A stretch of DNA of 64,000 nt. Source: Candidatus Buchananbacteria bacterium RIFCSPHIGHO2_02_FULL_39_17 (GTDB lineage Bacteria > Patescibacteriota > Patescibacteriia > Buchananbacterales > UBA6539). Below, piece after piece: positions 1 to 64,000 of the stretch (its first letter is position 1; the number at the start of each line of letters is the position of its first letter). Below the pieces are notes generated by a model, which was not told where the DNA came from, searched no databases, and was given only the letters and a program-made list of their open reading frames with translations. Where the stretch lies: contig MHII01000012.1 of NCBI GenBank assembly GCA_001817425.1, positions 77 through 64,076 on the forward strand. Direction: 5' to 3'. Both the position numbers and the translations under genes were made by a program.

Positions 1-89
1 TTCGTCAACTAAAATCATTGCCAAGAAATTAGATTTTTGGTAGAATTAAAGTGCTTCATTTTTAGCAGTTAATTTAATTATTTAAAAAT

Positions 90-2651
90 ATGGGATTAAA
101 TAATTTGTTAGTGGACAAGGTTTCCCTAAGGTTAAAACAGATTATTTTTGTTTTGACTTTGGTGATTATTTTTTTGCCTTTAGTCATGAATAGCAATTTC
201 TTTTTTCCTTTTATCATCATCAAAAACGTTTTTTTTCATATCTCAGTTGAGATTATTTTTGTTGCCTATTTAATTTTAGCCTACCTTGATCGTCAATACC
301 GTCCAAATTTTAATCGGATCACTTTAGTTTTTTTGGCCTTTGTCGCCGTGGCCATTATCAGCAGTTTGTTTGGTCTGGGTTTTTATCGAAGTTTTTGGGG
401 GAATTACGAAAGAATGGCCGGTTTATTTCATCTTTTTCATCTATTTTTATTTTTCTTTGTTTTAGCGAATGTCATCAAGTCAGACAAAGATTGGCATTCA
501 TTTTTTACCTTTTCGGTTTTTGCCAGCCTGGTTATGAGTTTTATTGCCTTGGGGCAATGGCTCGGTGTTCCTTTTTTACTTAAGTCTTCCGGCGGCAGTC
601 GGCTTTCCGGCACGGTTGGTAATCCGACTTTTTTTGCCGCCTATCTGCTTTTTCATTTATTTTTTCTCCTCTATTTTTTCGCCGCCGAAAAAAAATTTAA
701 CCTTAAATTATTTTCTTTAAGTTTTTTAGCGCTTGATGGTTTTTTAATTATTTCTTCAATTTTTGATTTATTAGCCAGGGCGTTAGTGACCAATGGCATG
801 GCAAAAAGCCTGGACTGGGGTTTATTTAATTTAATTAAAGTGCCATTTTTAGGCGAAGCCATGCGCAGTTTGTCTAGTAGCCCTGAATATCAGGCCTATC
901 TGCCGTATCGTCGCGGCATTATTATTTTTGTGATTTCTTATCTTATTTTTCAGGGGTTAATTCTTTTAATTTGGCTTTTCCGCTCTAAAAAATTTAGTGT
1001 CACCGCTTTAATTTTAGTTAGTTTTATTTTTGAATTTATCATCTTTTTTAATACCCAAACGCGTGGTGCGATTATTGGCTTAGCGATCGGAATTTTTATT
1101 TTAGCGCTGGCGGCGCTCTTTGTCATTAAGGACAAAAAATTAAAACTTGTCAGTTTGCTTTGCTTATTAATTATTTTAATTTCACCGCTGGCGCTTTATT
1201 TAGGCAGAGATACAGAACTAATTAGAAATATTGGTCCATTAAGTCGTTTGGCCACCATCTCGCCTACTAACATCACCACGGAATCGCGCTTACTGGCCTG
1301 GAATGCTAGCTGGCAAGGCTGGAAAGAAACGCCTAAGTCGTTATTGATCGGTTATGGTTTGGAGCATTATTATTATGCCTTTAACAAATATTTTCCGGTA
1401 AAAATTTATAAGGACGCCGGTTCTCAGGTTTGGTTTGACCGAGCCCACAATGTCATTTTTGATATTGGTGTCACGACCGGGATGATTGGTTTAGTGATTT
1501 ATCTTTCGCTTCTCATTTTTGCGATTTTAGCCCTGATTAAAAATTTTTCTCAAGAAAAATTTTTAAGTTCAAGCTGGCTTTGGGTTGGCTTAATTGTGGC
1601 TTATTTTATTCAGAACTTTTTTGTCTTTGACACTTTAAACAGTGAAATACCTTTTTATTTATTTTTAGCTTTTGTCGTATTTCTGACCGGCAAAAATGCG
1701 TTAGTCAATGATCATTCAGAAAAAAAATCAAATCCGAATTATATCTATCTTGCAACGCTAGTCGTAGTTCTAATTTTTATAACTTTTGCGATTAATGTCA
1801 AAACTTTATCGGCCAATAATTATATTTTTCAAGCGTTACGGCCGAAGGAGGGTACCAAGCAAACAGTTCAGGATTCAATTAAATTTTTTAAAACGGCGCT
1901 TGAAAAATCTTTAGTCGGTCGCTATGAAGTCAGGGAGCAACTCTCTTACTATCTTGATGGCTTGATTAAAAAAGACGATATTTCGCCAGCTTACGCCGCG
2001 GAATTAGTCGATTACGTCAGCGAAGAATTAAATAAAAGCATTGCTGAAGAACCTAAAAACGTTAGACATTACCTTTTACTGGCCACTTTTTATAATGGCA
2101 TGACTAAAGTTAACCAAAGATATCCGCAAAAAGCCATTGAATTATTTGAAAAAGAAGTTGACTTGAATGCCACCCGACCCCAGATTTATTATGAAACTGG
2201 ACAGGCCTATTTGTTTCTCAATAATATTGATGAAGCAATTAAATATTTCAACCGCGGTTTAGCGCTTGCCCCCTGGGTCATTGATGACAATTGGAATTTA
2301 TTAGTTATTTACACGCTTTTTGGCAAAGATGATTTAGCCCAAAACCAATATCAGAAAATGATTAATGAGTTGGGCTGGCAGCCGGACATTGATGATTATC
2401 AAAAATTAGTTGATTTGTATGTTAAGGTTAAAAAATTTGATCAAGCGATTCAGTTTCAGGAGAAAATTATTGAATCAGTAAAATCAGCGGATAATTTTGC
2501 CAAATTAGCAGCGCTTTACGCTAAAATTGGCAACAACATTAAGGCCAGAGAATTAACAGACATGGCTGTTAAGATTGATCCAAATTTTACCCAAGAATCA
2601 GAAAAATTTTTGCAGCTTTTAGAATCAGGAGAATTACTTAACAAAGAATAG
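90..2651 (+). CDS. Polytopic membrane protein, O-antigen ligase (Wzy_C)-like, with C-terminal TPR repeats
   Basis: Many hydrophobic helices in the first ~550 aa. C-terminal ~300 aa has TPR-like helical repeats (YYETGQAYLFLNNIDEAIKYFNRGLALAP). The architecture matches O-antigen ligase/PglL-like proteins fused to TPR domains. Confidence 0.45.
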   Translation: MGLNNLLVDKVSLRLKQIIFVLTLVIIFLPLVMNSNFFFPFIIIKNVFFHISVEIIFVAYLILAYLDRQYRPNFNRITLVFLAFVAVAIISSLFGLGFYRSFWGNYERMAGLFHLFHLFLFFFVLANVIKSDKDWHSFFTFSVFASLVMSFIALGQWLGVPFLLKSSGGSRLSGTVGNPTFFAAYLLFHLFFLLYFFAAEKKFNLKLFSLSFLALDGFLIISSIFDLLARALVTNGMAKSLDWGLFNLIKVPFLGEAMRSLSSSPEYQAYLPYRRGIIIFVISYLIFQGLILLIWLFRSKKFSVTALILVSFIFEFIIFFNTQTRGAIIGLAIGIFILALAALFVIKDKKLKLVSLLCLLIILISPLALYLGRDTELIRNIGPLSRLATISPTNITTESRLLAWNASWQGWKETPKSLLIGYGLEHYYYAFNKYFPVKIYKDAGSQVWFDRAHNVIFDIGVTTGMIGLVIYLSLLIFAILALIKNFSQEKFLSSSWLWVGLIVAYFIQNFFVFDTLNSEIPFYLFLAFVVFLTGKNALVNDHSEKKSNPNYIYLATLVVVLIFITFAINVKTLSANNYIFQALRPKEGTKQTVQDSIKFFKTALEKSLVGRYEVREQLSYYLDGLIKKDDISPAYAAELVDYVSEELNKSIAEEPKNVRHYLLLATFYNGMTKVNQRYPQKAIELFEKEVDLNATRPQIYYETGQAYLFLNNIDEAIKYFNRGLALAPWVIDDNWNLLVIYTLFGKDDLAQNQYQKMINELGWQPDIDDYQKLVDLYVKVKKFDQAIQFQEKIIESVKSADNFAKLAALYAKIGNNIKARELTDMAVKIDPNFTQESEKFLQLLESGELLNKE

Positions 2652-2713
2652 GTTAAGGTTAATCAGCAGACTAAATTAGATATTAATTTTCTTAATTTTC
2701 AGCCATAAAAAAC

Positions 2714-4969
2714 ATGGCTTTAATTTCTAAAAAAATTAGATTAAAATTTTTTTTATTTGTTTTTTTATTTCAATTTTTCGTGTTTTTTTATAATTCAGAT
2801 GTTTTGGCTAAAAATGAACAAATCGACTATCGTCTAGGCGAGGTTTTGTTAAAGTTTAAGGGCGATGAGGAGATCTATAAATTAAAATTTTCCGTCGAGA
2901 CTGACGTTGGGCAAATTATTAATCAATACACAAATTTCGGTGAAATTGAAAATATCAGCCCAAACTATTTAGTTAGGGCTACGGCTTTTCCTAATGACCC
3001 GGACTATTTGTTGCAGTGGTACTTAAATCCAATTAACGCGAAAGCGGCTTGGTCAAAAGCCTTGGTGGTCCGGGAACAGGAATTTAATAGTCGGCAGTCA
3101 GTCATTGCTGTTTTAGATAGCGGTGTTGATTTAAATCATCCAGATTTAAAAGGACAAATTTGGCGCAATAAAAAAGAAATCGCTAATGACCAAGTTGATA
3201 ATGATAATAATGGCTATACGGATGACATCACTGGTTGGGATTTTGTTGAATGGGATAATGATCCCAATCCATCTTTTACTTTCGGTTTTGATGAAAGTGC
3301 GATTAAGCATGGAACAATTGTCGCGAGTCTCGCCGCGGCGACCTCGCATAATAATCAGGGCATTGCCGGCGTTAGTTGGTTCAGCCAAATTATGCCCTTG
3401 CGCGTTTTAGACAGCAGTGGGGCTGGGGATATCTATACGGTTATTCAGGCGATTAATTATGCGGTTAGTAACGGCGCGGATATTATTAATATGAGTTTTA
3501 TTGGTAGCCATTTTGAAGCTAATTGGTTTTCGGCCATCAGAAATGCTTATAATAAAAATGTGTTGGTGGTGGCCGCGGCGGGTAATACTGATCCAGCGGT
3601 CAATGGCGTTAATCTTGATCTTCATAAGTATTATCCAGTTTGTTTTGACGGGGATAATGGTGAAAATTTTGTCATTGGCGTGGCGGCCGTAGGCAAGGAT
3701 CTAAAGAAATCAAGCTTTTCCAATTATGGCAGTTGTATTGACATTACGGCGCCAGGCGAGGATTTTTATGCGGCCCAGGTTTATAATCCTAAATTTAGCG
3801 GCTTTAGCAATTATTATGATGGCTATTGGTCCGGGACTTCACTGTCCGCGCCATTAGTCAGCGGTACCCTGGCTTTAATTAAGGCTTTGCGACCTTCTTT
3901 AACTGCCTCGCAAATCAGAGATTTTGTTTTTGAAGGTGCTTCTGATATTGATCAATACAATGCCGAATTTAAAAATAAATTGGGAGCGGGAATGCTTGAT
4001 GTGGCTAATGCAGTGGAAGTCACCTTGGGCAAAAGAGTGTCTAAAGAAAAGGGCGGTGAAGATAATTATATTTTGGTGGGCTTAGGTTCAGGATCTTTTC
4101 CGCAATTAAAGATTTTAAGAACTGATGGTTCAGTTTTTAAAGAATTTTACGCCTATAGTCCGACTTTTAACGGGGAAGTGAAAGTGGCGGCGGGCGATGT
4201 TAACGGTGATGGTCAAGATGAAGTGGTCACCGGAACCGGCAGTGGCGGCGGGCCTCATGTTCGGATTTTTAACATTGAAGGTCAGTTAATTTCCCAATTT
4301 TTTGCGGCTGATAAAAAATTGCGCGGTGGGATTAATATCGCCGTGGCTGACATCAATGGGGATAACATTGACGAAATTATTACTGGTGCGGGCAAGGGGA
4401 GCGAGCCAGAAGTTAAAATTTTTGACTCGCAAGGTAATCTTTTAAAAAAGTTTTTGGCTTATAACCAAACTTTTCGGGGCGGAGTTAAGGTTGCGGTCGC
4501 TGATTTTAACCATGACGGTAAGAACGATATTGTGACTGGGGCGGGCAGTGGCGGCGGGCCTCATGTTCGAGTTTTTAGTTCAGATGGCGAATTAATTTCC
4601 CAATTTTTTGCTTTTAATAAAAATTCTAGGGGTGGGGTTAATGTTGCCGTGGCTGACTTGCACGGTGACGGCCAGCCTGAAATTATTGCTGCGATTGAAA
4701 ATAATGCGGTGCCAGAAGTCAGGGTTTTTACTTATCTTGGTTCGCCGGCGGGCAGTTTTTTTGCCGCTAATCCGAATTCTTTAACCGGTGTTAATATTTC
4801 TGCCGGCGATGTTGACAATGACCGAATTGCCGAAGTTATTACCGGCTTAGGCGTTGGCGGCAATTCGGAAATTAAAATTTTTGATTTACAAGGGAAAACT
4901 AAATTTGAATTTTTTGCCCACACCTTAAATTATCTTGGCGGCGCTAGGACCGCTGTCTTGCGCTATTAA
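2714..4969 (+). CDS. Secreted subtilisin-like serine protease (peptidase S8) with C-terminal FG-GAP/VCBS-type repeats
   Basis: N-terminal signal/TM segment. Catalytic Asp (VLDSGVD), His (HGTIVASLAAA) and Ser (GTSLSAP) motifs. Five or more repeats of VADxNGDGxDEIxTGxGxGGGPHVRIF, typical FG-GAP. Confidence 0.8.
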   Translation: MALISKKIRLKFFLFVFLFQFFVFFYNSDVLAKNEQIDYRLGEVLLKFKGDEEIYKLKFSVETDVGQIINQYTNFGEIENISPNYLVRATAFPNDPDYLLQWYLNPINAKAAWSKALVVREQEFNSRQSVIAVLDSGVDLNHPDLKGQIWRNKKEIANDQVDNDNNGYTDDITGWDFVEWDNDPNPSFTFGFDESAIKHGTIVASLAAATSHNNQGIAGVSWFSQIMPLRVLDSSGAGDIYTVIQAINYAVSNGADIINMSFIGSHFEANWFSAIRNAYNKNVLVVAAAGNTDPAVNGVNLDLHKYYPVCFDGDNGENFVIGVAAVGKDLKKSSFSNYGSCIDITAPGEDFYAAQVYNPKFSGFSNYYDGYWSGTSLSAPLVSGTLALIKALRPSLTASQIRDFVFEGASDIDQYNAEFKNKLGAGMLDVANAVEVTLGKRVSKEKGGEDNYILVGLGSGSFPQLKILRTDGSVFKEFYAYSPTFNGEVKVAAGDVNGDGQDEVVTGTGSGGGPHVRIFNIEGQLISQFFAADKKLRGGINIAVADINGDNIDEIITGAGKGSEPEVKIFDSQGNLLKKFLAYNQTFRGGVKVAVADFNHDGKNDIVTGAGSGGGPHVRVFSSDGELISQFFAFNKNSRGGVNVAVADLHGDGQPEIIAAIENNAVPEVRVFTYLGSPAGSFFAANPNSLTGVNISAGDVDNDRIAEVITGLGVGGNSEIKIFDLQGKTKFEFFAHTLNYLGGARTAVLRY

Positions 4970-4978
4970 TTATCAGCG

Positions 4979-5428
4979 ATGATTAATTTTCAATTAGTTT
5001 TTAGAAATTATTTAGATCAGCACAAGCTTTTTAAACAGTTTGTCAAATTTTGTATTGTCGGTGGGACTTCGGCGGCATTTAATTTTTTGATTTACTATTC
5101 CGTGACGGAGTGGTTAGGGGTTTGGTACGTTTATTCTTCAATTGTTGCTTTTTTAATTTCTGCAGTATTTAATTTTTTGGCAAATAAAAACTGGACTTTT
5201 AGAAATACCGATATCGGCTGGGCGATGATAAACCAGTTAAGTAAATTCGCCACGGTGATGATCTCTGGCCTAATTATTAATACCGCCATTATTTATTTTT
5301 TAACTGATTGGTTCGGATTTGATTATCGTCTATCCTGGGTTTTTGCCACGGGCATAGTCACTTTTTGGAATTTTAGTTTCAATCGGTTTTGGACTTTTCG
5401 CCATCGTCAAAATTTATCCCTTGAATAA
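4979..5428 (+). CDS. GtrA family polysaccharide-synthesis membrane protein
   Basis: ~150 aa with 4 TM helices and the FVKFCIVGGTSAAFNFLIYY GtrA signature. Sits with GT2 and DUF2304 genes. Confidence 0.7.
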   Translation: MINFQLVFRNYLDQHKLFKQFVKFCIVGGTSAAFNFLIYYSVTEWLGVWYVYSSIVAFLISAVFNFLANKNWTFRNTDIGWAMINQLSKFATVMISGLIINTAIIYFLTDWFGFDYRLSWVFATGIVTFWNFSFNRFWTFRHRQNLSLE

Positions 5429-5526
5429 ATAAATTAGTTATTTTATAATTATAATAAAGGTTAAGATTAATACAGTGTTTGTTTAAAGGCATAAGATAAT
5501 ATTATACAAATTCATTTTGAGATTTT

Positions 5527-5560
5527 CCGCCCAAGGCGGATCCGCCTCTGGCGGAGAGGA
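5527..5560. mobile_element. GC-rich double-hairpin element, family 2, flanked by an 11-bp direct repeat
   Basis: ccgcccaaggcggatccgcctctggcggagagga lies between two copies of tttgagatttt (5516-5526 and 5561-5571). Confidence 0.65.
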
Positions 5561-5576
5561 TTTGAGATTTTAAACT

Positions 5577-6599
5577 ATGGCTAAAAAACCAATATTTGAA
5601 AAACCCAATATTTTAGTCACTGGCGGCGCTGGTTTTATCGGTTCGCACCTTTGCGACGAACTGATTAAAACCAGTAAAGTTATCTGCGTTGATAATTTTA
5701 TTTCCGGCGATGAAGTGAATATTGACCATTTGCTTCAGAATCCTGATTTTGAATTTATCAAACATGATATTAATCAACCTATTATTTTGGAAGATTATCG
5801 GGAATTGGAGAAATTCAAAATTAAATTTCAAGGGCTTCAGGAAATTTATCATCTGGCTTGCCCGACTTCACCGAAAGATTTTGAAAAAACAAAAATTGAA
5901 ACGGCTTTAGCTAATTCGGTTGGCACCAAAAATGTTTTGGATTTAGCCCTAAAATACAAAGCTAAATTTTTACTTGCTTCTTCGTCGGTCGTCTATGGCC
6001 CGAGAAACCAGAAAAATCTTTATTTTAAAGAAGATTATAACGGTGCAGTTAATCATTTGAGTCCCCGGGCTTGCTATGACGAGGGCAAAAGATTTGCTGA
6101 AACTTTGGCATGGACTTACGGTGAAGTTTATAATTTGGATACTAAAATTGCCAGAATTTTTCGGACCTATGGGCCTAAAATGAGACTAAAAACCGGCGAG
6201 ATGATTCCTGATTTTGTTTATAATGCCATCGAGGGAAGCGATTTGGTAATTTATGGGGATAAAAATTTTTCTTCTTCTTTTTGCCACGTGACTGATATTG
6301 TCGTTGGTTTAATGAAATTAATGAAGAGTTCGGAAAGCGGGCCATTTAATTTTGGCAGCGATATTGAATCAAAGTTAGTTGGTTTTGCCGAAAAAGTCAT
6401 TAACCTGACTGGTTCAAAATCAAAAATTATTTTTAAAGAGCCATTGCTTTTTATGACGCCGCTTGGCCTGCCGGATATTAGTTTAGCTAAAGAACGTTTA
6501 TCCTGGTTTCCCGTGGTTTTGCTTGATGAAGGCATTAAGGGGACGATTGATTATTTCAAAGCTTATCGGACGATTGTTCGCCCCGGCACTAAATTTTGA
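5577..6599 (+). CDS. NAD-dependent epimerase/dehydratase, UDP-glucuronate decarboxylase (UXS)-like
   Basis: Rossmann motif VTGGAGFIGSHLCDEL and SDR-family Y..K region (YDEGKR). Length and family fit UDP-xylose synthase-like enzymes. Confidence 0.65.
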   Translation: MAKKPIFEKPNILVTGGAGFIGSHLCDELIKTSKVICVDNFISGDEVNIDHLLQNPDFEFIKHDINQPIILEDYRELEKFKIKFQGLQEIYHLACPTSPKDFEKTKIETALANSVGTKNVLDLALKYKAKFLLASSSVVYGPRNQKNLYFKEDYNGAVNHLSPRACYDEGKRFAETLAWTYGEVYNLDTKIARIFRTYGPKMRLKTGEMIPDFVYNAIEGSDLVIYGDKNFSSSFCHVTDIVVGLMKLMKSSESGPFNFGSDIESKLVGFAEKVINLTGSKSKIIFKEPLLFMTPLGLPDISLAKERLSWFPVVLLDEGIKGTIDYFKAYRTIVRPGTKF

Positions 6600-6600
6600 T

Positions 6601-7296
6601 ATGAATGTCCAGGTTGTTATTCCGGCTTACAATGAAGCAAAAACAATTTTTGAAATTATTAGAAAACTTAAAGATCAAGTCAGTCAAATCATTACGGTTG
6701 ATGACGGTTCAACAGATGACACCGGTGAATTAGCCAAACAGGCCGGAGCAAAAGTCTTAACTCATTTTTTAAATCGTGGCCAGGGTGCAGCACTGCAAAC
6801 TGGCATTTCTTTTGCTTTGGCGAATGGGGCGGAAATTATTGTCACTTTTGACGCCGATGGTCAGCATAATCCCGATGAGATTGATCAGGTCATTAAACCA
6901 TTATTGTTGGGTGAGGTAGATGTAGTGCTGGGTTCAAGATTTCTGGAATCAAGAATTAAGAATCAAGAATTAAGAATCAAGAATGTTCCTTTAATGAGGT
7001 TCGTTGTCTTGAAACTGGCGGCTTGGTTTACCCGGCTTTATACTGGTCTTAAAGTGACCGATGCCCATAATGGTTTTCGGGCTTTTTCGGCAAAAGCCGC
7101 CAGTTTAATTGAAATTAAGCAAGACGGGATGGCGCATGCTTCAGAAATTATTGAACAAATTAAAAAACAAGGCCTAAAATTCAAAGAAGTGCCGGTGGAA
7201 ATTAATTATACCAACTACTCATTGGAGAAGGGTCAAAAGTTAAGCAATTCCTGGAGGATTGTTTGGGATTTAATCATTAAGAGAATATCAAAATGA
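6601..7296 (+). CDS. Glycosyltransferase family 2 (dolichyl-phosphate mannose/glucose synthase-like)
   Basis: VVIPAYNEAKTI, DDGSTDDT and DADGQH motifs. Likely start is ATG 6601, just after the upstream TGA; the ORF track extends it to 6523. Contains an in-frame heptamer repeat tract at 6959-6998. Confidence 0.8.
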   Translation: MNVQVVIPAYNEAKTIFEIIRKLKDQVSQIITVDDGSTDDTGELAKQAGAKVLTHFLNRGQGAALQTGISFALANGAEIIVTFDADGQHNPDEIDQVIKPLLLGEVDVVLGSRFLESRIKNQELRIKNVPLMRFVVLKLAAWFTRLYTGLKVTDAHNGFRAFSAKAASLIEIKQDGMAHASEIIEQIKKQGLKFKEVPVEINYTNYSLEKGQKLSNSWRIVWDLIIKRISK

Positions 7297-7679
7297 TTAT
7301 AAAAATAATTATTCTTTTGTTTGTTATTTTTGTTTTGTGGCGAACAACTTCTCGTTATTTAAGAGGCGATATCACGGTTCGCGAGTTGATGATTTGGGTT
7401 ATATTTTGGCTTTTAGTCGGTCTGGCCGTCGTTTTACCGCAAAAAACTGATATCATTGCTCAATGGCTGGGAGTCAGCCGCGGCGCTGATTTATTAGTTT
7501 ATTTGTCAATTATCGTTTTATTTTTTGTGGTTTTTAGAATTATTGTCAAATTGGAAAAGATTGATCAGGAGGTCACGAAAATAGTGAGGGAGGCAGCCTT
7601 AGAAAATGATAATAAATCCAAAGTTCAAAATCAAAATGTCAACTCAATGTCAAATGACAAAATTCAAAATAATATTTGA
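7293..7679 (+). CDS. Small membrane protein, DUF2304-like (GT2-associated)
   Basis: ~128 aa with 3 TM helices, 4-bp overlap with the upstream GT2. The GtrA-GT2-DUF2304 arrangement is common. Confidence 0.5.
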   Translation: MIIKIIILLFVIFVLWRTTSRYLRGDITVRELMIWVIFWLLVGLAVVLPQKTDIIAQWLGVSRGADLLVYLSIIVLFFVVFRIIVKLEKIDQEVTKIVREAALENDNKSKVQNQNVNSMSNDKIQNNI

Positions 7680-7714
7680 CATTTGGATTTTGGATTTGAT
7701 TTGACATTGGTCAT

Positions 7715-8791
7715 TTGGATTTTGTTATTTTGCGTATGGCCGACAGAGTATTAATTATCATTTTATGCTACAACGGCGCGGATTATCTCCGCGACTGTTT
7801 GTCTTCACTTAGTAAACTTAATTATTCTAAAGATAGTTTTGAAATTTTAGTCATTGACAACGCTTCAACTGATAATTCCGTTGCAACAATTAACAGTTTA
7901 CAATCAACAATTAACAATTTAATTTTAATTCAGAATAAAACTAATCTTGGTTTTGCCACCGGCAATAATATTGGCCTGCAATATGCCATTAACCATAATT
8001 TTGATTATGTTTATTTGTTAAACCAAGATACGGTGGTTGAGCCAGATTTTTTGGAAAAAGCTGTTGAAATCGGGGAGTCAGATATTCAAATCGGCGCGGT
8101 GCAATCAAAACTGCTTTTATTTCAAGATAAAACTAAAATTAACAGCATCGGCAATGAAATTCATTATTTAGGCTTTGGTTTTGCCGGCGGTTACCAGTTG
8201 CCAGATCAGGAGTTAGAAGTCAGAGAGATTACCTATAGTTCCGGCGCCGCCAGCCTGTACCGCATCTTAGCGTTAAAACAAGTTGGCCTCTTTAACCCTG
8301 ATTTTTTTATGTACCACGAAGATACTGATTTGGGCTGGCGGCTGTGGCTTTTTGGTTTTAAAATAATTTTAGCGCCAAAATCTGTGGTTTACCATAAATA
8401 TGAGTTTTCCCGCAGCATTCAAAAATATTATTTTATGGAACGGAACCGTTATTTGGTGCTTTTACAAAATTATAAATGGCAAACTTTGTTGTTAATTGGT
8501 CCAGCTTGCGCCTTGATGGATGTGGTGATGTTTTTTTACTCATTTTTTGCCGGCTGGTGGCGGGAAAATTTAAAAGTCTGCTGGTATTTTTGCCACCTAA
8601 AAAATTGGCAAAAAATAATAAAGACCAGACGTCGGGTCCAATCTAAACGAAAAATCACTGACCGGGAAATGGTTGAACGTTTTGTCGGTAAAATTGAGTT
8701 TCAGGATTTGGATAATCCGTTACTGACTAATTTAGTCAACCCGGTTTTTAATTTATATTGGCAAATAGTGAAGAGATTGATTTTTTGGTAG
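7715..8791 (+). CDS. Glycosyltransferase family 2 (rhamnosyltransferase-like)
   Basis: ILCYNGADYLRDCLSSL and DNASTDNS motifs plus a DxD-region. An alternative start is ATG 7736. Confidence 0.75.
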   Translation: MDFVILRMADRVLIIILCYNGADYLRDCLSSLSKLNYSKDSFEILVIDNASTDNSVATINSLQSTINNLILIQNKTNLGFATGNNIGLQYAINHNFDYVYLLNQDTVVEPDFLEKAVEIGESDIQIGAVQSKLLLFQDKTKINSIGNEIHYLGFGFAGGYQLPDQELEVREITYSSGAASLYRILALKQVGLFNPDFFMYHEDTDLGWRLWLFGFKIILAPKSVVYHKYEFSRSIQKYYFMERNRYLVLLQNYKWQTLLLIGPACALMDVVMFFYSFFAGWWRENLKVCWYFCHLKNWQKIIKTRRRVQSKRKITDREMVERFVGKIEFQDLDNPLLTNLVNPVFNLYWQIVKRLIFW

Positions 8792-8896
8792 GAAATAAAT
8801 TTTGAATTTTGAAATTTGAATTTTGAATCAATTTTGAATAACCGAATTTTGAAAAATTAAGATATTAGAATTTGAATCGAAATTCAAAATTAAAAA

Positions 8897-9238
8897 TTAG
8901 ATTTTTTTTACCTCTCTTTCTACCCATTTCTCGTATTCCAGATTAGACTCGGTTTTCCAACCCTCAATTAATGGAATTTTATAAGGGTGGAGTTTTTTTA
9001 TTTCATTTTTAACTTTTTGCCAGTTTTCTTTTTTAGTTTTAAAAATCGCCGCGATTTCTTGGTCATTAACAATTTTGCCTTGCCACCAATAACTTGATTT
9101 AATTGGGAAAAAATTGGCGCAAGCAATCAATCGCTTTTTTAATAATACCGAAGCGATTTTTTTCGCGGTTTTTAAATTAGGAAAAGTAGCGTAAATATTA
9201 ATAATCATATTTATTTGATTTTTTCTACTTGTTGTCAT
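8897..9238 (-). CDS. cutA: Divalent-cation tolerance protein CutA
   Basis: ~113 aa. The pattern IINIYATFPNLKTAKKIASVLLKKRLIACANFFP...YWWQGKI matches the CutA1 family. Confidence 0.65.
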   Translation of the reverse strand: MTTSRKNQINMIINIYATFPNLKTAKKIASVLLKKRLIACANFFPIKSSYWWQGKIVNDQEIAAIFKTKKENWQKVKNEIKKLHPYKIPLIEGWKTESNLEYEKWVEREVKKI

Positions 9239-9283
9239 CCTGAATTTATTTCAGGATCTCATTCAATAGATTCTGAAACAAGT

Positions 9284-9532
9284 TCAGAATGACACACTCT
9301 TGTCAATCAATTTTGCCATTTCCGTATCTTTGTCCGTCACCTTGCCTTCGCTGTGCGTGGTTAAAGTGATTTTCACTTTTTTGTAGCCGTAAATTAAAAT
9401 ATCAGGATGATGGTTATTCGCCTCGGCGATTTCCCCGACTTGATTGACAAAAGCCAAAGCTTCTTTAAAATTTTGAAATATAAATTCTTTAGTTAAACAA
9501 TTATTTTGATTGAGCCAGTTATCATTACTCAT
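9284..9532 (-). CDS. Pterin-4-alpha-carbinolamine dehydratase (PCD/DCoH)
   Basis: 82 aa with the conserved E..NHHPD motif (EANNHHPD). Confidence 0.8.
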   Translation of the reverse strand: MSNDNWLNQNNCLTKEFIFQNFKEALAFVNQVGEIAEANNHHPDILIYGYKKVKITLTTHSEGKVTDKDTEMAKLIDKSVSF

Positions 9533-9595
9533 ATTTTTAAATATTGGATGAGTGAGTTAAAAAATTTGACTTATTTTTTTATTCAAAATCCTCTT

Positions 9596-9791
9596 CAATT
9601 AACCTCGATCGACGCACAATAGATTTGAAAGTTCGATACGGTATTTCTTTACCATGAATTGGAACGATGACATTTAATGTCGGAATACTAATTTTGCGAT
9701 ACTTGGCATGACTGCCGCTTTGCGAAACAAAAAAGAAGCCCTTTTATTTAAGGACTTTTAGAACGGATTTAAGTGGAATTGGTCTAGGCAT
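9596..9791 (-). pseudogene. hicA: hicA-like toxin gene, frameshifted
   Basis: Minus-strand ATG at 9791 gives MPRPIPLKSVLKVLK then a stop. After a frame change the reading continues GFFFVSQSGSHAKYRKISIPTLNVIVPIHGKEIPYRTFKSIVRRSRLIEEDFE, the HicA/YcfA fold signature. The start overlaps the hicB stop codon; no coding frame is recorded for the feature, only the strand. Confidence 0.55.
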
Positions 9792-10002
9792 ATTTAAGTG
9801 TTACTGAGGCGATGGCTGGCTGTTCAATCCTGCTTGACTTAGGCAGTCTTTCATCTTCAAGATATAATTCTAAGGCATCTTGAAGATTATCAAGAGCCTC
9901 TTTTTTTGTATTACCAAAACTTGCCACGTCAACATCTAAACATTGAGAAACATAGTATTTACCCTCTTTCCAAATCACTGATTTTAAAGCTATTTTTTTC
10001 AT
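9784..10002 (-). CDS. hicB: HicB-family antitoxin
   Basis: MKKIALKSVIWKEGKYYVSQCLDVDVASFGNTKKEALDNLQDALELYLED is the HicB/UPF0150 N-domain pattern. The true start is probably the internal ATG at 10002; the ORF track starts at 10110. Confidence 0.6.
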   Translation of the reverse strand: MKKIALKSVIWKEGKYYVSQCLDVDVASFGNTKKEALDNLQDALELYLEDERLPKSSRIEQPAIASVTLKYA

Positions 10003-10195
10003 ACATTCTATTATACTAATTAAGAAAAAATAAGTCAAATTTTTGAGTGAATCGGATAACCGTATCGGGTGATGTAAATTTATTTTTTTAATCTTACTTT
10101 TAAAGAACAAAAATAAATTTATTTCACCTAACTATTATTATGCGAACTTGTTAATTTTTTTAAAAATTTTAGATCATTAATAATATTTTTTTATT

Positions 10196-10561
10196 TTACA
10201 CCTTAACAACTTCCTCGTCATCTGGTCGCCAAGCAGGATCAAATATGCATAAAAATTTTAAATCAGCATTTCCCTTATTTTTGAGATATTGTTTGGCGCT
10301 TGGTGGAATATAAATCGCTTGGCCGGGGTGCCCCTCGGCCGATTCATCATTGATATAGATTATCCCTTCTCCCTCTAAAATATAGTAAACCTCCGAAGTT
10401 TTCATTCTGTGAGGCAAGGAAATTTCGCCCGATTTGACAATGGCATGAGCTAAGCTGTAGCGAATTTTCAATTCCTCATTTTTTGGATGCAAAACTTCGC
10501 GCAAGATTGAATTATCGCCAGCAATAATTTCTGGACAATCTTTTAAGTCTTTTATTAGCAT
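10196..10561 (-). CDS. Cupin domain protein
   Basis: GEGIIYINDESAEGHPGQAIYIPPSAKQY is the cupin_2 two-motif pattern. Confidence 0.6.
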   Translation of the reverse strand: MLIKDLKDCPEIIAGDNSILREVLHPKNEELKIRYSLAHAIVKSGEISLPHRMKTSEVYYILEGEGIIYINDESAEGHPGQAIYIPPSAKQYLKNKGNADLKFLCIFDPAWRPDDEEVVKV

Positions 10562-10711
10562 ATTTTTATTATCTTAACATATTAAATTTATCACTTTTAA
10601 ATCTAAAAGTCCAATTGATTTTTAAAAAGAAATTTGCTAAAATTACTATATTATTTTTGTTTTTACATGATAAAACCTACAAGCTACTTTCTACAAGCTA
10701 CGAGCTAAAAT

Positions 10712-11860
10712 ATGAGAATTGCCATTATTACCCCCACTTTTCCGTCGTATGCCGGCGGCATTGGCAAGGTCGCGGCGTTTAACGCGCGAGAACTGAAAAA
10801 GCTTGGCCATCAGGTCACGGTTTTTACTCCTGACTATGAACCGGTTAAAGAAGAATTTACTGATTTAGAAATTAAGCGCATTAAGCCGCTTTTTAAATAT
10901 GGTAATGCCGCTTTTATTCCGGCTTTGGGTAAAATGCTCAAAGGTTTTGATATTATTCATCTCCATTATCCATTTTTCGGCGCCGCCGAAATTATTTGGC
11001 TCCATAATTCAAAATTCAAAATTCAAAATTCAAAATTGATTCTACATTACCATATGGATGTAGTCGGGCGCGGATGGTTAAAATTAATTTTCAAATTTCA
11101 CAATCAATTTATCTTGCCTAAAATTGTTAAAGCCGCGGATAAAATCATTTTCACTTCATTGGATTATAGTAAAAATTCAAATTTGGCAAAATGGTTGAAA
11201 AATCAGCCGTCAAAATTTGTGGCAATCCCCAACGGCGTTGACAGCCAAAATTTTTTACCTCAACTAAAAAGTCAAACCTTGCTGGAAAAATACCAGATTA
11301 ATCCTAGCGATAAAATTATCCTTTTTGTCGGCGGTTTAGACCAGGCGCATTATTTCAAAGGCATTGAATATTTACTCCAAGCGGTTTCGCGCCTGCGCCA
11401 AACCGCTTATTTTTGGAAATTAATCATTGTCGGCGAAGGTGATTTAAAAAATTATTATTCTGATTACGCCAATCAGTTAGGGCTTGATAATGAAGTAATA
11501 TTTAGTGGTTATGCTCCGGACGAGGATTTACCCAATTATTATAACTTGGCTGATGTTTGCGTTTTGCCCTCCATTGACAAATCTGAAGCTTTTGGCTTAG
11601 CTTTAATTGAGGCGATGGCGTGCGGAAAACCGGTCGTGGCAACAGATTTGGCCGGCGTGCGAAGCGTGGTTGAAGACGGGGTTAACGGGCTTTTGGCCCA
11701 GCCGAAAAATGCCGCTGATTTGGCGGCAAAAATTAATTATTTATTAATTAATCCCGAAATTGCCCAAGAGTTTGGCCACAACGGCCGGAAAAAAGTGGAA
11801 GAAGAGTATGAGTGGGGGAGGATCGGGAGAAAGCTAGATGAATTATATAAGAGTTTATAA
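10712..11860 (+). CDS. Glycosyltransferase family 4
   Basis: C-terminal EAFGLALIEAMACGKPVVATDLAGVRSVVEDGVNGLL (GT4 E-X7-E region). Contains an in-frame (attcaaa)x4 heptamer tract at 11006-11036, encoding NSKFKIQNSK. Confidence 0.8.
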   Translation: MRIAIITPTFPSYAGGIGKVAAFNARELKKLGHQVTVFTPDYEPVKEEFTDLEIKRIKPLFKYGNAAFIPALGKMLKGFDIIHLHYPFFGAAEIIWLHNSKFKIQNSKLILHYHMDVVGRGWLKLIFKFHNQFILPKIVKAADKIIFTSLDYSKNSNLAKWLKNQPSKFVAIPNGVDSQNFLPQLKSQTLLEKYQINPSDKIILFVGGLDQAHYFKGIEYLLQAVSRLRQTAYFWKLIIVGEGDLKNYYSDYANQLGLDNEVIFSGYAPDEDLPNYYNLADVCVLPSIDKSEAFGLALIEAMACGKPVVATDLAGVRSVVEDGVNGLLAQPKNAADLAAKINYLLINPEIAQEFGHNGRKKVEEEYEWGRIGRKLDELYKSL

Positions 11861-11866
11861 AAATTT

Positions 11867-11961
11867 CCCTCTTAAGATAAGAGGGGAGAGGGGAGTTATG
11901 AGTGTAAGTTTTAAAAAATTAATAACCCCATCCACCTCCCCCTTAATTTAAGGGGGGAGAG
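11867..11961. mobile_element. MITE-like derivative (~95 bp) of the DUF559 element, with hairpin termini and no ORF
   Basis: The left end ccctcttaagataagaggggagaggggagttatgag and right end taaccccatccacctcccccttaatttaaggggggagag closely match the two ends of the DUF559 element at 61224-61656. Only ~20 bp lies between them here. Confidence 0.6.
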
Positions 11962-13146
11962 ATGATAGATATGAAATTTTGTCTAATCCACTCACTATAT
12001 TATCCTTATGCCAAAGGCGGCGCTGAAGTGGTGGTTGAAATTATTTTAAATGAACTTTTGGCGCAAGGCCATCAAGTGATTTTAATTACTTTAGGTCGAA
12101 GAAAAGAAATTCAGCGTCAGGGCAATTTGATGATTTATCGGATTAATCCGTTTAATATTTTTTCTTTTTTAGATATTGACCGTCGGCCGATTTGGCTTCG
12201 GTTTATCTGGCATCCAATGGATGTTTTTAATATTTCCAGTTATTTTGCGGTTAAAAAAATTCTAAAACAGGAAACGCCAAAAGCGGTTTTAACCCATAAT
12301 CTCAAAGGCTTGGGTTACTTAATTCCTAAAGCGATTAGAAGAGTTGGGCTGAAGCAGATTCATACCATTCATGACGTTCAATTGTCTCGGCCGTCCGGCT
12401 TGATTTATTTTGGCCAGGAAAAGCCGTTTTTAATTTTAGATAAAATGTATGAAAAAATCGTTAAGCGGTTATTCGGCAATTCAGATGTGGTCATTTCGCC
12501 TTCGCGCTGGCTGATGGGCTATTATCAGGCGCGCGGGTTTTTTTATGAATCAAAAAAAATAATCTTGCCTAATCCGGTGATTTTTAAAAAAGTGGAAAAA
12601 AGGGATGAGACGATGGAGCAAGGCCAGGGTGGAAAAATTACTTTGCTTTATGTCGGCCAATGGGAGAGGCATAAAGGCATTTTATTTTTAGTTAACGCTT
12701 TAAAAAAGATTAAATTAGAAAATTGGCAGATTTTAATCGTTGGCAACGGCGGTGCCAAACTGAATTTAGAAAAACTGGTTGGCGGCGATTTACGTTTTAA
12801 GCTGGTTGGTTGGGTGGAGCCGGAGAAATTATCTGATTATTTTCGCCAATCCGATCTCACCCTTGTCCCGTCGCTTTGTTATGAAAATTCGCCGCAGGTG
12901 ATTAATGAAAGCTTAGTCGCCAATGTGCCAGTCGTGGCCGCGGATATCGGCGGCGTTTCGGAAATTGTCAAAGACAATTACAATGGATTTACTTTTGCGC
13001 CGGGAAACGAAAAAAACCTCATTGAGGTTTTGGAATATTTTTTGAGCCATCCCCAGTTTATCTCTGACTTAAAGCGAAATTGTTTTGTTTCGGTGCGGGA
13101 TTATTCAGTCGGTCATTATATTAAAAAATTGTTAAATTTGATTTAA
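11962..13146 (+). CDS. Glycosyltransferase family 4
   Basis: ENSPQVINESLVANVPVVAADIGGVSEIVKDNYNGFTF is a GT4 C-terminal motif. The start codon directly abuts the end of the MITE-like element. Confidence 0.75.
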   Translation: MIDMKFCLIHSLYYPYAKGGAEVVVEIILNELLAQGHQVILITLGRRKEIQRQGNLMIYRINPFNIFSFLDIDRRPIWLRFIWHPMDVFNISSYFAVKKILKQETPKAVLTHNLKGLGYLIPKAIRRVGLKQIHTIHDVQLSRPSGLIYFGQEKPFLILDKMYEKIVKRLFGNSDVVISPSRWLMGYYQARGFFYESKKIILPNPVIFKKVEKRDETMEQGQGGKITLLYVGQWERHKGILFLVNALKKIKLENWQILIVGNGGAKLNLEKLVGGDLRFKLVGWVEPEKLSDYFRQSDLTLVPSLCYENSPQVINESLVANVPVVAADIGGVSEIVKDNYNGFTFAPGNEKNLIEVLEYFLSHPQFISDLKRNCFVSVRDYSVGHYIKKLLNLI

Positions 13147-15242
13147 TTTTTTGAGTATTTGAAGATAAAAATTTTTCCCTCATCAATGTTAAAAATTTTA
13201 TCGGCAGTTTTGACGGCTTGTTGGCGGATTTTTTCCGAATTATTCCAGTATTGATTTAAAACAAAGTAAGCTTCGTTAACTTGGGCTTCGGCCATGGCTT
13301 TTGCCATGGTTTCTTTTTTTGCTCCTTGATAAATCATCTCTAAATATAAATCATAAAGTGTTTGTTTGGGGCCCATGGGCATGGAATAATAAAATTGATT
13401 GTCATAGTATTTTTTAAAGCCAAATTCTTTAATCGCTGCGGCGCCGATCATTTGATTGGCTAAAACAATATGCTCCGGCGCACTGATTTGTTCAATTAAA
13501 TTAACCGCTTTTAAATCAGAAGTGGAAACGTTGAAAAATTTTGCCGGTTCATACTGATTTAGCCGTGGATAGGAAAGATAAAAAGAAATCGTAAAAGTGC
13601 CGGTTAAAAATAAGATTAAAAAAGTTTTAGCGACTAAATTTTTAGTCCAGAATTTTTTGATTAGATAATAGCCACCGACAAAAAATATCGGCAGTAAGAT
13701 ATAAAAAACAATGGTCAAGAGCCGGCTGATAAAAGCATTCTTGTCATTGTCGCGTAAAGCCGAAAAGACCAAAAAATATTTTACGATTAAATAATTAATA
13801 AAAATAATGGCGGTGGCGGTTAGATAAGCGGCGTTATTTCTCAATAATTTATGTTTCGCCAAATAATATAACCCAACGCCGATAATTAAGCCGGCCATTA
13901 GAATTTTGTTTGTCAAAAAAAGATAAGCGAGGTCAAGCGGTAAATCAAAATGGTTAACCCAGCCAAAGATTTTAAAATCAGAGAGCTTGACCCCGATCGA
14001 ACTTAATTTTAAGGCCTCACCGTTAACAACTAAAGCCAGGGGAATAAATAAAGTAAAAACTAAGGCCGCCAAAACGTAAAGGCTTAAATGCCGGTGGTAG
14101 CTCTTATAAAGAATTTTAAAAAGCTGAAGTAAAAAAATAGTGATTAAAAGCGGAATGCCGGCTAGGGGGTGAATGGCAATCGTGGCAATGGTTAGAAGGT
14201 GCAAAACAATAGGCGAGAGTTGGTTGCGGAAATAAAGCAAGGACAAAAAAATTGTTAAAATAAAAAATAAATTAGCCAGATTTTGCGGGGCGGTCATAAT
14301 AAAACCAGCATAGGGGATGGCCAAGGGCAAAGCGGTTAAAACCAAGACGTAATTTTTTTTCAGCCAATGGGAAAAAACATAAAAAATCGTCAATGGCAAA
14401 AACAGTGAATATAAAACCGGCACTAGCCAGCGGTCTAAAAATTCAAAATTAATCAAAGTTAATTTATTTAAAAATATAATCAGCGCATATTGGCCAAGAT
14501 AGTAAAGCGGTTTTGGGCTAATCGTGCCGGTTTGGGCAATAATTTTTTCTGTGGCTTGGTGAATAAATGGATCAAAACCATAGCCAATTCGGTAGATAAT
14601 CGCGGCGACACTCGTGCTGAAAAAAGTGTGAATAATAATTAAAATTAAAGGCAGTTTAGTCCGATGAGACCGGAAAAGAAAAACAAGCAAGATTAAACTG
14701 GCAAAGAAATAGAGGGAAAAAATTTTAGGGGGAACAACTTGCCACGGCGACTGGATTGATTCTGTAGTTTGGCTCAAAAACAATAGCCAAAAGCCGAAAC
14801 TGATTAAAACGAGATATGAAATTACCAAAGCGGAATTACTTTTTGGCTCGCGCCGGCCATCAAATTGATCAAGATATTTTTTTATGATTTTTTTTAAGGA
14901 AAATTTTTCTCTGATTTCAATTTGATAATAGGGGATAAATAAAACAGCGGGGAGTAAAACCAGAACAAGATAAAAAACATAGTTATTAAATTGGTAAAAA
15001 TAAATTAGTAAGCCACCCAAAAAAGCAATAATGGTTGTAAGTAAAATTGAACCAAAAATAGTAGACCAGCCGCCTTTGTTAAAAAAAATCGAGCCAGTGA
15101 TTTGGCTGACGAAAAGCAAGTAGAATGTTCCTGTGATAATTCCCAAAATTAAAATTTGCCAGTTTTGTTGATTGAAAATCAAAACTAGACAAAGCAGAGA
15201 ACTTAAAGTCAGATATTTGATTTTACTGATTTTAGCCTCCAT
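13143..15242 (-). CDS. Large polytopic membrane protein, probable GT-C-type glycosyltransferase or related
   Basis: About 14 predicted TM helices followed by a ~200 aa soluble C-terminal domain. No specific catalytic motif was confirmed. Confidence 0.35.
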   Translation of the reverse strand: MEAKISKIKYLTLSSLLCLVLIFNQQNWQILILGIITGTFYLLFVSQITGSIFFNKGGWSTIFGSILLTTIIAFLGGLLIYFYQFNNYVFYLVLVLLPAVLFIPYYQIEIREKFSLKKIIKKYLDQFDGRREPKSNSALVISYLVLISFGFWLLFLSQTTESIQSPWQVVPPKIFSLYFFASLILLVFLFRSHRTKLPLILIIIHTFFSTSVAAIIYRIGYGFDPFIHQATEKIIAQTGTISPKPLYYLGQYALIIFLNKLTLINFEFLDRWLVPVLYSLFLPLTIFYVFSHWLKKNYVLVLTALPLAIPYAGFIMTAPQNLANLFFILTIFLSLLYFRNQLSPIVLHLLTIATIAIHPLAGIPLLITIFLLQLFKILYKSYHRHLSLYVLAALVFTLFIPLALVVNGEALKLSSIGVKLSDFKIFGWVNHFDLPLDLAYLFLTNKILMAGLIIGVGLYYLAKHKLLRNNAAYLTATAIIFINYLIVKYFLVFSALRDNDKNAFISRLLTIVFYILLPIFFVGGYYLIKKFWTKNLVAKTFLILFLTGTFTISFYLSYPRLNQYEPAKFFNVSTSDLKAVNLIEQISAPEHIVLANQMIGAAAIKEFGFKKYYDNQFYYSMPMGPKQTLYDLYLEMIYQGAKKETMAKAMAEAQVNEAYFVLNQYWNNSEKIRQQAVKTADKIFNIDEGKIFIFKYSKN

Positions 15243-15360
15243 TTTTTCATTTTATCAAAAATATTGAAATTTTGCTATAATATAAATAGAATTAAGAATC
15301 AAGAATCAAGAATCAAGAATTAAGGTCATTTTACTTTGATTTTTCATCTTTAATTTTAGC

Positions 15361-16932
15361 ATGTTCAAACCAATAACCATCTTAATTATTTTAGCCATTA
15401 TTTTTGGCGGTATTTATTTTTGGCTGGTAACACCAGTAGTGACTGACGCTAATTTATCGCTACGGTTTGATTGGCCGGATGAGGCCGCCAATTATTTTTG
15501 GATTAAAAATTATGCCCAAACCGGTCAGTTTGCCGTTTTTGAGCCATTGAATTTAGTCGCCAAAAACCAGATTCATCCGCGCAGTTTTAACGTCCGTGAC
15601 GACGGTTCATTAGTGCCCGGCAGTTTTTTGGGCTTGATTTTATTTTATGGTTTATTGGGAAAAGTTTTTGGCAGTTTATTAATAATTTATTTCACGCCAA
15701 TCTTTGCCGTTTTTGGCGCTTTAGCTTTTTATTCAATTATTAAAAAATTTTTTGATCAAAAAATTGCCTTGATTTCGGCCATTTTGCTTTTATTCCATCC
15801 GGCCTGGTGGTATTATTCAGTCACTTCACTTTTGCCTAACGTGGTATTTATTTCCCTAGTTTTAATCAGCCTTTATTTTTTATTAAAGATAGAAAAAACG
15901 AAATTTTTAAATTTAATTTTATCTGCTTTTTTCGCCGGCCTCGCCGTTTTAATCCGGCCCGCGGAGTTAGTTTGGCTCTTAGCCATTTATTTAGTCTTTA
16001 TCATTTACCAGCGAAAGAAATTAAACTTGATTAGGTTAACAATTTTTCTGGCTTTGATTTTTCTTTTGATTTTGCCCGTTTTATACCATCAGCAGATTTT
16101 ATTTGGTGATTTTTTAGTTTCCGGCTATGATCAGTTGCAAACAGATGAAATTAATTTTTGCCAGACTTGTAAAGTAGTCCAGTCAATTCTTTTGCCTTTT
16201 GGCTTTCATCCGGCTCAAGCAGTTTATAACTTTTGGACTCATTTTGTCAGCCGGTTTTGGTGGTGGTCGCTTTTAGCGATTTTAGGTTTAGTCGCTTACT
16301 TAGTGAACCAAAACCGGCAGAAAACGGAGATTTTTGTTTATCTCCTTTTAAGCTTGTTTGTTTTTGGCTGGCTGATTATTTATTACGGCAGTTGGCAGTT
16401 TTCTGATTTATTGACTGTTCATTTAAATACCTTGGGTCTATCTTATGTCCGCTATTTTTTGCCGCTTTATATTTTAGCTTTGCCATTTGTCGCTTTGGGT
16501 CTGCTTTGGCTGATTAGTATTTTTAAACATCAGTTTCAAACACTCGCCTTAATTATTTTAACCAGCATTTTATTTTATCATTCGGCTAACCTCGTGCTTT
16601 ATCAGAAAGCTGACAGTATTATGCCAGTGAGAAATCGGATTTTAAGTTATCAGCAGATTGCGAGTGAAGTTAATAATTTGACGCCGGCTGAATCAGTGAT
16701 TGTCACCATCAGAAAAGATAAAGTTTTTTTTCCCGAGCGCCGAGTGATTCACAGTTTTGACGCTTTAGCCGACAATCAGGAATTACAGGAAATCATTTTG
16801 CCGTTAATTAATCAGACAGCGGTCTATTATTATGCCTTAGAGCCAGAGTCATCATTAGAAGTCGGCAATTTAAAATTAGCAGAAATTAAAAAATTTGGTC
16901 AGGAAATTTTATATCAAGTACAATTAAAATAA
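15361..16932 (+). CDS. GT-C glycosyltransferase (family 39/83, ArnT/PMT-like)
   Basis: Polytopic, with an acidic DE motif in the first extracytoplasmic loop (RFDWPDEAANYFW), as in ArnT/PMT. Confidence 0.5.
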   Translation: MFKPITILIILAIIFGGIYFWLVTPVVTDANLSLRFDWPDEAANYFWIKNYAQTGQFAVFEPLNLVAKNQIHPRSFNVRDDGSLVPGSFLGLILFYGLLGKVFGSLLIIYFTPIFAVFGALAFYSIIKKFFDQKIALISAILLLFHPAWWYYSVTSLLPNVVFISLVLISLYFLLKIEKTKFLNLILSAFFAGLAVLIRPAELVWLLAIYLVFIIYQRKKLNLIRLTIFLALIFLLILPVLYHQQILFGDFLVSGYDQLQTDEINFCQTCKVVQSILLPFGFHPAQAVYNFWTHFVSRFWWWSLLAILGLVAYLVNQNRQKTEIFVYLLLSLFVFGWLIIYYGSWQFSDLLTVHLNTLGLSYVRYFLPLYILALPFVALGLLWLISIFKHQFQTLALIILTSILFYHSANLVLYQKADSIMPVRNRILSYQQIASEVNNLTPAESVIVTIRKDKVFFPERRVIHSFDALADNQELQEIILPLINQTAVYYYALEPESSLEVGNLKLAEIKKFGQEILYQVQLK

Positions 16933-16962
16933 TTTTTTAATTTCGAATATAGAAATTCAAAG

Positions 16963-17481
16963 TTGATGAAAAAAAATTTGATAGAACTAATTAATATGGT
17001 CTTAATTTTTTCGGCCATTGGCTTGATCTTGTGGTTAGTGAACCAAAATTTTCCGGCCTCTGGGGAACTTCAAATTAAATCAGCTTTAGCAAAAGATTTG
17101 CCGATGATTTCAAAATTAGGCCCAGAAGGCCGGATTAAGATTAAAGATAATTTGACGCTTGTTTTAGACGGTCCGGTTTATTTTGACTTGCGGTTTTTGC
17201 CATGGTTTAAAAAAGCTAGAATTTTTATTCAATATCAACCCAAGGGCAGAAATTTGGAAGGCTTAGGCCGGCAAATTGGTCCGGGTTTTAACTATGAAGT
17301 GCAAAAAGCTTTATTGATTTCTGATTTTGAGGATGGCTTTAGCCAAGCCGTATTTGATTTTGATTTGACCCGGGTCTATCAGCGAAAAAATATTACCCGT
17401 TTTTTAATTGAAACTAAACCAAGCAGTCAGTTGGCCGGAGAGCTAAGAATTAAGGAATTAAAAATAATTTTAAGCCGATGA
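16963..17481 (+). CDS. Hypothetical protein with N-terminal TM anchor
   Basis: ORF only; one N-terminal hydrophobic helix. Confidence 0.3.
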   Translation: MMKKNLIELINMVLIFSAIGLILWLVNQNFPASGELQIKSALAKDLPMISKLGPEGRIKIKDNLTLVLDGPVYFDLRFLPWFKKARIFIQYQPKGRNLEGLGRQIGPGFNYEVQKALLISDFEDGFSQAVFDFDLTRVYQRKNITRFLIETKPSSQLAGELRIKELKIILSR

Positions 17482-17681
17482 GGCTATTCAAAATTTTTCA
17501 ATCAAAGACAAAAATCTTTCCGGCAGTTGCAAAAATAATTTTTTATTATAGTTTTTTTATTTTTCTTATTCTTTTTTTATTAGATTATCTGGCGCCCGGA
17601 TTTGTCACGAATTATTTTAATCCAGTTTATCTATTGATTTTAGCTGTGATTTCAGGTATAATAATAATCCAAACAGATTAA
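17478..17681 (+). CDS. Small hypothetical membrane protein
   Basis: 67 aa with two hydrophobic helices; 4-bp overlap with the upstream ORF. Confidence 0.25.
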   Translation: MRLFKIFQSKTKIFPAVAKIIFYYSFFIFLILFLLDYLAPGFVTNYFNPVYLLILAVISGIIIIQTD

Positions 17682-17727
17682 TTTGCTTATTAGCTTATCT
17701 CGCTTACTTCTTAATCTTGCTTAATAT

Positions 17728-18180
17728 ATGATTAATGGAGTAGAAGTCAGAAAACTAAAAATTTACCATGATACGCGCGGCTGGTTAACTGAAATTTATC
17801 GGCAAGATGAAACTAACTATCGGCCGGTGATGGCCTATTTGTCGGAAACTAAGCCGGGCGTGGTCCGCGGGCCGCATGAACACAAAAATCAATCAGATTT
17901 TTTTGTTTTTTTGGCGGGCAAATTTAAATTATATTTGTGGGAAAACAGGAAAAACCAGAAAAATTACCGAAAATTTCAGACATTTATTGTCGGCGGGAAA
18001 AATCCGTGTTCGGTTTTAATCCCTCCGGGTGTAGTCCATGCCTATCAATGTGTCTCCCAACCCCCGGGTTTAATTGTTAATTTTCCTAACCGATTATTTA
18101 TGGGCAAGGGCAGAAAACAGAAAGTTGACGAAATCAGGTGGGAAGTTGATTTAAAATCGCCGTTTATCGTCAAAAATTAA
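17728..18180 (+). CDS. dTDP-4-dehydrorhamnose 3,5-epimerase-like cupin (RmlC-like)
   Basis: Cupin pattern HEHKNQSDFFVFLAGKFKLYLWEN...VLIPPGVVHAYQCVS. rmlB, rmlD and rmlA lie nearby. Shorter than canonical RmlC. Confidence 0.5.
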   Translation: MINGVEVRKLKIYHDTRGWLTEIYRQDETNYRPVMAYLSETKPGVVRGPHEHKNQSDFFVFLAGKFKLYLWENRKNQKNYRKFQTFIVGGKNPCSVLIPPGVVHAYQCVSQPPGLIVNFPNRLFMGKGRKQKVDEIRWEVDLKSPFIVKN

Positions 18181-18497
18181 TGATAAAAATTTACCATAAA
18201 TTAGTTTGTGATAAGATTCCAGAGATTTGTAAAAAAGATGATGAAAAGCCGGTTTATTATGTTTTAAGCCAGAAAAGATTCAGAGAGGAATTAAAAAAGA
18301 AATTAATTGAAGAAACTGAAGAATTGACCCGAGCCAAGAAATCAGAATTAAAAAATGAAATTATTGATGTGTACGAAATTTTATTGAATTTAGCCAGAGT
18401 TAATCGCCTGAAATGGTCTACGATTGAAAAGCACCGTTTAGAAAAAAATAAACCCGACCTCAAAGCAAGCTTTGAGGTATCTGGGCGGGGTTTTTAG
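18180..18497 (+). CDS. MazG/HisE-like nucleoside triphosphate pyrophosphohydrolase
   Basis: N-terminal KLVCDKIPEI resembles the KLVRDKIPEI signature of MazG-like all-alpha NTP-PPases. The 3' end runs into a GC-rich hairpin element. Confidence 0.45.
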   Translation: MIKIYHKLVCDKIPEICKKDDEKPVYYVLSQKRFREELKKKLIEETEELTRAKKSELKNEIIDVYEILLNLARVNRLKWSTIEKHRLEKNKPDLKASFEVSGRGF

Positions 18498-18646
18498 GAG
18501 CAGAGTCCCGCCACGGCGGGACGTATTGTTTTACAAACTCTCCTCATCCTCGGTCGCTTTAGACGACCGAGATATTCGGAGAACACCTAATAAAAAACGA
18601 GGCGGATTTAGGAAACGTTATTTTTTGGAAAAAAGCCAAAAATAGT

Positions 18647-20341
18647 ATGGAGTTTATTTTAACCCCAGTGGAAATCTGGCAATTGGCAGTAATTAAACTG
18701 TTTTTTTATTTATTTTTGATTTTTGGCATCATTTTATTTTTTAAATGGCCTAAGCCATTTTTATTTGTTTTATTAATCTCTTTATTTTTGGGGGGCACTT
18801 ATTTATTTTTAATTTGGCAGGCGCAATTGCCTTGGTGGAGTTTGCAGGGGGATGAGATTTTTGTCACTTCGTTTCTCCAGAAGGTCGCTTCCGGCAATTT
18901 CTTTTCTGATTTTTTTTATAAAAATTTGCCGTTATTTTATCCGCCGCTTTATTTTTGGCTGGTTGGCGGCTTAGCCTCATTTTTTAAGTTAAACGGCATA
19001 CAAGCGGCGCAGTTGGGCGTGGCTTTAGTTTTATTTTTATCGCCATTTTTAGTTTATTTTTGCCAAAAAATTTACTGGCGGCTTTCCAAAAAAGAAGGCA
19101 TTCCGGCCTGGAAATTAGCCGTTTTGACCGCCTCGGTTTTTCTGGTTTGGGATTGGACGGCGGTGATTTTAAAACCTTATGAATTCATTTCGGCGATTTT
19201 AATTGTTTTTTGGTCAATTTTTTTATTCCAGGATTTATATTTTAAAACTTTATCGCGGCTAAAAATTATCATCTATGGTCTGGGCGGCGGGCTTTTATTT
19301 TTGACTTTCCATTTCTGGTTTTTTCCTTTGGCTTTAGCAATTTTATTATTTAAATTATTTGTTGATGTTTCACATCTTTATTTTTACAGCCGCCTGAGCT
19401 TGATTGTCCTTTTAATCTTAATCATTGCTTGGCCGTTTTTATACCCTTTGATTAATTCGCTTTGGCAAAACGGCGGACAGAATTTTCAGCCCTTATTTTT
19501 TATCCCCAGCGATTTAAATTTAAAATTGCCATTTTTTGATTTTTCCATTTTAGGTTTAATTTCAATTTTTGGTTTGCTTTCAATAATTTTTTATTGGTCA
19601 AAACCGGCGGCTAAGGCGATGGGCATTTTGCTTGGTTCAATATATTTTTGGCAATTTCTGAATTTAATCGGCATTATCTTTTGGCAGGTTTCCGTTTTGC
19701 CGGCAAAACCTTTTTTGTTTTTAGGTACGGTAGTTTTAGATCTTGCTTTTGGTTATGGCATTATTCAGTGGCTGGAATCAAAAGGCGAAAACAAAAATCT
19801 GCAGACAGCCGCTTTCATTATTGGCTGGTTAGTTTTGTCAAGTCAGCTTTTGGGTGGAAATTTTGTTGATGATCCAGTTGTCCAGAAACGTTTGGTTGAA
19901 ATAAAAAAACCAATTCGTGAGGAATTTACCGATTTAATTAGAGAGCTTAAAACCGTTTCTAATTTAAATAATTTGGTTTTACTTTCAAGCAATATTCCGG
20001 AGATTTCGGCTTATTTGCCCTTGAATTATTACCTTAGCTATAATATCCATTTTTCTCATCCGGCGGCGAATTTTATTGATCGCTATAATTTTGTCACTGA
20101 TTTAGCGGCCAGTCAGAGTCCGGATCAATTTTATCAAAAAATAAAAAAAGCGCCGTTTCAGCCAATTGATAATTTATTATTTTTAAAAGGCAATGGTTTT
20201 TATCCAATCAATTTTTGGTACGAAAACTATCCAACCGGCGGTATTGAGCAAGAAATTAGAATTCCGTCTGACTTGATTAGTGAACAATATTTTGCTAAAA
20301 TTTTTGAAGACAAATACTTTGTTTTTTATAAGGTAAAATAA
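18647..20341 (+). CDS. Large polytopic membrane protein, GT-C-like
   Basis: More than 10 TM helices, a GDE motif in the first loop (WWSLQGDEIFVTSF), and a C-terminal soluble domain. Confidence 0.4.
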   Translation: MEFILTPVEIWQLAVIKLFFYLFLIFGIILFFKWPKPFLFVLLISLFLGGTYLFLIWQAQLPWWSLQGDEIFVTSFLQKVASGNFFSDFFYKNLPLFYPPLYFWLVGGLASFFKLNGIQAAQLGVALVLFLSPFLVYFCQKIYWRLSKKEGIPAWKLAVLTASVFLVWDWTAVILKPYEFISAILIVFWSIFLFQDLYFKTLSRLKIIIYGLGGGLLFLTFHFWFFPLALAILLFKLFVDVSHLYFYSRLSLIVLLILIIAWPFLYPLINSLWQNGGQNFQPLFFIPSDLNLKLPFFDFSILGLISIFGLLSIIFYWSKPAAKAMGILLGSIYFWQFLNLIGIIFWQVSVLPAKPFLFLGTVVLDLAFGYGIIQWLESKGENKNLQTAAFIIGWLVLSSQLLGGNFVDDPVVQKRLVEIKKPIREEFTDLIRELKTVSNLNNLVLLSSNIPEISAYLPLNYYLSYNIHFSHPAANFIDRYNFVTDLAASQSPDQFYQKIKKAPFQPIDNLLFLKGNGFYPINFWYENYPTGGIEQEIRIPSDLISEQYFAKIFEDKYFVFYKVK

Positions 20342-20428
20342 GTCAAAAATCAAAAATCAAAAGGCAAAAGTCAAAAGTTTAAGTCAAAATTCAAAAGCTG
20401 TAGTTTAATTACTTTTAACTTTTGAATT
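20342..20428. repeat. Partial copy of the caaaag-rich ~100-bp intergenic repeat that also flanks rmlA
   Basis: caaaaggcaaaagtcaaaag...acttttaacttttgaatt matches the start and end of the 22957-23059 arm. It ends ~6 bp before the HIT-gene ATG. Confidence 0.55.
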
Positions 20429-20431
20429 AAT

Positions 20432-20866
20432 ATGTCAGATTGTATTTTTTGTAAAATTGTGGCGGGTCAAATTCCGGCAGCTAAAATTTACGAGGACGAC
20501 AAAGTCTTGGCTTTTTTGGATATTAATCCGATCAATCCCGGCCATACTTTGGTTATTCCTAAAATTCATTTTTCCAATTTAACCCAAACGCCAGTTGAAG
20601 TTTCACAGAATTTAATTATGGTAATCAAAAAAATCAGTCCAGCCATCATGAAAGGCGTAGGCGCCCAAGGTTTTAATTTAGGGTTAAATAATGGTTCAAT
20701 CGCCGGCCAAATTATTTTTCATATGCATTTTCATTTAATACCGCGATTTGCCGATGATGGCCATAAACTTTGGTCTGGCCGGCAATATCAGCTAGGCGAA
20801 ATGGAAAAAGTTGCAGAAAACATAAAAAAATTCCTAATTCCTAATTCCTATTTCCTATATGGCTAA
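20432..20866 (+). CDS. HIT family hydrolase (histidine triad)
   Basis: HIT motif HMHFHLIP and the N-terminal CIFCKI zinc-binding-like motif. Confidence 0.8.
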   Translation: MSDCIFCKIVAGQIPAAKIYEDDKVLAFLDINPINPGHTLVIPKIHFSNLTQTPVEVSQNLIMVIKKISPAIMKGVGAQGFNLGLNNGSIAGQIIFHMHFHLIPRFADDGHKLWSGRQYQLGEMEKVAENIKKFLIPNSYFLYG

Positions 20867-21866
20867 GTTATTGGTAACAGGTGGAGCTGGCTTTATTGGC
20901 TCAAATTTTATCCATTATTGGTTGAAAACTCATCTTCAAGATGAGATTATTAATTTAGATAAATTGACTTACGCCGGCAATTTAGAGAACTTAAAAGACA
21001 TTGAAAAAAATCCAAATTATAAATTGGTGGTCGGCGATATTACTAACGTTGATATTGTTGGTAGTTTAGTTAAGGATTGCGATGCGGTCGTTCACTTGGC
21101 GGCGGAATCTCATGTTGACCGTTCAATTATGGATGCCGCTGAATTTATCCGGACCAATGTTTTAGGCACGCAAATTCTGCTTGACGCGGTTAAACAATAT
21201 GATAAACGTTTTCACCATGTTTCCACTGATGAAGTTTTCGGTGCCCTAACCCTAGAATCAAAAAATAAATTTAATGAAAATACGCCCTATCATCCAACTA
21301 GCCCTTACGCCGCTTCCAAAGCCGCTTCTGACCATTTAGTCAGGGCATTTATTTACACTCACAAAATTGCGGCGACTATCAGCAATTGTTCCAATAATTT
21401 TGGCCCATATCAATTCCCGGAAAAATTTATTCCCTTGGCCGTCACTAATTTGTTGGTCGGCAAAAAAATACCGGTGTATGGTGATGGCTTGTATGTCCGC
21501 GATTGGCTTTTTGTGGAAGATCATTGTCGCGGCATTGATTTAATTTTAGAGAAAGGGAGAATCGGTGAAACTTATTGCCTTGGCGGTATGACTAGTGAAA
21601 TCAATAATTTAGAGGTGATAAAAAAGATTTTAAAAATTTTAGGCGAAAGTGAAGATAAAATTGAGTTGGTCAAAGATCGGCCTGGGCACGACCGACGTTA
21701 TGCGATTAATTGGTCAAAGGCCAAACAAGAATTGGGCTACCAACCCCAGTTTGACTTTGACCGTTATTTAGAAAAAACTGTCCAATGGTATCAACAAAAC
21801 AAAAATTGGTGGCAAAATATTAAGTCCGGCAGTTATAAGGATTACTATGAAAAACAATATCAATAA
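20859..21866 (+). CDS. rmlB: dTDP-glucose 4,6-dehydratase
   Basis: MAKLLVTGGAGFIGSNFIHYWL, the catalytic YAASKAASDHLVRAF (Y..K) motif, and ~335 aa length. Confidence 0.9.
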   Translation: MAKLLVTGGAGFIGSNFIHYWLKTHLQDEIINLDKLTYAGNLENLKDIEKNPNYKLVVGDITNVDIVGSLVKDCDAVVHLAAESHVDRSIMDAAEFIRTNVLGTQILLDAVKQYDKRFHHVSTDEVFGALTLESKNKFNENTPYHPTSPYAASKAASDHLVRAFIYTHKIAATISNCSNNFGPYQFPEKFIPLAVTNLLVGKKIPVYGDGLYVRDWLFVEDHCRGIDLILEKGRIGETYCLGGMTSEINNLEVIKKILKILGESEDKIELVKDRPGHDRRYAINWSKAKQELGYQPQFDFDRYLEKTVQWYQQNKNWWQNIKSGSYKDYYEKQYQ

Positions 21867-22098
21867 AGATGATCAGTGATTTTAAAATAAAGTTGAGTTA
21901 CAAAGTAATCAAATAAATTAGAATTTTTAATTTTGATTTCCCGCAATTACGGGATCCTCGATTTTTCATCCCGCCACGGCGGGGGAAAAATCGGGACAAT
22001 TTTGAATATTAAAATATTGAATTATTCAATCAAAATTCTGATTTAAAAATTCAAAATTATTTAAACTTTAATCAGATAAAAAATTATTATCCTTATTT

Positions 22099-22953
22099 AT
22101 GGCCAATCAACGGAAAATCCTTATCCTTGGCGCAAACGGCATGCTGGGCCACGATCTGGCTGAAATTTTTTTTGATCAAAAACCAATTCTTTGGGATATG
22201 CCAAATCTTGATATTACTGATGAATTTGCGGTCAAACAAAAATTAGCTGATTTAATGCCTTCTTTAGTGATTAATGCCGCTGCCTATACTGACGTTGATG
22301 GTGCTCAAAATCAGCCAGATTTGGCGTTTAAGGTCAATGCCGACGCCATTGGCTACTTGGCAGTTGCCTGTCAGCAATTAGGGGCGATTTTGGTGCATTA
22401 CAGCACTGAATACGTTTTTTCCGGTAACAAGGATACTGGTTATCAAGAAGACGACAAAACTGATCCGTTAAATATTTATGGCCAGTCTAAAGCCAAAGGT
22501 GAAGAGATTTTAAAACAAAATTGTGAAATGTTTTATTTAATTCGTTCAAGCTGGCTTTACGGCCGTTCACCCCAAGTCGGCAAGCCGCGCGGCTTGAATT
22601 TCGTCCAAACTATGCTAAAATTGGCAGGTGAGGGTAAAGAGATTAATGTTGTTTCCGACCAGTTTGGCAAGCCGACTTATACTTTAGACTTAGCTAAAAA
22701 AACCCGGGAAATTATTGAAACTCAAAAGCCCTGCGGCATTTATCATGCGGTTAACGAAGGTGTTTGCAGCTGGTATGAATTTGCCAAAAAAATTTTTGAA
22801 ATAAAAAATATTTCCGCAAATTTAAATTCAATTAATTCAGATCAATATCCTTTGCCTACGCCACGGCCAAAATACAGCATTTTAGTTAACACCAAATTAG
22901 AGCCGTTGCGGAAGTGGGACGAGGCGTTGCGAGATTACCTACGGCAAAGTTAA
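22099..22953 (+). CDS. rmlD: dTDP-4-dehydrorhamnose reductase
   Basis: KILILGANGMLGHDL, YGQSKAKGEE, ~284 aa. Confidence 0.85.
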   Translation: MANQRKILILGANGMLGHDLAEIFFDQKPILWDMPNLDITDEFAVKQKLADLMPSLVINAAAYTDVDGAQNQPDLAFKVNADAIGYLAVACQQLGAILVHYSTEYVFSGNKDTGYQEDDKTDPLNIYGQSKAKGEEILKQNCEMFYLIRSSWLYGRSPQVGKPRGLNFVQTMLKLAGEGKEINVVSDQFGKPTYTLDLAKKTREIIETQKPCGIYHAVNEGVCSWYEFAKKIFEIKNISANLNSINSDQYPLPTPRPKYSILVNTKLEPLRKWDEALRDYLRQS

Positions 22954-22956
22954 AAG

Positions 22957-23059
22957 TCAAAAGGCAAAAGTCAAAATTGCAATTCAAAATTCAAAAGTAA
23001 AAAGTAATAATTTTGATTTTTAACTTGAACTTTTAATTTTTAACTTTTAACTTTTGAAT
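22957..23059. repeat. Left arm of the 103-bp inverted repeat enclosing rmlA
   Basis: Its reverse complement matches 23824-23926 at 102 of 103 positions. Built from caaaag/acttttaa units. Confidence 0.85.
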
Positions 23060-23064
23060 TTTTT

Positions 23065-23781
23065 ATGAAAGGCATAATTTTAGCCGGCGGGACCGGTTCG
23101 CGCTTGGATCCGCTGACTCGAGTCACCAATAAACATTTACTACCGATCTACGACCGGCCAATGATTTATTATCCGATTCAGACTTTAGTCAAAGCTGGCA
23201 TCACTGACATTATGATTGTTTCCGGCAAAGGCCATGCCGGGCAGTTTTTGGAATTACTTCAATCTGGTAAAGAATTGGGCGCGAAGTTTTCCTATGGCGT
23301 GCAAGAAGAAGCCGGCGGCATTGCCCAAGCCTTGGCCGTCTGCCAAGATTTTGCTGACAATGATAAAATTGTGGTAATGTTAGGCGATAATATTTTGCAA
23401 AATGATATTTCTAATGCCGTCAAAGATTTTGAAAAACAAGATAAGGGCTCAAAGATATTTTTAAAAGAAGTGGAAAATCCCAAATCTTTTGGCGTGGCGC
23501 AAATTGCCGGCGACAAAATCATTGAAATTGAAGAAAAACCAAAAAACCCCAAAACCAATTTAGCGGTTATTGGGGTTTATCTGTATGATAGTCAGGTTTG
23601 GCAAGTGATTAAAACTTTGAAACCTTCAGGGCGAGGCGAATTGGAAATCACTGATGTTAATAATTTTTACGTTAAAAAAGGGGAAATGACTTTTGAAATT
23701 TTGCGCGGCTGGTGGGGAGACGGAGGTGAGTCATTTGATAGTTTATTGGCGGCCGGGAATTTGGTTGCCAAGAAAAAATAA
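23065..23781 (+). CDS. rmlA: Glucose-1-phosphate thymidylyltransferase-like sugar-phosphate nucleotidyltransferase (short form)
   Basis: MKGIILAGGTGSRLDPLTRVTNKHLLPIYDRPMIYYPI is the nucleotidyltransferase signature. Adjacent to rmlB and rmlD. Confidence 0.7.
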   Translation: MKGIILAGGTGSRLDPLTRVTNKHLLPIYDRPMIYYPIQTLVKAGITDIMIVSGKGHAGQFLELLQSGKELGAKFSYGVQEEAGGIAQALAVCQDFADNDKIVVMLGDNILQNDISNAVKDFEKQDKGSKIFLKEVENPKSFGVAQIAGDKIIEIEEKPKNPKTNLAVIGVYLYDSQVWQVIKTLKPSGRGELEITDVNNFYVKKGEMTFEILRGWWGDGGESFDSLLAAGNLVAKKK

Positions 23782-23823
23782 TTTTTCAAGCACCAAATCC
23801 AAAATCACAAGCTCCAAATAATA

Positions 23824-23926
23824 ATTCAAAAGTTAAAAGTTAAAAATTAAAAGTTCAAGTTAAAAGTCAAAATTATTACTTTTTACTTTTGAATTTTGAA
23901 TTGCAATTTTGACTTTTGCCTTTTGA
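23824..23926. repeat. Right arm of the 103-bp inverted repeat enclosing rmlA
   Basis: Reverse complement of 22957-23059 with one mismatch. Confidence 0.85.
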
Positions 23927-23983
23927 ATTTTAACTTTGATGCTTATTTATAATTTGGAATTTATTTGAGATTTAATATTTCAA

Positions 23984-25357
23984 TTATTGAATTTCTAGTT
24001 GATAAATTCCCGCCGTTTGGCCAATTGCGCCTTGAAAATAAAGATTTTTTCCGTTTTGGTCCAGAAAAATCGAATTAATCTTTAAAGCTTCAACCAAGAT
24101 AATGTCATTTTTAATTTCGCCGCTACTATAATTTTCCAATGCTCGAATTTGATTGCCTGTTTGATAGATTAAATATGAACCGAGCGGATGCCAAATCACA
24201 TCATCAATCGTTTCGCTTAAGCGGGTGATTAATTCCTTTTCTTCACTTTTTAGATTAAGAACTTTTATTTCAAAATCAGTAAAGTACAACAACTGATTAA
24301 AATTTTTTGACCAAGATATTTTTTTTGCTTGATCGGTTAAGATGATGCTTTGGTTGATGTCGGCCGAGTCAAAAATTTGGCTTTTTATGACTAATAAGTC
24401 ATTATTTTTTTTATCTGATAAAATTAAAAAATTTTCTAAAGAATCTTTGAATTCATAAATAGAGAATTTTGGCAATTTTATTATTTTTAAATCATTTTCG
24501 CTACCATCCTCAATCGGTTTATTTTTTAAATAAATTTCGCCTTTTTCTTGGCTAATTAAGTAAAACTGATCATTAATAATTTCAAAATCAAAAACGTTAG
24601 CCTCCGCTAGATTGACGGTGTTGGCGATTAGATCGATTTGATAAAGCGCATTTTTCCTTAAACCATATAAGAAGAAATCATTATTTTTATTCCATTTAAT
24701 CTTTTCAAAATTTAACTTGGTTAGGGTCGTTAAATCCTTGATTTTTAAGGTTTCGGCATCTACGATCAAATATCGGTTAAAACTGCCGATGGTCATTTTT
24801 AAAAGCATTTTTGTTTTGTTCGGTGACCAACTGATAAATTCCAGTTGCTGATAATTTTTTTTATCAAATTTTTTAATATCAAGATTAACTTGATTTTTTA
24901 AGTTATAAATTTTTAGTTCTTCAATGCCGCGATTGATTACGGAGTAAATTATTTTTTCCTGATCCGGCACTAAAGAGAGTATATTAATTTCGCCGTTAAT
25001 GATATTAATGGGTAGGTTTTTTTTAAATAAAATAACATCTCTTTTGAAAGTGGTTAAATTGCTTTTAATTTCTAGTTTCTGTTGCCAGAAAGAATATCCG
25101 TTTTTTTTAATTTCTACGAGATATTGATCAGGTAAGAGGCGGCTAAAACGCGCTGGCGTTTGGCCTTGATATTTTTCGTCAAAATAAATTTCTGCTCCTT
25201 TTGGCATTGAATCAAGGTAGAGGATGCCGGTTTTTTCGAATTTATTTTTTTTGAAATTATAACGGTAGCCGGTGCTGTAAATAATTAAGGCTGGGGCAAT
25301 CGCCAAAAAAATGGCGAAAAATGAAAGGTATAAAATTCGGCGATATTTGAGATTCAT
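23984..25357 (-). CDS. Membrane-anchored PEGA-domain protein with a beta-propeller-like C-terminal region
   Basis: N-terminal TM helix, a PEGA-like segment (YLDSMPKGAEIYFDEKYQGQTPARF...YLVEIKKNGY), then a long beta-rich repeat region. Confidence 0.4.
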   Translation of the reverse strand: MNLKYRRILYLSFFAIFLAIAPALIIYSTGYRYNFKKNKFEKTGILYLDSMPKGAEIYFDEKYQGQTPARFSRLLPDQYLVEIKKNGYSFWQQKLEIKSNLTTFKRDVILFKKNLPINIINGEINILSLVPDQEKIIYSVINRGIEELKIYNLKNQVNLDIKKFDKKNYQQLEFISWSPNKTKMLLKMTIGSFNRYLIVDAETLKIKDLTTLTKLNFEKIKWNKNNDFFLYGLRKNALYQIDLIANTVNLAEANVFDFEIINDQFYLISQEKGEIYLKNKPIEDGSENDLKIIKLPKFSIYEFKDSLENFLILSDKKNNDLLVIKSQIFDSADINQSIILTDQAKKISWSKNFNQLLYFTDFEIKVLNLKSEEKELITRLSETIDDVIWHPLGSYLIYQTGNQIRALENYSSGEIKNDIILVEALKINSIFLDQNGKNLYFQGAIGQTAGIYQLEIQ

Positions 25358-25472
25358 AGGCAGCTTTTAGTTTGTAGGTTAATTAATTTGACTCTTGAAA
25401 AGAGGGAGAAAAAATGTTAGAATTAAGAGGTAAATAATAGTTAAATTTTAGCAGGAATTTAATTTTATTGCT

Positions 25473-26777
25473 ATGAGTAATTATTTAATCTCGGGCGGCC
25501 AAAAGCTGAAAGGCGCTTTGACGACTAATACTTCTAAAAACGCGGCCGTGGTTTTACTTAACGCCGCTTTGTTAAATCAGGGTCAAACCCATCTTTTAGG
25601 CGTGCCAAAAATTGAAGAAGTCTACCGAATAATTGAAGTTTTGAAAAGCATCGGCGTTGAATTTAAATGGTTTAATGGCCATAATTTATTAATTAAGCCG
25701 CCTAAACATTTTAAATTAAATCAGATTAATTATCAGTCAGCGATTAAGACCAGAAGCATTTTATTTTTGTTGGCCGCTTTGTCATCTTATCAAAAAAAAT
25801 ATCACGTGCCCCATCCCGGCGGCTGCGATTTAGGCTCAAGAACAGTCAAACCGCATCTTTTTGCTCTGGAGAATTTTGGCATTAAAATCAAAACTCAGCC
25901 GAAATATTACCAAATCACATTTAGTAAATTAAAGGCGGCTCGGGAAATTATTTTGTATGAATCCGGCGATACGGTAACAGGAAATGTGATGCTCGCCGCC
26001 GCCAAAATTCCCGGTAAAACCCTGATTAAATTTGCCTCTGCTAATTATCAGGTTTGTGAATTAGCTTATTTTTTGCAAAAGCTGGGCGTGAAAATCAAAG
26101 GCATTGGCACGACGACTTTGGAAATTTGGGGCAAAAAAAATATCAAGCAAAATATCAGTTATCATTTAAGCGAAGACCCGATTGAATCAATGCTTTTTTT
26201 GGCGATTGCGGCCACGACCAATTCGGTCATCACCATTCGTCGCTGTCCAATTGAATTTTTGAAACTGGAATTGCTTAAATTGGAAAAAATGGGGTTTAAA
26301 TATAAAATTTCGAAAACTTATTTAGCTGTTAATGGCAAGACGATCTTAGCCGACATTAAAACTTTTTCCAGCAAGCTTCGGGCACTAGCGGAAAAAATTT
26401 ATGCCCGGCCTTACCCGGGATTAAATATTGATAATCTGCCTTTCTTTGCGCCCATTGCCACCAAAGCCACTGGCAAGACTTTGATTTTTGATTGGGTTTA
26501 TGAAAACCGGGCAATTTATTATACTGAATTAAATCGCTTAGGCGCTAAAGTTGAATTAGCTGATCCCTACCGGGCGATTATTACCGGTCCGACTAATTTA
26601 AAAGCAGCGGAAATTGTTTGTCCACCGGCACTGCGACCAGCGACAATAATTTTAGTGGCGATGCTGGCCGCCAAAGGCAAATCGATTTTGAGAAATGTTT
26701 ATTCTATTGAACGCGGCTATGAGGATTTATGCCAGCGGTTAGCCAAAGTCGGCGCGAAGATTGAAAAAATTGATTAA
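25473..26777 (+). CDS. murA: UDP-N-acetylglucosamine 1-carboxyvinyltransferase
   Basis: The N-terminus ISGGQKLKGALTTNTSKNAAVVLLNAALL matches MurA. The active-site Cys region is HPGGCDLGSRTVKPH. Confidence 0.85.
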   Translation: MSNYLISGGQKLKGALTTNTSKNAAVVLLNAALLNQGQTHLLGVPKIEEVYRIIEVLKSIGVEFKWFNGHNLLIKPPKHFKLNQINYQSAIKTRSILFLLAALSSYQKKYHVPHPGGCDLGSRTVKPHLFALENFGIKIKTQPKYYQITFSKLKAAREIILYESGDTVTGNVMLAAAKIPGKTLIKFASANYQVCELAYFLQKLGVKIKGIGTTTLEIWGKKNIKQNISYHLSEDPIESMLFLAIAATTNSVITIRRCPIEFLKLELLKLEKMGFKYKISKTYLAVNGKTILADIKTFSSKLRALAEKIYARPYPGLNIDNLPFFAPIATKATGKTLIFDWVYENRAIYYTELNRLGAKVELADPYRAIITGPTNLKAAEIVCPPALRPATIILVAMLAAKGKSILRNVYSIERGYEDLCQRLAKVGAKIEKID

Positions 26778-26793
26778 TTTATTTTTTAAAAAA

Positions 26794-28092
26794 ATGCCAA
26801 ATAATCAAAATCAGAAACCAAAATCAAAATTTACTAAATTTTTTTTAGTCAGTTTATCGGCGACAATATTATTAATTTTAGTTTTTGTTTTTGGTTATGC
26901 TTTGGGCGATTTTTCTCTAGCAAAAAAAGTTGGTTTATTTGAAAAAGGCGGCCAGCTTTTAAATGCGGAAAAACTGCCTGATTATTTAAAAAATGATGTT
27001 AATTTTGATCAGTTCTGGCAGGTTTGGCGGTATCTTAAAGATAATTATGTTAAAACTAATATCACGGACACTCAACTTTTCTATGGCGCTTTAAGCGGTT
27101 TGGTCGGCGCTTTAAATGATCCTTACTCGGTATTTTTTGATCCAGAAATTTCAAGGAAGTTTAATCAGGAGCTGGCTGGCAGTTTTGAAGGCGTTGGCGC
27201 GGAAATCGGTTTGCGTGAAGGCCGATTGACCGTGATTGCCCCTCTGGCTGGAACGCCAGCGGATAAGGCCGGATTAAAAGCTGGAGATTTGATTGTGGAA
27301 ATTGACGGCAAAGATACTTCAGGCATTGCCCTTGACTATGCGGTGAGCCTAATTCGGGGCGAGAAAGGAACGAAAGTGGCTTTGACCGTTTACCGCAACG
27401 GCGATGATGAACCGCGGAAGCTTGAAATTATCCGCGATAAAATTGAAATTGACAGCGTCAGATTTTCGCGCAAAGATAAGACCGGCAAAAGCGAAGGGGA
27501 TGAAGGATTCGTCCTTAAGGAAGGCAACATCGCTTATGTTGAATTGCTCTACTTTAATGAAAACACTTTAGCTGATTGGAACCAGACGGTTCAAAATATT
27601 TTAGCCATTAATCCAAGCGGCATTATTTTAGATTTGCGCAATAATCCGGGCGGATTTTTGGGAACAGCCATTGAAGTCGCCGGTGAATGGGTAAATGGTA
27701 AAACCGTGGTGGCCGAGCAACTAAGAAGCGGCGAAAAAATTGAGCACAAAGCCAATCGCCAAGCGCGTTTCGTCGCTATTCCCACCGTAGTTTTAGTCAA
27801 TAAAGGCAGCGCTTCAGGGTCAGAAATCGTGGCCGGCGCTTTGCAGGATTATAAGGCGGCGACTATCGTCGGTGAAACAACTTTTGGCAAAGGTTCGGTC
27901 CAGGATTTAAAAGAGTTTTCTGACGGTTCGTCAGTCAAATTGACCATTGCCGAATGGCTGACGCCGAACGGCAAAAACATCAATGAGCAGGGGATTAAGC
28001 CGGATATTGAGGTGAAAATGACTAAAGAGGATTACGATGCGGACAAAGATCCGCAGTTAGATAAAGCCCTTGAAATTTTGCGGGCAAAATAA
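26794..28092 (+). CDS. ctpA: Carboxyl-terminal processing protease (peptidase S41)
   Basis: PDZ segment GLKAGDLIVEIDG and the S41 catalytic region GSASGSEIVAGALQDY. Start chosen at ATG 26794; the ORF track's 26761 overlaps murA. Confidence 0.8.
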   Translation: MPNNQNQKPKSKFTKFFLVSLSATILLILVFVFGYALGDFSLAKKVGLFEKGGQLLNAEKLPDYLKNDVNFDQFWQVWRYLKDNYVKTNITDTQLFYGALSGLVGALNDPYSVFFDPEISRKFNQELAGSFEGVGAEIGLREGRLTVIAPLAGTPADKAGLKAGDLIVEIDGKDTSGIALDYAVSLIRGEKGTKVALTVYRNGDDEPRKLEIIRDKIEIDSVRFSRKDKTGKSEGDEGFVLKEGNIAYVELLYFNENTLADWNQTVQNILAINPSGIILDLRNNPGGFLGTAIEVAGEWVNGKTVVAEQLRSGEKIEHKANRQARFVAIPTVVLVNKGSASGSEIVAGALQDYKAATIVGETTFGKGSVQDLKEFSDGSSVKLTIAEWLTPNGKNINEQGIKPDIEVKMTKEDYDADKDPQLDKALEILRAK

Positions 28093-28179
28093 AATTTAAT
28101 ATGAGTAAAAAAGAAAAATGGGAAATAATTGCTCACGAATATTATCGTGTAGTTTGTTTCCCATTTTTAGGTTAGTGAT

Positions 28180-29640
28180 ATGAAAATTAATATCGATCCA
28201 AAAGCTGAATTATTTGAGTGGGGGCCAATTGACGGTAAGTTAATTTATACGGATTATTTTAACGTTGCTTTTACTGAATATGCTAATAAAGTTTTTATTA
28301 GTTGGCCTGATATTTTATGGATTGGGCTTAAAGAAAAGGTAACGTGTATTATTGACTATGCTGAATTGAGAAAAAGCGGTGAAAGGAATTTTAAGGCTTT
28401 TATCTTAAACGATAAAAAATTCAAAAATAATTTTATTTGGTGGCAGAAGGCAGTAAAATCACTTTTAACTTTTCAAAAAAATATCAGTCAGAAATCATTA
28501 AAAAAAATGAGTCAAGAACAATTGGCCGACTGTTATGATCAATGGGCAAAATTATTTCTTGATTTTTGGACAATTGGCGAACTGCCAGAGCTAGCAGGTT
28601 GGGGTGGTGAGGTGATTTTAAAAAAGGCTTTAGAAAAATCAGTGCCAGAAAAATATCTCAGCACGGCTTTCGAAAAATTATTTGCCTTAGAAGAGCTTTC
28701 TTTTTACCAAAAATCGGAATTAGATTTATTAAAAATTGGCAAATTTTTGAATAATAAGTCAGTATTAGAAAACCAACTTGAGAATTATCAAAAAAATCAT
28801 TTTTGGATTTTAAATAGTTATTATCATACTAAAATTTTAAACAAAAATTATTTTAAAAATGAACTGCTTAATTATTCACCAAAGCTACGTAAAGAAAAAA
28901 TAGAGGAATTATCGGATTTGCCAAAAAAGGCAATGAAAGAAAAAAATAGAATTGCCAAAATATTTCAGCTAGATAAAAAAACTCTTAAAATAGCTAAACG
29001 CCTTAGTTTTTGTATGTGGTGGCAAGATTCGCGCAAGTTTTATATCTTTTTAGCTAATTATTATATTGATTTATTTTTAAAAGAATTTTCCAGTCGATTT
29101 AAAATTAATTTTGATGATTTACATTATTATAATTGTTACGAAATTTTAGATTTAGCTAAAAAAGGTAAAAAAATACCGACAACAGAAATCAAAAAACGTT
29201 ATAATAATTTGGTTGTTTATTACTCTAAAAATTATAACTCCTTAAAATATGTTTTTGGAAAAGAGGCGGCGGCAGTTACTTCAAAGTTTTTAAACGTTAA
29301 GGTTGATAAAAACATCGCCGAATTAAAAGGAGTGGTTGTGAGTCGTGGTCGCACTATTAAGGCTATAGTCAAGATCTTAACCAGCCCGTCTCAAGCTGAT
29401 AAGCTTAAGGAAGGCGAGATTTTAGTGGCGCCGATGACTTCCCCTGACTATATTTTGGCCATTAAAAAGGCCAGTGCCATTATTACCGATGTTGGTGGCA
29501 TGACTTCTCATGCCGCAGTGGTATCACGTGAATTAGGTATACCCTGTATTGCTGGAACAAAGATTGCCACAAAAGTTCTTAAAGATGGAGATTTGGTCGA
29601 GGTAAATACCAATAATGGAATAATCAAAAAATTAAAATAA
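28180..29640 (+). CDS. PEP-utilizing-enzyme mobile (phosphohistidine swivel) domain protein with a large unknown N-terminal domain
   Basis: The C-terminal ~90 aa carry GGMTSHAAVVSRELGIPCIAGT, the PEP-utilizers phospho-His motif. The N-terminal ~380 aa is helical with no recognised motif. Confidence 0.55.
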   Translation: MKINIDPKAELFEWGPIDGKLIYTDYFNVAFTEYANKVFISWPDILWIGLKEKVTCIIDYAELRKSGERNFKAFILNDKKFKNNFIWWQKAVKSLLTFQKNISQKSLKKMSQEQLADCYDQWAKLFLDFWTIGELPELAGWGGEVILKKALEKSVPEKYLSTAFEKLFALEELSFYQKSELDLLKIGKFLNNKSVLENQLENYQKNHFWILNSYYHTKILNKNYFKNELLNYSPKLRKEKIEELSDLPKKAMKEKNRIAKIFQLDKKTLKIAKRLSFCMWWQDSRKFYIFLANYYIDLFLKEFSSRFKINFDDLHYYNCYEILDLAKKGKKIPTTEIKKRYNNLVVYYSKNYNSLKYVFGKEAAAVTSKFLNVKVDKNIAELKGVVVSRGRTIKAIVKILTSPSQADKLKEGEILVAPMTSPDYILAIKKASAIITDVGGMTSHAAVVSRELGIPCIAGTKIATKVLKDGDLVEVNTNNGIIKKLK

Positions 29641-29648
29641 TTAATGAT

Positions 29649-30491
29649 ATGAAAAAGTTAACTGATTTAATATTAAAAAAAGCTAAGAAACAAAGAAAAA
29701 GAATTGGTATTGGAATTATAAAAATTGATAATGAAATTTTAACCAGCTTAAACAAAGCAAAGAAAATAGTTGATGTGGTTATTTATGGCAGAAAAATTCC
29801 TGGTCTTAATTGTATAGAATTTTTCGACTACGGTAAGGCAGCTAGACAGATGGTCAAAGATTTCAAGGAAGAAAAAATTGATCAATTCGTTCGAGGTCAA
29901 TTTGATGATTTTTATGTTACTGATGAATTTAAAAGACAATTTAATATTAATCCAAGGGAGAAAAGAATTGACGTGAGTTTTATGGAGGATGCAAGTGGGT
30001 GGCAATTTTTTATAACTGGTATATCAAATCCTGACCTCAACGATTTAAAAGATAAAATCAGAGTAATTACTGGTTTAACCGGTTGGCTTAAGAAGCAATT
30101 TGATCTGGAATTAAAAGTAGCAGCGATGGCAACTTGCCGGCCCGGCAGTTATGGTAAAAATAAAGAAATGGATAAAACTTATGATGAAGCTGAGGCAGTA
30201 GCAAAATATTTGAAAAGAAGAAATATTAATACTAGAAATGTCAATATAGAAATAGAAGAAGCTAAAAAATGGGGAGCTAACCTTGTTTTACCGGCGAGGG
30301 GAATGATTGGTAATCAGATTTTTAGAACCATTTTGTATCTAGGCGGCGGCAAAAATTATTTTTGTCCAACGATTTTTTCGGGCAAAGGAGTTTATGCCGA
30401 CAATTCACGGAATGAAAAAGATTGGTTTTATCATTTAATTTTTGCCCAGTATTTGGCGAATTATAAAAATTATGAAAGACAATCGGATTAA
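29649..30491 (+). CDS. Phosphate acetyl/butyryltransferase (PTA_PTB) family protein
   Basis: The C-terminus ANLVLPARGMIGNQIFRTILYLGGG...DNSRNEKD follows the PTA pattern (D/N-L-V...GN...G..D.SR). The N-terminus RIGIGIIKIDNEIL resembles PTA. Confidence 0.45.
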   Translation: MKKLTDLILKKAKKQRKRIGIGIIKIDNEILTSLNKAKKIVDVVIYGRKIPGLNCIEFFDYGKAARQMVKDFKEEKIDQFVRGQFDDFYVTDEFKRQFNINPREKRIDVSFMEDASGWQFFITGISNPDLNDLKDKIRVITGLTGWLKKQFDLELKVAAMATCRPGSYGKNKEMDKTYDEAEAVAKYLKRRNINTRNVNIEIEEAKKWGANLVLPARGMIGNQIFRTILYLGGGKNYFCPTIFSGKGVYADNSRNEKDWFYHLIFAQYLANYKNYERQSD

Positions 30492-30502
30492 ACTGATTAT
30501 TT

Positions 30503-31477
30503 TTGGCTCGCAATGACAAAATAAAAACTATGTCCAAATTCATCAAGCCATTTTCTCAACTTTCCAAAACCGACGTGAAAATTGCTGGCGGCAAGGGTGC
30601 GTCTTTAGGTGAGATGACGCATGCCAAAATTCCAGTGCCGCCAGGCTTTGTTGTATTAGCCCAAGCTTTTGACCGGTTTTTAGCGGAAACTGATTTAGTC
30701 GTGGAAGTGGAAGCGAATTTAAACAAAATAAATTATAAAGACACAAATTCCATTAACAAAGCATCAAATGTGATTCGCGATTTGATTCATGACTCAAAAA
30801 TGCCGCTTGATTTGCAAAAAGAAATTTTAGCGGAATTTAAAAAATTAAAAGCGAAGCTTGTCGCCGTTCGATCATCAGCCACAGCCGAAGATTCCTCTCA
30901 AGCGAGCTGGGCCGGAGAATTAGAAACATTTTTAAACACGACTGAGAAAAATTTATTAGGCAAAGTCAAACAATGCTGGTCATCGCTTTTTACACCTCGC
31001 GCAATTTTTTATCGCTTTGAAAAAGGATTGCGTAATTCTAAAGTATCTGTGGCGGCGGTGGTCCAGCAAATGGTTGATTCAGAAATTTCCGGCATTGCTT
31101 TTACCGTTCATCCCGTGACTAAAACTAAAAGTCAAATGATCATTGAAGCTGGCTGGGGTTTGGGTGAAGCCATAGTCTCTGGCCAGATTACGCCAGACAG
31201 TTATGTCATTGATAAAACAGATTTTTCCATTTTGGATATTAATGTATCGCAGCAAACAAAAATGTTAGTCAAAAAAGGCTCGGCTGGCGGCAATGTCTGG
31301 AAGCCAGTGCCAAAAAATCAGCAAGAAGCTCAAGTGTTATCTGGCAAACAAATAATCGAGCTAGCCAAAATTTGTGCTGGCATTGAAAAACATTACAAAA
31401 AACCGCAAGACATTGAGTGGGCATTTGCTAAAGGTAAATTTTATATTACCCAAAGCAGGCCGATTACGACGCTTTAA
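30503..31477 (+). CDS. PEP synthase / pyruvate phosphate dikinase N-terminal PEP/pyruvate-binding (ATP-grasp) domain protein
   Basis: IAGGKGASLGEM...PVPPGFVV and VAVRSSATAEDSSQASWAGELETFLN match the PPDK_N signature. It is a stand-alone domain here. Confidence 0.7.
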   Translation: MARNDKIKTMSKFIKPFSQLSKTDVKIAGGKGASLGEMTHAKIPVPPGFVVLAQAFDRFLAETDLVVEVEANLNKINYKDTNSINKASNVIRDLIHDSKMPLDLQKEILAEFKKLKAKLVAVRSSATAEDSSQASWAGELETFLNTTEKNLLGKVKQCWSSLFTPRAIFYRFEKGLRNSKVSVAAVVQQMVDSEISGIAFTVHPVTKTKSQMIIEAGWGLGEAIVSGQITPDSYVIDKTDFSILDINVSQQTKMLVKKGSAGGNVWKPVPKNQQEAQVLSGKQIIELAKICAGIEKHYKKPQDIEWAFAKGKFYITQSRPITTL

Positions 31478-31497
31478 TGAAAAATAACTTCCTCTTT

Positions 31498-31545
31498 CTC
31501 CCCCTTAAATTAAGGGGGGGGGTGAGAGGGGGTTAAATTTCAAAA
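31498..31545. repeat. Hairpin element related to the DUF559-element termini
   Basis: ctcccccttaaattaaggggggg followed by gagagggggtta, cf. 11936-11959 and 61634-61656. Confidence 0.5.
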
Positions 31546-31805
31546 TGATAATTATGCAAAAAATTTGGCGGAAAAATTTTGAAATTCAGCGGAGTCATCC
31601 GCTTTTAGCTTATGATGCGCTGAAAGTGTGTTATGAATATGGCACGATTCTGCTTGGCCGCAAATTTTTTACTGAAATATTTTGGGTTAACGAAGGAGTT
31701 AATAATACCGGTACTTATTTTATTAAGAGCGAATTAAGAAAAGCTGCGGAATTGACTTTAAAAAAAATTATCCATCATTCGGGGTTGGTGAAAAAAATAA
31801 ATTAA
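31545..31805 (+). CDS. Hypothetical small protein
   Basis: ORF only, 86 aa. Confidence 0.2.
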   Translation: MIIMQKIWRKNFEIQRSHPLLAYDALKVCYEYGTILLGRKFFTEIFWVNEGVNNTGTYFIKSELRKAAELTLKKIIHHSGLVKKIN

Positions 31806-31855
31806 GCAAAATAAGTTTTAAGCAAGATAAGCGAGATAAGCAAATCAAGCTAATT

Positions 31856-32128
31856 ATGACCAAGAGATTGAATTTAAAAATACACGGATTAGTTCAGGGC
31901 GTTGGTTTTCGCTATTTAAGTCGGAAAGAAGCGGAAAAACGCGGTTTTACCGGTTCTGTCCATAATATAAGGGATGGCGGCGTGGAGATTGTCGCTGAGG
32001 GCGAAGAGACTGACTTGAAAAAATTTATTGACTGGTGCTACAATGGAGTTGGATCCGTTCAGGTTTCCAAAATAGATATTAACTGGTCCGAGGCGACTGG
32101 TGAATTCAGGGATTTTTTGATAAGATAA
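31856..32128 (+). CDS. acyP: Acylphosphatase
   Basis: IHGLVQGVGFRY and GSVHNIRDGGVEIVAEGE are the two acylphosphatase signatures. Confidence 0.8.
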   Translation: MTKRLNLKIHGLVQGVGFRYLSRKEAEKRGFTGSVHNIRDGGVEIVAEGEETDLKKFIDWCYNGVGSVQVSKIDINWSEATGEFRDFLIR

Positions 32129-32139
32129 CGTAGATAATC

Positions 32140-32595
32140 ATGAGAAAGATTATGAAAGTAATTTTATTAAAAAATGTTTCAAATCTTGGAGAAGAAAACG
32201 AGATTAAAGAGGTGGCCATGGGCTATGCTCGTAATTTTTTATTTCCCCAAAATTTAGCAATTGAGGCGACGCCACAAGCCCTGGCTCAATTAGAAGAAAA
32301 AAAAGCTAAACAGGAAAAAGAGGCCGAGGCGGATTTAGCCGCCGCCGAAGCTTTAGCCCAAAAGATTGACGGTGAAAGTTTTGAAATTAAAGTTAAAGCG
32401 AGCGGAGCCGGGACTTTATATGCGGCGATTGCTCCGGCGAAAATTGTTTCAATCTTAAAGGCCAAGGGTTTTTCAGTCAGGCCAAATCAAATTATTTTAA
32501 AAACAGCGATGAAAGAAGTCGGCGAATACGAAGCTTTAATCCAATTAGATCACGGCTTAGAAGCCAAAGTGACATTAATTGTTAGTACTGAATAA
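32140..32595 (+). CDS. rplI: 50S ribosomal protein L9
   Basis: [40 protein letters not shown] is the L9 N-domain. ~150 aa. Confidence 0.85.
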
Positions 32596-32645
32596 TAGAG
32601 ATAAAAATTAGCTTTTTAGCTTCCTTAGCTTTTTAGGTAAAAAAT

Positions 32646-32684
32646 CTACAAGCTACAAGCTACAAGCTACAAGCTACAAGCTAA
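32646..32684. repeat. Tandem heptamer (ctacaag)x5 immediately upstream of the pyrG start
   Basis: ctacaagctacaagctacaagctacaagctacaagcta ends 4 bp before the pyrG ATG. The same ctacaagct motif lies upstream of GT4 (10686-10705) and at the edges of the in-frame palindromic elements in murD and fpg. Confidence 0.8.
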
Positions 32685-32688
32685 AACT

Positions 32689-34317
32689 ATGTCCAAATTT
32701 ATTTTTGTCATGGGCGGGGTGATGTCTGGAGTGGGTAAGGGCGTGACTGCCTCATCAATTGGTAAAATTCTTCAGGCCCGCGGTTACCAAGTGACAGCGA
32801 TCAAAATTGATCCATATATTAATGTTGACGCCGGCACCATGAATCCGACTGAACATGGTGAAGTTTTTGTGACTGAAGACGGCGATGAAACCGATCAAGA
32901 TATTGGCCATTATGAACGGTTTTTAAATACCAATATTTTGCGGGACAACTACATGACCACCGGTCGGGTTTATCAGTCAGTCATTGCTCGCGAAAGAAAT
33001 TTAGAATATGGCGGTAAATGCGTGGAAGTCGTGCCGCACATCCCCGAAGAAGTTATCGCCCGCATCAAAAAGGCCGGCACCAAAGCCAAGGCCGATATTA
33101 CCATCATTGAAATTGGCGGTACGGTTGGCGAGTACCAAAACATTTTGTTTTTAGAAGCGGCAAGAATGATGCATTACCGTACCCCGAAGGATGTTTTAAT
33201 AATTTTGGTGAGTTTTTTGCCGATTCCGGGCACTTTAGGCGAGATGAAAACCAAGCCGACCCAGTACGCGGTCCAGCAGCTAAATTCCGCCGGCATCCAG
33301 CCGGATTTTATTGTTTGCCGCTCGGCCAAGCCAATTGACGGCCCGCGGCGCAAAAAACTTTCAATTTTTTGCAACATCCATGAAACTGACGTGATTTCCA
33401 ATCCGGACGTTGATTCAATTTATGAAGTACCGTTGGTTTTAGAAAAAGAACGTTTGAGTGATAAAATTATCAAAAAACTTGAACTAAAAGCTAAAACTAA
33501 AGATTTGAAAGAATGGCAGAAAATGGTTCGGACATTAAAAACCGCCAGCAAAATAGTAAAGATTGGCATTGTGGGCAAATATTTTGCCACGGGCGATTTT
33601 ATTTTGCCTGATTCTTATATTTCTGTCATTGAATCCTTGAAACATGCCGCTTGTGCCGATAAAGTGAAACTAGTCATTGATTGGATTAATTCTGACGCCT
33701 ATGAGAAAAGTCCGTCCGCCGTTAAAGAGCTTAATGGTTATGATGGTATTGTCGTGCCCGGTGGTTTTGGCAGCCGAGGGGTTGAGGGAAAAATTTTAGC
33801 GATTAAATACGCTCGGGAAAATAAATTGCCGTTTTTGGGACTTTGCTACGGGATGCAGCTCGCCTCCATTGAATTTGCTCGAAACGTCGCCAAGCTGCCT
33901 GACGCTCACACGACCGAAATCAAGCCTAATGCTAAAAATCCGATTATTCATATTATGCCGGATCAGGCAGAAAAGTTAGCCCATAAAAATTATGGCAATA
34001 CCATGCGCTTGGGCGCTTATCCCTGTGTTTTAGATAAAGATTCCGTTAGTTTTAAGGCGTACGGTAAAAACCGGATTAGCGAGCGCCACCGTCATCGCTA
34101 TGAATTTAATAATGACTATCGAGCGCGCTTAACTAAAAAAGGTTTATTACTCGCCGGTCTTTCGCCAGACAAAAAATTAGTGGAAATTATTGAAATCAGC
34201 GGTCATCCATTTTTTGTTGGCACCCAGTTTCACCCGGAATTAAAATCGCGCCCGTTAGCGCCCCATCCACTATTTAAAGCGTTTATCGCCGCGGCCAAAG
34301 CAAGAATTAAGAATTGA
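32689..34317 (+). CDS. pyrG: CTP synthase
   Basis: MSKFIFVMGGVMSGVGKGVTASSIGKIL, a GATase domain with GLCYGMQL, ~542 aa. Confidence 0.95.
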   Translation: MSKFIFVMGGVMSGVGKGVTASSIGKILQARGYQVTAIKIDPYINVDAGTMNPTEHGEVFVTEDGDETDQDIGHYERFLNTNILRDNYMTTGRVYQSVIARERNLEYGGKCVEVVPHIPEEVIARIKKAGTKAKADITIIEIGGTVGEYQNILFLEAARMMHYRTPKDVLIILVSFLPIPGTLGEMKTKPTQYAVQQLNSAGIQPDFIVCRSAKPIDGPRRKKLSIFCNIHETDVISNPDVDSIYEVPLVLEKERLSDKIIKKLELKAKTKDLKEWQKMVRTLKTASKIVKIGIVGKYFATGDFILPDSYISVIESLKHAACADKVKLVIDWINSDAYEKSPSAVKELNGYDGIVVPGGFGSRGVEGKILAIKYARENKLPFLGLCYGMQLASIEFARNVAKLPDAHTTEIKPNAKNPIIHIMPDQAEKLAHKNYGNTMRLGAYPCVLDKDSVSFKAYGKNRISERHRHRYEFNNDYRARLTKKGLLLAGLSPDKKLVEIIEISGHPFFVGTQFHPELKSRPLAPHPLFKAFIAAAKARIKN

Positions 34318-34336
34318 GATAAAATAATTTATAACA

Positions 34337-34372
34337 GTAGAGACGCACAATTGTGCGTCTCTACTTTGTTTT
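34337..34372. terminator. Bidirectional intrinsic terminator between pyrG and rpmA
   Basis: Perfect 12-bp stem gtagagacgcac-aatt-gtgcgtctctac followed by a T-run. Confidence 0.6.
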
Positions 34373-34377
34373 CATTA

Positions 34378-34662
34378 TTATTTTTTGGTCGGAATTATGT
34401 TAACAAATTGAGCCGGCTTAAGTTTGCCGGTGAATCTTTTGATTTTTTTTTGATTAAATTGAATAAAGCCGCCAATGGCAGCATAAAGCGTGTCATCAGT
34501 GCCTTTTTTAACATTTTTTCCCGGTCTGAATTTAGCGCCTCGTTGGCGAACTAAAATACTGCCCGCTTGAGCAAACTCACCGGCAAAAAGTTTAATGCCT
34601 AATCTTTGGGCTTGAGAATCGCGTCCCAGGGCGGTTGAGCCGCCGGCTTTTTTATGAGCCAT
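34378..34662 (-). CDS. rpmA: 50S ribosomal protein L27
   Basis: [29 protein letters not shown]...[13 protein letters not shown] is the L27 signature. It has a C-terminal extension and no adjacent rplU. Confidence 0.9.
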
Positions 34663-34768
34663 ATTTAAAAAATTAAAAATTAAAATCTAAAATTTGAAAT
34701 ATGTTTTTAATATTATACCAAATCAACAAAATTGTCAAGAAGTTTTGATTAATATATACTGGAAAAGT

Positions 34769-35659
34769 ATGAAATTTAGATATTTTTTATTCATTTTAAC
34801 ATCATTTTTGTTATTAGCTGGTTGTCAATATATTAGTCGAGATAGGGCTAAAATAGAGCCAATAAGCCAAGATAGAGTAACACAGCAAGATAAGCGAGAT
34901 CAACCCACCTCTGCTGAAGCTTCGGTGGACAAGCAAGATAAGGCGCCAACTTCAGTGTCGACTTCTTTAACTCCGGTTTTAAATCAGCCTAATCAAAGAA
35001 ATTCTCAAGTAAAGACAGAAGAAGAAAAAGATCCAGTGCCGTCGGTAGAAATACCGGAATTATTAGTAAGTTTTTTAGACTATCCAGTGCCGTTTGCGCC
35101 GCAAGCGCCATATGGTGTTTGGGATGCTTTGCACCAAGAGGCCTGTGAAGAAGCGTCCATGATTATGGCAAAAGCTTATTTTAAAAACGAGAGTTTAAAT
35201 TCTCATTTAATGGAGCAAGAGATTTTAAATTTAATAAAGTGGGAGAAAGAAAATGGTTATCAAATTGATGTTTCTGCGGCAGAGGTAATAAAAATTTTGG
35301 GCGAATATTTTAGCCTTAAGGCAGAATTAGTCAGTGAGGTGACGGTGGAAAACATAAAAAGTCAGCTTCGGGCGGGAAAATTAATTATCGTGCCGGCGGC
35401 TGGCCGCAAATTAGGTAATCCTTATTTTCGTCAGCCCGGGCCGATTTACCATATGCTTTTGATTCGGGGTTTTGATGAAGCCAAAGGTGAATTTATTGTC
35501 AATGATCCTGGAACCAAACGGGGCGAAGCTTACCGCTATTCTTATCAAAAATTAATTTTGGCGGTTGCTGACTGGGATCACGAATTGGGCGGTGATGGTA
35601 TGTCGGAATTGGAGATGGCACAAGGCAGAAAAGTGATGATCGTGGTGAGTAAAAATTAG
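34769..35659 (+). CDS. Putative lipoprotein with a C39-like (papain-fold) peptidase domain
   Basis: Signal and lipobox-like MKFRYFLFILTSFLLLAGCQ. The C-terminal region with a conserved Cys/His context resembles peptidase_C39-like domains. Start taken at ATG 34769. Confidence 0.35.
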   Translation: MKFRYFLFILTSFLLLAGCQYISRDRAKIEPISQDRVTQQDKRDQPTSAEASVDKQDKAPTSVSTSLTPVLNQPNQRNSQVKTEEEKDPVPSVEIPELLVSFLDYPVPFAPQAPYGVWDALHQEACEEASMIMAKAYFKNESLNSHLMEQEILNLIKWEKENGYQIDVSAAEVIKILGEYFSLKAELVSEVTVENIKSQLRAGKLIIVPAAGRKLGNPYFRQPGPIYHMLLIRGFDEAKGEFIVNDPGTKRGEAYRYSYQKLILAVADWDHELGGDGMSELEMAQGRKVMIVVSKN

Positions 35660-35865
35660 ATTTTTACATTTTTTTTAATTTTAAAAGTGAATAAAGTTTC
35701 GGTGGGCAGGGCATCAGACCCTGCCCACCGACCAAAGGAGTATCCTCCTTTGGAATCCTCTTATGATTAGTGTTCGCTCGCTACCGCTCGCTCACAGATT
35801 TTATTATTGACTCCGCCTCATCCCTGCGGCAGAGACCGCAGGGTATTCGGCGGATTTGCATAATA

Positions 35866-35903
35866 AAATAAGCGAAGTCTTTATCCTTCGCTTATTTTAT
35901 TAT
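35866..35903. terminator. Bidirectional terminator hairpin in the convergent gap
   Basis: aaataagcgaag-tctttatc-cttcgcttattt stem-loop, with T-runs on both sides. Confidence 0.5.
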
Positions 35904-35915
35904 AATAATTTTTAA

Positions 35916-36242
35916 CTAGTTTGTTGGTGGAGCCAATTCAACTTTAAAGGTAATGGCAAAAGGGTTTTTAATTTCTGACCAACTGATATTTTTTTTGCTG
36001 GTTTTTGCTTCAATAGCGGCTAGGGCCTCATTAACTTTTTTTAAATCAATTGTATCGGGAGCGACTTCTTGTTTTAATAATATAATTTCTTTTGATTGGG
36101 CAATGGTTTGATAAAGATTATTATAGAGAAAATAGCCAAGCAACGTCAAAACGCCGATAATCATGATTAAAATTATCAAATAAATATACTTTAGAGAAAA
36201 AATAATTGGCGCAATTTTTATTTTTGGTAATTTTAATTTCAT
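35916..36242 (-). CDS. Hypothetical single-TM protein, last gene of the pilus assembly operon (PilP-like position)
   Basis: 108 aa with one TM helix. Lies downstream of pilO in the operon. Confidence 0.3.
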   Translation of the reverse strand: MKLKLPKIKIAPIIFSLKYIYLIILIMIIGVLTLLGYFLYNNLYQTIAQSKEIILLKQEVAPDTIDLKKVNEALAAIEAKTSKKNISWSEIKNPFAITFKVELAPPTN

Positions 36243-36245
36243 AAA

Positions 36246-36809
36246 TTAATTTTTGGTGGTAGTTTTTGAGAGAGAATAAATTTCTCCCGCCAGATTAGTA
36301 TTGATTATTTCCGGATTATTTCTATTAGCTGATTGGTTGCTAAAAGTGATGGCGGAAACATTAAAATAATATTTAAGGTTTTGTAAATCGCTTAAGTATT
36401 TTAAAGTATTAAGAAAACTACCTGTGGCATTAAGGGTCAAGGGGAGTGGTGAATAAAACTTTTTTTCCAAAGTTTTGTCTTGAGTGGGCTGAAGCTTAAT
36501 TATTTGGCTTAAGCCGTTTGCCGCGGCCACCCGCTCCAAAGCCGTAATAAATTCTAATTCTTCTCCTTCTTTAATGAAAGCGGCAGCCAATTTTTCTTGC
36601 TGGGGTTTAATTTTTTCGAAATCTTGAATAGTTTTTTTGAGGAGTTGCCCTCGAAGATATTTTTTTTCTAAATCAACTCTTTCCTGATAGACGGCATCAC
36701 TAATTTTTTTAATATCCCGGATTGTTGGTAAAATGATAAAATAAACAACAATAAAGGTAACACTTAAAACAGCGGCAACGGAAATAATTATTTTTCTTTT
36801 AACGCTCAT
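36246..36809 (-). CDS. pilO: Type IV pilus assembly protein PilO-like
   Basis: N-terminal TM helix followed by a coiled-coil. Position after pilM and pilN. Confidence 0.5.
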   Translation of the reverse strand: MSVKRKIIISVAAVLSVTFIVVYFIILPTIRDIKKISDAVYQERVDLEKKYLRGQLLKKTIQDFEKIKPQQEKLAAAFIKEGEELEFITALERVAAANGLSQIIKLQPTQDKTLEKKFYSPLPLTLNATGSFLNTLKYLSDLQNLKYYFNVSAITFSNQSANRNNPEIINTNLAGEIYSLSKTTTKN

Positions 36810-36811
36810 AA

Positions 36812-37336
36812 CTACGGTTTAATATTAATTGTTGCCTTAAAAGTAAAGTCGACATTGTCTTTTTTGAGCAAATTCTCTAAGGGGATGGCGACTTCCGCGA
36901 AAAGATTTGATTCTTCAAAATTTTCTTTTAACTGAATGAGATTTTGGCGAGTTTTGGCTAAACCCGTAATTAAAATTTTATTGTCTTTAATACTTAAATT
37001 GTATAAGCCAACATCAGCGGGGATGAGCTGGTTTAATTGTATAAAAAATTCTACCCAATCATGATAATTTTTCTGGATACTAATAACGGCACCGAGGTCT
37101 TGATTAAATTCTTTAATATCTTTATTAAAAATATTGGCATAACGGGTGGTCATTGTTGTTTGCGCAACGATTTGATTAAAATGGTTTTGCAGAATTAATT
37201 TAGTCATCAATAAAGCAATCGCGATAATAATTGTGATTAAAAGAATTAAGATGATTAAATCTTTAATCATCAGGTAAAGTTGGGTGAGGTGAAATTCTTG
37301 TTTTTTTACCGGTGGCAATAAATTAAGAGTGATCAT
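36812..37336 (-). CDS. pilN: Type IV pilus assembly protein PilN-like
   Basis: Short cytoplasmic N-terminus, one TM helix and a periplasmic domain. Overlaps the pilM stop. Confidence 0.5.
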   Translation of the reverse strand: MITLNLLPPVKKQEFHLTQLYLMIKDLIILILLITIIIAIALLMTKLILQNHFNQIVAQTTMTTRYANIFNKDIKEFNQDLGAVISIQKNYHDWVEFFIQLNQLIPADVGLYNLSIKDNKILITGLAKTRQNLIQLKENFEESNLFAEVAIPLENLLKKDNVDFTFKATINIKP

Positions 37337-38397
37337 ATAAATTTTTCTTTTTGTAAGCTTCTAAGGGCTAAACCGATGGCTGAAGTGTAAGATAAAATTT
37401 TATTTTTAGACAAGGAAATTTTTTTGTCTAAAGATAAATTATTTAGGGGATTTCCGATTTTAACCGGCAGGTTTAACATTTCTTTTAAAACTTCGTCAAT
37501 TTTAAGAAAATTAGCGCCACCGCCACAAATAATGATTTCACTAATTTCATTGCCGCTGACAAAATTAGTTTTATAGAAAATAATCGCTTTTTTTATTTGT
37601 TCGGCTAAATTATTTATTGATCCCATCAAAACTTTAAGCATCGCCCCTTCGCATTTTTCTCGATCAAGGCCGCAGACCAGTTTTGCTTTTTCGGCTTTTT
37701 TTTCATCCAGTTTGAGGGTTTTAGCGATTGCCTCAGTGATTTTATTACCTGAAATCGGCAGGCTGACCGTGAACTGAATCGTATTTTTGTCAAAAATAAT
37801 TAAGCCGGTTCGCATGGCTCCAAAATCGATAATAATCTTTGCCCCTTTTTCTTTTTCGGAAAGTAAACTTCTGACAATGGCGGCCGCTTCGATTTCTAAA
37901 ACATACGGCGTTAAGCCGCAATTCTGTAGAACTGAATAATAAGAATCAACTAGATTTTTCGGGGTGGCGCCAACTAAAACAGAAGACCAGTCACTGCCTT
38001 GTTCCAAGAGTTGCCAATCAAAATAGATTTCCTCTGGAGCAAGAGGAATATGATTAATAATTTCTTTTTCAATCAATTTTGGGGTTTCCTCCAAATTTTT
38101 TTTATTAATTTGGTTTGGTAGAGTTAGAACTTTAATAAAAGTTTTTGTTTCCGGCAAAACGGAAATAACATTTTTTGTTTTTATTTTTTGGCCAGCCGCA
38201 GTTTTAATCAGTTGTTGAATTAGTTTTATTAATTTATCCGGCTGTTGAATTTCACCATTAATAACAATATCATTTGGTACCGCTGATTCATTATAAGAAG
38301 TCAAGATTATTTTTTTGCCGATTTTTTTGCATTTTGCCAGTCTGATTGTTCGATCACTAAGATCTAAACCAAACGCCTGTTGCATTTGTCCAAACAT
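37333..38397 (-). CDS. pilM: Type IV pilus assembly protein PilM (actin-like ATPase fold)
   Basis: GLDLSDRTIRLAKCKK, IIIDFGAMRTGLIIFD and ICGGGANFLKIDEVL are PilM/FtsA-like motifs. Confidence 0.8.
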   Translation of the reverse strand: MFGQMQQAFGLDLSDRTIRLAKCKKIGKKIILTSYNESAVPNDIVINGEIQQPDKLIKLIQQLIKTAAGQKIKTKNVISVLPETKTFIKVLTLPNQINKKNLEETPKLIEKEIINHIPLAPEEIYFDWQLLEQGSDWSSVLVGATPKNLVDSYYSVLQNCGLTPYVLEIEAAAIVRSLLSEKEKGAKIIIDFGAMRTGLIIFDKNTIQFTVSLPISGNKITEAIAKTLKLDEKKAEKAKLVCGLDREKCEGAMLKVLMGSINNLAEQIKKAIIFYKTNFVSGNEISEIIICGGGANFLKIDEVLKEMLNLPVKIGNPLNNLSLDKKISLSKNKILSYTSAIGLALRSLQKEKFI

Positions 38398-38485
38398 AGG
38401 TTAAATTTTATTTCAATTATCTAAAATTATACCAATTAATTTATATCGCGGCAAATTTTAACGCCTGTATCCTAAATTCCTAACT

Positions 38486-38516
38486 CTCCGCCAGAGGCGG
38501 ACTCGCCTCTGGCGAG
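38486..38516. repeat. GC-rich double-hairpin element, family 2, inverted copy
   Basis: ctccgccagaggcggactcgcctctggcgag. Its reverse complement aligns with 5527-5560, sharing an identical second hairpin and a covarying first stem. Confidence 0.7.
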
Positions 38517-39731
38517 CTAATATTGTTCTTCCCAGTGATCAATTTGAATAATTGGTGCGGTGGTATTATAGCTTGGGTCAATTACCGGCAAAAAATTTTC
38601 CGGAACATAATTTAAAATAATTGAGCCGCCGCTGGCGGTGATCCGAGCGTCAAAACCAGTTAAGCTACCGTTAACCGTAAAATTTGTGCCCGAACTGGTT
38701 ATTTCCAAATCATCAGCCGCGTAAATTAGCCCATTAATAGTAATAGTGCCGCCGGCAGTGGTAAATTCCACGTCGTCTTTTGATAAAAGGCCGCCACCAT
38801 AGATTGGGTCAGCCGTCACCGTCACAATTTGGCCGGAGAGAGTGATTTCAATTTCTTCATCGGCGATTAAAACACCGTTAATCGTAAAATTTTTGCCGAT
38901 GATTTCCGCTTCACCCGTGACATAAATAATGCCATTTAAAGTCGTACCGCTAGGCAAATTTTTAAATTGAGTTTCGGTATAAACAGTGCCAGAGGCAAGA
39001 GCGCGGTTTTTCCAAGAATTCGGATCAGTTGAATCAAAATCAATTTGCAGCATATCAATCGTGGTCGTCGGCGCGCTTTGATAGCTCGTACCGTTTAGAG
39101 TTAAACGGCCGCCGGAAACAACATTAATCACATTGCTGGCGCTGACGATGCCGTCATTGACCACTACCTCCGCCCCTTGAACTTTAAAGACCTGATTGGC
39201 GTGGAGGCGGCCGCCGTTAGCCGTTAAGACAATGCCTGAACCAGTAAAAGTAAAATTGCCGTTTTGCTGGGAACCGCGGCCGCCAGCAAAAGAACTAAAT
39301 TCCCATTCTTCACTGCTACCAGTCGGCCGGGTGATATAAGATTTAACTACTCGTTGGGAAATGTTATCGGCAATTTGATAAGTTGAGGTGGAGATAATCC
39401 AAGCTTCAGCCGTGGCTGTGTTTTCTACTCTGACTTGATAACTGGCGTTCGTCTCGCCAAAAATATTTGTCCGGCTGATATTATTCGCGCTGCTTAAGGT
39501 GCCAGCGATAAAAGCATTTTTGGTTGCTTGATTGTTTTGAATTTTCCAAATCATTTCATTAATGCCGGTTTCCGCCAAATAATAATTTTTTGTCGCCAAA
39601 GATTGAACCACGGAAATCTTATTTTCCGAATTGGTTAATGACAAAAGATAAGAACCAGTCATTAAAAGAGCGGTTAAAGTTAAAATGGAAACGATTAAGA
39701 CAAAGCCCTGATTTTTTGTTTTTTTTGTCAT
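38517..39731 (-). CDS. Large prepilin-type (type IV pilin-like) protein
   Basis: N-terminal KNQGFVLIVSILTLTALLMTGSYLL is the class III signal plus hydrophobic helix, followed by a ~370 aa beta-rich domain. Confidence 0.6.
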   Translation of the reverse strand: MTKKTKNQGFVLIVSILTLTALLMTGSYLLSLTNSENKISVVQSLATKNYYLAETGINEMIWKIQNNQATKNAFIAGTLSSANNISRTNIFGETNASYQVRVENTATAEAWIISTSTYQIADNISQRVVKSYITRPTGSSEEWEFSSFAGGRGSQQNGNFTFTGSGIVLTANGGRLHANQVFKVQGAEVVVNDGIVSASNVINVVSGGRLTLNGTSYQSAPTTTIDMLQIDFDSTDPNSWKNRALASGTVYTETQFKNLPSGTTLNGIIYVTGEAEIIGKNFTINGVLIADEEIEITLSGQIVTVTADPIYGGGLLSKDDVEFTTAGGTITINGLIYAADDLEITSSGTNFTVNGSLTGFDARITASGGSIILNYVPENFLPVIDPSYNTTAPIIQIDHWEEQY

Positions 39732-39732
39732 T

Positions 39733-40311
39733 TTAGTTGTTTCTGGGATTGATTACGGCTTTCATTTCAATTTGTTCAGCGCCTTTATTTAAATTTAAAA
39801 TAATATTAATATTTGAATTGCCAAAAAAATCAAGGCTGGTAAAATTTTCACCGATTATTTTTTCTTCTAAGATATTTTGAGTCGGCGCGCCAAAGGAATC
39901 AACATCATTCCAGTGAACGTAAATTGAGGGATCAGCATCAAAGTAATAAACAATAGTTTGTCGTTTTAATTGGTTATTGGCCAGTAAATATTTGAGGTAT
40001 TGGATTTGGGAAGTCGTGTGGCCGTCCTCAAATTCCAGCTCGTGGGCTAATAAGTTAGGGTCGGTGTCATCGGACGGAAGCGTGGTGACAATTTCAGCCG
40101 CTTGACGAATTTCCCGGGACATTAAATCAAGAACAATTCTGGCGTTTTGCGATAATTCGGCTTTAATATTGCCCTTGCGGAAAACTTTCTGGTTTAAAAG
40201 AAAAGTTGAGCTGACAACCATAATAATTAGCATGCCGATAATTACCGCAATTAGAAGTTCGGTTAAAGTGAACCCCGCACCTTTTAGATATATATTTTGT
40301 GATTTAGCCAT
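39733..40311 (-). CDS. Prepilin-type N-terminal cleavage/methylation domain protein (pseudopilin)
   Basis: KGAGFTLTELLIAVIIGMLIIM, G-F-T-L-x-E. Confidence 0.65.
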   Translation of the reverse strand: MAKSQNIYLKGAGFTLTELLIAVIIGMLIIMVVSSTFLLNQKVFRKGNIKAELSQNARIVLDLMSREIRQAAEIVTTLPSDDTDPNLLAHELEFEDGHTTSQIQYLKYLLANNQLKRQTIVYYFDADPSIYVHWNDVDSFGAPTQNILEEKIIGENFTSLDFFGNSNINIILNLNKGAEQIEMKAVINPRNN

Positions 40312-40398
40312 TTAAAACAAATGAAAATATTAATATTGAAAAATTATTTTAAACGAATTATCTAAAGCGCGAAGCGCAATATCTAAAAGGTGCGGGGT
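40271..40398. repeat. Long-range inverted repeat around the start of prepilin gene 39733-40311
   Basis: Arm 40271-40290 aaccccgcaccttttagata lies in the coding sequence for YLKGAGFT. Arm 40379-40398 tatctaaaaggtgcggggtt is its perfect 20-bp complement. Spacer ~88 bp. Confidence 0.8.
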
Positions 40399-40856
40399 TA
40401 AAAATCAGAAATAGCTGAACTTAATTGGGTTGATTTTTCCGAGGTGCCAACTGTTGAGGGCCAAAAAACCGTTACCGTAATTTTTTTCAGTCCAGTATCG
40501 TTGGCGCTAACATTAAAATTACTGTCAAGATATTCAACAATTGTCTGTCTTTGAAAAGCGTAATAAAAATCAGTCGGATCACTTGATAATCTTTGTTTGG
40601 CTTCAATCGTGCCAGTGCTGATATTGTCGTAGCCTAGGCTGATGACTTCTTCAATTTTTGCCACGGCTAAATTAGAGGCGGTAGTTAATCTTTGGGCATC
40701 GCCGGTGATTTTCAAGCTTAAAGGGAAAATTTGAACCACGGCAAAAAGGCCAACCATTAAAATCATTGTGGCAATGGCCGCTTCAATAATGGTAAACCCC
40801 GCACTATGTTGGCGTAAGTTATTTTTGTCAATTTTTATAAATGATTTTTTAAACAT
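40398..40856 (-). CDS. Prepilin-type N-terminal cleavage/methylation domain protein (pseudopilin)
   Basis: RQHSAGFTIIEAAIATMILMVGLFAVVQIF. Confidence 0.65.
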   Translation of the reverse strand: MFKKSFIKIDKNNLRQHSAGFTIIEAAIATMILMVGLFAVVQIFPLSLKITGDAQRLTTASNLAVAKIEEVISLGYDNISTGTIEAKQRLSSDPTDFYYAFQRQTIVEYLDSNFNVSANDTGLKKITVTVFWPSTVGTSEKSTQLSSAISDF

Positions 40857-40922
40857 TACTATTTTTTTGATTATTCTTTATGAATTTTGGTATCTACTGA
40901 ATTAACGCCAACATAGTGCGGG
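40797..40922. repeat. Long-range inverted repeat around the start of prepilin gene 40398-40856
   Basis: ccccgcactatgttggcg (40797-40814, codes RQHSAG) and cgccaacatagtgcgggg (40905-40922) are an 18-bp perfect inverted repeat. The 90-bp spacer contains the ATG. Confidence 0.8.
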
Positions 40923-40936
40923 GTAAACCCTTGTTT

Positions 40937-41419
40937 TTAATCAATAACTTCAACATAGCCTGATGGTTTGATGTTTATCGTGGATATTTGACTTCTGGTG
41001 TTAGTCAAGGTAATTGAGCCGGTTTCCGCCACCCCGCCTGTCGGATTGAAACTGACTAAATCATTAGTCAGGCCAGAGATTTGACTGATGGAAACTTCAG
41101 TGTCTAAATTAACTTCTTTATTGACGTTACTGGTTTCCGAATTAACGATTTGATATTTTTTAGTTAGGGGAAAGAGTTTGAGCTGATAAATTTTTTGTTC
41201 CGTGACAGCTAATTGCTGGGTAAGCCGTAAATTGGTGGCTAAGACCCGAGCCTCACTTTTTAATTTGGTGTTTTTTTGGTAGTTGACAAAAAGCGGGGCG
41301 CTAATAATTGAAATAAAAGCGATAATACCTAAAACCGCAGCAAGCTCAGTAATCGTAAACCCCGCACTTTGTTGGCGTAGGTAATTTTTGTTTATTCTTT
41401 TGAAAATATTTTTAACTAT
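40937..41419 (-). CDS. Prepilin-type protein; reading frame intact but no ATG start (ATA at the aligned start position)
   Basis: Manual minus-strand translation gives IVKNIFKRINKNYLRQQSAGFTITELAAVLGIIAFISIISAPLF...GYVEVID*. It aligns codon for codon with MFKKSFIKIDKNNLRQHSAGFT of the neighbouring gene. It is absent from the ORF track because it lacks ATG. Confidence 0.45.
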   Translation of the reverse strand: MVKNIFKRINKNYLRQQSAGFTITELAAVLGIIAFISIISAPLFVNYQKNTKLKSEARVLATNLRLTQQLAVTEQKIYQLKLFPLTKKYQIVNSETSNVNKEVNLDTEVSISQISGLTNDLVSFNPTGGVAETGSITLTNTRSQISTINIKPSGYVEVID

Positions 41420-41486
41420 TTATCATTTATTAATTTATTTTTTGAACCTAAAATTTTGAGGAATAAATGCCAACATAGTGCGGGGT
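41360..41486. repeat. Long-range inverted repeat around the start of the prepilin reading frame 40937-41419
   Basis: ccccgcactttgttggc (41360-41376) against gccaacatagtgcgggg (41470-41486), 16 of 17 complementary. Spacer ~90 bp. Confidence 0.7.
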
Positions 41487-41533
41487 AAATCCTTTTTAAT
41501 TTATTTTGATCTATCGTCATTAAACTTTAACGC

Positions 41534-42613
41534 TTAAATTTGTTGGCTTAAGGAATAAATCGGCATAATGATGGCTACGGCCATACCACCGACGCCAATG
41601 CCTAGAACAACCATTAACAGCGGTTCAATAATTGATGGCAGATTTTCCATAGTTTGGGCGACATCATCTTCATAAAAAATTGCTGATTCTTCCAAAATAT
41701 CATCCAAGGCGCCAGTTTCTTCGCCGACGGCAATCATTTGTAAAACAACCGGCGGGAAAAGTTTAAGATGAGGTTTGAGTGATTCTTTAATGCTAATTCC
41801 TTTTTTGATTTTTTCTTTAGCAATGAGGAGGGCTTCCTGATACAAAGCGTTGCCTAAAACGCGGGAAGTAATTTCAAAAGATTGAACAATCGGGATGTCG
41901 GTTTTTAAAAGTGAGCTTAAAGTTCGGCAGAATCTTGCCAGATTAACTTTTTTAATAATTGAGCCGGCAACTGGGGTTTTAATCAGGAAAGAGTGAAATT
42001 GTTTTTTTCCGCCCGGGGTGGCGACAAAACGATTAAAAATAATGATTAATACCGCCAGGCCAATTAAGACAAAAATTCCGTACTTTAAAACAAACTCACT
42101 GCTAAAAATTAGAATTCGGGTCGCGAGAGGCAAGGCGACATTGAGTTCCTTAAAAACTCCGGAAATCGTCGGAATGACATAGATGAGCATCAGAATACCG
42201 ATAATAACCATCATGGCCATGACGATTGAAGGGTAGATCATGGCGCCTTTAACTTTAGCAATAATCTCGTGATCTTTTTTCATTTGGACAAATAATTCTT
42301 TTAAAACATCCTCTAATTTACCAGAAGCCTCGCCCGCTTTAACCATATTAATAAAAAGTTCGCCAAAAATTTTTTGATATTTCTCCAGACCAAGGGAAAG
42401 CAAATTGCCTTTTTCCACGCCTTGTTGCAGATCAACTAAAATTGTTTTGAATGTTTTTGAGGTGGTCTGCTCCGCTAAAGTTTTTAAAGCGACCGAAAGC
42501 GATATGCCTGACTTGAGCATCACTCCAAGCTGTTGAACAAAAAAAATCTTTTGCGACAAAGTAATTTTTCGCGGTTTAGTGATCCACTGAATTATTTTAT
42601 TGTTATTAGCCAT
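41534..42613 (-). CDS. pilC: Type IV pilus / type II secretion platform protein PilC (GspF family)
   Basis: Two GspF-type repeats, 3 TM helices, ~359 aa, adjacent to pilB. Confidence 0.85.
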   Translation of the reverse strand: MANNNKIIQWITKPRKITLSQKIFFVQQLGVMLKSGISLSVALKTLAEQTTSKTFKTILVDLQQGVEKGNLLSLGLEKYQKIFGELFINMVKAGEASGKLEDVLKELFVQMKKDHEIIAKVKGAMIYPSIVMAMMVIIGILMLIYVIPTISGVFKELNVALPLATRILIFSSEFVLKYGIFVLIGLAVLIIIFNRFVATPGGKKQFHSFLIKTPVAGSIIKKVNLARFCRTLSSLLKTDIPIVQSFEITSRVLGNALYQEALLIAKEKIKKGISIKESLKPHLKLFPPVVLQMIAVGEETGALDDILEESAIFYEDDVAQTMENLPSIIEPLLMVVLGIGVGGMAVAIIMPIYSLSQQI

Positions 42614-42620
42614 TTTTTAA

Positions 42621-44408
42621 TTAATCTTTGGTTACCCTCAAGACTTCCTCGATGGTGGTAATTCCTGATTTTGATTTAATAAAGCCATCCTCTAAAATTG
42701 TGAGCATGCCTTGGTCTTTTGCCATTTTTTGGATTTCTTTCGCCGGTGAATTTTTGAGAATTAATTCAGAAATTTCTGAACTGACATTCAAGACTTCGTA
42801 AATGCCGATTCGGCCGCGATAGCCGTTCTGGTTGCATTTTTTACAGCCTTTGCCGCGATAAAAAAGCAGGGATTCCTTGGTTTGTTTTTTCGTGACCAGA
42901 TTTTCTTTTTCCAGAGTTTCTAAAACTAAAGCAAAATTAATTTGTTTTTCCAACTCCGCCAATTCGGTTTTATTTAAAGTATAACTTTCCATACAGTCTT
43001 GGCAGATGCGTCGAACCAGCCGTTGAGCCACAATCATAATGCAAGTGGAAGCGACTAAAAAGGCGGGTACGCCCATTTCGCTTAAACGAGGCAAGGTGGT
43101 GGGCGCGTCATTGGTATGGAGAGTAGAAAGAACTAGGTGGCCGGTCAGGGACGCATGAATAGCAATTTCAGCGGTTTCGTTGTCCCTGATTTCACCCACC
43201 ATAATGATATTTGGGTCTTGACGCAGAAAGGACCGGAGGGCGGAAGCGAAAGTATAGCCGATTTTTGGATTGACTTGAGTTTGATTTAAACCCGGCATCC
43301 GGTATTCAATCGGATCTTCAATCGTGGTGATATTAATTTCCGGCTTATTTAAAATATTTAAAACCGCATAAAGGGTGGTGGTTTTTCCTGAACCAGTCGG
43401 GCCGGTGACCAAAATTAGACCATGGGGTTTTTTAATATTTTTTCTGACGACTTCTAAGGCGCGTCTTTGAAAACCAAGCTGCTCTAAGCTAATGACGCTG
43501 GTTTGCTCGTTTAAAGCGCGCAAGACTACTTTTTCCCCGTCGTAAGTTGGGATAATGGAAACACGGAAAGAAACTTTATATTCGTTGGTCGCGACTTTGA
43601 AACGGCCGTCTTGAGGCAGGCGGTGCTCGTCTAATTTAAGATTGGAAAGAATTTTAATTCTGGCGACGATGCCGGCGTGGACAGATTTAGGCAAAGTCAT
43701 CACTGGGCGCAAGACGCCGTCAATCCGATAGCGGACCACAACTTCTTTTTCGGTTGGTTCAATATGAATATCTGAAGCATTTTCTAAAATGGTGTATTCC
43801 AGGAGCGTGTCAACAATCCGAATCACTGGTAAGTCATGGGCTAATTCTTTTAACTTTGAGCCGCCTTCAGCTTCTTCACCAGTTTTTTCTTGATCCTTAG
43901 TTAATTCCTGAAACTCGGCTTTTAAGCCTTTATGATAAAGTTTTATTACTTCATTTAAACTCTCCGGCGTGGTTAAATAAATTTTTATCTCCAAGCCGGT
44001 TTTTTTTGATAAAAATTCAAAAAGTTGCAAATCAGTTGGATTTAAAGTGGCAATTTTTAATTCGGTGTCCGTTTTATTAAAAGCGATAATTTTATGGGTG
44101 GCGGCAAGCGGTTCAGGGATTAAAAATAAGATATCTTTTCTAACGGTTTCATTTTTTAAATTAATAAACGGCAAATTATAGTAATTTGCCGCTATTTGGT
44201 AGAGCTGTTCTTGACCGATGACTTTTTGGCTAACTAAGTAGTCCTCAAGGGTTTGGTTTCTTTTTTTTGCCTCTTCAAGATAAAGATCAAGCTCTTGAGC
44301 GCCAACGGTTTTGGTTTCAAGCAAGACTTTTTTTAATTGATCTTCTTTGAACATATTTTTGATTAAAGCAATCATTAAATCATGAAAACTATTGCGGTTT
44401 AGACACAA
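42621..44408 (-). CDS. pilB: Type IV pilus assembly ATPase PilB (GspE family)
   Basis: Walker A GPTGSGKTTTLYAVL, Walker B/Asp-box and His-box, and C-terminal CxxC pairs (CQDC...CKKC). Confidence 0.9.
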   Translation of the reverse strand: MCLNRNSFHDLMIALIKNMFKEDQLKKVLLETKTVGAQELDLYLEEAKKRNQTLEDYLVSQKVIGQEQLYQIAANYYNLPFINLKNETVRKDILFLIPEPLAATHKIIAFNKTDTELKIATLNPTDLQLFEFLSKKTGLEIKIYLTTPESLNEVIKLYHKGLKAEFQELTKDQEKTGEEAEGGSKLKELAHDLPVIRIVDTLLEYTILENASDIHIEPTEKEVVVRYRIDGVLRPVMTLPKSVHAGIVARIKILSNLKLDEHRLPQDGRFKVATNEYKVSFRVSIIPTYDGEKVVLRALNEQTSVISLEQLGFQRRALEVVRKNIKKPHGLILVTGPTGSGKTTTLYAVLNILNKPEINITTIEDPIEYRMPGLNQTQVNPKIGYTFASALRSFLRQDPNIIMVGEIRDNETAEIAIHASLTGHLVLSTLHTNDAPTTLPRLSEMGVPAFLVASTCIMIVAQRLVRRICQDCMESYTLNKTELAELEKQINFALVLETLEKENLVTKKQTKESLLFYRGKGCKKCNQNGYRGRIGIYEVLNVSSEISELILKNSPAKEIQKMAKDQGMLTILEDGFIKSKSGITTIEEVLRVTKD

Positions 44409-44847
44409 GGAGTGAGATTTTAGGGAAACTCAGGATTGATTGAGATTTTCTTGCTTCCATATTATACCATAATTTTAATTTTTGGAGAAATTCAAAGCCA
44501 TTTGTAGTTGGTAAGCGGTCTATTTGGGTGGACAAATTGCCAAATTATTATTATGATAGTATTATCAAGACTCATCAATATGCCCCGATATCGAGCATCG
44601 GGGCTGGTTAATCTTTTCGCGGCCGGAAAAGTACCTCGTCCCCGCCTGCCGCCCGCCCGTTTTTAACTTCGCCAAAGGCGAGTGGGGGCGGGTCACCTTA
44701 ACACATTTTTTAAGATTAAAATGGTTTAGCTGGGTTTAAATTTTAGTTTTATAATCCCCAATTAAACAGGCATTGGCGGGCAGGCTGCCCGCCGGATCTG
44801 CTAACTGGCGGAGAAGGCGGATTAAGATGGAAAAAAATTATTAAATT

Positions 44848-45219
44848 ATGCCGATTTTTCAACATCAATTTAGCCTGACTAAAACTTATTGGCGTGACCG
44901 GTTTATTCTGATTAATTTGGCTATCAGTTTAATTTTAAATGCCAGTCTTTGGTTTTTTTTATTTCAGCAAGCGATCAATTTATTTGAGCTAAAACCCCTT
45001 CATTATAATATTTATTTTGGCATTGACTTGTTCGGCCAGTGGTATCGCATATTTTTATTGCCTTTAATCGGTTTAATTTTTTATTTAATTAACTCAGCCA
45101 TTGGTTTAGTAATTTTTCAGAAAGAAAAAATTTTTAGTTACTTTTTGATTGGGACAAGCAGTTTTGTTCAATTGATTTTAATCATCGCCGCGATTTTTAT
45201 CGTTTACGTTAACTTATAA
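44848..45219 (+). CDS. Hypothetical membrane protein (4 TM)
   Basis: ORF with hydrophobic helices, immediately upstream of mraY. Confidence 0.3.
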   Translation: MPIFQHQFSLTKTYWRDRFILINLAISLILNASLWFFLFQQAINLFELKPLHYNIYFGIDLFGQWYRIFLLPLIGLIFYLINSAIGLVIFQKEKIFSYFLIGTSSFVQLILIIAAIFIVYVNL

Positions 45220-45223
45220 AATC

Positions 45224-46267
45224 ATGGCCACTAATTTTTTTATTATTAAAATTTTTCTTTTGACAACAGTTTCTTTTATTTTGACTTTAATTTGGACACC
45301 ATTTTTGACCCATCTTTTGTATAAGTTCCGGCTCGGCAAAGGCATCAGGGATGAAAAAGTTGCCCCGATTTTTGCCATGATTCATAAAAAGAAAGCGGGA
45401 ACGCCGACGATGGGCGGCGTTTTGGTTTGGGGGACAACTTTATTTTTAATTATTTCAATTTTTTATTTATCAAAAATTTTTGACGGGATTTTTAGTGGCT
45501 TGAATTTTTTATCTCGGAGCGAAACTCTTTTGCCCTTAGGGGCGTTAATTGCTTCAGCGATCGTTGGTTTAATTGATGATTTGTTTGACATTTGGCGGAT
45601 GGGCAAGGATGGCGGTGGCCTTAGAATGCGTCATCGCTTTATGATTTATGGATTGATTGCCGGGGTTGGCGCTTGGTGGTTTTTCTATAAATTGGGTTGG
45701 ACGATTTTATATGTGCCATTTTTTGGTTATTTGGATATTGGTCTTTGGTATATTCCTTTTTTTATTTTTATCATCATTGGGACCGCTCATGCCGTGAATT
45801 TAACTGACGGTTTGGACGGTTTGGCCGGCGGGACACTCTTAGCCGCTTTTAGCACTTACGGCGCAATTGCCTTTGCCCTTGGCCGTTACGATTTAGCAAC
45901 TTTTTGCGGGGTGATTGCCGGCGCGCTTTTGGCTTTTTTGTGGTTTAACATTAACCCGGCGCGGTTTTTCATGGGTGACACCGGTTCAATGTCACTTGGG
46001 GTCACTTTAGGCATTATTGCCATGCTCACTAACGCCGCTTTGCTTTTGCCAATTATTGGTTTTATTTTCGTGGTTGAAACAGTTTCGGTTTTAATTCAGA
46101 TGTTCTGGAAAAAAGTCTTTGGTCATAAACTTTTTCTTTCTTCGCCGCTTCATCATCACTTGGAGGCTATTGGCTGGCCAGAGCCAAAAATTGTGATGCG
46201 TTTTTGGGTCATTGCCGCGGTTTCATCAATTATTGGTTTAATTTTGTTTTTGGTGGATAAAGTGTAG
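45224..46267 (+). CDS. mraY: Phospho-N-acetylmuramoyl-pentapeptide transferase
   Basis: NAVNLTDGLDGLAGG, FMGDTGSMSLG and HHHLE motifs. Confidence 0.9.
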   Translation: MATNFFIIKIFLLTTVSFILTLIWTPFLTHLLYKFRLGKGIRDEKVAPIFAMIHKKKAGTPTMGGVLVWGTTLFLIISIFYLSKIFDGIFSGLNFLSRSETLLPLGALIASAIVGLIDDLFDIWRMGKDGGGLRMRHRFMIYGLIAGVGAWWFFYKLGWTILYVPFFGYLDIGLWYIPFFIFIIIGTAHAVNLTDGLDGLAGGTLLAAFSTYGAIAFALGRYDLATFCGVIAGALLAFLWFNINPARFFMGDTGSMSLGVTLGIIAMLTNAALLLPIIGFIFVVETVSVLIQMFWKKVFGHKLFLSSPLHHHLEAIGWPEPKIVMRFWVIAAVSSIIGLILFLVDKV

Positions 46268-46271
46268 AATT

Positions 46272-49007
46272 ATGAATAAAGAAGAAAGTAAAAAACAGAT
46301 TAAAAGGCTAGTGGAAAAATATCAAAATTTTACCCCAAGCCAAAAAAGAGAATGCAATGAATCAATGATTTGCAAAGATTTTGTTTTGCCTCTTTTTCAG
46401 GCGCTTGGCTGGGACGTTTATAATAATTTTGGCCACGAAGTGGCTTCGGAAGCGCAAATTTCAGGTAAAAGAGCCGATTATGCTTTTTATGTTAATGACG
46501 TGATAAAATTTTTTGTTGAAGCAAAAAAACCGTCGGTTGATTTACGGGAAGAAAAATTAGCCGAGCAGGCGGTATTTTATGCTTGGCACAAAAGCGTGCC
46601 TTGGGCAATATTGACGAATTTTGAAGTGATTAAAGTTTTTAACGCCGAATGGGACGAACCGGATGTGGAAAGAAGTCTAATTTTTGAAATCAATTACAAA
46701 GATTTTTTGCAAGACGAAAAATTGTGGTGGCTTTCCAAAGAATCAATGGAAAAAGGCGAGTTAGATCAATATGCGCAGGAAAATTTTAAAAAACCGAAAA
46801 GAGAACCAGTTGATAAGCAATTAGCTAACGATTTAGTCAGATGGCGGACAGCGTTATTTAGCGATCTTAGTCAATGGAATCGCGATAAAAATTTGGGTGA
46901 AAAAAATATTGCCAAGGCCGTCCAACAGTTATTGGACAGCTTTATTTTTATTCGCACGACTGAAGACAGAAAAATTGAAGGGGAACGGCTTCGGGAACTA
47001 GTCAGAAATTGGGAGGAAGAAAAAAAGACAATTAATTTAGGAGATGAGCTAAAAAAGTTATTCCAGCACTATAATGACGGTTATGATAGCAGATTATTTG
47101 AATTATCAGTCTGCGATAAATTGGAATATGAAGACAGCTTGTTTGCCGATGTAATCAAGCAACTATATAAAAATAAAAAAGGCATCCGTTATGATTTTGC
47201 GTCAATTAATGCTGATGTTTTAGGCAGTATTTACGAACAATATTTGGGACAAATTCAGGAAAGCGAAAAAAATAAAAGTAAAAGAAAATCTCAAGGGATT
47301 TATTATACGCCAAGATACATTGTTGATTATATTGTCAAAAATACTTTAGGCGAATTATTGAAAGGCAAGTCTGGCTTTGAGGCTTCAAAGATTAAAATAT
47401 TAGATCCGGCCTGCGGGTCAGGGTCATTTTTGATTAAAGCTTTTGAAGTTATAGATAATCATATTCAGAGAGAAAATAACCAGATAAACGCGCAAAAATT
47501 CACCAATTACGCCAGAAAGGTCGCGATTTTAACGGCAAATATCTATGGCGTTGACTTGGATGAAGAGGCCGTGGAAATTGCTCAATTAAATTTATTGCTA
47601 AAAGTTCTTGAACAAAGAGAGAAATTGCCAAATTTAGGACATAATATTGAAAACGGCAATTCTTTAATCTCTGGTGAACCAAAAGAATTGGAGAAATATT
47701 TTGGCAAGGGCTGGAAAGCCAAAAAGCCGTTTAACTGGGAAGAAAAATTTTCCGGTGTATTTAAGCAAGGCGGATTTGATGTGATTATTGGTAATCCGCC
47801 TTATATTGATTCGGAGGAGATGGTTAAAAATGATAAAAATTTTAGAATTTATTGCACTGAATTTTATGAAGGTGCTAAGGGGAATTGGGATATTTTTTGT
47901 ATATTTGTTGAAAAAGCATTAAACCTGTTGAGGGTAGGAGGTTATTTAGGAATGATTATTCCTAATAAGATACTATCTGCCGATTATGCTGATTCCGTTA
48001 GAAAAATGATAGAAGAATATTCAGTAGTTTCTATAAATGATTATTCAGGTATAAAAGTTTTTGGCGCCAGTGTCTATCCTATCGTTTTAATAATACAGAA
48101 ATTAAAACCTATACAAGATCATAAAATTATTGTCAATTCTTATACTATAGATAAGGAAGTTATTAAAATAGAGGATAGTAAAAAAATTAGTCAAACGATG
48201 CTGAAAGAATACAAAAATAGTTGGTCTCCTATATTTAATTATTCTGAGAATGAAAATTTTATTGATAGAATTACAAAAAGTAGTCAGAGATTAAAAGAAA
48301 TTTGTGATATTCACGGTGCCGCTACAGTAAATGAGGCCTATGAATTAAAAAAGATAGTCAAAAATTTAAAAGATGAAGATAAAGATGAATACTTTAAATT
48401 TATTAACACTGGAACTATTGATAGATATACCTCTCTGTGGGATCACCAAAAAACCCAATATATCAAAGCAAGCTATCTTAGGCCAGTAGTTATAAAGAAA
48501 AAATTACGTGAATTATTGCCTAACAGATATTTAGATTCAACAAAAAGTAAATTGATTGTAGCTGGTATGACAAAAAAGATGGAGTGTTTTTTTGACGAGC
48601 GTGGAGAATATTTAGCAGGTAAATCCACTACAATAATCGAAAACAATAAATTAGATCTTAAATTTATTTTAGCATTATTAAATAGTAAGTTGTTGACATT
48701 TATTTTTAAAAATATTTTTAAATCGCTATCTTTGCAAGGAGGGTATCTAAGGATAGGCGCCCCTCAAATTAAAGAGTTGCCAGTCATTATGGCGAATAAA
48801 AATGAAATGTCGGTAATTATAAAATTAACTGATAAAATTTTCATTTTAAACAAAAAATTTCAAACAATAGACCCTATTTTATACAAGGAAGAATATGAAG
48901 AAAAGAAAAAAGAAATTGAAAAAACCGACCGAGAAATTGACCAAAAAGTTTATGAGCTTTACGGCTTGATGGCGGAGGAGATTAAGATCGTGGAAGGAAA
49001 AAAATAA
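46272..49007 (+). CDS. MmeI-family type IIL/IIG restriction-modification enzyme (PD-ExK nuclease, gamma-class N6-adenine methyltransferase and TRD fused)
   Basis: The N-terminus ADYAFY...FVEAKKP gives a D-X10-E-X-K nuclease motif. Methyltransferase motif I is DPACGSGSFL and motif IV is GNPPY. Length is 911 aa; MmeI is about 919. The C-terminal half (~47850-48900) is visibly more AT-rich than the N-terminal half. Confidence 0.75.
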   Translation: MNKEESKKQIKRLVEKYQNFTPSQKRECNESMICKDFVLPLFQALGWDVYNNFGHEVASEAQISGKRADYAFYVNDVIKFFVEAKKPSVDLREEKLAEQAVFYAWHKSVPWAILTNFEVIKVFNAEWDEPDVERSLIFEINYKDFLQDEKLWWLSKESMEKGELDQYAQENFKKPKREPVDKQLANDLVRWRTALFSDLSQWNRDKNLGEKNIAKAVQQLLDSFIFIRTTEDRKIEGERLRELVRNWEEEKKTINLGDELKKLFQHYNDGYDSRLFELSVCDKLEYEDSLFADVIKQLYKNKKGIRYDFASINADVLGSIYEQYLGQIQESEKNKSKRKSQGIYYTPRYIVDYIVKNTLGELLKGKSGFEASKIKILDPACGSGSFLIKAFEVIDNHIQRENNQINAQKFTNYARKVAILTANIYGVDLDEEAVEIAQLNLLLKVLEQREKLPNLGHNIENGNSLISGEPKELEKYFGKGWKAKKPFNWEEKFSGVFKQGGFDVIIGNPPYIDSEEMVKNDKNFRIYCTEFYEGAKGNWDIFCIFVEKALNLLRVGGYLGMIIPNKILSADYADSVRKMIEEYSVVSINDYSGIKVFGASVYPIVLIIQKLKPIQDHKIIVNSYTIDKEVIKIEDSKKISQTMLKEYKNSWSPIFNYSENENFIDRITKSSQRLKEICDIHGAATVNEAYELKKIVKNLKDEDKDEYFKFINTGTIDRYTSLWDHQKTQYIKASYLRPVVIKKKLRELLPNRYLDSTKSKLIVAGMTKKMECFFDERGEYLAGKSTTIIENNKLDLKFILALLNSKLLTFIFKNIFKSLSLQGGYLRIGAPQIKELPVIMANKNEMSVIIKLTDKIFILNKKFQTIDPILYKEEYEEKKKEIEKTDREIDQKVYELYGLMAEEIKIVEGKK

Positions 49008-49011
49008 AAAT

Positions 49012-49554
49012 ATGAAACCGCAGGAAAACAATTTTGCTTATATTGACGGAGCCAATTTGCATAATGCTATTAAAGAATTAGGCTGGCAGCTCGACTATGT
49101 CAGGTTTAGAATTTGGCTTTCCGAAAAGTACGGTGTGAAAAGGGTTTACATTTTTATTGGTCTCATTGCTAAATATAAGGATTTATATACTTATTTACAG
49201 GAATCAGGTTTTACCCTTATCTTTAAAGAAGTAGTGTATGACGGCGGTGGGAAACCAAAAGGGAATTGTGACGCTGATTTAGTATTGCAGGCGGCGCGTG
49301 ATACTTATGAAAATAATTTTGAAAAGGTAATTATTGTCGCCAGTGATGGTGATTATGCTAGCTTAGTAAAGTTTTTATTAGAAAAATGGAAAATTTTAGC
49401 CTTGTTGTCGCCGAGTGAGGAAAAGAAATGCTCAATCCTTTTAAAAAGAACGGGAGTTAAAATCGCTTACCTTAAAGATCAGCAATCTATTTTAAGTTAT
49501 GGAAAAGAAAAAGCCCCCGGTAGGGACGGAACCCCACAAGGGTCTTTTTCGTAA
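49012..49554 (+). CDS. NYN-domain (LabA-like) nuclease
   Basis: YIDGANL, DADLV and ASDGDY acidic motifs in NYN order. 180 aa. Confidence 0.65.
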   Translation: MKPQENNFAYIDGANLHNAIKELGWQLDYVRFRIWLSEKYGVKRVYIFIGLIAKYKDLYTYLQESGFTLIFKEVVYDGGGKPKGNCDADLVLQAARDTYENNFEKVIIVASDGDYASLVKFLLEKWKILALLSPSEEKKCSILLKRTGVKIAYLKDQQSILSYGKEKAPGRDGTPQGSFS

Positions 49555-49596
49555 TGATTAATTATAGTATATCACATTTAAAATATTTGTCAAGGT

Positions 49597-51111
49597 ATGA
49601 ATTTCACGGGTAGAAAAGTGACGGTCATGGGTTTAGGGCTCCACGGTGGTGGAGTCTCTTGCGCTAACTGGCTGATAAAGCACGGCGCTAAAGTGACGGT
49701 GACTGATTTGAAAACCAAAGAAGAGCTTAAGCCATCTTTAGATAAGTTAGCGATCAAACGATCAAGCGATCAAACGATCAAGTTAGTGCTTGGATATCAC
49801 CGTGAAAATGATTTTAGAAATGCTGATCTAATTGTTCAAAACCCGGGTGTGCCAAGGGAATCAAAATATTTGGCAATTGCCAAAAAATCTGGCGTGCCAA
49901 TTGAAAATGAAGCCAGCCTTTTTTTTAAATATTGTCCGGCAAAAATTATCGGCGTCACAGGAACGCGTGGCAAATCAACCACGTCAAGCTTAATTTATCA
50001 ACTTCTAAAAGTTAAAAGCTATCCCGACGTAAAGTCGGGATCCCGACCGAAGCGTCGGGACAAACTACAAGCTCGTAAAGTCTGGCTGGCCGGACTGCCC
50101 CAAAAGCCGATGTTAGAAATTTTAGATCAAATTAAGCCTAATGATTTGGTGGTTTTAGAGCTTTCCAGCTGGCAATTAGAAATTTTAGGCGAACAAAAAT
50201 TAAGTCCGCAAATCGCGGTTCTGACTAATATTTATCCCGATCATTTAAATCGCTATTTGGGTATGGCTGATTACGTTAAAGCTAAAATCAACATTTTTCA
50301 GTGGCAAAATAAAAATGATTTTGTCGTTTTGAATTTAGATAATTTTGAAACAAAAAAACTTGGCGGAAAAGTCAGGGCCAAAAGATTTTTGTTTTCCAAA
50401 AAATATTTTGCCGAACAAAACGGCAGCTTTATTAAAAATAAACAAATTTTTTTCCGAAAAGACGGCAAAACTTACAAACTTACTAACTTATCAACTTATA
50501 AACTTATTGGCGAGCACAATTTAGAAAATTTTTTGGCCGCGATCACGGTTGCCGGAATTTTTGGTGTTAAACCAAAAGAAATAACGGCGGCTTTGAATAA
50601 GTTTAAGGGTTTGCCGGGGCGAATTGAGTTAATCAGGGAAAAAAACGGCGTAAAATATATTAATGACACAACCGCGACCACGCCTGATGCCACCATGGCC
50701 GCTCTAAAAATATTTTTAGAGCGGCAAATCCCAAATTCTAAATCCCAAACCCTAAGTAAATTCAAAATTCAAAATTCAAGATTCAAAATTATTCTGATAG
50801 CTGGAGGAGCGTCAAAAAATATTCCTATTCAAAAATATCAAGAGTTAGCCGCAATGATAAAAAAAACTTGTAAGGCCGTGATTCTATTTGAGGGGGAAGG
50901 GAGCGATCAGATGGCCAAAGATTTAAAGGCCATAAAATTTAGAGAATTAGTGACCAATGTTTTAGGGATGTCTTCAGCGGTTGGCATTGCTAATAATTTT
51001 TCGCAAACAGGCGATATCATTTTACTCTCTCCGTCTTCAGCTTCGTTTGGTTTGTTTATTAATGAATTTGATCAGGGTGATCAATTTAATAAGATAGTTT
51101 CTGATATTTAA
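49597..51111 (+). CDS. murD: UDP-N-acetylmuramoylalanine--D-glutamate ligase
   Basis: KVTVMGLGLHGGGVSCANWL, the P-loop GVTGTRGKSTTSSL, and the Mur ligase C-domain. Three in-frame repeat insertions: 49745-49778, 50011-50071 and 50757-50793. Confidence 0.85.
   Translation: MNFTGRKVTVMGLGLHGGGVSCANWLIKHGAKVTVTDLKTKEELKPSLDKLAIKRSSDQTIKLVLGYHRENDFRNADLIVQNPGVPRESKYLAIAKKSGVPIENEASLFFKYCPAKIIGVTGTRGKSTTSSLIYQLLKVKSYPDVKSGSRPKRRDKLQARKVWLAGLPQKPMLEILDQIKPNDLVVLELSSWQLEILGEQKLSPQIAVLTNIYPDHLNRYLGMADYVKAKINIFQWQNKNDFVVLNLDNFETKKLGGKVRAKRFLFSKKYFAEQNGSFIKNKQIFFRKDGKTYKLTNLSTYKLIGEHNLENFLAAITVAGIFGVKPKEITAALNKFKGLPGRIELIREKNGVKYINDTTATTPDATMAALKIFLERQIPNSKSQTLSKFKIQNSRFKIILIAGGASKNIPIQKYQELAAMIKKTCKAVILFEGEGSDQMAKDLKAIKFRELVTNVLGMSSAVGIANNFSQTGDIILLSPSSASFGLFINEFDQGDQFNKIVSDI
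50011..50071. mobile_element. GC-rich double-hairpin element, family 1, inserted in frame in murD
   Basis: aaaagctatcccgacgtaaagtcgggatcccgaccgaagcgtcgggacaaactacaagct has two hairpins sharing the tcccgac/gtcggga stem and ctacaagct at its edges. It encodes KSYPDVKSGSRPKRRDKLQA, which is absent from canonical MurD. Confidence 0.7.
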
Positions 51112-51172
51112 GGCAAATTAATTATGATGTTTAATTCTAAATTATTGATTTTTAATTTTTAATTTTGAAACA

Positions 51173-52348
51173 ATGAATCGTCTTTTATTAGTTAGAAGAA
51201 AATTTAACCGCCGAAAAAATTTTAATCCATTTTCCAAGATTAAAATACGAAATTTTATCGGCAAGCCGGACTTAGTGCTGTTAGGAACTATTTTTGTTAT
51301 TTTAATTTTTGGTCTAGTAATGCTGACTTCCGCTTCAAGTATTAAATCTTATCGCGAATTCAACAGCACTTATTATTTATTTTTTCACCAAATCATTTTT
51401 GGTCTTTTGCCCGGCACGATTTTATTTTTTTGGTTGAGTCGCGTCTCGTATCACTTGTGGGAAAAATATTCTGTTTTGTTTTTTATTTTGAGCCTGATTA
51501 TTTTAGGTTTAGTTTTTATTCCTGGTTTAAGTTTAGAAATTGGGGAAACGAAAAGTTGGCTAAAAATTTTTGGCGCTTCAGTTCAGCCGTCAGAAATCAT
51601 TAAACTCTTTTTGATTTTATCGCTTGCTGGCTGGTTTTCCTATCGTGGTCGGGAAAAAAATCAGGACTTTTGGAATGGTTTGATACCTTTTGTTTTTATT
51701 TTAGGTCTGATTTCTTTACCCATCGCTTTACAGCCGGATTTAGGCACTTTGGTTGTCGTGGCCGTTATCGCTTTAAGCATTTATTTTGTTGCTGGTGCTA
51801 AAATTAGCCATCTGCTTGGTTTAGCGGCGGTTGGCCTTGGCCTTTTTGGTATTTTGATCTTTCAAACGCCTTATCGGGCCGAGAGATTAATGACTTTTTT
51901 AAATCCGGAACTTGATCCGCAGGGGATTGGTTACCAAATTAATCAAGCTTTACTCGCGGTTGGTTCTGGCGGTTTTTTTGGTTTAGGCTTTGGCCAATCA
52001 CGGCAAAAATTCGCCTATTTGCCCGAAGTCATTGGTGATTCAATTTTTGCGATTATTGCTGAAGAACTTGGTTTTATTATCAGCCTTAGTTTGATTTTTT
52101 TACTGGTTTTTTTTGCTTATCGGGGCCTTAAGTTGGCGCGGGGAATTAATGATGAATATGGTAAATTAATTGTCACCGGCATAATTGCCTGGTTTATTTT
52201 TCAATCTTTTTTTAACATCGCCGTGATGATTGGTTTAATGCCTTTAACCGGCATTCCGTTGCCATTTGTCAGTTATGGCGGTACGGCTTTAGCCACGCTT
52301 TTGGCGGCAACCGGAATTTTAGCTAATATTTCGCGGCAGGCCTCTTAA
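51173..52348 (+). CDS. ftsW: Cell division protein FtsW (SEDS family)
   Basis: 10-TM SEDS pattern. The conserved GIPLPFVSYGGTA region near the C-terminus. Confidence 0.85.
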   Translation: MNRLLLVRRKFNRRKNFNPFSKIKIRNFIGKPDLVLLGTIFVILIFGLVMLTSASSIKSYREFNSTYYLFFHQIIFGLLPGTILFFWLSRVSYHLWEKYSVLFFILSLIILGLVFIPGLSLEIGETKSWLKIFGASVQPSEIIKLFLILSLAGWFSYRGREKNQDFWNGLIPFVFILGLISLPIALQPDLGTLVVVAVIALSIYFVAGAKISHLLGLAAVGLGLFGILIFQTPYRAERLMTFLNPELDPQGIGYQINQALLAVGSGGFFGLGFGQSRQKFAYLPEVIGDSIFAIIAEELGFIISLSLIFLLVFFAYRGLKLARGINDEYGKLIVTGIIAWFIFQSFFNIAVMIGLMPLTGIPLPFVSYGGTALATLLAATGILANISRQAS

Positions 52349-52389
52349 TTAATCTTGATTTTTTCTCTCAAATTTGCTATTTTTAAAGC

Positions 52390-53442
52390 ATGAAAATTGT
52401 ATTTTCCGGGGGTGGCACCTTAGGTTCAGTCAGCCCCTTAATTGCTATTTTTCAAGAATTTAAAAAACAGCGGCCCGACGCTGAATTTTTGTGGCTTGCC
52501 ACGAGAAATGGTCCGGAGCAAAATTTAATCACCAGCTATGGCATACCCTTGAAAAAGATTTTTGCTGGAAAATTCCGCCGTTATTTTAGCTGGGAAAATT
52601 TTTTTAATCCGATTTTTGTTATTTTAGGTTTTTTTCAGGCATTTTTTATTTTGTTTAAATTTAAACCAGAGGCGGTCATTGCCGCCGGCGGCTTTATCGC
52701 TGTGCCCGTGGCTTTTGCCGCTTGGCTTTTGAAAAAACCAGTTTTCATCCACCAACAAGATATTGTCGCCGGTTTGGCCAATCGGCTAATGGCGCCGTGG
52801 GCAAAAAAAATAACGGTTACTTTTGAAAAATCATTGAAGGATTTTTCTAGCCAGAAAACGGTTTTAACCGGTAATCCAGTCAGAAATGATTTAGTGGCGC
52901 TAGATCGGAAGACTTCATGTGAGTTTTTTAAATTTGATCCCAATCTGCCGGTGGTTTTAATTATTGGCGGCAGCACGGGCGCTTTAAATTTGAATAATCT
53001 AGTTTTAGCCAGCATTAGTCAGTTAGTTGAATTTTGCCAAGTGATTCATTTAACTGGCGGTAAAATCAGTCAGCAATTTAAACATCCGCGCTATCAAGCT
53101 TTTGATTTTTTAACTCAAGATTTGAAGCAAGTTTATGCCGCCTGTGATTTAGTGGTGAGCCGAGGCGGAATGTCAGTCTTAACGGAGTTAGCCTATTTAA
53201 AAAAATCGGCCATTATTATCCCGATTTCTCAAAGTCACCAAGAAAATAATGCAATTGAATTTTTTCGCAATAATGCCGCTTTATTTTTGGCCGAAAAAAA
53301 TTTAACGCCTCAGAATTTTATTTCAGCTGTTAAGGAGGTAATTGGTAATCAGTCACTTTTAAGTAATTTAAGCCGGAATATTGGTAAAATGATGCCGACA
53401 GATGCAGCGACCAACATTGTCCGTTTAATTTTAAGTTTATAA
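52390..53442 (+). CDS. murG: Undecaprenyldiphospho-muramoylpentapeptide beta-N-acetylglucosaminyltransferase
   Basis: MKIVFSGGGTLGSVSPLIAI and a GT28 C-domain containing GGSTGA. Confidence 0.85.
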   Translation: MKIVFSGGGTLGSVSPLIAIFQEFKKQRPDAEFLWLATRNGPEQNLITSYGIPLKKIFAGKFRRYFSWENFFNPIFVILGFFQAFFILFKFKPEAVIAAGGFIAVPVAFAAWLLKKPVFIHQQDIVAGLANRLMAPWAKKITVTFEKSLKDFSSQKTVLTGNPVRNDLVALDRKTSCEFFKFDPNLPVVLIIGGSTGALNLNNLVLASISQLVEFCQVIHLTGGKISQQFKHPRYQAFDFLTQDLKQVYAACDLVVSRGGMSVLTELAYLKKSAIIIPISQSHQENNAIEFFRNNAALFLAEKNLTPQNFISAVKEVIGNQSLLSNLSRNIGKMMPTDAATNIVRLILSL

Positions 53443-53628
53443 TCAAATTAAACGGGAAGAAATAGAAGATAACTAAAATAGATTAAAAAATTCCAAATTC
53501 TAAATCCTAAATTATAAATAATATTAAAATTCAAATTTACAAATTTAAAAAAGTTTTATTCGTTTGGATTTTAGTTATTGGGATTTATTTAGGATTTAGT
53601 GCTTAGAATTTAGGATTTATCTTTATTT
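53443..53628. repeat. AT-rich palindromic element (ctaaatcc-unit inverted repeats) upstream of the patatin gene
   Basis: aattctaaatcctaaa...tttaggatttagtgcttagaatttaggattta. Shares its 3' ~30 bp with the element at 54538-54678. Both end ~5 bp before an ATG. Confidence 0.7.
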
Positions 53629-54537
53629 ATGTCTGACGACCAGTTAAAGAATAATAATTTAAAGCAAGAAAATATTCAAATTAAGAGAAAAACAGTCGGT
53701 TTAGCCGTTGGCGGCGGGTTTATCCGTTCAACGGCGGCCATTGGCGCCATTGAGGTCTTGCAGGAAAATAATATTCCGATTGATTTGGTTTCTGGTTGCA
53801 GTTCCGGGGCGGCGGTGGCCAGCGCCTATGCCGCTGGGACTCTAAGGCAATTTAAAGAGAGATTAATCCGCGGTCCGCGGCGAGAATATTGGCGAATTAT
53901 TTTTGAGCCAACCGTTCCGAAAGAGGGCTTACTGAAGGGAGAGCGCAATCGTAGATTTTTTGAAGAATTTGTCGGCGATAAAAATTTTTCTGATTTGCAA
54001 AAAAAGCTTTTAATTTTGACTACGGATTTAATCAGTATGAAAGAGGTGGTAGTTGATTCCGGACGAGTCGGACGGGCGATTCAGGCCGCGACTTCGGTTC
54101 CCGGAGTTTTTGTTCCAGTGAAGGATGGTAGTCGAATTTTAGTTGATGGCGGTAATTTTAATATTATCCCCTCAAAAATTTTATATCAAAAAGGCGTTGA
54201 TTATGTAATTGCCATTCATACGGCCCAACTGCCAAATCTAATTACTCGTTTTTTGTCAAACTTTAAACATCTTCATAAAAGAGACCAGATAATTGAACAG
54301 AAAAAAATTAAAAATCTGGATTTAAATATTTTGCAAATTGTTTTGCGAGCTGTAAAAATTTCCAGTGGTCAAATTAAGAATTTTTATTATTCAAATTTTC
54401 CTTACGATGCCTTGATTATTCCAGATATCACCGGGATAAAGCGCTGGCATATTGGCCGAGTCAACTATTTAGTTAATCAGGGTCGGAAAGCGGCTGAAGC
54501 GATGCTGCCGAAAATAAAAAGCGATTTAGGATTATAA
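53629..54537 (+). CDS. Patatin-like phospholipase
   Basis: Oxyanion GGGFIRS, nucleophile GCSSG (GxSxG), and the catalytic Asp in VDGGN. Confidence 0.8.
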   Translation: MSDDQLKNNNLKQENIQIKRKTVGLAVGGGFIRSTAAIGAIEVLQENNIPIDLVSGCSSGAAVASAYAAGTLRQFKERLIRGPRREYWRIIFEPTVPKEGLLKGERNRRFFEEFVGDKNFSDLQKKLLILTTDLISMKEVVVDSGRVGRAIQAATSVPGVFVPVKDGSRILVDGGNFNIIPSKILYQKGVDYVIAIHTAQLPNLITRFLSNFKHLHKRDQIIEQKKIKNLDLNILQIVLRAVKISSGQIKNFYYSNFPYDALIIPDITGIKRWHIGRVNYLVNQGRKAAEAMLPKIKSDLGL

Positions 54538-54678
54538 CTTAAAATTCTAAATTCTAAATCCGAAATCCTAAACAAATTCCAAATTCTAAACTCCAATTTT
54601 TTAAACAGTTTGTAATTTGTGATTTTGGATATTGTGATTTACTTAGAATTTAGTGCTTAGAATTTAGGATTTAATATT
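54538..54678. repeat. AT-rich palindromic element upstream of murC, paralogous to 53443-53628
   Basis: aaattctaaattctaaatccgaaatcctaaa...cttagaatttagtgcttagaatttaggattta. Confidence 0.7.
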
Positions 54679-56076
54679 ATGTTTGTTGATTTGGCAAAAA
54701 TTAAAAGGATCTATTTTATTGGTATTAAAGGGGTGGCAATGACTGGTTTGGCGGTGATTTGCCAAAAAATGGGTAAAGAAATTTTTGGTTCTGATGTGGC
54801 AGAAAAATTTATTACGGATAAAATTTTAGAAAAAAATCAGATTAAATCTTTTGAAAATTTTTCGATAACTAATTTAAATTGCCAGCCGGATTTAGTGGTT
54901 TTGGGCACATCTTTTAGTGATGAAAACCCTGAAGTGATTGAGGCAAAAAAGAGGAAAATAAAAATAATTTTTGATTCAGAGCTTCGGGGGCTATTAAGCC
55001 AAAAAAAAGAAACTATTGCGGTTGCGGGCATTCACGGCAAGACAACGACTACCGCCATGCTGGCTTATTTATTTTCAAAAGCCGGACTAAAACCGAGTTA
55101 TTTAATTGGTACCGGCGCGGTGCCTGATTTAGGCGGCAATTCAGATTGGGGGGTGGGGGATTATTTTATTGTTGAGGGCGATGAATATAGCCGAAGCAAA
55201 TACGATACAACGCCGAAATTTTTAGACTTGGAGCCAAAAATCAGCGTGATTACTAATATTGAATGGGAGCATGTTGATATTTATCCTGATTTGTCAGCAG
55301 TTGAAAAAGCTTTCACCGCCTTAGTTGAAAAAACTAAAGATTTAATTGTTGTCTGCGGCGATTGGCCTTCAGTCAAAAAAATTATTAAAAATAGCGATAA
55401 AAAAGTTGTGACTTATGGCTTGGGGGCGGATAATCTCTGGCAAGCGTTTGATCTTAAGCAACAATCTGACGGCACAATTTTTAAAATTAGAAAAGAAGGC
55501 GTTCGCTTAGGGGAGTTTAAAATTAAACTTTTTGGAGAGCATAATGCTTTAAACGCTCTTTCAGCCATTATTGTTGGTTTAGAGTTGGGCCTAGAGTTAG
55601 AACAAATTAAGCAGATTTTGAAAGATTTTTCCGGAGCGGAAAGGCGTTTTGATGTTTTAGAAAATAAGGGTGTCATTTTCGTTGATGATTATGGTCATCA
55701 CCCAAGTGAAATAAAAACCACGCTTAAAGCCGTTCGCCAACGTTATCCTAAAAATCAAATTTGGTGCGTATTTCAGCCCCACATGGCATCACGAACAAAA
55801 GCATTCTTAGCTGAATTCGCCCGGAGTTTTAGCGAAGTTGATCAAGTGATTTTTGCTGATATTTTTGCTTCAGCCAGAGAAAAATCTTTAGCGATTACGG
55901 CCAGAGATTTAACCAATGAAACCAAAAAATACCAGACTTCAGCGATTTACGGCGGCAGTTTGGATGAAATTACCAAATATTTAAAAAATAATTTAAAGCC
56001 GGGAATGATTTTAGTCACCATGGGCGCGGGGGATGTGTATAAAATTAGAGATAAACTAATTAATTTTAAATTTTGA
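54679..56076 (+). CDS. murC: UDP-N-acetylmuramate--L-alanine ligase
   Basis: IYFIGIKGVAMTGLAV, the P-loop GIHGKTTTTAMLA, and the DDYGHHP region. Confidence 0.9.
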   Translation: MFVDLAKIKRIYFIGIKGVAMTGLAVICQKMGKEIFGSDVAEKFITDKILEKNQIKSFENFSITNLNCQPDLVVLGTSFSDENPEVIEAKKRKIKIIFDSELRGLLSQKKETIAVAGIHGKTTTTAMLAYLFSKAGLKPSYLIGTGAVPDLGGNSDWGVGDYFIVEGDEYSRSKYDTTPKFLDLEPKISVITNIEWEHVDIYPDLSAVEKAFTALVEKTKDLIVVCGDWPSVKKIIKNSDKKVVTYGLGADNLWQAFDLKQQSDGTIFKIRKEGVRLGEFKIKLFGEHNALNALSAIIVGLELGLELEQIKQILKDFSGAERRFDVLENKGVIFVDDYGHHPSEIKTTLKAVRQRYPKNQIWCVFQPHMASRTKAFLAEFARSFSEVDQVIFADIFASAREKSLAITARDLTNETKKYQTSAIYGGSLDEITKYLKNNLKPGMILVTMGAGDVYKIRDKLINFKF

Positions 56077-56176
56077 AATTCGAATTTTGATTCAATATCT
56101 TAATATTTTAATTTTTAAAAATTCAGATATTCAAAATTGATTCAAAATTCAAAATTAAAAATTCAGATTTTTACGT

Positions 56177-57145
56177 ATGCTATTCAAACTCAAAGAAAAA
56201 TTACCAGAGATCAAAGAAAATGAGCCATTAGTGCCGCATACGACTTATAAAATTGGCGGGCCAGCCAAGTATTTCTTTGAAGCAAAAAATAATTCAGATT
56301 TAATCAAAGCTTTACGGGCCGCTGATCAATTTAAATTAAAATATTTTGTTTTAGGCGGCGGCAGTAATATTTTATTTTCTGACAATGGTTTTGACGGGTT
56401 AGTGATTAAACAAAGTAACGATGATTTTGAAATTAAAGGCAATAAAATTTTTGCCGAATCCGGAGCTGATGTCCAAAAAGTGCTGATGGCCACCTTAGAC
56501 GCTGGTTTAATTGGCTGGAGCTGGGCTGGCGGTTTGCCTGGCACCATTGGCGGGGCGATTCGGGGCAATGCTGGCGCTTATGGCAAAGGTATGTCGGATA
56601 TTACTGAATCAACGGAACTTTATTATCAGGGAAAAGTCCAATTTTTTTCCCGTGAGCAAATGAAATTTTCTTACCGTCACAGCATTGCCAAAATTATTCC
56701 CTGTGTGCTCATTGCCGCAGTTTTGAAATTAGAAAAAGGTGATGTGATAAAAGATCGAGCGCAGGTTAAAGATTATATTGATTATCGAATTAGAACTCAG
56801 CCGCTTGATTGCCCTAATGTCGGCTGTATTTTTAAAAATATTGATTTAACTAAAATTCAAGTTGATAAAGAAAGAATTAAAAAAAAGTTAGATATCACAG
56901 AAGTTGAATGGCAAAAGGCGACTAAGTATAATAAACTGCCGGTTAGTTTTATTTTTGAAAAAATGAATTTAAAAGGCAAAACTATGGGCGGAGCGCAGGT
57001 TTCAGAAAAGCATGGGGCTTTTATCATTAATATCGGCAAAGCCAAAGCCGAACACGTAGTGATGTTAATGTCAGACTTAAAAATGCGAGTTAGAAATGAA
57101 TTGGGTATTGCTTTAGAAGAAGAAATTGAATTAGTCGGTTTTTAG
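56177..57145 (+). CDS. murB: UDP-N-acetylenolpyruvoylglucosamine reductase
   Basis: FAD-binding N-domain HTTYKIGGPAKYF, GGGSNILF and C-terminal MurB motifs. Confidence 0.85.
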   Translation: MLFKLKEKLPEIKENEPLVPHTTYKIGGPAKYFFEAKNNSDLIKALRAADQFKLKYFVLGGGSNILFSDNGFDGLVIKQSNDDFEIKGNKIFAESGADVQKVLMATLDAGLIGWSWAGGLPGTIGGAIRGNAGAYGKGMSDITESTELYYQGKVQFFSREQMKFSYRHSIAKIIPCVLIAAVLKLEKGDVIKDRAQVKDYIDYRIRTQPLDCPNVGCIFKNIDLTKIQVDKERIKKKLDITEVEWQKATKYNKLPVSFIFEKMNLKGKTMGGAQVSEKHGAFIINIGKAKAEHVVMLMSDLKMRVRNELGIALEEEIELVGF

Positions 57146-57359
57146 TAGTATGCGAACCCGCCCAAGTTTTTTGTACAGCAAAAAATTTAGGCGGGTGAAT
57201 GCGCACATACGAATAATTTTATTGTATACGAATGGCGACACGCGAATAATTCGTAGGATTGGTAGATTCGCATATATTCGTAGATTCGTATTATATATAA
57301 TTAGATAAAAAAAGGTAACTCCTGATGAGTGAGTTACCATTAATTTTCCGGCGGCCGCG

Positions 57360-58097
57360 TTAAGGCCTTTTACTTTTGGCGAGTGCTTTTTCAATCAATT
57401 CTACTAATTCAGCTTCAAATTGATGAATTTGGCAGACCCCAGCATAACCAGAAGCTATTAGATCAGTGTGGAAATTAACATCAGGATTATAGGTTAAGAC
57501 AAGAAAAGGAGCAGCCACCCTTTCATTATCCAATCTTTCTAAAAGTTGGTACAAATTGATATACTGGCTGTCATGAACAACCAGAATATCAGGTTTGACT
57601 TCCTTAGTCATTAGATCAATGCGATTATTTTCCACGACAATCGTTACCTGAAAACCAAAACTCTCTAGAAAACTGGGTAAGGTGTAACGCATCCAGCCAT
57701 CAGTGTTCACCAAGAGCACAGAGATTTTTTTCCGTCCCAAAATTTTTTTGACGGCCGGCAAAAACATCTGGTCGTAGGGAATTGGTTTGGCAATAACCTC
57801 AACAAACCCCAGTTGCCGAAATTTTTCGCGTTCGGCTTCATCGCCCAGTCCCGTCACTAAAATTACGGGAGTAGTTATTCCTTCCTTGCGCAGTCTTGCC
57901 AAAAGATCAGTGCCGCACATCTTAGGCATTTTTTGGTCTGTGATCACCAAAGCAAAAGGTTGAGTCTCTGCCTTTAATATTTTAAAGGTTTCTTGGCCAT
58001 CAGGGGCGGTGACGACCTCATATCCTGCCTGCTTTAATTGATTTTCTGTTAATTCTCTTAAAGCTGCATTATCGTCAACTAAAAGAATTCTGTCCAT
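57360..58097 (-). CDS. Response regulator with receiver domain plus a second degenerate receiver-like domain, no output domain
   Basis: N-terminal REC with LLVDDN, a D in ITDQKMP and a conserved K (AKP). The second half has REC-like topology but lacks the canonical acidic pocket. Confidence 0.65.
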   Translation of the reverse strand: MDRILLVDDNAALRELTENQLKQAGYEVVTAPDGQETFKILKAETQPFALVITDQKMPKMCGTDLLARLRKEGITTPVILVTGLGDEAEREKFRQLGFVEVIAKPIPYDQMFLPAVKKILGRKKISVLLVNTDGWMRYTLPSFLESFGFQVTIVVENNRIDLMTKEVKPDILVVHDSQYINLYQLLERLDNERVAAPFLVLTYNPDVNFHTDLIASGYAGVCQIHQFEAELVELIEKALAKSKRP

Positions 58098-58221
58098 AGT
58101 TTTTCCTCCTAAGTCAAAGGACGAATTATTTTCTTAACTTAATAATATAGCTTAATAATCAACTCTTGTCAATATATTAAAAATTTTGTAAAATATTACC
58201 ACTATTTTGACTATTTAATTT

Positions 58222-60951
58222 ATGAAGTTATTTAATCTTATCCTCGGTAACCTTAATGAAAAATTAATCAAAGATTTAAAACAGCAAGTTTTGGTGATTA
58301 ATCATTTAGAAGAAAAAATTTCCGTTTTGACTGACGAACAATTAAAAGAAAAAACAACGTTTTTTAAGGAAGAATTAACCAAAGGAAAAACTTCAGATGA
58401 TATTTTGTCCGAGGCTTTCGCTTGCGTCCGGGAAGCTGCCAAGCGCACCATTGGTCAGCGCCATTATGATGTCCAGTTCTTGACGGGCATTGTTTTAAAC
58501 CAGGGCCAAATTGCCGAGCAAAAAACCGGCGAAGGAAAAACTCTTTCCGCCACTTTGCCGCTTTATTTAAACGCTTTGATTGGCAAAGGCTGCCATCTAG
58601 TGACGGTCAATGATTATCTCTCGCGGCGTGACTGCGGCTGGATGGGACCGGTTTATCATTTTTTAGGCTTAAGTTGTGGCGTCATTATCCATGAAACCGC
58701 TTTTTTATACGATCCAAGTTATAGTGACGAAAATGCCACGGACGAGAGGTTAATCCATTTACGGCCGGTTTCTAGAAAAGAGGCTTATCTGGCGGATATC
58801 ACTTATGGCACGAATAATGAATTTGGTTTTGATTATTTGCGCGATAATATGGTTTCAAGCTTAGACCAAATGGTTCAGCGCGATCTGCATTACGCTATTG
58901 TTGATGAGGTTGACAGTATTTTGATTGATGAGGCGAGAACGCCTTTAATCATTTCGGCACCGGATATGGATTCCACTGATAAATATTATCAGTTTGCCAA
59001 ATTAGTGACGCAATTAAAAGAAAATGAAGATTATAATATTGATGAAAAAATGCAGGCCGCGACTTTGACCGAAAACGGCATTACCAAAATGGAGAAATGG
59101 TTAGGGGTGGAAAATATTTATACGGAAGGCGGCATTAGCGAAGTTCATCATCTTGAGCAGGCTTTACGCGCCCAGACTTTATTTAAGCGCGATCGTGATT
59201 ATGTGGTGAAAGACGGTGAAGTGATTATTGTTGACGAATTTACGGGGCGGATGATGTTTGGCCGGCGCTACAGCGAAGGTCTGCATCAGGCAATTGAAGC
59301 CAAAGAGGGCGTCCAGATTCAGCGTGAAAGCCGGACTTTGGCGACGATTACTTTTCAAAATTATTTTCGTTTGTATCACAAATTAGCCGGTATGACCGGT
59401 ACGGCCGCCACCGAGTCCGAAGAATTTTCCAAAATTTATAATTTAGACGTTACCGTTATCCCCACCCATCAGCCAATGGTCAGGCAGGATTTGGCGGACC
59501 GGATTTATAAAAATCAAGAAGCAAAGTTTCAGGCGGTTGTCCAAGAAGTGAAAGAGCGTCACCAAAAAGGCCAGCCAGTTTTAGTTGGCACAATTTCTAT
59601 TGAAAAAAATGAATTGATCGCGGCTATGCTTAAGCGTGAAGGCGTGGAACTCCAAGTTTTAAACGCGAAATTTCACGAAAAAGAGGCGCAAATTATTGCT
59701 CAAGCCGGCCAGTTTGGCGCGGTGACGGTGGCCACGAATATGGCCGGACGCGGGGTGGACATTAAATTGGGCGGTGACCCATTTGACGAAAAAGAAGAAA
59801 AAAAAGTTAAAGAGGCTGGCGGTCTTTTGATTTTAGGCACCGAGCGTCATGAATCGCGCCGGATTGACAATCAATTGCGCGGTCGAGCCGGACGGCAAGG
59901 GGACCCTGGGGCGTCGCAATTTTATGTTTCTTTAGATGATGATTTAATGCGGATTTTTGGTGGTAGCCGGATTAAAGGAGTGATGGAACGTTTAGGCGTG
60001 CCGGATGAGATGCCGATTGAAAATAAAATGGTTTCGCATTCACTTGAGTCAGCCCAAAAAAAAGTGGAAGGTTTTCATTTTGATACCCGTAAGCATTTAG
60101 TGGAGTATGATGACGTTTTAAACAAACACCGGGAAACGATTTATAAAAAACGACGGGATATTTTAACCGGCGAAAATCTTAAAGAACAAATTTTAAAACT
60201 AATCAGAGAAGAGATTTCCGAAGTGGTTAATTTCCACACTCAAGCTGGCGACGAGACGACTTGGAATATGGAGGAGATTTACGAAGTGACCAATACGATT
60301 TTTCCGGTTACTTCCGGCGTGCGGCTGAAATTAAATGAAATTCAAGAAGAGGCGGGAAATTTATTGGCCGATCAAAGCAGCCGCGGCCGATTGATTAATT
60401 ATTTATATAAATTAGCCGTTGTCAGTTATAATTATTTAGAAGAACAAATTAGTCAGGTCTTAGGCCAAAAAGAAGCGATGAGAAATGTAGAAAAGGGGAT
60501 GATGATTCGCAGTATTGATATGTTGTGGATTGAACATTTGGAAGCCCTAGATCATCTGCGCGCCGGTATTGGTTTGCGCGGTTATGGCCAAAGGGATCCT
60601 TTAATTGAATACAAAAAAGAAGCCTTTGGGCTTTTTAAGGAATTATTAGTGATGATTAGAAAACAGGTGGTTTATAGTATTTATAAAGTCGGCGTGGCGA
60701 CTAAAGTCGCGCCGTCAATGATGGAGCAGATTCCGGGCTTAACTTTTTCCGCGCCGGCGAAAACCATGGAAAAAGATTCTTCACCAATTTTATCGGCGGC
60801 TAATGGCAAAACGCCGCAACAACGCGAAGTTGAGTCGCGCCAAGCCGGGCTGATTAATGACCAGTCCCATTACCACGGCCAAAAAGTCGGCCGCAATGAC
60901 CCCTGCCCGTGCGGTTCGGGACGTAAATTTAAGAAATGCCATGGAAAATAA
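58222..60951 (+). CDS. secA: Preprotein translocase ATPase SecA
   Basis: DEAD motor with GEGKTL Walker A and VDEVDSILIDEARTPLIIS, and a C-terminal zinc finger CPCGSGRKFKKCHG. Confidence 0.95.
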   Translation: MKLFNLILGNLNEKLIKDLKQQVLVINHLEEKISVLTDEQLKEKTTFFKEELTKGKTSDDILSEAFACVREAAKRTIGQRHYDVQFLTGIVLNQGQIAEQKTGEGKTLSATLPLYLNALIGKGCHLVTVNDYLSRRDCGWMGPVYHFLGLSCGVIIHETAFLYDPSYSDENATDERLIHLRPVSRKEAYLADITYGTNNEFGFDYLRDNMVSSLDQMVQRDLHYAIVDEVDSILIDEARTPLIISAPDMDSTDKYYQFAKLVTQLKENEDYNIDEKMQAATLTENGITKMEKWLGVENIYTEGGISEVHHLEQALRAQTLFKRDRDYVVKDGEVIIVDEFTGRMMFGRRYSEGLHQAIEAKEGVQIQRESRTLATITFQNYFRLYHKLAGMTGTAATESEEFSKIYNLDVTVIPTHQPMVRQDLADRIYKNQEAKFQAVVQEVKERHQKGQPVLVGTISIEKNELIAAMLKREGVELQVLNAKFHEKEAQIIAQAGQFGAVTVATNMAGRGVDIKLGGDPFDEKEEKKVKEAGGLLILGTERHESRRIDNQLRGRAGRQGDPGASQFYVSLDDDLMRIFGGSRIKGVMERLGVPDEMPIENKMVSHSLESAQKKVEGFHFDTRKHLVEYDDVLNKHRETIYKKRRDILTGENLKEQILKLIREEISEVVNFHTQAGDETTWNMEEIYEVTNTIFPVTSGVRLKLNEIQEEAGNLLADQSSRGRLINYLYKLAVVSYNYLEEQISQVLGQKEAMRNVEKGMMIRSIDMLWIEHLEALDHLRAGIGLRGYGQRDPLIEYKKEAFGLFKELLVMIRKQVVYSIYKVGVATKVAPSMMEQIPGLTFSAPAKTMEKDSSPILSAANGKTPQQREVESRQAGLINDQSHYHGQKVGRNDPCPCGSGRKFKKCHGK

Positions 60952-61249
60952 TATGGAAAATTTAGAAGAGAGAATCCAAAAAATTGAAGAGCGCAATCTG
61001 CGGGTGGAAGCCGATAAAACTTGGGAACAGAGCTGGACACGACGCGCTTTATTAGCGATTTTTAGCTATGTTGCCGTTGGGGCATATCTTCAGGCGATTC
61101 AAATCCCGCGGCCGTGGATTAACGCCATTGTGCCAGCCGCGGCGTTTATGATTCAGACCTTAACCTTGCCGTTTTTCAAAAAACTTTGGCTAAAATTTTT
61201 TTCTAAAAATGATTTTTTAAATCCCCCTCTTAAAGGTAAGAGGGGTTAG
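60941..61249 (+). CDS. Small hypothetical membrane protein
   Basis: ~100 aa with 2 TM helices. Overlaps the secA stop. Its last codons run into the left hairpin of the DUF559 element. Confidence 0.3.
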   Translation: MENNMENLEERIQKIEERNLRVEADKTWEQSWTRRALLAIFSYVAVGAYLQAIQIPRPWINAIVPAAAFMIQTLTLPFFKKLWLKFFSKNDFLNPPLKGKRG

Positions 61250-61656
61250 GGGAGTTATGAAGTATAATTATCATTATAATAACCATAAATTAAAAACTTT
61301 AAGACGAAACTTACGACAGAACCAAACTGATGCCAAAAAATTAATTTGGTCAAAACTTAGGAATAAACAATTAAATGATTTGAAATTTTATAGACAATAC
61401 AGTATTGGCTCGTATATTTTAGATTTTTATTGTCCTAAAAAGAGATTAGCGATAGAGATTGACGGCGGACAGCATAACGAAACAATTAATCTAAAAAAAG
61501 ATAATGTGCGATCAGAATATTTAAAACATCAGGACGTTAAGGTTATAAGATTTTAGAATAATGATATTATAAATAATTTAGAAGGAGTATTTGAAAAAAT
61601 TAAAGAAGCAGTATCGTTAATAACCCCCTCCATCTCCCCCTTATATTAAGGGGGAG
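61224..61656 (+). mobile_element. Mini mobile element with hairpin termini carrying a DUF559 (Vsr-like endonuclease-fold) gene
   Basis: The left end cccctcttaaaggtaagaggggttaggggagttATG and right end taaccccctccatctcccccttatattaagggggag are palindromic. The same two ends occur back to back at 11867-11961 without the ORF. Confidence 0.6.
61257..61649 (+). pseudogene. DUF559 endonuclease-domain gene interrupted by an in-frame TAG at the conserved RFW motif
   Basis: YRQYSIGSYILDFYCPKKRLAIEIDGGQHNE...DVKVIRF*NNDIINNLEGVFEKIKEAVSL. DUF559 proteins normally read RFWN followed by a tail, so TAG replaces the Trp codon. Confidence 0.55.
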
Positions 61657-61699
61657 AATAATAATAGGCGGCAAAATATTTTAATTTTGAAATTTAATA

Positions 61700-62452
61700 T
61701 TGAACAAATCTAAATTTATGGAAAATATCATTAAAGTCAAAAATGTGGAAATCGGCAAAGGTTTTGTCGTCATGGCCGGGCCCTGCGCCATTGAATCTTT
61801 GGCACAATTGGAAAAAACCGCGGAACTAATTAAAAAAAATACCCAGATCTTGCGCGGCGGGGCTTATAAGCCGCGGACTAAACCAAGTAGTTTTCAGGGA
61901 CTTAAAGAAGAAGGCTTGAAATTATTAAAGCAAGTCGGCGATAGATTGAATCTGCCGACCATAACAGAAATTTTAGATCCGCGGGAAGTAGCGTTAGTTG
62001 CAAGTTTTGTTGATATATTTCAAGTGGGCACCCGCAATATGGCAAATTACGCGTTATTAAAAGAAATCGGCAAAAGCGGCAAGCCCGTAATGTTAAAACG
62101 GGGAATGTCGGCAACAATTAACGAATGGCTTTCCGCCGCGGAATACATTTTTGCCGAAGGCAATCAACAAGTGATTTTGTGCGAGCGGGGGATAAGAACT
62201 TTTATGACCGAAACCCGTTTTACTTTGGATTTGGCCGGGGCGATGCTCGCGAAACAAAAATCCGGTTTGCCGGTTATTATTGATCCATCGCATGCCACCG
62301 GTATTCCAGCTTTAATTCCACCCATGGTCAAGGCGGCCAAAGCCGCGGGTTTTGATGGGATTATGGTGGAAGTTCATTATAATCCGAGTCAGGCCAAATG
62401 CGACGCCGAGCAAGCTCTGACACCCGACCAATTTAATGAAATGTTTCAATAA
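61700..62452 (+). CDS. 3-deoxy-7-phosphoheptulonate (DAHP) synthase, class I-beta core
   Basis: MAGPCAIES, LRGGAYKPRTKPSSFQGL, KRGMSAT, ILCERGIRTF and DPSH match Thermotoga/Bacillus-type DAHPS more closely than KDO8PS. The likely start is ATG 61718. Confidence 0.75.
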   Translation: MNKSKFMENIIKVKNVEIGKGFVVMAGPCAIESLAQLEKTAELIKKNTQILRGGAYKPRTKPSSFQGLKEEGLKLLKQVGDRLNLPTITEILDPREVALVASFVDIFQVGTRNMANYALLKEIGKSGKPVMLKRGMSATINEWLSAAEYIFAEGNQQVILCERGIRTFMTETRFTLDLAGAMLAKQKSGLPVIIDPSHATGIPALIPPMVKAAKAAGFDGIMVEVHYNPSQAKCDAEQALTPDQFNEMFQ

Positions 62453-62958
62453 TTTTTTTTAGCCATTGACATTTAATTAATGTTTTGATATATTTATTTT
62501 ACAGTTTTAGAATAAATGAGATGGGATTGGAAAAACTTGGATTTCCGGCAATGCAAACATTAGTCATTACTTTATTTTATTCAATTTTTCTTCTAGTTTG
62601 GATTTTGCTTTTAATTTATAGTATTGGACAATTTTGGAGATAAAAAAGGAGAAAATGACAATGAAGAATGCTATTCTCTCATTTGTCCCTTATGCACCTT
62701 GGATCAGAGAATTCACATCAAAAATGTCCAGAAGACAAAGTTTGTTTTTTGGGTAATGCATATTTTGATGTCATTCTCATGGGTACTAATCGCTATTGCG
62801 GTTATATCCGCCGTAGTTTACGGCATTTGACCAAGATAATCTGCTCTTGTTCAATAAGTTAGGGCAGATTTACCACATCAAAAGATTTGGTGCGGCTTTT
62901 TTATTTTATAAAAAAATGATAGGATATATTAGCAATTTAATTTCCTAACTTCTAAATC

Positions 62959-63948
62959 ATGCCTGAATTACCGGAAGTGGAAACTCTACGCCGCGAATTA
63001 AATTCAGCGATTAAAGGTAAAACCATTAAATCAGCAGAAATCAAATGGCCGAAAATGGTTAAGCCATTAACGCCGCTTGAGTTTGCCAAAAAAATAAAAG
63101 GCAAAAAAATCACGGCTATTAATCGCCGCGCCAAGGTTTTGATTTTATTTTTATCTGATGGTAATTTTTTACTCATCCATTTGAAACTCACAGGCCAACT
63201 CATTTATCAACCTAAAAAGCTACAAGCTATCCCGACGTTGCCGATGCGAAGATCGGCATTCCGACTTTACGTCGGAACAAGTCGGGATCCCGACCGAAGC
63301 GTCGGGACAAGCTATAAGCTAATCATCGGTGGTCACCCGCTTCCGCTTCGCTTCAGCGAGGCGAGTCCGCAAAAAGGCGGCACCGAAAATCTGCCCAATA
63401 AATTTACTCATATTATTATTACTTTTAACGATAGTTCAAAATTATTTTTTAATGATTTGCGAAAATTTGGCTGGATGCGGATAGTTAATAAGTTAGAAGT
63501 TGATAAGTTGTTAAGTGAGTACGGGGTTGAGCCTTTGACAAAAGAATTTAATTTGAAAAAATTTAAAGAAATATTAAAGAGATATCCGAACCGGAAAATT
63601 AAGCAGATTTTAATGGACCAAAGTTTAATCGCCGGGATTGGCAATATTTATTGCGACGAAAGTTGTTTTGGCGCGAAAATCTTGCCCACCAGAATCATTC
63701 AAACTTTAAAGGAAGAAGAAATTAAATTACTTTATCGCTGTATCCCAAAACTTTTAAAATTTGCCATTTCAAAAAAAGGTACATCAGCCAATACTTATAT
63801 CCAGCTTGACGGTAAGCCAGGCGGTATGGAGCCATATTTAAAAGTTTACGCTCGAAAAGGGGAGAAGTGCAAAAGGTGCGCCGGTGAAATTAAGAGAATT
63901 AAATTAAACGGCCGCGGCACTCATTTTTGTCCAAATTGCCAAAAATAA
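62959..63948 (+). CDS. mutM: Formamidopyrimidine-DNA glycosylase (Fpg/MutM)
   Basis: N-terminal MPELPEVE with the catalytic Pro2 and Glu3, an H2TH region, and a C-terminal zinc finger CKRC...CPNC. Carries ~170 bp of in-frame GC-rich palindromic insertions at 63216-63385. Confidence 0.85.
   Translation: MPELPEVETLRRELNSAIKGKTIKSAEIKWPKMVKPLTPLEFAKKIKGKKITAINRRAKVLILFLSDGNFLLIHLKLTGQLIYQPKKLQAIPTLPMRRSAFRLYVGTSRDPDRSVGTSYKLIIGGHPLPLRFSEASPQKGGTENLPNKFTHIIITFNDSSKLFFNDLRKFGWMRIVNKLEVDKLLSEYGVEPLTKEFNLKKFKEILKRYPNRKIKQILMDQSLIAGIGNIYCDESCFGAKILPTRIIQTLKEEEIKLLYRCIPKLLKFAISKKGTSANTYIQLDGKPGGMEPYLKVYARKGEKCKRCAGEIKRIKLNGRGTHFCPNCQK
63216..63320. mobile_element. GC-rich hairpin element, family 1, expanded copy, inserted in frame in fpg
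   Basis: aaaagctacaagctatcccgacg...gtcgggatcccgaccgaagcgtcgggacaagctataagct. Its 3' 40 bp are nearly identical to the murD copy and its edges carry ctacaagct. Confidence 0.7.
63349..63385. repeat. Family-2-like double hairpin inside the fpg coding sequence
   Basis: cgcttcagcgaggcgagtccgcaaaaaggcgg follows the ggcgag-tccgcNNNNNggcgg layout of 38486-38516 and 5527-5560. Confidence 0.5.
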
Positions 63949-64000
63949 AAAGGCTTAATATTTTAAGCCTTTGGATAAAGAACGTTATAGGTTTTGATTA

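What the first reader, a model, noticed from the sequence alone, without database searches (positions are those of the whole stretch)
46272..49554. MmeI-like type IIL RM enzyme plus NYN nuclease inserted inside the conserved dcw cluster, with a compositionally distinct C-terminal half
A 911-aa single-chain enzyme with a PD-ExK nuclease, an N6A methyltransferase (DPACGSGSFL, NPPY) and a TRD, followed by a LabA-like NYN nuclease, sits between mraY and murD.

The 3' ~1 kb of the RM gene (~47850-48900) is much more AT-rich than the 5' half. That is consistent with a recently swapped target-recognition domain. Pairing of a type IIL enzyme with an NYN-domain protein has not been described as a defence module to my knowledge; the NYN protein could be an accessory RNase or an independent toxin. 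The location inside an essential operon would stabilise the island.
Basis: partly seen in the sequence, partly recalled or inferred. Interest (0 to 1): 0.55.

Follow-up and report, generated by a model that had tools for sequence, protein, structure and literature searches.

The report
Restriction enzyme gene inside cell-wall operon
A single-gene restriction-modification enzyme and an unrelated small nuclease gene sit in a changeable "cargo slot" between two cell-wall genes of a tiny groundwater bacterium. The AT-rich end of the enzyme gene is its swappable DNA-recognition cassette, a known way for such enzymes to change target, so the locus is a clear example, not a new kind of system.

Summary
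In this Candidatus Buchananbacteria (CPR) window, a 911-aa fused nuclease-methylase-TRD gene (46272-49007) and a 180-aa NYN gene (49012-49554) lie between mraY and murD. Close relatives have mraY directly followed by murD, or a different cargo gene there.

The enzyme is a solitary type IIG enzyme with MmeI-like architecture. It is not an MmeI-family member by sequence; CamA, BseCI, BrxX, BpuSI and DrdV are all closer.

The AT-rich stretch is real (GC 0.279 vs 0.354; GC3 Fisher p = 7e-4). It coincides with a cassette (47808-48865) that is unalignable in the orthologous gene of a related genome (L145), while both flanks are 82-93% identical. A specificity-cassette swap is therefore directly supported. 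Low GC itself is family-wide (95% of 55 homologues), so it is not a mark of recency.

The NYN gene is not a conserved partner. None of 58 loci carrying its homologues has this RM family or a dcw context. Only 2 of 86 other RM-homologue loci have an NYN gene, though both are directly downstream and each is a different NYN subfamily. That is suggestive (P about 0.01) but sporadic.

The slot is polymorphic, so "stabilised by an essential operon" is not supported.

Verdict: new member of a known kind, modest interest.

The parts
45224..46267 (+). mraY, the upstream boundary of the cargo slot
   Evidence: Pfam Glycos_transf_4 and MraY_sig1. It is 80-86% identical to MraY of other Buchananbacteria-like genomes. 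The stop codon lies 4 nt before the RM start.
46272..49007 (+). Solitary type IIG restriction-modification gene (911 aa) fusing nuclease, methyltransferase and TRD
   Evidence: Pfam. PADLOC REase_MTase_IIG 2e-120. AF2 model with pLDDT 84.9. Fold matches to CamA, BrxX, BseCI, BpuSI and MmeI. The identical protein is on 10 contigs from several Rifle samples.
46272..46781 (+). N-terminal PD-(D/E)xK nuclease domain (aa 1-170), with catalytic D69, E83 and K85
   Evidence: HSDR_N and HSDR_N_2 hits. D69, E83 and K85 are invariant in 44 homologues. Their positions parallel D70, E80 and K82 of MmeI (PMC2731913).
46782..47201 (+). Helical connector (aa 171-310)
   Evidence: All-helical in the AF2 model. 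It is 90% identical to the L145 orthologue.
47202..47807 (+). N-terminal lobe of the gamma-class N6-adenine methyltransferase (aa 311-512), containing motif I DPACGSGSF (47403-47429) and motif IV NPPY (47793-47804)
   Evidence: N6_Mtase and Eco57I. The motif residues are invariant. It is 89.6% aa identical to L145.
47808..48865 (+). Exchangeable specificity cassette (aa 513-865): C-terminal methylase lobe, TaqI_C-type TRD (Pfam hit at 48492-48785) and the first C-terminal helix. This is the AT-rich stretch.
   Evidence: There is no blastn similarity to the orthologous gene in L145 and aa identity is 24%, while both flanks are 82-93% nt identical. GC is 0.279 against 0.354, and GC3 is 0.22 against 0.33. 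Domain-wise identities across the family are mosaic.
48866..49007 (+). Conserved C-terminal helices of the RM protein (aa 866-911), the right-hand homology arm of the cassette
   Evidence: 82% nt and 83% aa identical to L145. Conserved across the family. Helices H872-896 and H901-908 in the model.
49012..49554 (+). Free-standing LabA-type NYN (PIN-like) nuclease gene (180 aa)
   Evidence: Pfam NYN at 45.1 bits. PDB 2qip at 1.7e-4. The acidic residues D12, D87, D89, D112 and D114 are invariant in 28 homologues. More than 3400 homologues, 55-80% identical across Parcubacteria lineages. Their neighbours are heterogeneous.
49597..51111 (+). murD, the downstream boundary of the slot
   Evidence: MurD-like_N, Mur_ligase_M and Mur_ligase_C. 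In L155 and L157 murD starts 7 nt after the mraY stop.

Best explanation
The locus is a polymorphic cargo slot between mraY and murD in the dcw operon of a Candidatus Buchananbacteria genome. It holds two independent accessory genes.

(1) A solitary type IIG restriction-modification enzyme.
- Inferred mechanism, from the family: one polypeptide reads a site with its TaqI-like TRD. It N6-methylates an adenine with its gamma-class methylase. It cuts unmodified DNA at a distance with its N-terminal PD-ExK nuclease.
- Shown: the stretch from just after NPPY to the first C-terminal helix (47808-48865) is a cassette that has been exchanged between otherwise orthologous genes.
- Inferred: the exchange happened by homologous recombination between the conserved blocks flanking the cassette. 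This re-targets restriction and modification together.

(2) A LabA-type NYN nuclease gene.
- It has an intact acidic active site and belongs to a highly conserved subfamily found at unrelated positions in other CPR genomes.
- It is most likely a stand-alone Mg-dependent RNase. It is not a dedicated partner of the RM enzyme.

Both genes are packed into the operon with 4-nt spacers and no + strand terminator-like site in the RM-NYN and NYN-murD spacers, so they are probably co-transcribed with mraY and murD (inferred).
For: Identity of the genes.

Insertion:
- Fully syntenic relatives L155 (MraY 83%) and L157 (80%) have mraY followed by murD after 7 nt.
- L156 has an Ldh_2 gene in the same slot.

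Cassette swap:
- L145 carries pilB / orf / mraY / RM / NYN / murD.
- Its nt identity to the window is 0.82-0.93 over 46348-47697, absent over 47808-48865, and 82% over 48866-49007.
- Family-wide mosaicism: P0131 is 90/90/69/17/18/69% identical per segment. P0128, P0132 and P0134 are 48-56% identical in the N-terminus but 68-70% in the TRD.

The RM core was shared more recently than the host genes. Third-position identity is 0.71 and four-fold identity 0.65 in RM aa 1-512. The corresponding values are 0.535 and 0.42 in mraY, 0.49 and 0.40 in pilB, and 0.39 and 0.44 in murD.

NYN independence:
- In 58 species-level loci with NYN homologues (53-75% identical), none is in a dcw cluster and none is next to this RM family.
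- Their immediate neighbours fall in 91 and 72 different Pfam families, none seen in more than 3 loci.
- The 922-kb genome with an empty slot keeps its NYN homologue about 160 kb away from the dcw cluster.
- Close RM homologues at other sites lack NYN.
- In the 80 metagenome loci, the subfamily HMM and Pfam on the two downstream complete ORFs found no NYN; the broader profiles later found one, L065. Sixteen viral-contig homologues have none adjacent.
Against: NYN genes do recur next to this RM family more often than random placement predicts.
- In 832 kb of 86 unique RM-homologue loci, the only two NYN genes (L145, L065) are both immediately downstream of, and co-directional with, the RM gene. 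P is about 0.012 if slots were random.
- The L145 slot holds a non-orthologous NYN, 26% identical by hhalign. That is hard to explain by pure chance.
- A window-type NYN also sits inside a type I RM operon in L012.

Limits of the evidence:
- No activity, recognition site, methylation pattern or transcript has been measured.
- Which of the two cassettes is the derived one is unknown.
- The best cassette match in the databases is only about 70% identical, so no donor is identified.
Confidence: 0.72

Rival explanations
1. The type IIG enzyme and the downstream NYN nuclease form a functional two-gene defence module. The NYN protein would act as an exchangeable accessory effector, for example an RNase that triggers abortive infection or degrades phage transcripts when restriction fails.
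For: - Three loci have this RM family directly followed by a co-directional NYN gene, each from a different NYN subfamily: the window, L145 and L065.
- Both NYN genes found in 832 kb of RM loci are at the +1 position, P about 0.012.
- The RM-NYN spacers are 4-12 nt, which suggests co-transcription.
- A window-type NYN is embedded in a type I RM operon.
- PADLOC holds an NYN model that matches weakly, 6.5e-5.
- PIN-like genes coupled to type I RM have been reported (PMC5499597).
Against: - 84 of 86 other RM-homologue loci lack NYN, and so do 16 viral-contig homologues.
- The nearest relatives of the window's RM (P0122, P0128, P0137, P0143) and of L065's RM (P0233) lack it.
- None of 58 NYN-homologue loci carries this RM family. 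Their neighbours are mostly housekeeping genes.
- L145 is not independent of the window, because it is the same slot.
Confidence: 0.13
2. The NYN gene is a vertically inherited housekeeping RNA-processing nuclease of CPR bacteria that merely happens to lie here. Only the RM gene would then be the insertion.
For: - Conservation is extreme: 55-80% identity over thousands of sequences, with an invariant active site and a conserved C-terminal tail.
- It is mostly single-domain, and single-copy within the 64-kb window.
- Its neighbours are often housekeeping genes such as aaRS, gyrB, topoisomerase, EngA and Pth.
- Bacterial NYN genes have been linked to tRNA/rRNA processing neighbourhoods (PMC5499597).
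Against: - Its position differs between close relatives: the dcw slot here against about 160 kb from the dcw cluster in the 922-kb genome.
- The slot is empty in L155 and L157.
- The closer-in-slot relative L145 has a different NYN subfamily there.
- Tandem paralogue arrays exist in L045, L049 and L057.
- The best non-self hit is only 80% identical, while named lineages such as Kerfeldbacteria and Kuenenbacteria still reach 73-74%. That flat profile fits lateral spread better than a clock.
Confidence: 0.12
3. The AT-rich 3' half reflects only relaxed constraint or lysine/asparagine/isoleucine-rich composition of TRDs. No exchange of the domain has occurred.
For: - The TRD part has lower GC than the N-terminal part in 95% of 55 homologues, mean -0.045. 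The window's -0.075 is at the 16th percentile.
- The region is the least conserved part of the family alignment.
- Other ordinary genes in the window are equally AT-rich.
Against: - Between orthologous genes in the same slot, the cassette is unalignable at 24% aa identity, while both flanks are about 83-90% aa identical.
- The N-terminus and the TRD have different nearest relatives.
- GC3 also drops, p = 7e-4.
Confidence: 0.03

Closest known systems
Type IIG / IIC single-chain restriction-modification enzymes (Eco57I, BpuSI, DrdV, BsaXI and the MmeI group)
   Same: The domain order matches: N-terminal PD-ExK nuclease, helical connector, gamma-class N6A methylase with DPACGSGSF and NPPY, and a C-terminal TRD. 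Supporting hits are PADLOC REase_MTase_IIG 2e-120, Pfam Eco57I 5e-40, fold matches to BpuSI 3s1s and MmeI 5hr4, and profile hits to DrdV, BsaXI, BpuSI and MmeI.
   Different: No characterised enzyme is close. The MTase-TRD module is nearest to stand-alone methylases CamA and M.BseCI. The recognition site, cleavage distance and SAM dependence are unknown.
MmeI family (type IIL; Morgan et al. 2008/2009, PMC2582602 and PMC2731913; structure PMC4833311)
   Same: It is a solitary gene with no companion methylase. The catalytic D-E-x-K sits at almost the same positions (D69/E83/K85 against D70/E80/K82). One TRD is shared by R and M, so a TRD change re-targets both activities.
   Different: It fails the family's sequence criterion. 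There is no phmmer hit at 1e-3, and the profile E-value is 2.6e-8 over aa 372-906 only. Pfam MmeI_N, MmeI_hel, MmeI_TRD and MmeI_C do not match, and the TRD is TaqI_C type. One-strand modification has not been tested.
TRD reassortment in type I HsdS subunits and type IIB/IIG enzymes. From my own knowledge: AloI/PpiI/TstI domain swaps (Jurenaite-Urbanaviciene et al. 2007) and Sau1 hsdS TRD shuffling. See also PMC5399793 and PMC3874165, listed.
   Same: A variable recognition module is flanked by conserved sequence that can serve as recombination arms. The family is mosaic, with N-terminus and TRD having different nearest relatives.
   Different: The exchanged unit begins right after motif IV (NPPY). 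It therefore includes the C-terminal lobe of the methylase as well as the TRD. The swap is seen between orthologous genes fixed in a dcw operon slot.
LabA-like NYN proteins (Pfam PF01936, cluster NYN.COG1432 of Matelska et al. 2017, PMC5499597; structure 2qip)
   Same: It is a single NYN domain with the conserved acidic residues. Its function is unknown, as for the whole cluster.
   Different: This is a very tightly conserved CPR subfamily with a conserved C-terminal tail, EKAPxxDGTxxGSFS. That paper saw PIN-like genes with type I RM operons but none with type II systems. Here an NYN gene follows a type IIG gene in 3 loci.

Membership tests
Type IIG (fused R-M) restriction-modification enzymes | Endonuclease and methyltransferase domains in one polypeptide | tested here: met
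   HSDR_N nuclease domain plus N6_Mtase/Eco57I in one 911-aa ORF. PADLOC REase_MTase_IIG 2e-120 over aa 1-710.
Type IIG (fused R-M) restriction-modification enzymes | Intact catalytic motifs: PD-(D/E)xK, SAM-binding motif I and NPPY motif IV | tested here: met
   D69, E83, K85, D378-F386 and N508-Y511 are invariant or nearly invariant in 44 homologues.
Type IIG (fused R-M) restriction-modification enzymes | SAM-stimulated cleavage at a fixed distance from an asymmetric site | not testable with these tools
   This needs the purified enzyme or methylome data.
MmeI family (type IIL) | Significant similarity to MmeI (E < 1e-20) over the whole length (PMC2731913) | tested here: not met
   phmmer against PDB chains finds no MmeI hit at E <= 1e-3. 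The family profile scores MmeI 5hr4 at 2.6e-8 over aa 372-906 only, ranked behind CamA, BseCI, BrxX, TaqI, DrdV, BsaXI and BpuSI.
MmeI family (type IIL) | MmeI-specific domains (Pfam MmeI_N, MmeI_hel, MmeI_TRD, MmeI_C) | tested here: not met
   Only MmeI_Mtase matches (8e-13). The TRD is TaqI_C. MmeI_N is only faint or weak in some homologues.
MmeI family (type IIL) | Conserved PD-ExK residues aligned with D70, E80 and K82 | tested here: met
   D69, E83 and K85 are invariant. The positions are compared with PMC2731913.
MmeI family (type IIL) | No separate methyltransferase; the host is protected by methylation of one strand only | tested here: inconclusive
   No other methylase gene is adjacent; the neighbours are mraY, NYN and murD. 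The strandedness of modification cannot be tested here.
NYN domain nucleases (PF01936, LabA-like) | Match to the family model above the curated threshold | tested here: met
   45.1 bits against a cut-off of 24.2. Nearest structure is 2qip, E = 1.7e-4.
NYN domain nucleases (PF01936, LabA-like) | Conserved acidic metal-binding residues of the PIN-like fold | tested here: met
   D12, D87, D89, D112 and D114 are invariant in 28 homologues.
NYN domain nucleases (PF01936, LabA-like) | Nuclease activity and substrate | not testable with these tools
   No member of this cluster had been studied as a nuclease as of that 2017 review (PMC5499597).
Two-gene defence module (RM + accessory nuclease) | Conserved co-occurrence of the two genes across independent lineages | tested here: not met
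   None of 58 NYN loci has this RM family. 2 of 86 RM loci have an NYN gene, from different subfamilies. The nearest relatives lack it.
dcw (division and cell wall) cluster | Canonical order mraY-murD-ftsW-murG-murC-murB | tested here: met
   The window and L155-L157 share the order. Extra cargo occurs at the mraY|murD and ftsW|murG junctions, and a conserved patatin gene lies between murG and murC.

The most novel reading that the evidence does not exclude
Type IIG enzymes of this clade recruit interchangeable NYN (PIN-like) nucleases as a second effector. This would be a type II RM-plus-RNase defence module, a pairing the 2017 PIN-superfamily survey reported not observing for type II systems (PMC5499597). 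Three different NYN subfamilies are found directly downstream of the RM gene in three loci (window, L145, L065).
Probability: 0.12. Interest if true: 0.6.

Novelty: new member of a known kind. Interest (0 to 1): 0.3.

Why it matters
The locus gives a clean natural example of specificity-cassette exchange in a single-chain RM enzyme. Both breakpoints are mapped, just after NPPY and at the C-terminal helices. The two orthologous genes come from co-occurring groundwater CPR lineages. This could guide the engineering of new specificities, and it predicts different m6A motifs in the two populations.

It also shows that intergenic junctions of the conserved dcw operon in these reduced genomes act as cargo slots with rapid turnover. 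The RM core is less diverged at synonymous sites than the flanking essential genes. The conserved flanks may therefore help such cargo spread by homologous recombination, which is a different role from anchoring it (inference).

The sporadic RM-NYN adjacency is a lead, not a finding.

Tried and rejected
- Flanking direct or inverted repeats, att-like sites and integrase or transposase genes around the insert. Only chance AT-rich matches turned up. The genes abut mraY and murD with 4-42 nt spacers.
- Phase-variable simple repeats in the RM gene: none.
- Rfam families in the window: none. tRNA genes as integration targets: none.
- The NYN subfamily in viral contigs. The single-protein scan found nothing, and the alignment scan found one distant (25%) hit.
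- Viral-contig RM homologues next to NYN: none among the full-length ones.
- Literature search for NYN in Patescibacteria: no papers.
- GC as evidence of foreign origin. Rejected as an argument on its own, because the same drop is family-wide and other native genes are equally AT-rich.
- The possibility that the downstream proteins of other close RM homologues (L146 204 aa, L149 151 aa, L241 110 and 154 aa) are cryptic NYN domains. L146 and L149 have no Pfam hit; L241 has no hit on record or to the NYN profile.
- A second structure prediction, for NYN, was judged unnecessary because the Pfam and PDB sequence matches are clear.


Full report
**What is at the coordinates**

The window carries, all on the + strand:
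- mraY, 45224-46267
- a 911-aa ORF, 46272-49007
- a 180-aa ORF, 49012-49554
- murD, 49597-51111
- then ftsW, murG, a patatin-like gene, murC and murB.

The spacers are 4 nt, 4 nt and 42 nt. The identical 911-aa protein is found on 10 contigs from several Rifle aquifer samples. Public records name the source Candidatus Buchananbacteria, a CPR/Patescibacteria lineage.

**The large gene**

Pfam finds a type I-R-like PD-(D/E)xK N-terminus (HSDR_N, aa 51-129). It also finds an N6-adenine methylase of the Eco57I type (aa 314-646, E = 5e-40) and a TaqI_C specificity domain (aa 741-838). PADLOC's type IIG model matches at 2e-120.

In an alignment of 44 homologues, D69, E83, K85, DPACGSGSF (aa 378-386) and NPPY (aa 508-511) are invariant or nearly invariant. 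Both activities are therefore probably intact.

An AlphaFold model built on that alignment has pLDDT 84.9. By Foldseek it is closest to CamA, BrxX/PglX and M.BseCI, followed by the type IIG enzymes BpuSI and MmeI. A profile of the family scores the following:

| PDB protein | E-value |
|---|---|
| CamA | 3e-51 |
| M.BseCI | 7e-34 |
| BrxX | 8e-24 |
| M.TaqI | 2e-16 |
| DrdV | 5e-14 |
| BsaXI | 2e-12 |
| BpuSI | 1e-11 |
| MmeI | 2.6e-8 |

The single sequence gives no MmeI hit at E <= 1e-3.

Morgan et al. defined the MmeI family by E < 1e-20 with similarity along the entire length and conserved D70/E80/K82 (PMC2731913). Only the last criterion is met here. The gene is therefore a solitary type IIG enzyme that works like MmeI in architecture: one chain, one TRD and no companion methylase. 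It is not a member of that family. Whether it modifies one strand only cannot be tested here.

**The insertion**

The third homology search, with MraY, found many closer relatives (80-86% identity). Three of them are on long contigs with the same synteny: pilB on the minus strand, a small membrane ORF, mraY, ftsW, murG, patatin and murC.
- L155 (MraY 83% identical): murD starts 7 nt after the mraY stop.
- L157 (80%): the same.
- L156 (83%): a malate/lactate dehydrogenase-family gene (Ldh_2) occupies the slot.

So the RM and NYN genes are cargo in a polymorphic slot. The ftsW|murG junction is variable as well. No repeats, integrase, tRNA or other mobility signature flanks the insert. No + strand terminator-like site falls in the RM-NYN or NYN-murD spacers; the few weak + strand matches lie inside coding sequence. 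Co-transcription with the operon is plausible but only inferred.

**The AT-rich half and the swap**

Composition figures:
- GC is 0.354 over 46272-47807 and 0.279 over 47808-48865.
- GC3 is 0.33 against 0.22, Fisher p = 7e-4.

The decisive evidence is locus L145. It comes from the same aquifer study and carries pilB / orf / mraY / RM (913 aa) / NYN / murD. Compared with the window:

| Region | Similarity to L145 |
|---|---|
| mraY | about 0.73 nt identity |
| RM 5' part, 46348-47697 | 0.82-0.93 nt identity |
| 47808-48865 | no detectable similarity; 24% aa |
| Last 142 nt of RM | 82% nt identity |

It begins right after NPPY, so it contains the C-terminal methylase lobe, the TRD and the first C-terminal helix.

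Family-wide identities per segment are mosaic. P0131, the L145 protein, is 90/90/69/17/18/69% identical over six segments. P0128, P0132 and P0134 are only 48-56% identical in the N-terminus but 68-70% in the TRD.

The RM core is also less diverged at silent sites than the flanking genes:

| Gene or region | Third-position identity | Four-fold-site identity |
|---|---|---|
| RM aa 1-512 | 0.71 | 0.65 |
| mraY | 0.535 | 0.42 |
| pilB | 0.49 | 0.40 |
| murD | 0.39 | 0.44 |

The RM core has therefore been shared between these lineages after the hosts diverged. The cassette exchange is younger still. It is "recent" only in that relative sense. The best database match to the cassette is about 70% identical, and no donor is identified.

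Low GC is not in itself evidence of a swap. In 55 homologues the TRD part is lower in GC than the N-terminal part in 95% of cases, with a mean difference of -0.045. The window's -0.075 is at the 16th percentile. Two ordinary genes elsewhere in the window are equally AT-rich.

**The NYN gene**

It is a clear LabA-type NYN domain: 45.1 bits against a cut-off of 24.2, with 2qip as the nearest structure. Its acidic residues D12, D87, D89, D112 and D114 are invariant, and it has a conserved C-terminal tail. More than 3400 homologues exist, 55-80% identical across named Parcubacteria lineages.

Evidence from the NYN side:
- In 58 species-representative genomes, no homologue is in a dcw cluster and none is next to this RM family.
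- The immediate neighbours belong to 91 (upstream) and 72 (downstream) Pfam families, none recurring more than three times. Many are housekeeping genes.
- In the 922-kb genome whose mraY|murD slot is empty, the NYN homologue (74% identical) lies about 160 kb away from the dcw cluster.

Evidence from the RM side:
- In the 80 metagenome loci with RM homologues, the first subfamily HMM found no NYN gene.
- Pfam on the two downstream complete ORFs showed no recurrent NYN.
- The closest homologues lie at other sites and lack it: after truB, in a glycosylation cluster, in PemK/Bro-N/HEPN islands, and after efp.

So this is not a conserved two-gene module.

**What keeps the module idea alive**

A broader NYN profile, searched over 832 kb of 86 unique RM-homologue loci, finds exactly two NYN genes. 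Both are directly downstream of, and co-directional with, the RM gene:
- L145: a different subfamily, 26% identical by hhalign.
- L065: a third subfamily, Pfam 36.3 bits.

If the two genes were placed at random among 631 gene slots, P is about 0.012. L145 shares the slot with the window, so it is not independent. The nearest relative of L065's RM (P0233, 69% identical, in an archaeal context) has no NYN.

A window-type NYN also sits inside a type I operon, hsdM-NYN-orf-hsdS-orf-orf-hsdR, in a Kerfeldbacteria genome. The PIN-superfamily survey reported PIN-like genes coupled to type I RM but none with type II systems (PMC5499597).

My reading is that both are accessory genes that accumulate in the same permissive, operon-embedded slots. 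A functional link has perhaps a one-in-eight chance.

**Stabilisation**

The claim that an essential operon stabilises the island is not supported. Five related genomes show four different slot states, and the RM core itself has moved laterally. A better-fitting inference is that highly conserved flanking genes supply homology arms that let the cargo spread between related lineages. This is untested.

**Verdict**

- Right: the insertion, the architecture and the cassette swap.
- Wrong or unproven: MmeI-family membership, AT-richness as a sign of recency, a conserved NYN partnership, and stabilisation by the operon.

This is a new member of a known kind, a type IIG enzyme with TRD reassortment, in an unusual but not unprecedented place. 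Interest is 0.3.

Noticed in passing
window 49749-49782, 50468-50507, 50758-50790: murD contains short tandem repeats: 8 nt x3.9, 8 nt x5 and 7 nt x4.7. The protein is 504 aa, against 471-477 aa in relatives L155 and L157. The extra length appears to come from repeat-derived insertions.
   Followed up: partly
L155 10730-10990, L156 12070-12522, L157 10680-11262 (ftsW|murG junction); window 52349-52389: The ftsW|murG junction is a second variable slot in the same dcw cluster. L157 has ferritin/rubrerythrin plus a desulfoferrodoxin_N gene there. L155 and L156 have small minus-strand ORFs. The window has nothing.
   Followed up: no
window 53629-54537: A patatin-like phospholipase gene lies between murG and murC. 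It is conserved at that position in L155-L157, so it is a lineage-specific member of the dcw cluster.
   Followed up: no
L012 191-8869: A window-type NYN gene (73% identical) is embedded in a type I RM operon, hsdM-NYN-orf163-hsdS-orf281-orf184-hsdR, in a Kerfeldbacteria genome. It overlaps the end of hsdM by 14 nt.
   Followed up: partly
L045 8407-10510; also L049, L057, L019, L035: NYN paralogues occur as tandem arrays, three in a row in L045. The subfamily has a conserved C-terminal tail, EKAPxxDGTxxGSFS, of unknown role.
   Followed up: no
window 49566-49593 (minus strand): The best sigma-70-like match of the region is TTGACA-16-TATACT with an upstream TG, 11 of 12 matches. It lies in the NYN-murD spacer and points antisense into the NYN gene. 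It may be chance.
   Followed up: no
L152 6001-11173 and L153 6001-13448: Two RM homologues (N-terminus 76-77% identical to the window's) sit at a shared site after a lipase-like ~930-aa gene. The downstream cargo varies: PemK toxin, Bro-N, HEPN_AbiU2, S24 peptidase and a Cas4-like nuclease. This is another conserved insertion point with turnover.
   Followed up: no
L154 3447-5156: A truncated RM copy of 569 aa lacks the TRD. It is 82% identical to the window's N-terminal part and is overlapped by a convergent GTPase gene. It is probably a decayed copy.
   Followed up: no
window 23984-25357 (-) and 28180-29640 (+): The other two most AT-rich kilobases of the window encode a PEGA-domain protein and a protein with a PEP-utilising mobile domain. 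GC of about 0.27-0.29 is therefore not confined to the RM cassette.
   Followed up: partly
window 36246-44408 (minus strand): A type IV pilus / competence-type cluster (pilB, pilC, pilM, pilN, pilO and pilin-like genes) lies divergent from the dcw cluster. The arrangement is conserved in all relatives examined. It may be relevant to DNA uptake and hence to the lateral exchange seen at the slot.
   Followed up: no

What the first reader, a model, noticed from the sequence alone, without database searches (positions are those of the whole stretch)
50011..50071. Rickettsia-palindromic-element-like behaviour: a GC-rich double-hairpin element inserted in frame in essential murD, with a paralogue in fpg
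A 61-bp segment (tcccgac-gtaaa-gtcggga / tcccgac-cgaagc-gtcggga, edged by ctacaagct) interrupts MurD just after the P-loop helix. It adds about 20 residues (KSYPDVKSGSRPKRRDKLQA) with no counterpart in canonical MurD.

An expanded copy of the same element, with extra nested hairpins, lies in fpg at 63216-63320. It is also in frame and also edged by ctacaagct. In-frame proliferation of palindromic elements inside protein-coding genes is classically described for RPEs in Rickettsia. Seeing two copies in two unrelated housekeeping genes within 64 kb suggests an analogous, probably undescribed, element family in this lineage.
Basis: partly seen in the sequence, partly recalled or inferred. Interest (0 to 1): 0.72.

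Follow-up and report, generated by a model that had tools for sequence, protein, structure and literature searches.

The report
In-frame double-hairpin element family, Patescibacteria-wide
A 39-base GC-rich double hairpin sits in frame inside the essential genes murD and fpg of a Candidatus Buchananbacteria genome, and it belongs to a seemingly undescribed family of tiny palindromic insertions found in about 90 Patescibacteria (CPR) species, often translated as extra loops in housekeeping proteins.

Summary
murD carries an exact 39-nt double hairpin (50022-50060: TCCCGAC-GTAAA-GTCGGGA TCCCGAC-CGAAGC-GTCGGGA). fpg carries a 78-nt version (63230-63307), which is one such element with a diverged, inverted 39-nt copy nested in its first loop.

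The 'ctacaagct' edges are remnants of a (CTACAAG)n heptamer array. In both genes the hairpin sits at CTA^CAA.

The family is not lineage-specific. A pattern scan hit at least 119 stretches in about 90 species genomes of many Patescibacteria lineages. Of 114 delimited copies, 36 lie deep inside ORFs (SecA, SMC, LeuRS, GlyRS, GatB, RpoA, MurB, Def and others), and all 36 leave the ORF open. They occur in both orientations and all three phases. 30 of 36 are multiples of 3, against 39 of 78 elsewhere.

Other copies sit in truncated tRNA 5' fragments at TTAG^CTCAG, often directly upstream of a small GIY-YIG nuclease gene. Others occupy one fixed position in the rplJ leader.

No match turned up in Rfam, viral contigs or the searchable literature. 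RAYT-like transposases in these genomes are flanked by different palindromes.

Best reading: a REP/RPE-like insertional palindrome family, tolerated when in frame. How it moves is unproven.

The parts
49597..51111 (+). murD ORF (504 aa), host gene of copy 1
   Evidence: ORF list. Homologues carry PF21799, PF08245 and PF02875 and are named UDP-N-acetylmuramoyl-L-alanine--D-glutamate ligase. An identical protein is deposited for Candidatus Buchananbacteria MAGs.
50022..50060 (.). 39-nt double hairpin TCCCGAC-GTAAA-GTCGGGA | TCCCGAC-CGAAGC-GTCGGGA. It is read in frame as (Y)PDVKSGSRPKRR(D).
   Evidence: The same 39-mer is present in five other species genomes: L013, L045, L052, L060, L109.
50011..50021 (+). 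Left heptamer remnant (gt TAAAAG CTA^), 5' flank of the hairpin
   Evidence: Removing the hairpin restores TAAAAG CTACAAA CTACAAG in phase.
50061..50073 (+). Right heptamer remnant (^CAAA CTACAAG CT), 3' flank of the hairpin
50726..50790 (+). Second in-frame insertion in murD, made of AAATYCH heptamer repeats (IPNSKSQTLSKFKIQNSRFKI)
   Evidence: Repeat families D1 and D3. TRF period 7 and 14. Variable-length column in alignment A1. pLDDT below 50 at residues 377-394.
62959..63948 (+). fpg ORF (329 aa; orthologues mostly 287-294 aa), host gene of copy 2
63230..63307 (.). 78-nt composite. The outer element is TCCCGAC-GT[..]CAA-GTCGGGA | TCCCGAC-CGAAGC-GTCGGGA. It differs from the murD copy by one loop base once the insert is removed.
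63239..63277 (.). Nested 39-nt variant double hairpin in the opposite orientation (TGCCGAT-GCGAAG-ATCGGCA | TTCCGAC-TTTAC-GTCGGAA). Its stems differ from the canonical stems by compensated changes.
   Evidence: Hairpin scan and reading. 9 + 39 + 10 + 20 = 78 nt.
63213..63229 (+). Left heptamer array TAAAAAG CTACAAG CTA^
   Evidence: lag-7 identity 0.74 across the removed element.
63308..63324 (+). Right heptamer array ^CAAG CTATAAG CTAATC
63340..63369 (+). Separate 30-nt hairpin-like in-frame insertion in fpg (LPLRFSEASP), shared with several orthologues
   Evidence: Alignment A2 and sequence.
32646..32683 (+). (CTACAAG)x5.4 array without a hairpin, 5 nt upstream of the ATG at 32689. It is the same target-type repeat in unoccupied form.
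10677..10707 (+). Degenerate (CTACAAG)n array without a hairpin, just upstream of the ATG at 10712
5526..5555 (.). Related double hairpin of a second family (TCCGCC-CAA-GGCGGA | TCCGCC-TCT-GGCGGA, also with a GGATCC centre). It is embedded in TTTGAGA heptamers 22 nt upstream of the ATG at 5577.
   Evidence: (D19).
38487..38516 (.). Second copy of the TCCGCC-type double hairpin, intergenic

Best explanation
The murD and fpg segments are copies of a Patescibacteria-wide family of miniature palindromic insertion elements.

Anatomy. The unit is two abutting 7-bp hairpins with near-invariant stems (TCCCGAC/GTCGGGA) and free loops. It is typically 36 or 39 nt and grows by nesting further hairpins in a loop.

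How it got there (inferred). The element entered at the DNA level, without a target-site duplication, into pre-existing relaxed sequence. In this window that sequence is a (CTACAAG)n heptamer array that already formed a variable surface loop of MurD and of Fpg. In fpg a second, diverged copy then landed in loop 1 of the first.

Why it persists (shown and inferred). The common lengths are multiples of 3 and five of the six reading frames of the canonical sequence are free of stop codons. Such copies are therefore simply translated as short hydrophilic, disordered loops and survive purifying selection. Frameshifting copies in genes are removed. This behaviour resembles Rickettsia palindromic elements, and the architecture resembles REP doublets (REPINs).

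Shown: family membership, in-frame translation compatibility, nesting, target contexts and breadth of distribution.

Inferred: that spread is by transposition or homing of DNA. The mobiliser is unknown. The only gene recurrently abutting the element is a small GIY-YIG nuclease gene in tRNA-associated cassettes. I rate that gene as a candidate mobiliser at about 0.25.
For: Repeat family and breadth
They include Nomura-, Paceibacterota, Gottesman-, Roizman-, Adler-, Terry-, Falkow-, Jorgensen-, Taylor-, Zambryski-, Doudna-, Magasanik-, Ryan-, Vogel- and Tagabacteria.
- The window's exact 39-mer recurs in five other species in unrelated contexts: a DUF763-like ORF, a tRNA cassette, upstream of 16S rRNA, and heptamer arrays.

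In-frame behaviour
- 36 of 114 copies have at least 40 open codons on each side. Hosts include SMC, SecA, LeuRS, GlyRS, GatB, RpoA, PepA, MurB and Def (Pfam), plus LepA, PriA-like and ComEC-like (by eye).
- Both orientations occur (22:14) and all three phases are used.
- 30 of 36 ORF-internal copies are multiples of 3, against 39 of 78 elsewhere. Fisher p = 8.5e-4.
- The five copies whose deletion would 'restore' an ORF give only junk translations, so no real gene is seen to be frameshifted.

Insertion signatures
- Nested copies occur in fpg and in L016, L021 and L038.
- The rplJ leader shows precise presence or absence: AGACAG[hp]NAGG in L078, L079, L101 and L105 against AGACAG^CAGG in L097.
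- In oriented copies the flanking bases are G at position -1 in 64% and C at +1 in 48%. AG^CT is the commonest flank pair. No target-site duplication is seen.
- About 10% of copies sit in period-7 arrays whose phase continues across the removed element, against 0.3-0.5% of random positions.

The window sites are variable surface loops
- MurD and Fpg alignments show 0-35 and 0-50 extra residues at these two points across orthologues.
- The AF2 model gives pLDDT below 50 exactly over both MurD insertions.

GIY-YIG link
- 6 of 114 genome copies lie 0-57 bp from a GIY-YIG ORF (PF01541). The architecture is always [tRNA nt 1-10]-hairpin-[D-arm piece]-GIY-YIG-[intact tRNA].
- Rough expectation from random placement is about 0.5 of the 10 GIY-YIG ORFs.
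- A metagenome scan for TTAG-hairpin-CTCA found 21 sites. Six distinct ones have the GIY-YIG ATG 7-50 nt downstream.
Against: - No empty-site allele was found. All members of the >=90% identity clusters keep both insertions, and a metagenome scan for an unoccupied murD site returned nothing.
- Orthologous sites carry diverged hairpins: the MurD orthologue P0002 at the same CTA^CAA, the Fpg orthologue P0132, and Def orthologues. Many copies therefore look old rather than recently moved.
- 107 of 114 copies are distinct in sequence, with variable loops and constant stems. That pattern is expected for selection on the stems or for ascertainment by my exact-stem pattern, not for recent bursts.
- No transposase is linked to the element. 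RAYT-like Y1 transposases in L053, L076 and L065 are flanked by other palindromes.
- There is no GIY-YIG ORF in the window.
- No copies were found in IMG/VR viral contigs, so no obvious vector between lineages is visible.
Confidence: 0.6

Rival explanations
1. Functional nucleic-acid module. The double hairpin is a binding or processing site, as RNA or as extruded DNA, for a factor conserved across Patescibacteria. Selection maintains it at useful places such as 5' leaders and rRNA or tRNA precursors. Copies in coding regions are by-products or exaptations.
For: - Stems are essentially invariant across very distant lineages while loops vary freely.
- Variant hairpins keep complementarity through double changes: in 25 of 49 non-canonical hairpins both outer pairs are compensated.
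- The element holds the same position and orientation in the rplJ leader of four divergent genomes, 100-250 nt upstream of rplJ and just downstream of a promoter-like TTGACA.
- It lies 22 nt upstream of the 16S rRNA start in L109.
- It lies 7-50 nt upstream of GIY-YIG start codons, mostly in one orientation.
- Loops are often GNRA-like or C(GAA)G types.
Against: - ORF-internal copies occur in both orientations and all phases, at non-homologous positions of unrelated proteins.
- Copies nest inside one another.
- The rplJ leader works without it in L097 and L062.
- No Rfam family matches.
- The stem invariance is partly built into my search pattern.
Confidence: 0.2
2. Ancient relics only. The family expanded once in an early Patescibacteria ancestor or in a few old bursts. 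Present copies, including those in murD and fpg, are vertically inherited loops that are slowly decaying. Nothing moves today.
For: - The same sites are occupied by diverged hairpins in orthologues at 72-75% identity.
- There is no presence/absence polymorphism within the species.
- Almost every copy has unique loops.
Against: - Exact 39-mers are shared between different candidate phyla in unrelated loci.
- The two window copies differ by one base in the shared 39 nt, although their host loops are otherwise unrelated.
- Subfamilies cluster by genome: 36-nt forms in CAZKWN01 and CAITSA01, 45-nt forms in JBBUAS01.
- Neutral relics would not keep perfect 7-bp stems over such distances.
Confidence: 0.13
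3. RNA-level intervening sequence. The hairpin is excised from transcripts, like an intron, so its presence in genes is harmless.
For: It occurs in tRNA-like D-loops and in structured leaders. The compact stable fold is compatible with a processing signal.
Against: - All 36 ORF-internal copies keep the ORF open and 30 of 36 are multiples of 3. No real gene is frameshifted. Excised sequences would have no reason to respect the frame.
- The tRNA fragments that carry the element lack a 3' half and are followed by an intact tRNA.
Confidence: 0.03
4. Artefact or chance. The segment is an assembly chimera, an adaptor, or a locally generated palindrome unrelated to other copies.
For: The centre contains a BamHI site (GGATCC), and the sequences come from metagenome assemblies.
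Against: - The same MurD and Fpg proteins, with their insertions, are recorded on 7 and 13 independent contigs from several sources.
- The family is present in about 90 independently assembled genomes.
- Chance expectation is about 0.
Confidence: 0.01

Closest known systems
Rickettsia palindromic elements (RPEs)
   Same: Both are palindromic repeats that sit in frame inside many unrelated housekeeping ORFs and add peptide segments. Both also occur in non-coding and RNA-gene contexts. Neither has an associated transposase or a known mechanism (RPE description: PMC10969869).
   Different: - RPEs are about 100-150 bp, are confined to Rickettsia, and each family encodes a conserved peptide.
- This element is 36-39 nt: two abutting 7-bp hairpins with invariant stems and free loops.
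- It is read in all three phases and both orientations.
- It spans a whole superphylum.
- It nests in its own loops.
- It is linked to heptamer arrays and tRNA/GIY-YIG cassettes.
REP sequences / REPINs mobilised by RAYT transposases
   Same: - Units are short GC-rich palindromes arranged as doublets.
- Some copies are perfect inverted doublets, as in a REPIN: L086 (40 nt) and L087 (36 nt).
- Both are dispersed, multi-copy and long-lived in genomes (PMC3116915, PMC3337134).
   Different: - REPs are extragenic, whereas here about a third of copies are inside ORFs.
- No conserved GTAG head is present.
- RAYT-like genes do exist in these genomes but are flanked by other palindromes: AAAGTACACCT..AGGTGTACTTT and TGTCAAGG..CCTTGACA.
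PARCELs (palindromic amphipathic repeat coding elements)
   Same: Both are palindromic coding repeats found within ORFs of diverse, distantly related microbes, and both can be read in either orientation (PMC2996958).
   Different: PARCELs are longer intragenic tandem repeats that encode amphipathic modules of surface proteins. The present element is a single short insertion, occasionally nested, in housekeeping enzymes and in non-coding DNA.
Free-standing GIY-YIG homing endonuclease genes (own knowledge: T4 seg/mob genes, 'collaborative homing' of a free-standing endonuclease with an intron)
   Same: A small GIY-YIG ORF sits next to a conserved target gene (a tRNA). An insertion, here the hairpin, interrupts the conserved target sequence TTAG^CTCAG in the adjacent duplicated fragment.
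   Different: - No intron is involved.
- The cassette duplicates or replaces the tRNA 5' part.
- Cleavage specificity is untested.
- Most hairpin copies, including both in this window, have no GIY-YIG gene nearby.

Membership tests
Rickettsia palindromic elements (RPE) | Member of one of the RPE sequence families of Rickettsia genomes (about 100-150 bp) | tested here: not met
   The host is Candidatus Buchananbacteria / Patescibacteria. The element is 36-39 nt. RPE sizes are taken from PMC10969869.
Rickettsia palindromic elements (RPE) | Palindromic repeat inserted in frame in unrelated protein-coding genes | tested here: met
   36 ORF-internal copies all leave the ORF open, in SecA, SMC, LeuRS, GlyRS, GatB, RpoA, MurB, Def, MurD, Fpg and others.
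REP / REPIN-RAYT system | Short imperfect palindromes, often as inverted doublets | tested here: met
   Two abutting 7-bp hairpins. L086 and L087 are perfect inverted doublets.
REP / REPIN-RAYT system | Extragenic location | tested here: not met
   36 of 114 copies have at least 40 open codons on each side.
REP / REPIN-RAYT system | A RAYT (Y1 transposase) gene flanked by copies of the same repeat | tested here: not met
   phmmer, using queries recalled from memory, found three Y1_Tnp / REP_Tyr_transpos-like ORFs in the loci. Their flanks carry different palindromes. None was found in the window. Whole genomes were not searched.
IS-derived MITE | Terminal inverted repeats plus a target-site duplication, and a parent IS with the same ends | tested here: not met
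   The tRNA, rplJ-leader and heptamer junctions are exact with no duplication. Clustering the ORFs around 114 copies gave no transposase family.
Spliced intervening sequence (intron-like) | Length and phase unconstrained by the host reading frame | tested here: not met
   30 of 36 genic copies are multiples of 3 and all are open. No genuine frameshifted host was found.
GIY-YIG homing cassette (as a component of it) | GIY-YIG ORF adjacent to the element | tested here: inconclusive
   Met for 6 of 114 genome copies and for 6 distinct metagenome sites. Not met for either window copy. Nuclease activity and target are untested.
Known RNA families (Rfam 15) | Match to a curated covariance model | tested here: not met
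   No match at gathering score anywhere in the window. At the two sites there are only chance-level matches with E above 2.

The most novel reading that the evidence does not exclude
The double hairpin is the cis-acting end of a previously unrecognised class of mobile cassettes. These cassettes are driven by small GIY-YIG nucleases. They home into the D-loop of tRNA genes at TTAG^CTCAG and bring their own replacement tRNA 5' part, or a whole tRNA as in L124.

On this reading, the solo 36-39-nt hairpins scattered through essential genes, leaders and heptamer arrays are non-autonomous derivatives or insertion scars of those cassettes. This would be a new nuclease-plus-hairpin mobility mechanism operating across the whole Patescibacteria radiation.
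Probability: 0.2. Interest if true: 0.85.

Novelty: new variant of a known kind. Interest (0 to 1): 0.68.

Why it matters
- Patescibacteria have tiny, streamlined genomes, yet they tolerate a dispersed palindromic repeat inside essential genes such as murD, secA, rpoA and aminoacyl-tRNA synthetases. That bears on how their proteins acquire the many lineage-specific insertions they are known for.
- The element would be the smallest in-frame 'coding' repeat of this kind. It also provides a superphylum-wide sequence marker.
- Its precise junctions at tRNA D-loops next to GIY-YIG genes make a concrete, testable lead to an unknown mobility mechanism.
- Practically, these hairpins and the heptamer arrays can confound gene calling, alignment trimming and phylogenomics of CPR marker genes.

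Tried and rejected
- Rfam at gathering score on the whole window, and at permissive E-values on both sites: nothing.
- Literature: full-text searches for the 14-mer, CPR/Patescibacteria plus palindromic/MITE/RPE terms, and GIY-YIG plus tRNA. No description found.
- IMG/VR viral contigs scanned with the element pattern: 0 hits.
- Empty-site search: the metagenome scan for murD flanks with a 0-30-nt filler gave 0 hits. All members of the 90% clusters keep the insertions.
- Intron-like excision: rejected because no genuine gene is frameshifted.
- RAYT mobilisation: RAYT-like genes were found in three loci but are flanked by unrelated palindromes.
- Target-site duplication of 7 bp as the origin of the heptamer arrays: rejected because copies outside arrays show no duplication.
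- A second hairpin or a tRNA 3' remnant downstream of the GIY-YIG/tRNA cassettes was looked for. It was found only in L124 and L142, not in ten others. The 'hairpins at both ends' model is therefore not general.
- DNA-uptake-sequence idea: considered and set aside because the density in the window is far too low, with 2 copies in 64 kb.
Full report
**1. What is in the window**

At 50022-50060 the + strand reads TCCCGAC GTAAA GTCGGGA TCCCGAC CGAAGC GTCGGGA, two abutting perfect 7-bp hairpins. The segment lies in the 504-aa murD ORF, 49597-51111.

At 63230-63307, inside the 329-aa fpg ORF (62959-63948), the same outer arms enclose extra hairpins.

- The shared 20-mer and the central 14-mer palindrome GTCGGGATCCCGAC occur only at these two places. 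Shuffles give about 0 expected.
- Both regions fold far better than shuffles, with z of -4.5 and -5.9.
- Rfam has no matching family.

**2. Anatomy, corrected**

The murD element proper is 39 nt, or 13 codons.

- Deleting the hairpin leaves TAAAAG CTA^CAAA CTACAAG in murD.
- Deleting it leaves CTACAAG CTA^CAAG CTATAAG CTAATC in fpg.
- In both genes the element therefore sits at CTA^CAA inside a heptamer array whose phase runs on across the gap.
- Arrays of the same heptamer without a hairpin lie just upstream of two start codons, at 10677-10707 and 32646-32683.
- Period-7 arrays pervade the window.

The fpg copy is 78 nt, made of 39 + 39.

- The outer element differs from the murD copy by one loop base.
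- In its first loop (GT^CAA) it carries a second, diverged double hairpin: TGCCGAT..ATCGGCA followed by TTCCGAC..GTCGGAA.
- The inner copy is in the opposite orientation, and its stem changes are compensated.
- This is a nested insertion.

**3. Effect on the proteins**

The organism is a Candidatus Buchananbacteria MAG lineage, and identical proteins are on record from several assemblies.

MurD:
- Against 22 MurD orthologues, the murD insertion falls between the P-loop helix (..SLIYxLLK) and the KVWLAG strand.
- This point has 0 extra residues in basal relatives and 8-35 in the window's clade. Several of those insertions are visibly translated heptamers.
- The AlphaFold2 model has mean pLDDT 82. 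It shows helix 126-141, a structureless stretch with pLDDT below 50 at 142-158, then strand 162-165.
- A second low-confidence stretch at 377-394 corresponds to a second, heptamer-derived insertion at 50726-50790.

Fpg:
- Orthologues are mostly 287-294 aa.
- The insertion site, between HLKLTGQLIYQP and VVGGHPQKGG, is hypervariable with 0-50 residues.

Older occupancy of the same sites:
- The 72%-identical MurD orthologue P0002 carries a diverged 60-nt double hairpin at the same CTA^CAA point of a CTACAAG array.
- The 73%-identical Fpg orthologue has other hairpins at the same site.
- The sites are therefore old hot spots. Occupancy is either ancient or recurrent.

**4. The family elsewhere**

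- The stretches come from about 98 species-representative genomes. About 92 of these carry bona fide copies.
- The few hits in GC-rich Streptomyces, Chloroflexia and deltaproteobacterial DNA are incomplete and look like chance. Three Bacteroidetes and Kryptoniota hits have a different outer structure.
- The bona fide hosts span many named Patescibacteria lineages.

I delimited 114 complete copies.

- Lengths peak at 36 nt (16 copies), 39 nt (24) and 45 nt (11).
- 107 of the 114 sequences are distinct. They differ mainly in the loops.
- The window's exact 39-mer is the commonest form and occurs in five other species.
- Non-canonical hairpins keep their complementarity through double changes.
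- A second family (TCCGCC..GGCGGA x2, also with a GGATCC centre) is present in the window at 5526 and 38487, and in other loci.

**5. Behaviour in genes**

- 36 copies have at least 40 stop-free codons on each side.
- Hosts include SMC, SecA, LeuRS, GlyRS, GatB, RpoA, leucyl aminopeptidase, MurB and peptide deformylase.
- Both orientations occur (22:14) and all phases are used. The encoded peptides include VPTEVGIPTEVG, SRRKVGIPTEASG and PDVKSGSRPKRRD.
- 30 of 36 genic copies are multiples of 3, against 39 of 78 elsewhere (Fisher p = 8.5e-4).
- The remaining six are open only with the element present, so my boundaries are probably off by a few bases there.
- The five cases where deleting the element would open a frame give only nonsense translations. 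No real gene is seen interrupted out of frame, which argues against RNA-level excision.
- In peptide deformylase the same loop carries the element in several orthologues at different stages of divergence. Other insertions occupy that loop in the rest.

**6. Non-coding contexts**

tRNA fragments:
- About 10% of copies lie in truncated tRNA 5' fragments, exactly between tRNA positions 10 and 11 (TTAG^CTCAG) or positions 12 and 13.
- The D-arm remainder follows. Then comes either a roughly 15-nt spacer or a small GIY-YIG ORF (PF01541), and then an intact tRNA of the same kind.
- In several cassettes the ORF's stop codon is the tRNA's own T8-A9-G10.
- A dedicated metagenome scan found 21 such sites. 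Six distinct ones have the GIY-YIG start 7-50 nt downstream.
- In L124 a hairpin-GIY-YIG-tRNA-hairpin block sits inside another tRNA-Val, whose 3' part follows the second hairpin. In ten other cassettes no second hairpin was present.

rplJ leader:
- Four divergent genomes have the element at the same point, AGACAG^NAGG, in the same orientation.
- L097 and L062 have the uninterrupted leader.

Other contexts:
- One copy lies 22 nt upstream of the 16S rRNA start.
- In oriented copies the flanks favour G at position -1 (64%) and C at +1 (48%). AG^CT is the commonest pair, and there is no duplication.
- About 10% of copies are embedded in period-7 arrays in phase, a 20-30-fold enrichment specific to lag 7.

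**7. Mechanism**

Shown:
- The element is a dispersed, structured repeat family.
- Its junctions are exact and it nests in its own loops.
- It is compatible with translation.
- It prefers relaxed or AG^CT-like targets.

Inferred:
- It spreads as DNA.
- Genic copies survive because 36 and 39 nt keep the frame. By my own reading of the sequence, five of the six frames of the canonical 39-mer lack stop codons. The exception is the frame that reads ACG TAA through the GTAAA loop.

The mobiliser is unknown.
- Clustering the ORFs around 114 copies produced only one recurrently adjacent family, GIY-YIG (10 loci, 6 within 57 bp).
- RAYT-like Y1 transposases exist in three loci, but each is flanked on both sides by its own, different palindrome. 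A REP-RAYT relationship for this element is therefore not supported.
- No copies were found in viral contigs.

Against ongoing mobility:
- No empty-site alleles were found.
- Orthologous copies have diverged.
- Loops are nearly all unique.

The main rival is a selected binding or processing module. It is supported by the invariant stems, the compensatory variants and the fixed rplJ-leader position. It fits poorly with random phase and orientation in ORFs and with nesting. My exact-stem search pattern also inflates apparent stem conservation.

**8. Comparison with known systems**

- In behaviour the closest analogue is the Rickettsia palindromic element (PMC10969869).
- In architecture the closest analogue is the REP doublet, or REPIN (PMC3116915, PMC3337134).
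- PARCELs are a more distant analogue (PMC2996958).
- The element fails the defining tests for each: RPE sequence, size and host; REP extragenic location and a cognate RAYT; MITE target-site duplication and parent IS.
- I therefore classify it as a new variant of the known kind 'miniature palindromic repeat that can live in frame in genes'. The possible link to GIY-YIG/tRNA cassettes remains open.

**9. Verdict**

The mechanism of spread remains inferential.

Noticed in passing
window, e.g. 6946-6984, 11006-11037, 15288-15324, 20340-20397, 22946-23063, 23828-23939, 32646-32683, 53488-53619, 54542-54673, 56062-56165: The window is saturated with period-7 tandem arrays of several different heptamers (GAATCAA, AATTCAA, AAGTCAA, CTACAAG, AAATTCT and others). 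Most are intergenic or in 5' leaders right before start codons, and some are translated inside ORFs. Orthologues of MurD, Fpg and Def show peptides that are translated heptamers, such as SEIRNQKSE and LQATSYK.
   Followed up: partly
window 5526-5555 and 38487-38516; L111 about 5280-5300: A second double-hairpin family has the same architecture and GGATCC centre but TCCGCC/GGCGGA stems. The copy at 5526 is embedded in TTTGAGA heptamers 22 nt upstream of a start codon.
   Followed up: partly
window 11938-11956, 31500-31518, 61633-61657 (also 11867-11885, 61224-61245): A further hairpin family, CCCCCTTA-N3-TAAGGGGG (and a CCCTCTTA variant), recurs in intergenic positions. Fpg orthologue P0179 seems to carry a translated copy (SPPSLPPLNLPLVKGE).
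   Followed up: no
window 18450-18580 and 35695-35900: Two GC-rich intergenic blocks hold three or four strong hairpins each. No Rfam family reaches significance for either. They may be unannotated structured RNAs or clusters of hairpin elements.
   Followed up: partly
window 63340-63369: fpg has a separate 30-nt hairpin-like in-frame insertion (LPLRFSEASP). It is shared, with amino-acid changes, by orthologues P0133, P0134, P0138 and P0141. This looks like an older insertion now evolving as protein.
   Followed up: partly
L015, L018, L026, L045, L072, L077, L124-L130, L140 (tRNA regions): Small GIY-YIG genes sit immediately upstream of tRNA genes, behind a duplicated tRNA 5' fragment. The ORF often ends in the tRNA's own T8-A9-G10. 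This appears to be a tRNA-targeting cassette common in Patescibacteria.
   Followed up: partly
L124 (minus strand, about 360-840) and L141 9323-9700: These loci show tRNA genes interrupted by inserts that carry another tRNA of the same isoacceptor. In L124 a tRNA-Val is split at TTAG^CTCAG by hairpin-GIY-YIG-tRNA-Val-hairpin. In L141 a tRNA-Thr is split in the anticodon loop by an insert containing a second tRNA-Thr.
   Followed up: no
L053 7047-7757, L076 5521-6168, L065 3-602: RAYT-like Y1 transposase genes (Pfam Y1_Tnp; best NCBIfam match REP-associated tyrosine transposase, below its cutoff) are flanked on both sides by their own palindromes (AAAGTACACCT-CGT-AGGTGTACTTT; TGTCAAGG-ACTC-CCTTGACA). 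Patescibacteria may therefore also have classical REP-RAYT systems.
   Followed up: partly
window 46272-49554: Directly upstream of murD lie a 911-aa ORF that looks by eye like a fused type II restriction/N6-adenine methyltransferase (NPPY motif) and a 180-aa ORF. Neither was checked against any family library.
   Followed up: no
Def orthologues, alignment A3 columns about 10-40: Many Nomurabacteria/Paceibacterota peptide deformylases carry an N-terminal KPARNASHSDAGG-like segment, duplicated in P0322. It looks like another translated palindromic repeat.
   Followed up: no

What the first reader, a model, noticed from the sequence alone, without database searches (positions are those of the whole stretch)
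61224..61656. DUF559 endonuclease gene carried on a ~430-bp element with palindromic termini, plus an ORF-less MITE-like derivative elsewhere in the window
The DUF559 ORF is bounded on the left by cccctcttaaaggtaagaggggttaggggagtt-ATG and on the right by taaccccctccatctcccccttatattaagggggag. Both ends form GC-rich hairpins in an AT-rich background.

The same left and right ends occur back to back at 11867-11961. About 85% of positions are identical, only ~20 bp separate them, and the first codons (ATGAGTGTAAG) and the last codons (aaaaaattaa-taacccc) of the ORF are retained. That is the expected signature of a small mobile element and its internally deleted non-autonomous derivative. A further partial copy of the end is at 31498-31545.

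DUF559 proteins have a Vsr/restriction-endonuclease-like fold, so this could be a homing-endonuclease-type selfish unit. Each copy sits exactly at a gene start or end: the start codon of the second GT4, and the C-terminus of the small ORF after secA. The resident copy carries TAG in place of the conserved Trp of RFWN, suggesting decay.
Basis: seen in the sequence. Interest (0 to 1): 0.72.

Follow-up and report, generated by a model that had tools for sequence, protein, structure and literature searches.

The report
Nuclease gene framed by triplex repeats
A broken copy of a small Vsr-like nuclease gene (DUF559) lies between two GC-rich, triple-helix-prone repeats of the BoxC/PIT kind long known in E. 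coli, whose spreading agent was never identified. The same gene-plus-repeats unit recurs across many bacterial phyla, so the nuclease may be the repeats' missing partner.

Summary
A DUF559 ORF (61257-61649, in-frame TAG at 61554-61556) is bounded by two GC-rich hairpin ends. An ORF-less back-to-back copy lies at 11867-11959 and a single unit at 31485-31535.

That is the signature of the BoxC / PIT / TM_ECO intrastrand-triplex repeats of E. coli (Holder 2015).

In 80 DUF559 loci from many phyla, 74 have such a hairpin upstream and 66 downstream. The mirror relation covaries across several sequence types. Conversely, only 4 of 201 unbiased end-motif hits are followed by DUF559, as expected for rare autonomous and many ORF-less copies.

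Mobility evidence is indirect. A full unit is an insertion in HsdM relative to PDB 3khk. Inserts are more conserved than their hosts. Related loci differ in presence. The closest characterised fold is homing endonuclease I-Bth0305I.

The window copy is a fixed pseudogene: TAG in 6/6 strain contigs, an added frameshift in 4/6.

I found no paper linking DUF559 to these repeats. The mechanism, homing-like copying among the repeats, is inferred. No target-site duplication or clean empty site was found.

The parts
61224..61245 (+). L-end hairpin CCCCTCTTA-AAGG-TAAGAGGGG (pyrimidine arm, loop, purine arm)
   Evidence: DNA fold -8.6 kcal/mol, z -2.4; the same hairpin type lies upstream of 74/80 DUF559 genes
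61249..61257 (+). L-end third segment GGGGAGTTA, the mirror of the purine arm TAAGAGGGG. Loop 2 is TTA (61246-61248). The last A begins the start codon.
   Evidence: GTTATG follows 116/196 unbiased L ends. The ORF start is this ATG in 22/80 loci.
61257..61649 (+). DUF559 (Vsr-like PD-(D/E)XK nuclease) pseudogene. In-frame TAG at 61554-61556 in place of the invariant Trp of RFWN. The natural stop TAA at 61647-61649 lies inside the R hairpin.
   Evidence: Pfam E 3e-34; PDB 3hrl E 5e-28. TAG in 6/6 strain contigs and a 1-nt deletion near 61451 in 4/6.
61621..61631 (+). R-end third segment TAACCCCCTCC, the mirror of the pyrimidine arm CTCCCCCTTA
   Evidence: Read in frame, homologues show ITPPNLPL..KG tails that translate the same DNA.
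61634..61656 (+). R-end hairpin CTCCCCCTTA-TAT-TAAGGGGGAG
   Evidence: family D16; -11.3 kcal/mol, z -4.3. Not terminator-like: no T tract.
11867..11898 (+). Mini copy, L end: hairpin CCCTCTTA-AGA-TAAGAGGG, then AGA, then GGGGAGTTA
   Evidence: 84% identical to the full L end. Begins 6 nt after the stop of the upstream GT4 ORF.
11899..11922 (+). Mini copy interior (with the A at 11898: ATGAGTGTAAGTTTTAAAAAATTAA). The 3' part matches the last 45 nt of the DUF559 ORF.
   Evidence: 13/14 match, reached by 3/5000 random 25-mers. The 5' part is not significant.
11923..11959 (+). Mini copy, R end: TAACCCCATCC plus hairpin CTCCCCCTTAA..TTAAGGGGGGAG. Ends 2 nt before the ATG of the next GT4 ORF.
   Evidence: 88% identical. 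Same L-spacer-R architecture as the E. coli BoxC doublet between hrpB and mrcB.
31485..31535 (+). Single unit with both third segments: TAACTTCCTC, hairpin CTCCCCCTTAA..TTAAGGGGG, GAGAGGGGGTTA. It lies in the 67-nt gap between two ORFs.
   Evidence: (D16, I17). The same form makes up 23 of 197 unbiased end hits.
60953..61249 (+). Small membrane-protein ORF after secA. Its last ~9 codons (NPPLKGKRG) and stop codon are supplied by the L end.
   Evidence: 13 homologues end about 10 residues earlier

Best explanation
The region is a decayed copy of a compact selfish unit. It consists of a ~120-aa DUF559 nuclease gene (Vsr / I-Bth0305I fold) set exactly between two imperfect inverted ends. Each end is a homopyrimidine/homopurine hairpin plus a mirror-repeat third segment, i.e. 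a BoxC/PIT/TM_ECO-type intrastrand-triplex motif. The copy at 11.87 kb is an ORF-less L+R doublet and the copy at 31.5 kb is a single unit of the same repeat family.

Shown: the anatomy; its recurrence across phyla; mirror covariation of the third segment; the existence of many ORF-less copies; insertion of whole units into otherwise continuous genes; and decay of this copy.

Inferred mechanism: the nuclease, probably as a dimer, recognises and cuts the pseudo-palindromic junction GGGGAGTTA|TAACCCCTCC, or the structure these ends extrude, in ORF-less doublets. Repair templated on an ORF-bearing copy, using the ~35-bp conserved ends as homology, then copies the gene in. This would be homing among dispersed repeats. 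Deletion regenerates ORF-less copies. In this genome the nuclease is dead, so the three copies are relics.
For: 1. Association of gene and ends.
- 74/80 DUF559 loci from Patescibacteria, Thermodesulfobacteriota, Nitrospirota, Chloroflexi, Proteobacteria and others have a perfect >=7-bp Py/Pu hairpin within 150 nt upstream, and 66/80 downstream.
- With strict patterns the figures are 53 and 44 of 80, against 57 and 59 in 625 kb of flanks scanned on both strands. That is about 100-fold enrichment.

2. Mirror constraint on the third segment.
- Perfect mirror matches number 67 (upstream) and 86 (downstream) against 13 and 13 direct matches.
- Observed 21-27% against 4-7% under shuffled pairing.
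- The relation holds over at least 6 sequence types.
- The E. coli version forms a triplex in vitro by CD and NMR (PMC4666352).

3. Same class as BoxC.
- The E. coli hrpB-mrcB BoxC doublet is L end + 16 nt + R end.
- The R end of a Methylophilaceae DUF559 unit is 90% identical over 48 nt to a BoxC present in 1441 E. coli genomes.

4. Ratio of autonomous to ORF-less copies.
- Of 201 unbiased L-end hits, 4 are followed by DUF559, 31 by a second hairpin within 140 nt, and 155 by neither.
- 59% keep GTTATG although no ORF follows.
- The window's mini copy keeps a 3' ORF remnant, p~0.001.

5. Insertion and movement.
- In HsdM of L062, 161 aa (L end + DUF559 + R ends) interrupt a protein that aligns on both sides to PDB 3khk.
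- The DUF559 inserts of L062 and L065 are 87% identical while their HsdM hosts are 56% and 50% identical.
- An insert in HsdR (L060) is 83% identical to one in HsdM (L065).
- L260 has a unit between the DUF218 gene and the small ORF, where L262 and L263 have only a lone R-type unit.
- Hairpin arms are identical in 12.6% of pairs within a locus against 2.7% between loci.

6. Fold. A model of homologue P0001 (pLDDT 89) best matches 3hrl, then homing endonuclease I-Bth0305I (E 7e-4, TM 0.64/0.78). That enzyme is a homodimer cutting a pseudopalindrome.

7. Decay stage. TAG in 6/6 contigs, frameshift in 4/6, and deletion variant P0241.
Against: - No nuclease assay exists for any member with these ends, so the cleavage site and even the substrate form are unknown.
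- No target-site duplication and no clean occupied/empty pair with exact boundaries was found. L262 keeps an R-type unit, so deletion and insertion cannot be told apart.
- The identical DUF559 P0120 sits in the same RF-1/VanW context in all 10 places returned, drawn from 24 contigs. There is no sign of recent movement.
- ORF remnants are detectable in only 2 of the 9 mini interiors long enough to test in the unbiased sample. Spacers between L and R vary from 7 to 53 nt, which does not fit a single fixed homing site.
- 0 of 50 viral contigs with the end motif encode DUF559.
- E. coli K-12 has 23 BoxC units, but its only DUF559 gene seen here (ycjD) has just a degenerate 3' hairpin.
- Holder et al. 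did not detect the triplex in vivo.
- Homology arms of ~35 bp are short for recombinational repair (established knowledge).
Confidence: 0.55

Rival explanations
1. Transposon-like element. DUF559 acts as the end-cleaving enzyme of a cut-or-copy-and-paste element. It recognises the folded (hairpin/triplex) ends in single-stranded DNA, as TnpA does for IS200/IS605 or RAYT for REPINs, and it mobilises ORF-less doublets in trans to new sites.
For: - Imperfect terminal inverted repeats.
- Many ORF-less copies per autonomous copy.
- Families of mini copies with the same inner spacer but different flanks (L112, L119, L122, L132).
- Units inserted in many unrelated genes and intergenic gaps.
- Structured ends that fold as single strands.
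Against: - A ~120-aa PD-(D/E)XK hydrolase has no known strand-transfer chemistry. TnsA, the known transposon nuclease of this fold, needs TnsB (established knowledge). 1t0f was only a weak fold match.
- No target-site duplications were seen.
- No second gene consistently accompanies the unit.
Confidence: 0.15
2. Host-serving nuclease. DUF559 is a structure-specific repair or processing nuclease for triplex- or hairpin-forming repeats. The repeats flanking its gene are operator-like sites for autoregulation, and the repeats spread by other means.
For: - Vsr-family members can be bona fide repair enzymes. Caulobacter VsrA carries a DUF559 domain (PMC12907096).
- Stable residence of P0120 at one locus.
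- E. coli ycjD is widespread yet lacks intact ends.
- E. coli lineages without ycjD at the fabI locus (O157:H7, APEC O1) have 10-11 and 2 TM_ECO units against 19-30 in K-12, B and B1 strains. This fits any model where the protein maintains the repeats.
Against: - Frequent pseudogenisation and deletion, as in this window.
- Patchy cross-phylum distribution with 54-67% identity regardless of phylum.
- Several diverged copies per genome: P0009 and P0016 lie on one contig, and L034/L061 and L046/L069 come from the same genomes.
- In-frame invasion of R-M genes, with inserts more conserved than their hosts.
- ORF boundaries fused to the ends.
Confidence: 0.15
3. Incidental association. The GC-rich units are generic gene-boundary signals (terminators, ribosome-binding sites, mRNA stabilisers) that lie next to many genes, DUF559 among them.
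For: - 98% of unbiased end hits have no DUF559 next to them.
- The units fill intergenic gaps and offer stop codons, GGAG and ATG to neighbours.
Against: - About 100-fold enrichment at DUF559 genes, on both sides and in fixed orientation.
- No T tract, and the ends are not called as terminators.
- PIT elements showed no promoter or terminator activity in E. coli (cited in PMC4666352).
- In Proteobacteria the ends are translated inside host proteins.
Confidence: 0.05

Closest known systems
BoxC / PIT elements / TM_ECO intrastrand-triplex repeats of E. coli and other Proteobacteria (Bachellier 1990s; Hoyne and Maher 2000; Holder et al. 2015, PMC4666352)
   Same: - Same layout: pyrimidine arm, loop, purine arm, 2-4-nt second loop (often TTA), purine third segment mirroring the arm.
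- Intergenic, multi-copy, and often in inverted A+B doublets identical in layout to the window's mini copy.
- Proteobacterial DUF559 units carry ends 90% identical to E. coli BoxC.
   Different: - The window's ends are a different sequence variant (CCCCTCTTA.. / ..GGGGAGTTA with TAA/TTA) and do not match the TM_ECO consensus.
- The published work reports no associated gene and states that no mobility function was ever found nearby. Here the repeats frame a nuclease gene.
EDxHD / Vsr-like homing endonucleases (I-Bth0305I; PMC3239194, PMC2677866)
   Same: - Same nuclease fold: second-best PDB match, TM 0.64/0.78.
- The gene sits at the centre of a pseudopalindrome.
- Same insertion site in diverged HsdM genes, with the insert better conserved than the host.
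   Different: - No intron or intein.
- No extra DNA-binding domains: ~120 aa against a multidomain protein.
- The presumed targets are dispersed repeats rather than one conserved host gene.
- Sequence similarity is weak (E 0.006).
- Cleavage is untested.
REP/REPIN repeats with their RAYT transposase (own knowledge of Nunvar 2010; Bertels and Rainey 2011)
   Same: A nuclease gene flanked by the very palindromic repeats that are scattered through the genome, often as inverted doublets. There are few gene copies and many repeat copies.
   Different: RAYTs are HUH/Y1 enzymes, usually single-copy and vertically inherited. DUF559 is a PD-(D/E)XK hydrolase, often multi-copy, often decayed, and shared across phyla. 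The repeats here have a third, triplex-type segment.
MITEs and their parent insertion sequences
   Same: A full-length unit and short ORF-less derivatives share the ends. The window's mini copy retains a 3' ORF remnant.
   Different: There is no DDE, serine, tyrosine or HUH transposase, and no target-site duplication was seen. The unit is only ~430 bp.
Rickettsia palindromic elements (own knowledge)
   Same: In Proteobacteria both solo units and whole DUF559 units sit in frame inside protein-coding genes and are translated, e.g. as PSPSGRGxGEG.
   Different: RPEs carry no gene and have no known nuclease partner. In the window's TTA/TAA variant the ends contain stop codons, and all three copies seen here lie in intergenic gaps.
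E. coli Vsr (very-short-patch repair)
   Same: Same superfamily and core motifs. Pfam groups the families together (PMC3424549).
   Different: Vsr is only a distant fold match (rank 13, TM 0.44). No dcm-type partner lies next to the window copy. A function in T:G repair is not indicated.

Membership tests
DUF559 (PF04480) / Vsr-like PD-(D/E)XK nucleases | Profile match above the curated threshold | tested here: met
   Pfam DUF559 E 3e-34, 117.5 bits against a cutoff of 20.6. The NCBIfam DUF559 equivalog model is matched, but below its equivalog cutoff.
DUF559 (PF04480) / Vsr-like PD-(D/E)XK nucleases | Fold of solved members | tested here: met
   PDB 3hrl E 5e-28 by sequence profile. A model of homologue P0001 matches 3hrl and 3r3p.
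DUF559 (PF04480) / Vsr-like PD-(D/E)XK nucleases | Conserved core residues (D56, E67, D69, H73, R98, W100) | tested here: not met
   D56, E67, D69, H73 and R98 are present. W100 is replaced by TAG.
DUF559 (PF04480) / Vsr-like PD-(D/E)XK nucleases | Intact gene and nuclease activity | tested here: not met
   Stop codon in 6/6 strain contigs and a frameshift in 4/6. Activity of intact relatives is not testable here.
BoxC / PIT / TM_ECO intrastrand-triplex repeats | Pyrimidine arm, loop (1-6), purine arm, loop (1-6), and purine third segment able to form G.G-C / A.A-T / T.A-T triads | tested here: met
   Both window ends fit, with 8-10 canonical triads. The mirror relation is enriched and covaries in 80 loci.
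BoxC / PIT / TM_ECO intrastrand-triplex repeats | TM_ECO consensus CCCTCNCCC N3-6 GGGNGAGGG N3 GGGNGAGGG | tested here: not met
   The window copies are another sequence variant. The consensus is matched by the ends of proteobacterial DUF559 units such as L062 and L071; others (L057, L060, L065, L078) are near-matches.
BoxC / PIT / TM_ECO intrastrand-triplex repeats | Multi-copy, intergenic, with inverted doublets | tested here: met
   Three sites in 64 kb. The mini copy is a doublet like hrpB-mrcB BoxC.
BoxC / PIT / TM_ECO intrastrand-triplex repeats | Triplex formation by the single strand | not testable with these tools
   Shown by CD and NMR only for the E. coli sequence, and not seen in vivo (PMC4666352).
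Homing endonuclease genes | Same insertion site in diverged homologous host genes, with uninterrupted homologues | tested here: met
   HsdM of L062, L065 and L067 is interrupted at one site. PDB 3khk HsdM is continuous there. This was shown for relatives, not for the window copy.
Homing endonuclease genes | Insert evolves independently of the host (more similar than the host genes) | tested here: inconclusive
   87% vs 56/50% and 76% vs 54/49% in two pairs, but 76% vs 71/75% in the third.
Homing endonuclease genes | Cleavage of the empty allele and repair-mediated copying | not testable with these tools
   Needs biochemistry and genetics.
Homing endonuclease genes | Residence in a self-splicing intron or intein, or free-standing next to the target in a phage | tested here: not met
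   No Rfam intron and no intein. 0/50 viral contigs with the ends encode DUF559.
IS / MITE pair | Terminal inverted repeats shared by full and miniature copies | tested here: met
   L vs reverse complement of R is 70% identical. Full vs mini ends are 84-88% identical.
IS / MITE pair | Recognised transposase | tested here: not met
   The unit holds only the DUF559 ORF.
IS / MITE pair | Target-site duplication | tested here: inconclusive
   None is evident at the three window copies or in L260 vs L262. Only a few flanks were examined.
REP/REPIN-RAYT | HUH/Y1 nuclease flanked by its repeats | tested here: not met
   The flanking is present but the enzyme class differs.
Intrinsic terminators | GC-rich stem followed by a T tract | tested here: not met
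   The ends are not among the terminator-like sites and no T run follows them.
Known anti-phage defence systems (PADLOC) | Match to a system component | tested here: not met
   Only weak local hits to nuclease domains of larger proteins.

The most novel reading that the evidence does not exclude
DUF559 proteins may be the long-missing partner of the BoxC/PIT/TM triplex repeats found in hundreds of bacterial genomes. Together they would form a previously unrecognised class of selfish element. In it, a minimal Vsr-fold nuclease spreads by cutting triplex-prone, pseudo-palindromic repeat doublets and being copied into them. The element exists in an intergenic form carrying its own stop and start codons (as in this window) and in a protein-invading in-frame form that preferentially sits in restriction-modification genes.
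Probability: 0.4. Interest if true: 0.85.

Novelty: new variant of a known kind. Interest (0 to 1): 0.78.

Why it matters
BoxC/PIT repeats have been known in E. coli since the 1990s. They were shown in 2015 to be widespread, to be hot spots of genome variability and to form triplexes in vitro. No function and no mobilising enzyme was found, and the authors say so explicitly.

DUF559 is one of the largest uncharacterised nuclease families. The search alone returned 2226 relatives.

If the two belong together, three things follow:
- The origin and turnover of these repeats gets a testable explanation.
- A huge DUF family gets a substrate to test.
- A possibly new way of moving DNA is defined: a Vsr-fold nuclease working with non-B-DNA ends.

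It would also account for the odd GC-rich peptide tails (PLxKGG, PSPSGRGxGEG) that litter annotated proteins.

Tried and rejected
- Rfam. No family at gathering thresholds in the whole window, and only chance-level hits at E<=10 around the element.
- Terminator or promoter reading. The ends are not terminator-like.
- Empty site in strains. All six contigs carrying the identical neighbouring DAHP synthase have the element. The next relatives are too distant, at 68% identity.
- Synteny-based empty site via the small ORF. L258 has no element downstream of the small ORF. L260 against L262/L263 differ in DUF559 presence, but L262 keeps a lone R-type unit, so this is not a clean empty site.
- Recent movement. 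The identical protein P0120 is in one context only.
- ORF remnants in mini copies generally. These were found in 2 of the 9 mini interiors long enough to test, and hits in solo copies are no more frequent than in controls.
- 5' codon retention in the window's mini copy. Not significant.
- E. coli ycjD as a model full element. It has only a degenerate 3' hairpin. The ycjD-negative APEC O1 differs by a larger replacement, not an element-sized indel.
- E. coli with a proteobacterial DUF559 unit. Only the BoxC part matches.
- Plasmids. Only 45 records hold a relative, so there is no enrichment.
- PADLOC. No defence-system membership.
- Structure prediction of the repaired window protein.
- Literature. 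Searches for DUF559, ycjD, Vsr-like, BoxC, PIT elements and intrastrand triplex found no paper linking the nuclease and the repeats. The library lacks most subscription journals.
Full report
THE OBSERVATION

The window is AT-rich (36.7% GC). Relatives of its small ORF are all from Patescibacteria.

At 61224-61656 there is a DUF559 ORF starting at 61257, framed by two GC-rich ends.

- Pfam DUF559 scores E 3e-34 once the internal stop is read as Trp.
- The stop is TAG at 61554-61556. It replaces a Trp that is invariant in 18 and in 30 homologues.
- The left end is hairpin CCCCTCTTA-AAGG-TAAGAGGGG, then TTA, then GGGGAGTTA. The last A of that segment starts the ATG.
- The right end is TAACCCCCTCC, then AT, then hairpin CTCCCCCTTA-TAT-TAAGGGGGAG. 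The ORF's natural stop lies inside this hairpin.

A back-to-back copy lies at 11867-11959. Its L end is 84% and its R end 88% identical to the full copy, with 25 nt between them. A third unit lies at 31485-31535.

The hairpin motif occurs at three sites against 0.03 matches expected. The hairpins are stable as single-stranded DNA.

Two details need correction:

- Only the 3' ORF remnant in the mini copy is statistically supported (3/5000 random 25-mers). The retained first codons are not.
- The copies occupy short intergenic gaps rather than abutting codons exactly. The exception is the L end, which supplies the last ~9 codons and the stop of the small ORF after secA. Thirteen homologues of that ORF end about 10 residues earlier.

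WHAT THE ENDS ARE

The ends are more than hairpins. In each, a third segment next to the hairpin mirrors one arm:

- GGGGAG-TTA mirrors TAA-GAGGGG in the L end.
- TAA-CCCCCTC mirrors CTCCCCC-TTA in the R end.

This is the layout of an intrastrand triplex.

I first noticed the wider pattern because homologues with long termini read PPLKLRGG....EGVRGSY (N-terminal) and ITPPNLPLxKG.. (C-terminal). These peptides translate the same DNA.

I then fetched 80 DUF559 loci from GTDB genomes of many phyla. Nearly all show the same two ends.

- 74/80 have a perfect >=7-bp homopyrimidine/homopurine hairpin within 150 nt upstream and 66/80 downstream.
- With strict hairpin-plus-third-segment patterns the counts are 53 and 44 of 80. 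The background is 57 and 59 in 625 kb scanned on both strands, roughly 100-fold enrichment.
- The third segment is a perfect mirror of the arm 67 and 86 times, and a direct repeat 13 and 13 times.
- Observed mirror frequency is 21-27%, against 4-7% when arms and flanks are paired at random.
- The relation holds for several distinct arm types: AAGAGGGG/GGGGAGTTA, AAGGGGGAG/GAGGGGGTTA, AAGAGGAGG/GGAGGAGTTA, AAGGGGGG/GGGGGGTTA, AAAGAGAGGG/GGGTGAGTTA and GGGAGAGGG/GGGTGAGGG.

THE LITERATURE MATCH

A literature search for mirror-repeat and triplex repeats in bacteria led to Holder et al. 2015 (PMC4666352). The E. coli BoxC repeat is also called the PIT element or TM_ECO. Its consensus is CCCTCNCCC N3-6 GGGNGAGGG N3 GGGNGAGGG.

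- It comes in type A (TTA in loop 2) and type B (CCG in loop 2).
- It often occurs as inverted A+B doublets.
- It is present 3610 times in 262 proteobacterial genomes.
- It forms a triplex in vitro by CD and NMR, but the triplex was not detected in vivo.
- It is linked to local genome variability.
- The authors state that they never found transposases or integrases nearby. The paper mentions no endonuclease or DUF559.

The E. coli hrpB-mrcB doublet is L end + 16 nt + R end, the same architecture as the window's mini copy. The R end of a Methylophilaceae DUF559 unit is 90% identical over 48 nt to a BoxC present in 1441 E. coli genomes.

The window's ends are therefore a sequence variant of a known repeat class. 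They do not match the TM_ECO consensus itself. No Rfam family covers them and they are not terminator-like.

HOW THE GENE AND THE REPEATS RELATE

I searched metagenome and viral collections for the L-end motif alone. This gave 201 occurrences on 170 contigs.

- 4 are followed by DUF559.
- 31 are followed by another Py/Pu hairpin within 140 nt.
- 155 are followed by neither.
- 59% continue with TG, giving GTTATG, although the ORFs from that ATG are mostly under 40 codons.
- 23 units have third segments on both sides, like the window's 31.5-kb unit. 40 have an R-type hairpin just upstream.
- 10 of 120 metagenome loci, but 0 of 50 viral contigs, encode DUF559 anywhere.

So nearly every DUF559 gene of this clade is framed by the repeats, while most repeats have no gene. 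That is the pattern of a few autonomous copies among many ORF-less ones. It equally fits a gene that parasitises a repeat family.

Some mini copies keep ORF fragments (the window's; also L101 and L136). In general, remnants are not detectable. Groups of minis share an inner spacer but have different flanks (L112, L119, L122, L132).

Hairpin arms are identical in 12.6% of pairs within a locus and 2.7% of pairs between loci. This points to within-genome propagation or homogenisation.

EVIDENCE FOR INSERTION AND MOVEMENT

In proteobacterial loci the whole unit lies in frame inside large genes:

- HsdM in three loci
- HsdR in one
- MmeI/Eco57I-like methyltransferases in two
- an N6_N4 methylase in one
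- an FtsJ-like methyltransferase in one

For HsdM of L062, the solved HsdM 3khk aligns to residues 34-463 and 625-660. The 161 residues holding L end, DUF559 and R ends are therefore an insertion.

The three HsdM genes are interrupted at the same site. The L062 and L065 inserts are 87% identical while their hosts are 56% and 50% identical. An insert in HsdR is 83% identical to one in HsdM.

Among relatives of the window's own small ORF, L260 has an intact DUF559 unit between the DUF218 gene and the small ORF. L262 and L263 have only a lone R-type unit there, and L258 has none downstream.

Holder et al. document presence/absence of the repeats among E. coli strains. Milman et al. list 'DUF559 domain-containing protein' among gene families enriched at predicted programmed inversions, which fits flanking inverted repeats.

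Against recent mobility:

- The identical DUF559 P0120 is in one context in all 10 places returned, drawn from 24 contigs.
- I saw no target-site duplications.
- There is no clean empty site.

THE PROTEIN

A model of the closest homologue has pLDDT 89.

- It best matches the DUF559 structure 3hrl.
- Next is the catalytic domain of homing endonuclease I-Bth0305I (E 7e-4, TM 0.64/0.78).
- E. coli Vsr is only rank 13.

I-Bth0305I is a homodimer that cuts a pseudopalindrome next to its own insertion site. In the units described here the ORF sits at the centre of the pseudopalindrome GGGGAGTTA | TAACCCCTCC. In 22/80 loci the start codon is the ATG of GTTATG. In 12/80 the stop is the TAA of TAACYYY.

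MECHANISM

I commit to a homing-like model. The nuclease cuts ORF-less doublets at or near the inner junction, or at a structure the ends extrude. Repair from an ORF-bearing copy, using the conserved ends as homology, copies the gene in. Decay and deletion regenerate ORF-less copies.

The anatomy, the association, the insertions and the decay are shown. Cleavage, its site and the repair route are inferred.

Rivals:

- A transposon-like mechanism acting on folded single-stranded ends. This is disfavoured because a 120-aa hydrolase has no joining chemistry.
- A host-serving structure-specific nuclease with autoregulatory flanks.
- An incidental association, largely excluded by the enrichment.

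One suggestive but phylogenetically confounded point comes from E. coli. ycjD is present in 3378/5426 genomes. Lineages lacking it at the fabI locus (O157:H7, APEC O1) have 10-11 and 2 TM_ECO units, against 19-30 in K-12, B and B1 strains.

THIS COPY

The element is present in all six strain-level contigs. TAG is in all six, and a further 1-nt deletion is in four. A database variant (P0241) fuses the small ORF to DUF559 near codon 31, removing the L end.

The window copy is therefore a fixed, decaying relic, and its two ORF-less relatives are inert here.

NOVELTY

The nuclease family and the repeat class are each known. I found no paper that links them, among 25 papers mentioning DUF559 and all papers on intrastrand triplex or BoxC repeats in the library. 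The library lacks most subscription journals.

I rate it a new variant of a known kind, namely a selfish nuclease with cognate repeats. The open possibility is that it defines a new class of mobile element.

Noticed in passing
L057, L060, L062, L065, L067, L071, L072, L078 (related loci): Whole DUF559 units and extra solo repeat units lie in frame inside large genes. Seven of the eight hosts are restriction-modification or DNA-methyltransferase genes (HsdM x3, HsdR, MmeI/Eco57I-like x2, N6_N4 MTase). The ends are translated as PSPSGRGxGEG / PLPLGEGRGEG. L065 has a solo unit that is absent at the same place in L062 and L067.
   Followed up: partly
window 22945-23063 and 23820-23938: A 119-nt inverted repeat, 97% complementary, brackets a 238-aa nucleotidyltransferase-like ORF (23065-23781). 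The arms are made of AAAAGT/TCAAAA-type low-complexity units.
   Followed up: no
window 7606-7676, 8794-8907, 10966-11056, 20346-20397, 22946-23070, 23788-23937, 50726-50809, 53488-53632, 54541-54686, 56055-56172: AT-rich (A)AATTCAAAA / TTTTGAATTT-type repeats recur in many intergenic regions on both strands (families D1, D3, D4, D6, D7, D11). This is a second, unrelated repeat class in the window.
   Followed up: no
window 32633-32686 and 10671-10710: Tandem heptamer (CTACAAG)n tracts at two places (family D15).
   Followed up: no
window ~61190-61350 (protein P0241): A database variant 93% identical to the small ORF continues directly into DUF559 residues WSKLRNKQ... This implies a deletion in part of the population that removes the L end and about 30 codons, probably between AAAAAA(C/T)T..TTGG microhomologies.
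   Followed up: partly
L208-L257 (IMG/VR viral contigs): 50 viral contigs carry exact L-end motifs, 68 occurrences in all and up to 3 per contig. None encodes DUF559. What the repeats do in phage genomes is open.
   Followed up: partly
L265 190-900 (Picosynechococcus sp. PCC 7002 plasmid pAQ6): A cultured cyanobacterium's DUF559 gene is framed by another variant of the theme: hairpins CCCCCA..TGGGGG and CCCCGA..CGGGG, each followed by a GGGGGC segment, on both sides of the gene.
   Followed up: partly
L087 5250-5420, minus strand (E. coli K-12, downstream of ycjD): A duplicated ~50-nt fragment of the ycjD 3' end lies just downstream of the gene, after a degenerate BoxC-like hairpin. ycjD itself is absent from 38% of complete E. 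coli genomes.
   Followed up: partly
L011, L024, L030, L052, L058, L064, L070 (upstream of DUF559): Between the L end and the ORF start, the motif (G)AGTTATGA is repeated two to four times at 10-40-nt intervals, as if the inner end had been reiterated.
   Followed up: no
window 4134-4896: Diverged direct repeats of 229 nt, and of 71 nt spaced at 153 and 306 nt (families D2, D9). They appear to be repeated units within coding sequence, but the ORFs there were not examined.
   Followed up: no
window 40783-40879 and 41346-41442: A 97-nt direct repeat (74% identical) spaced 563 nt apart (family D13).
   Followed up: no
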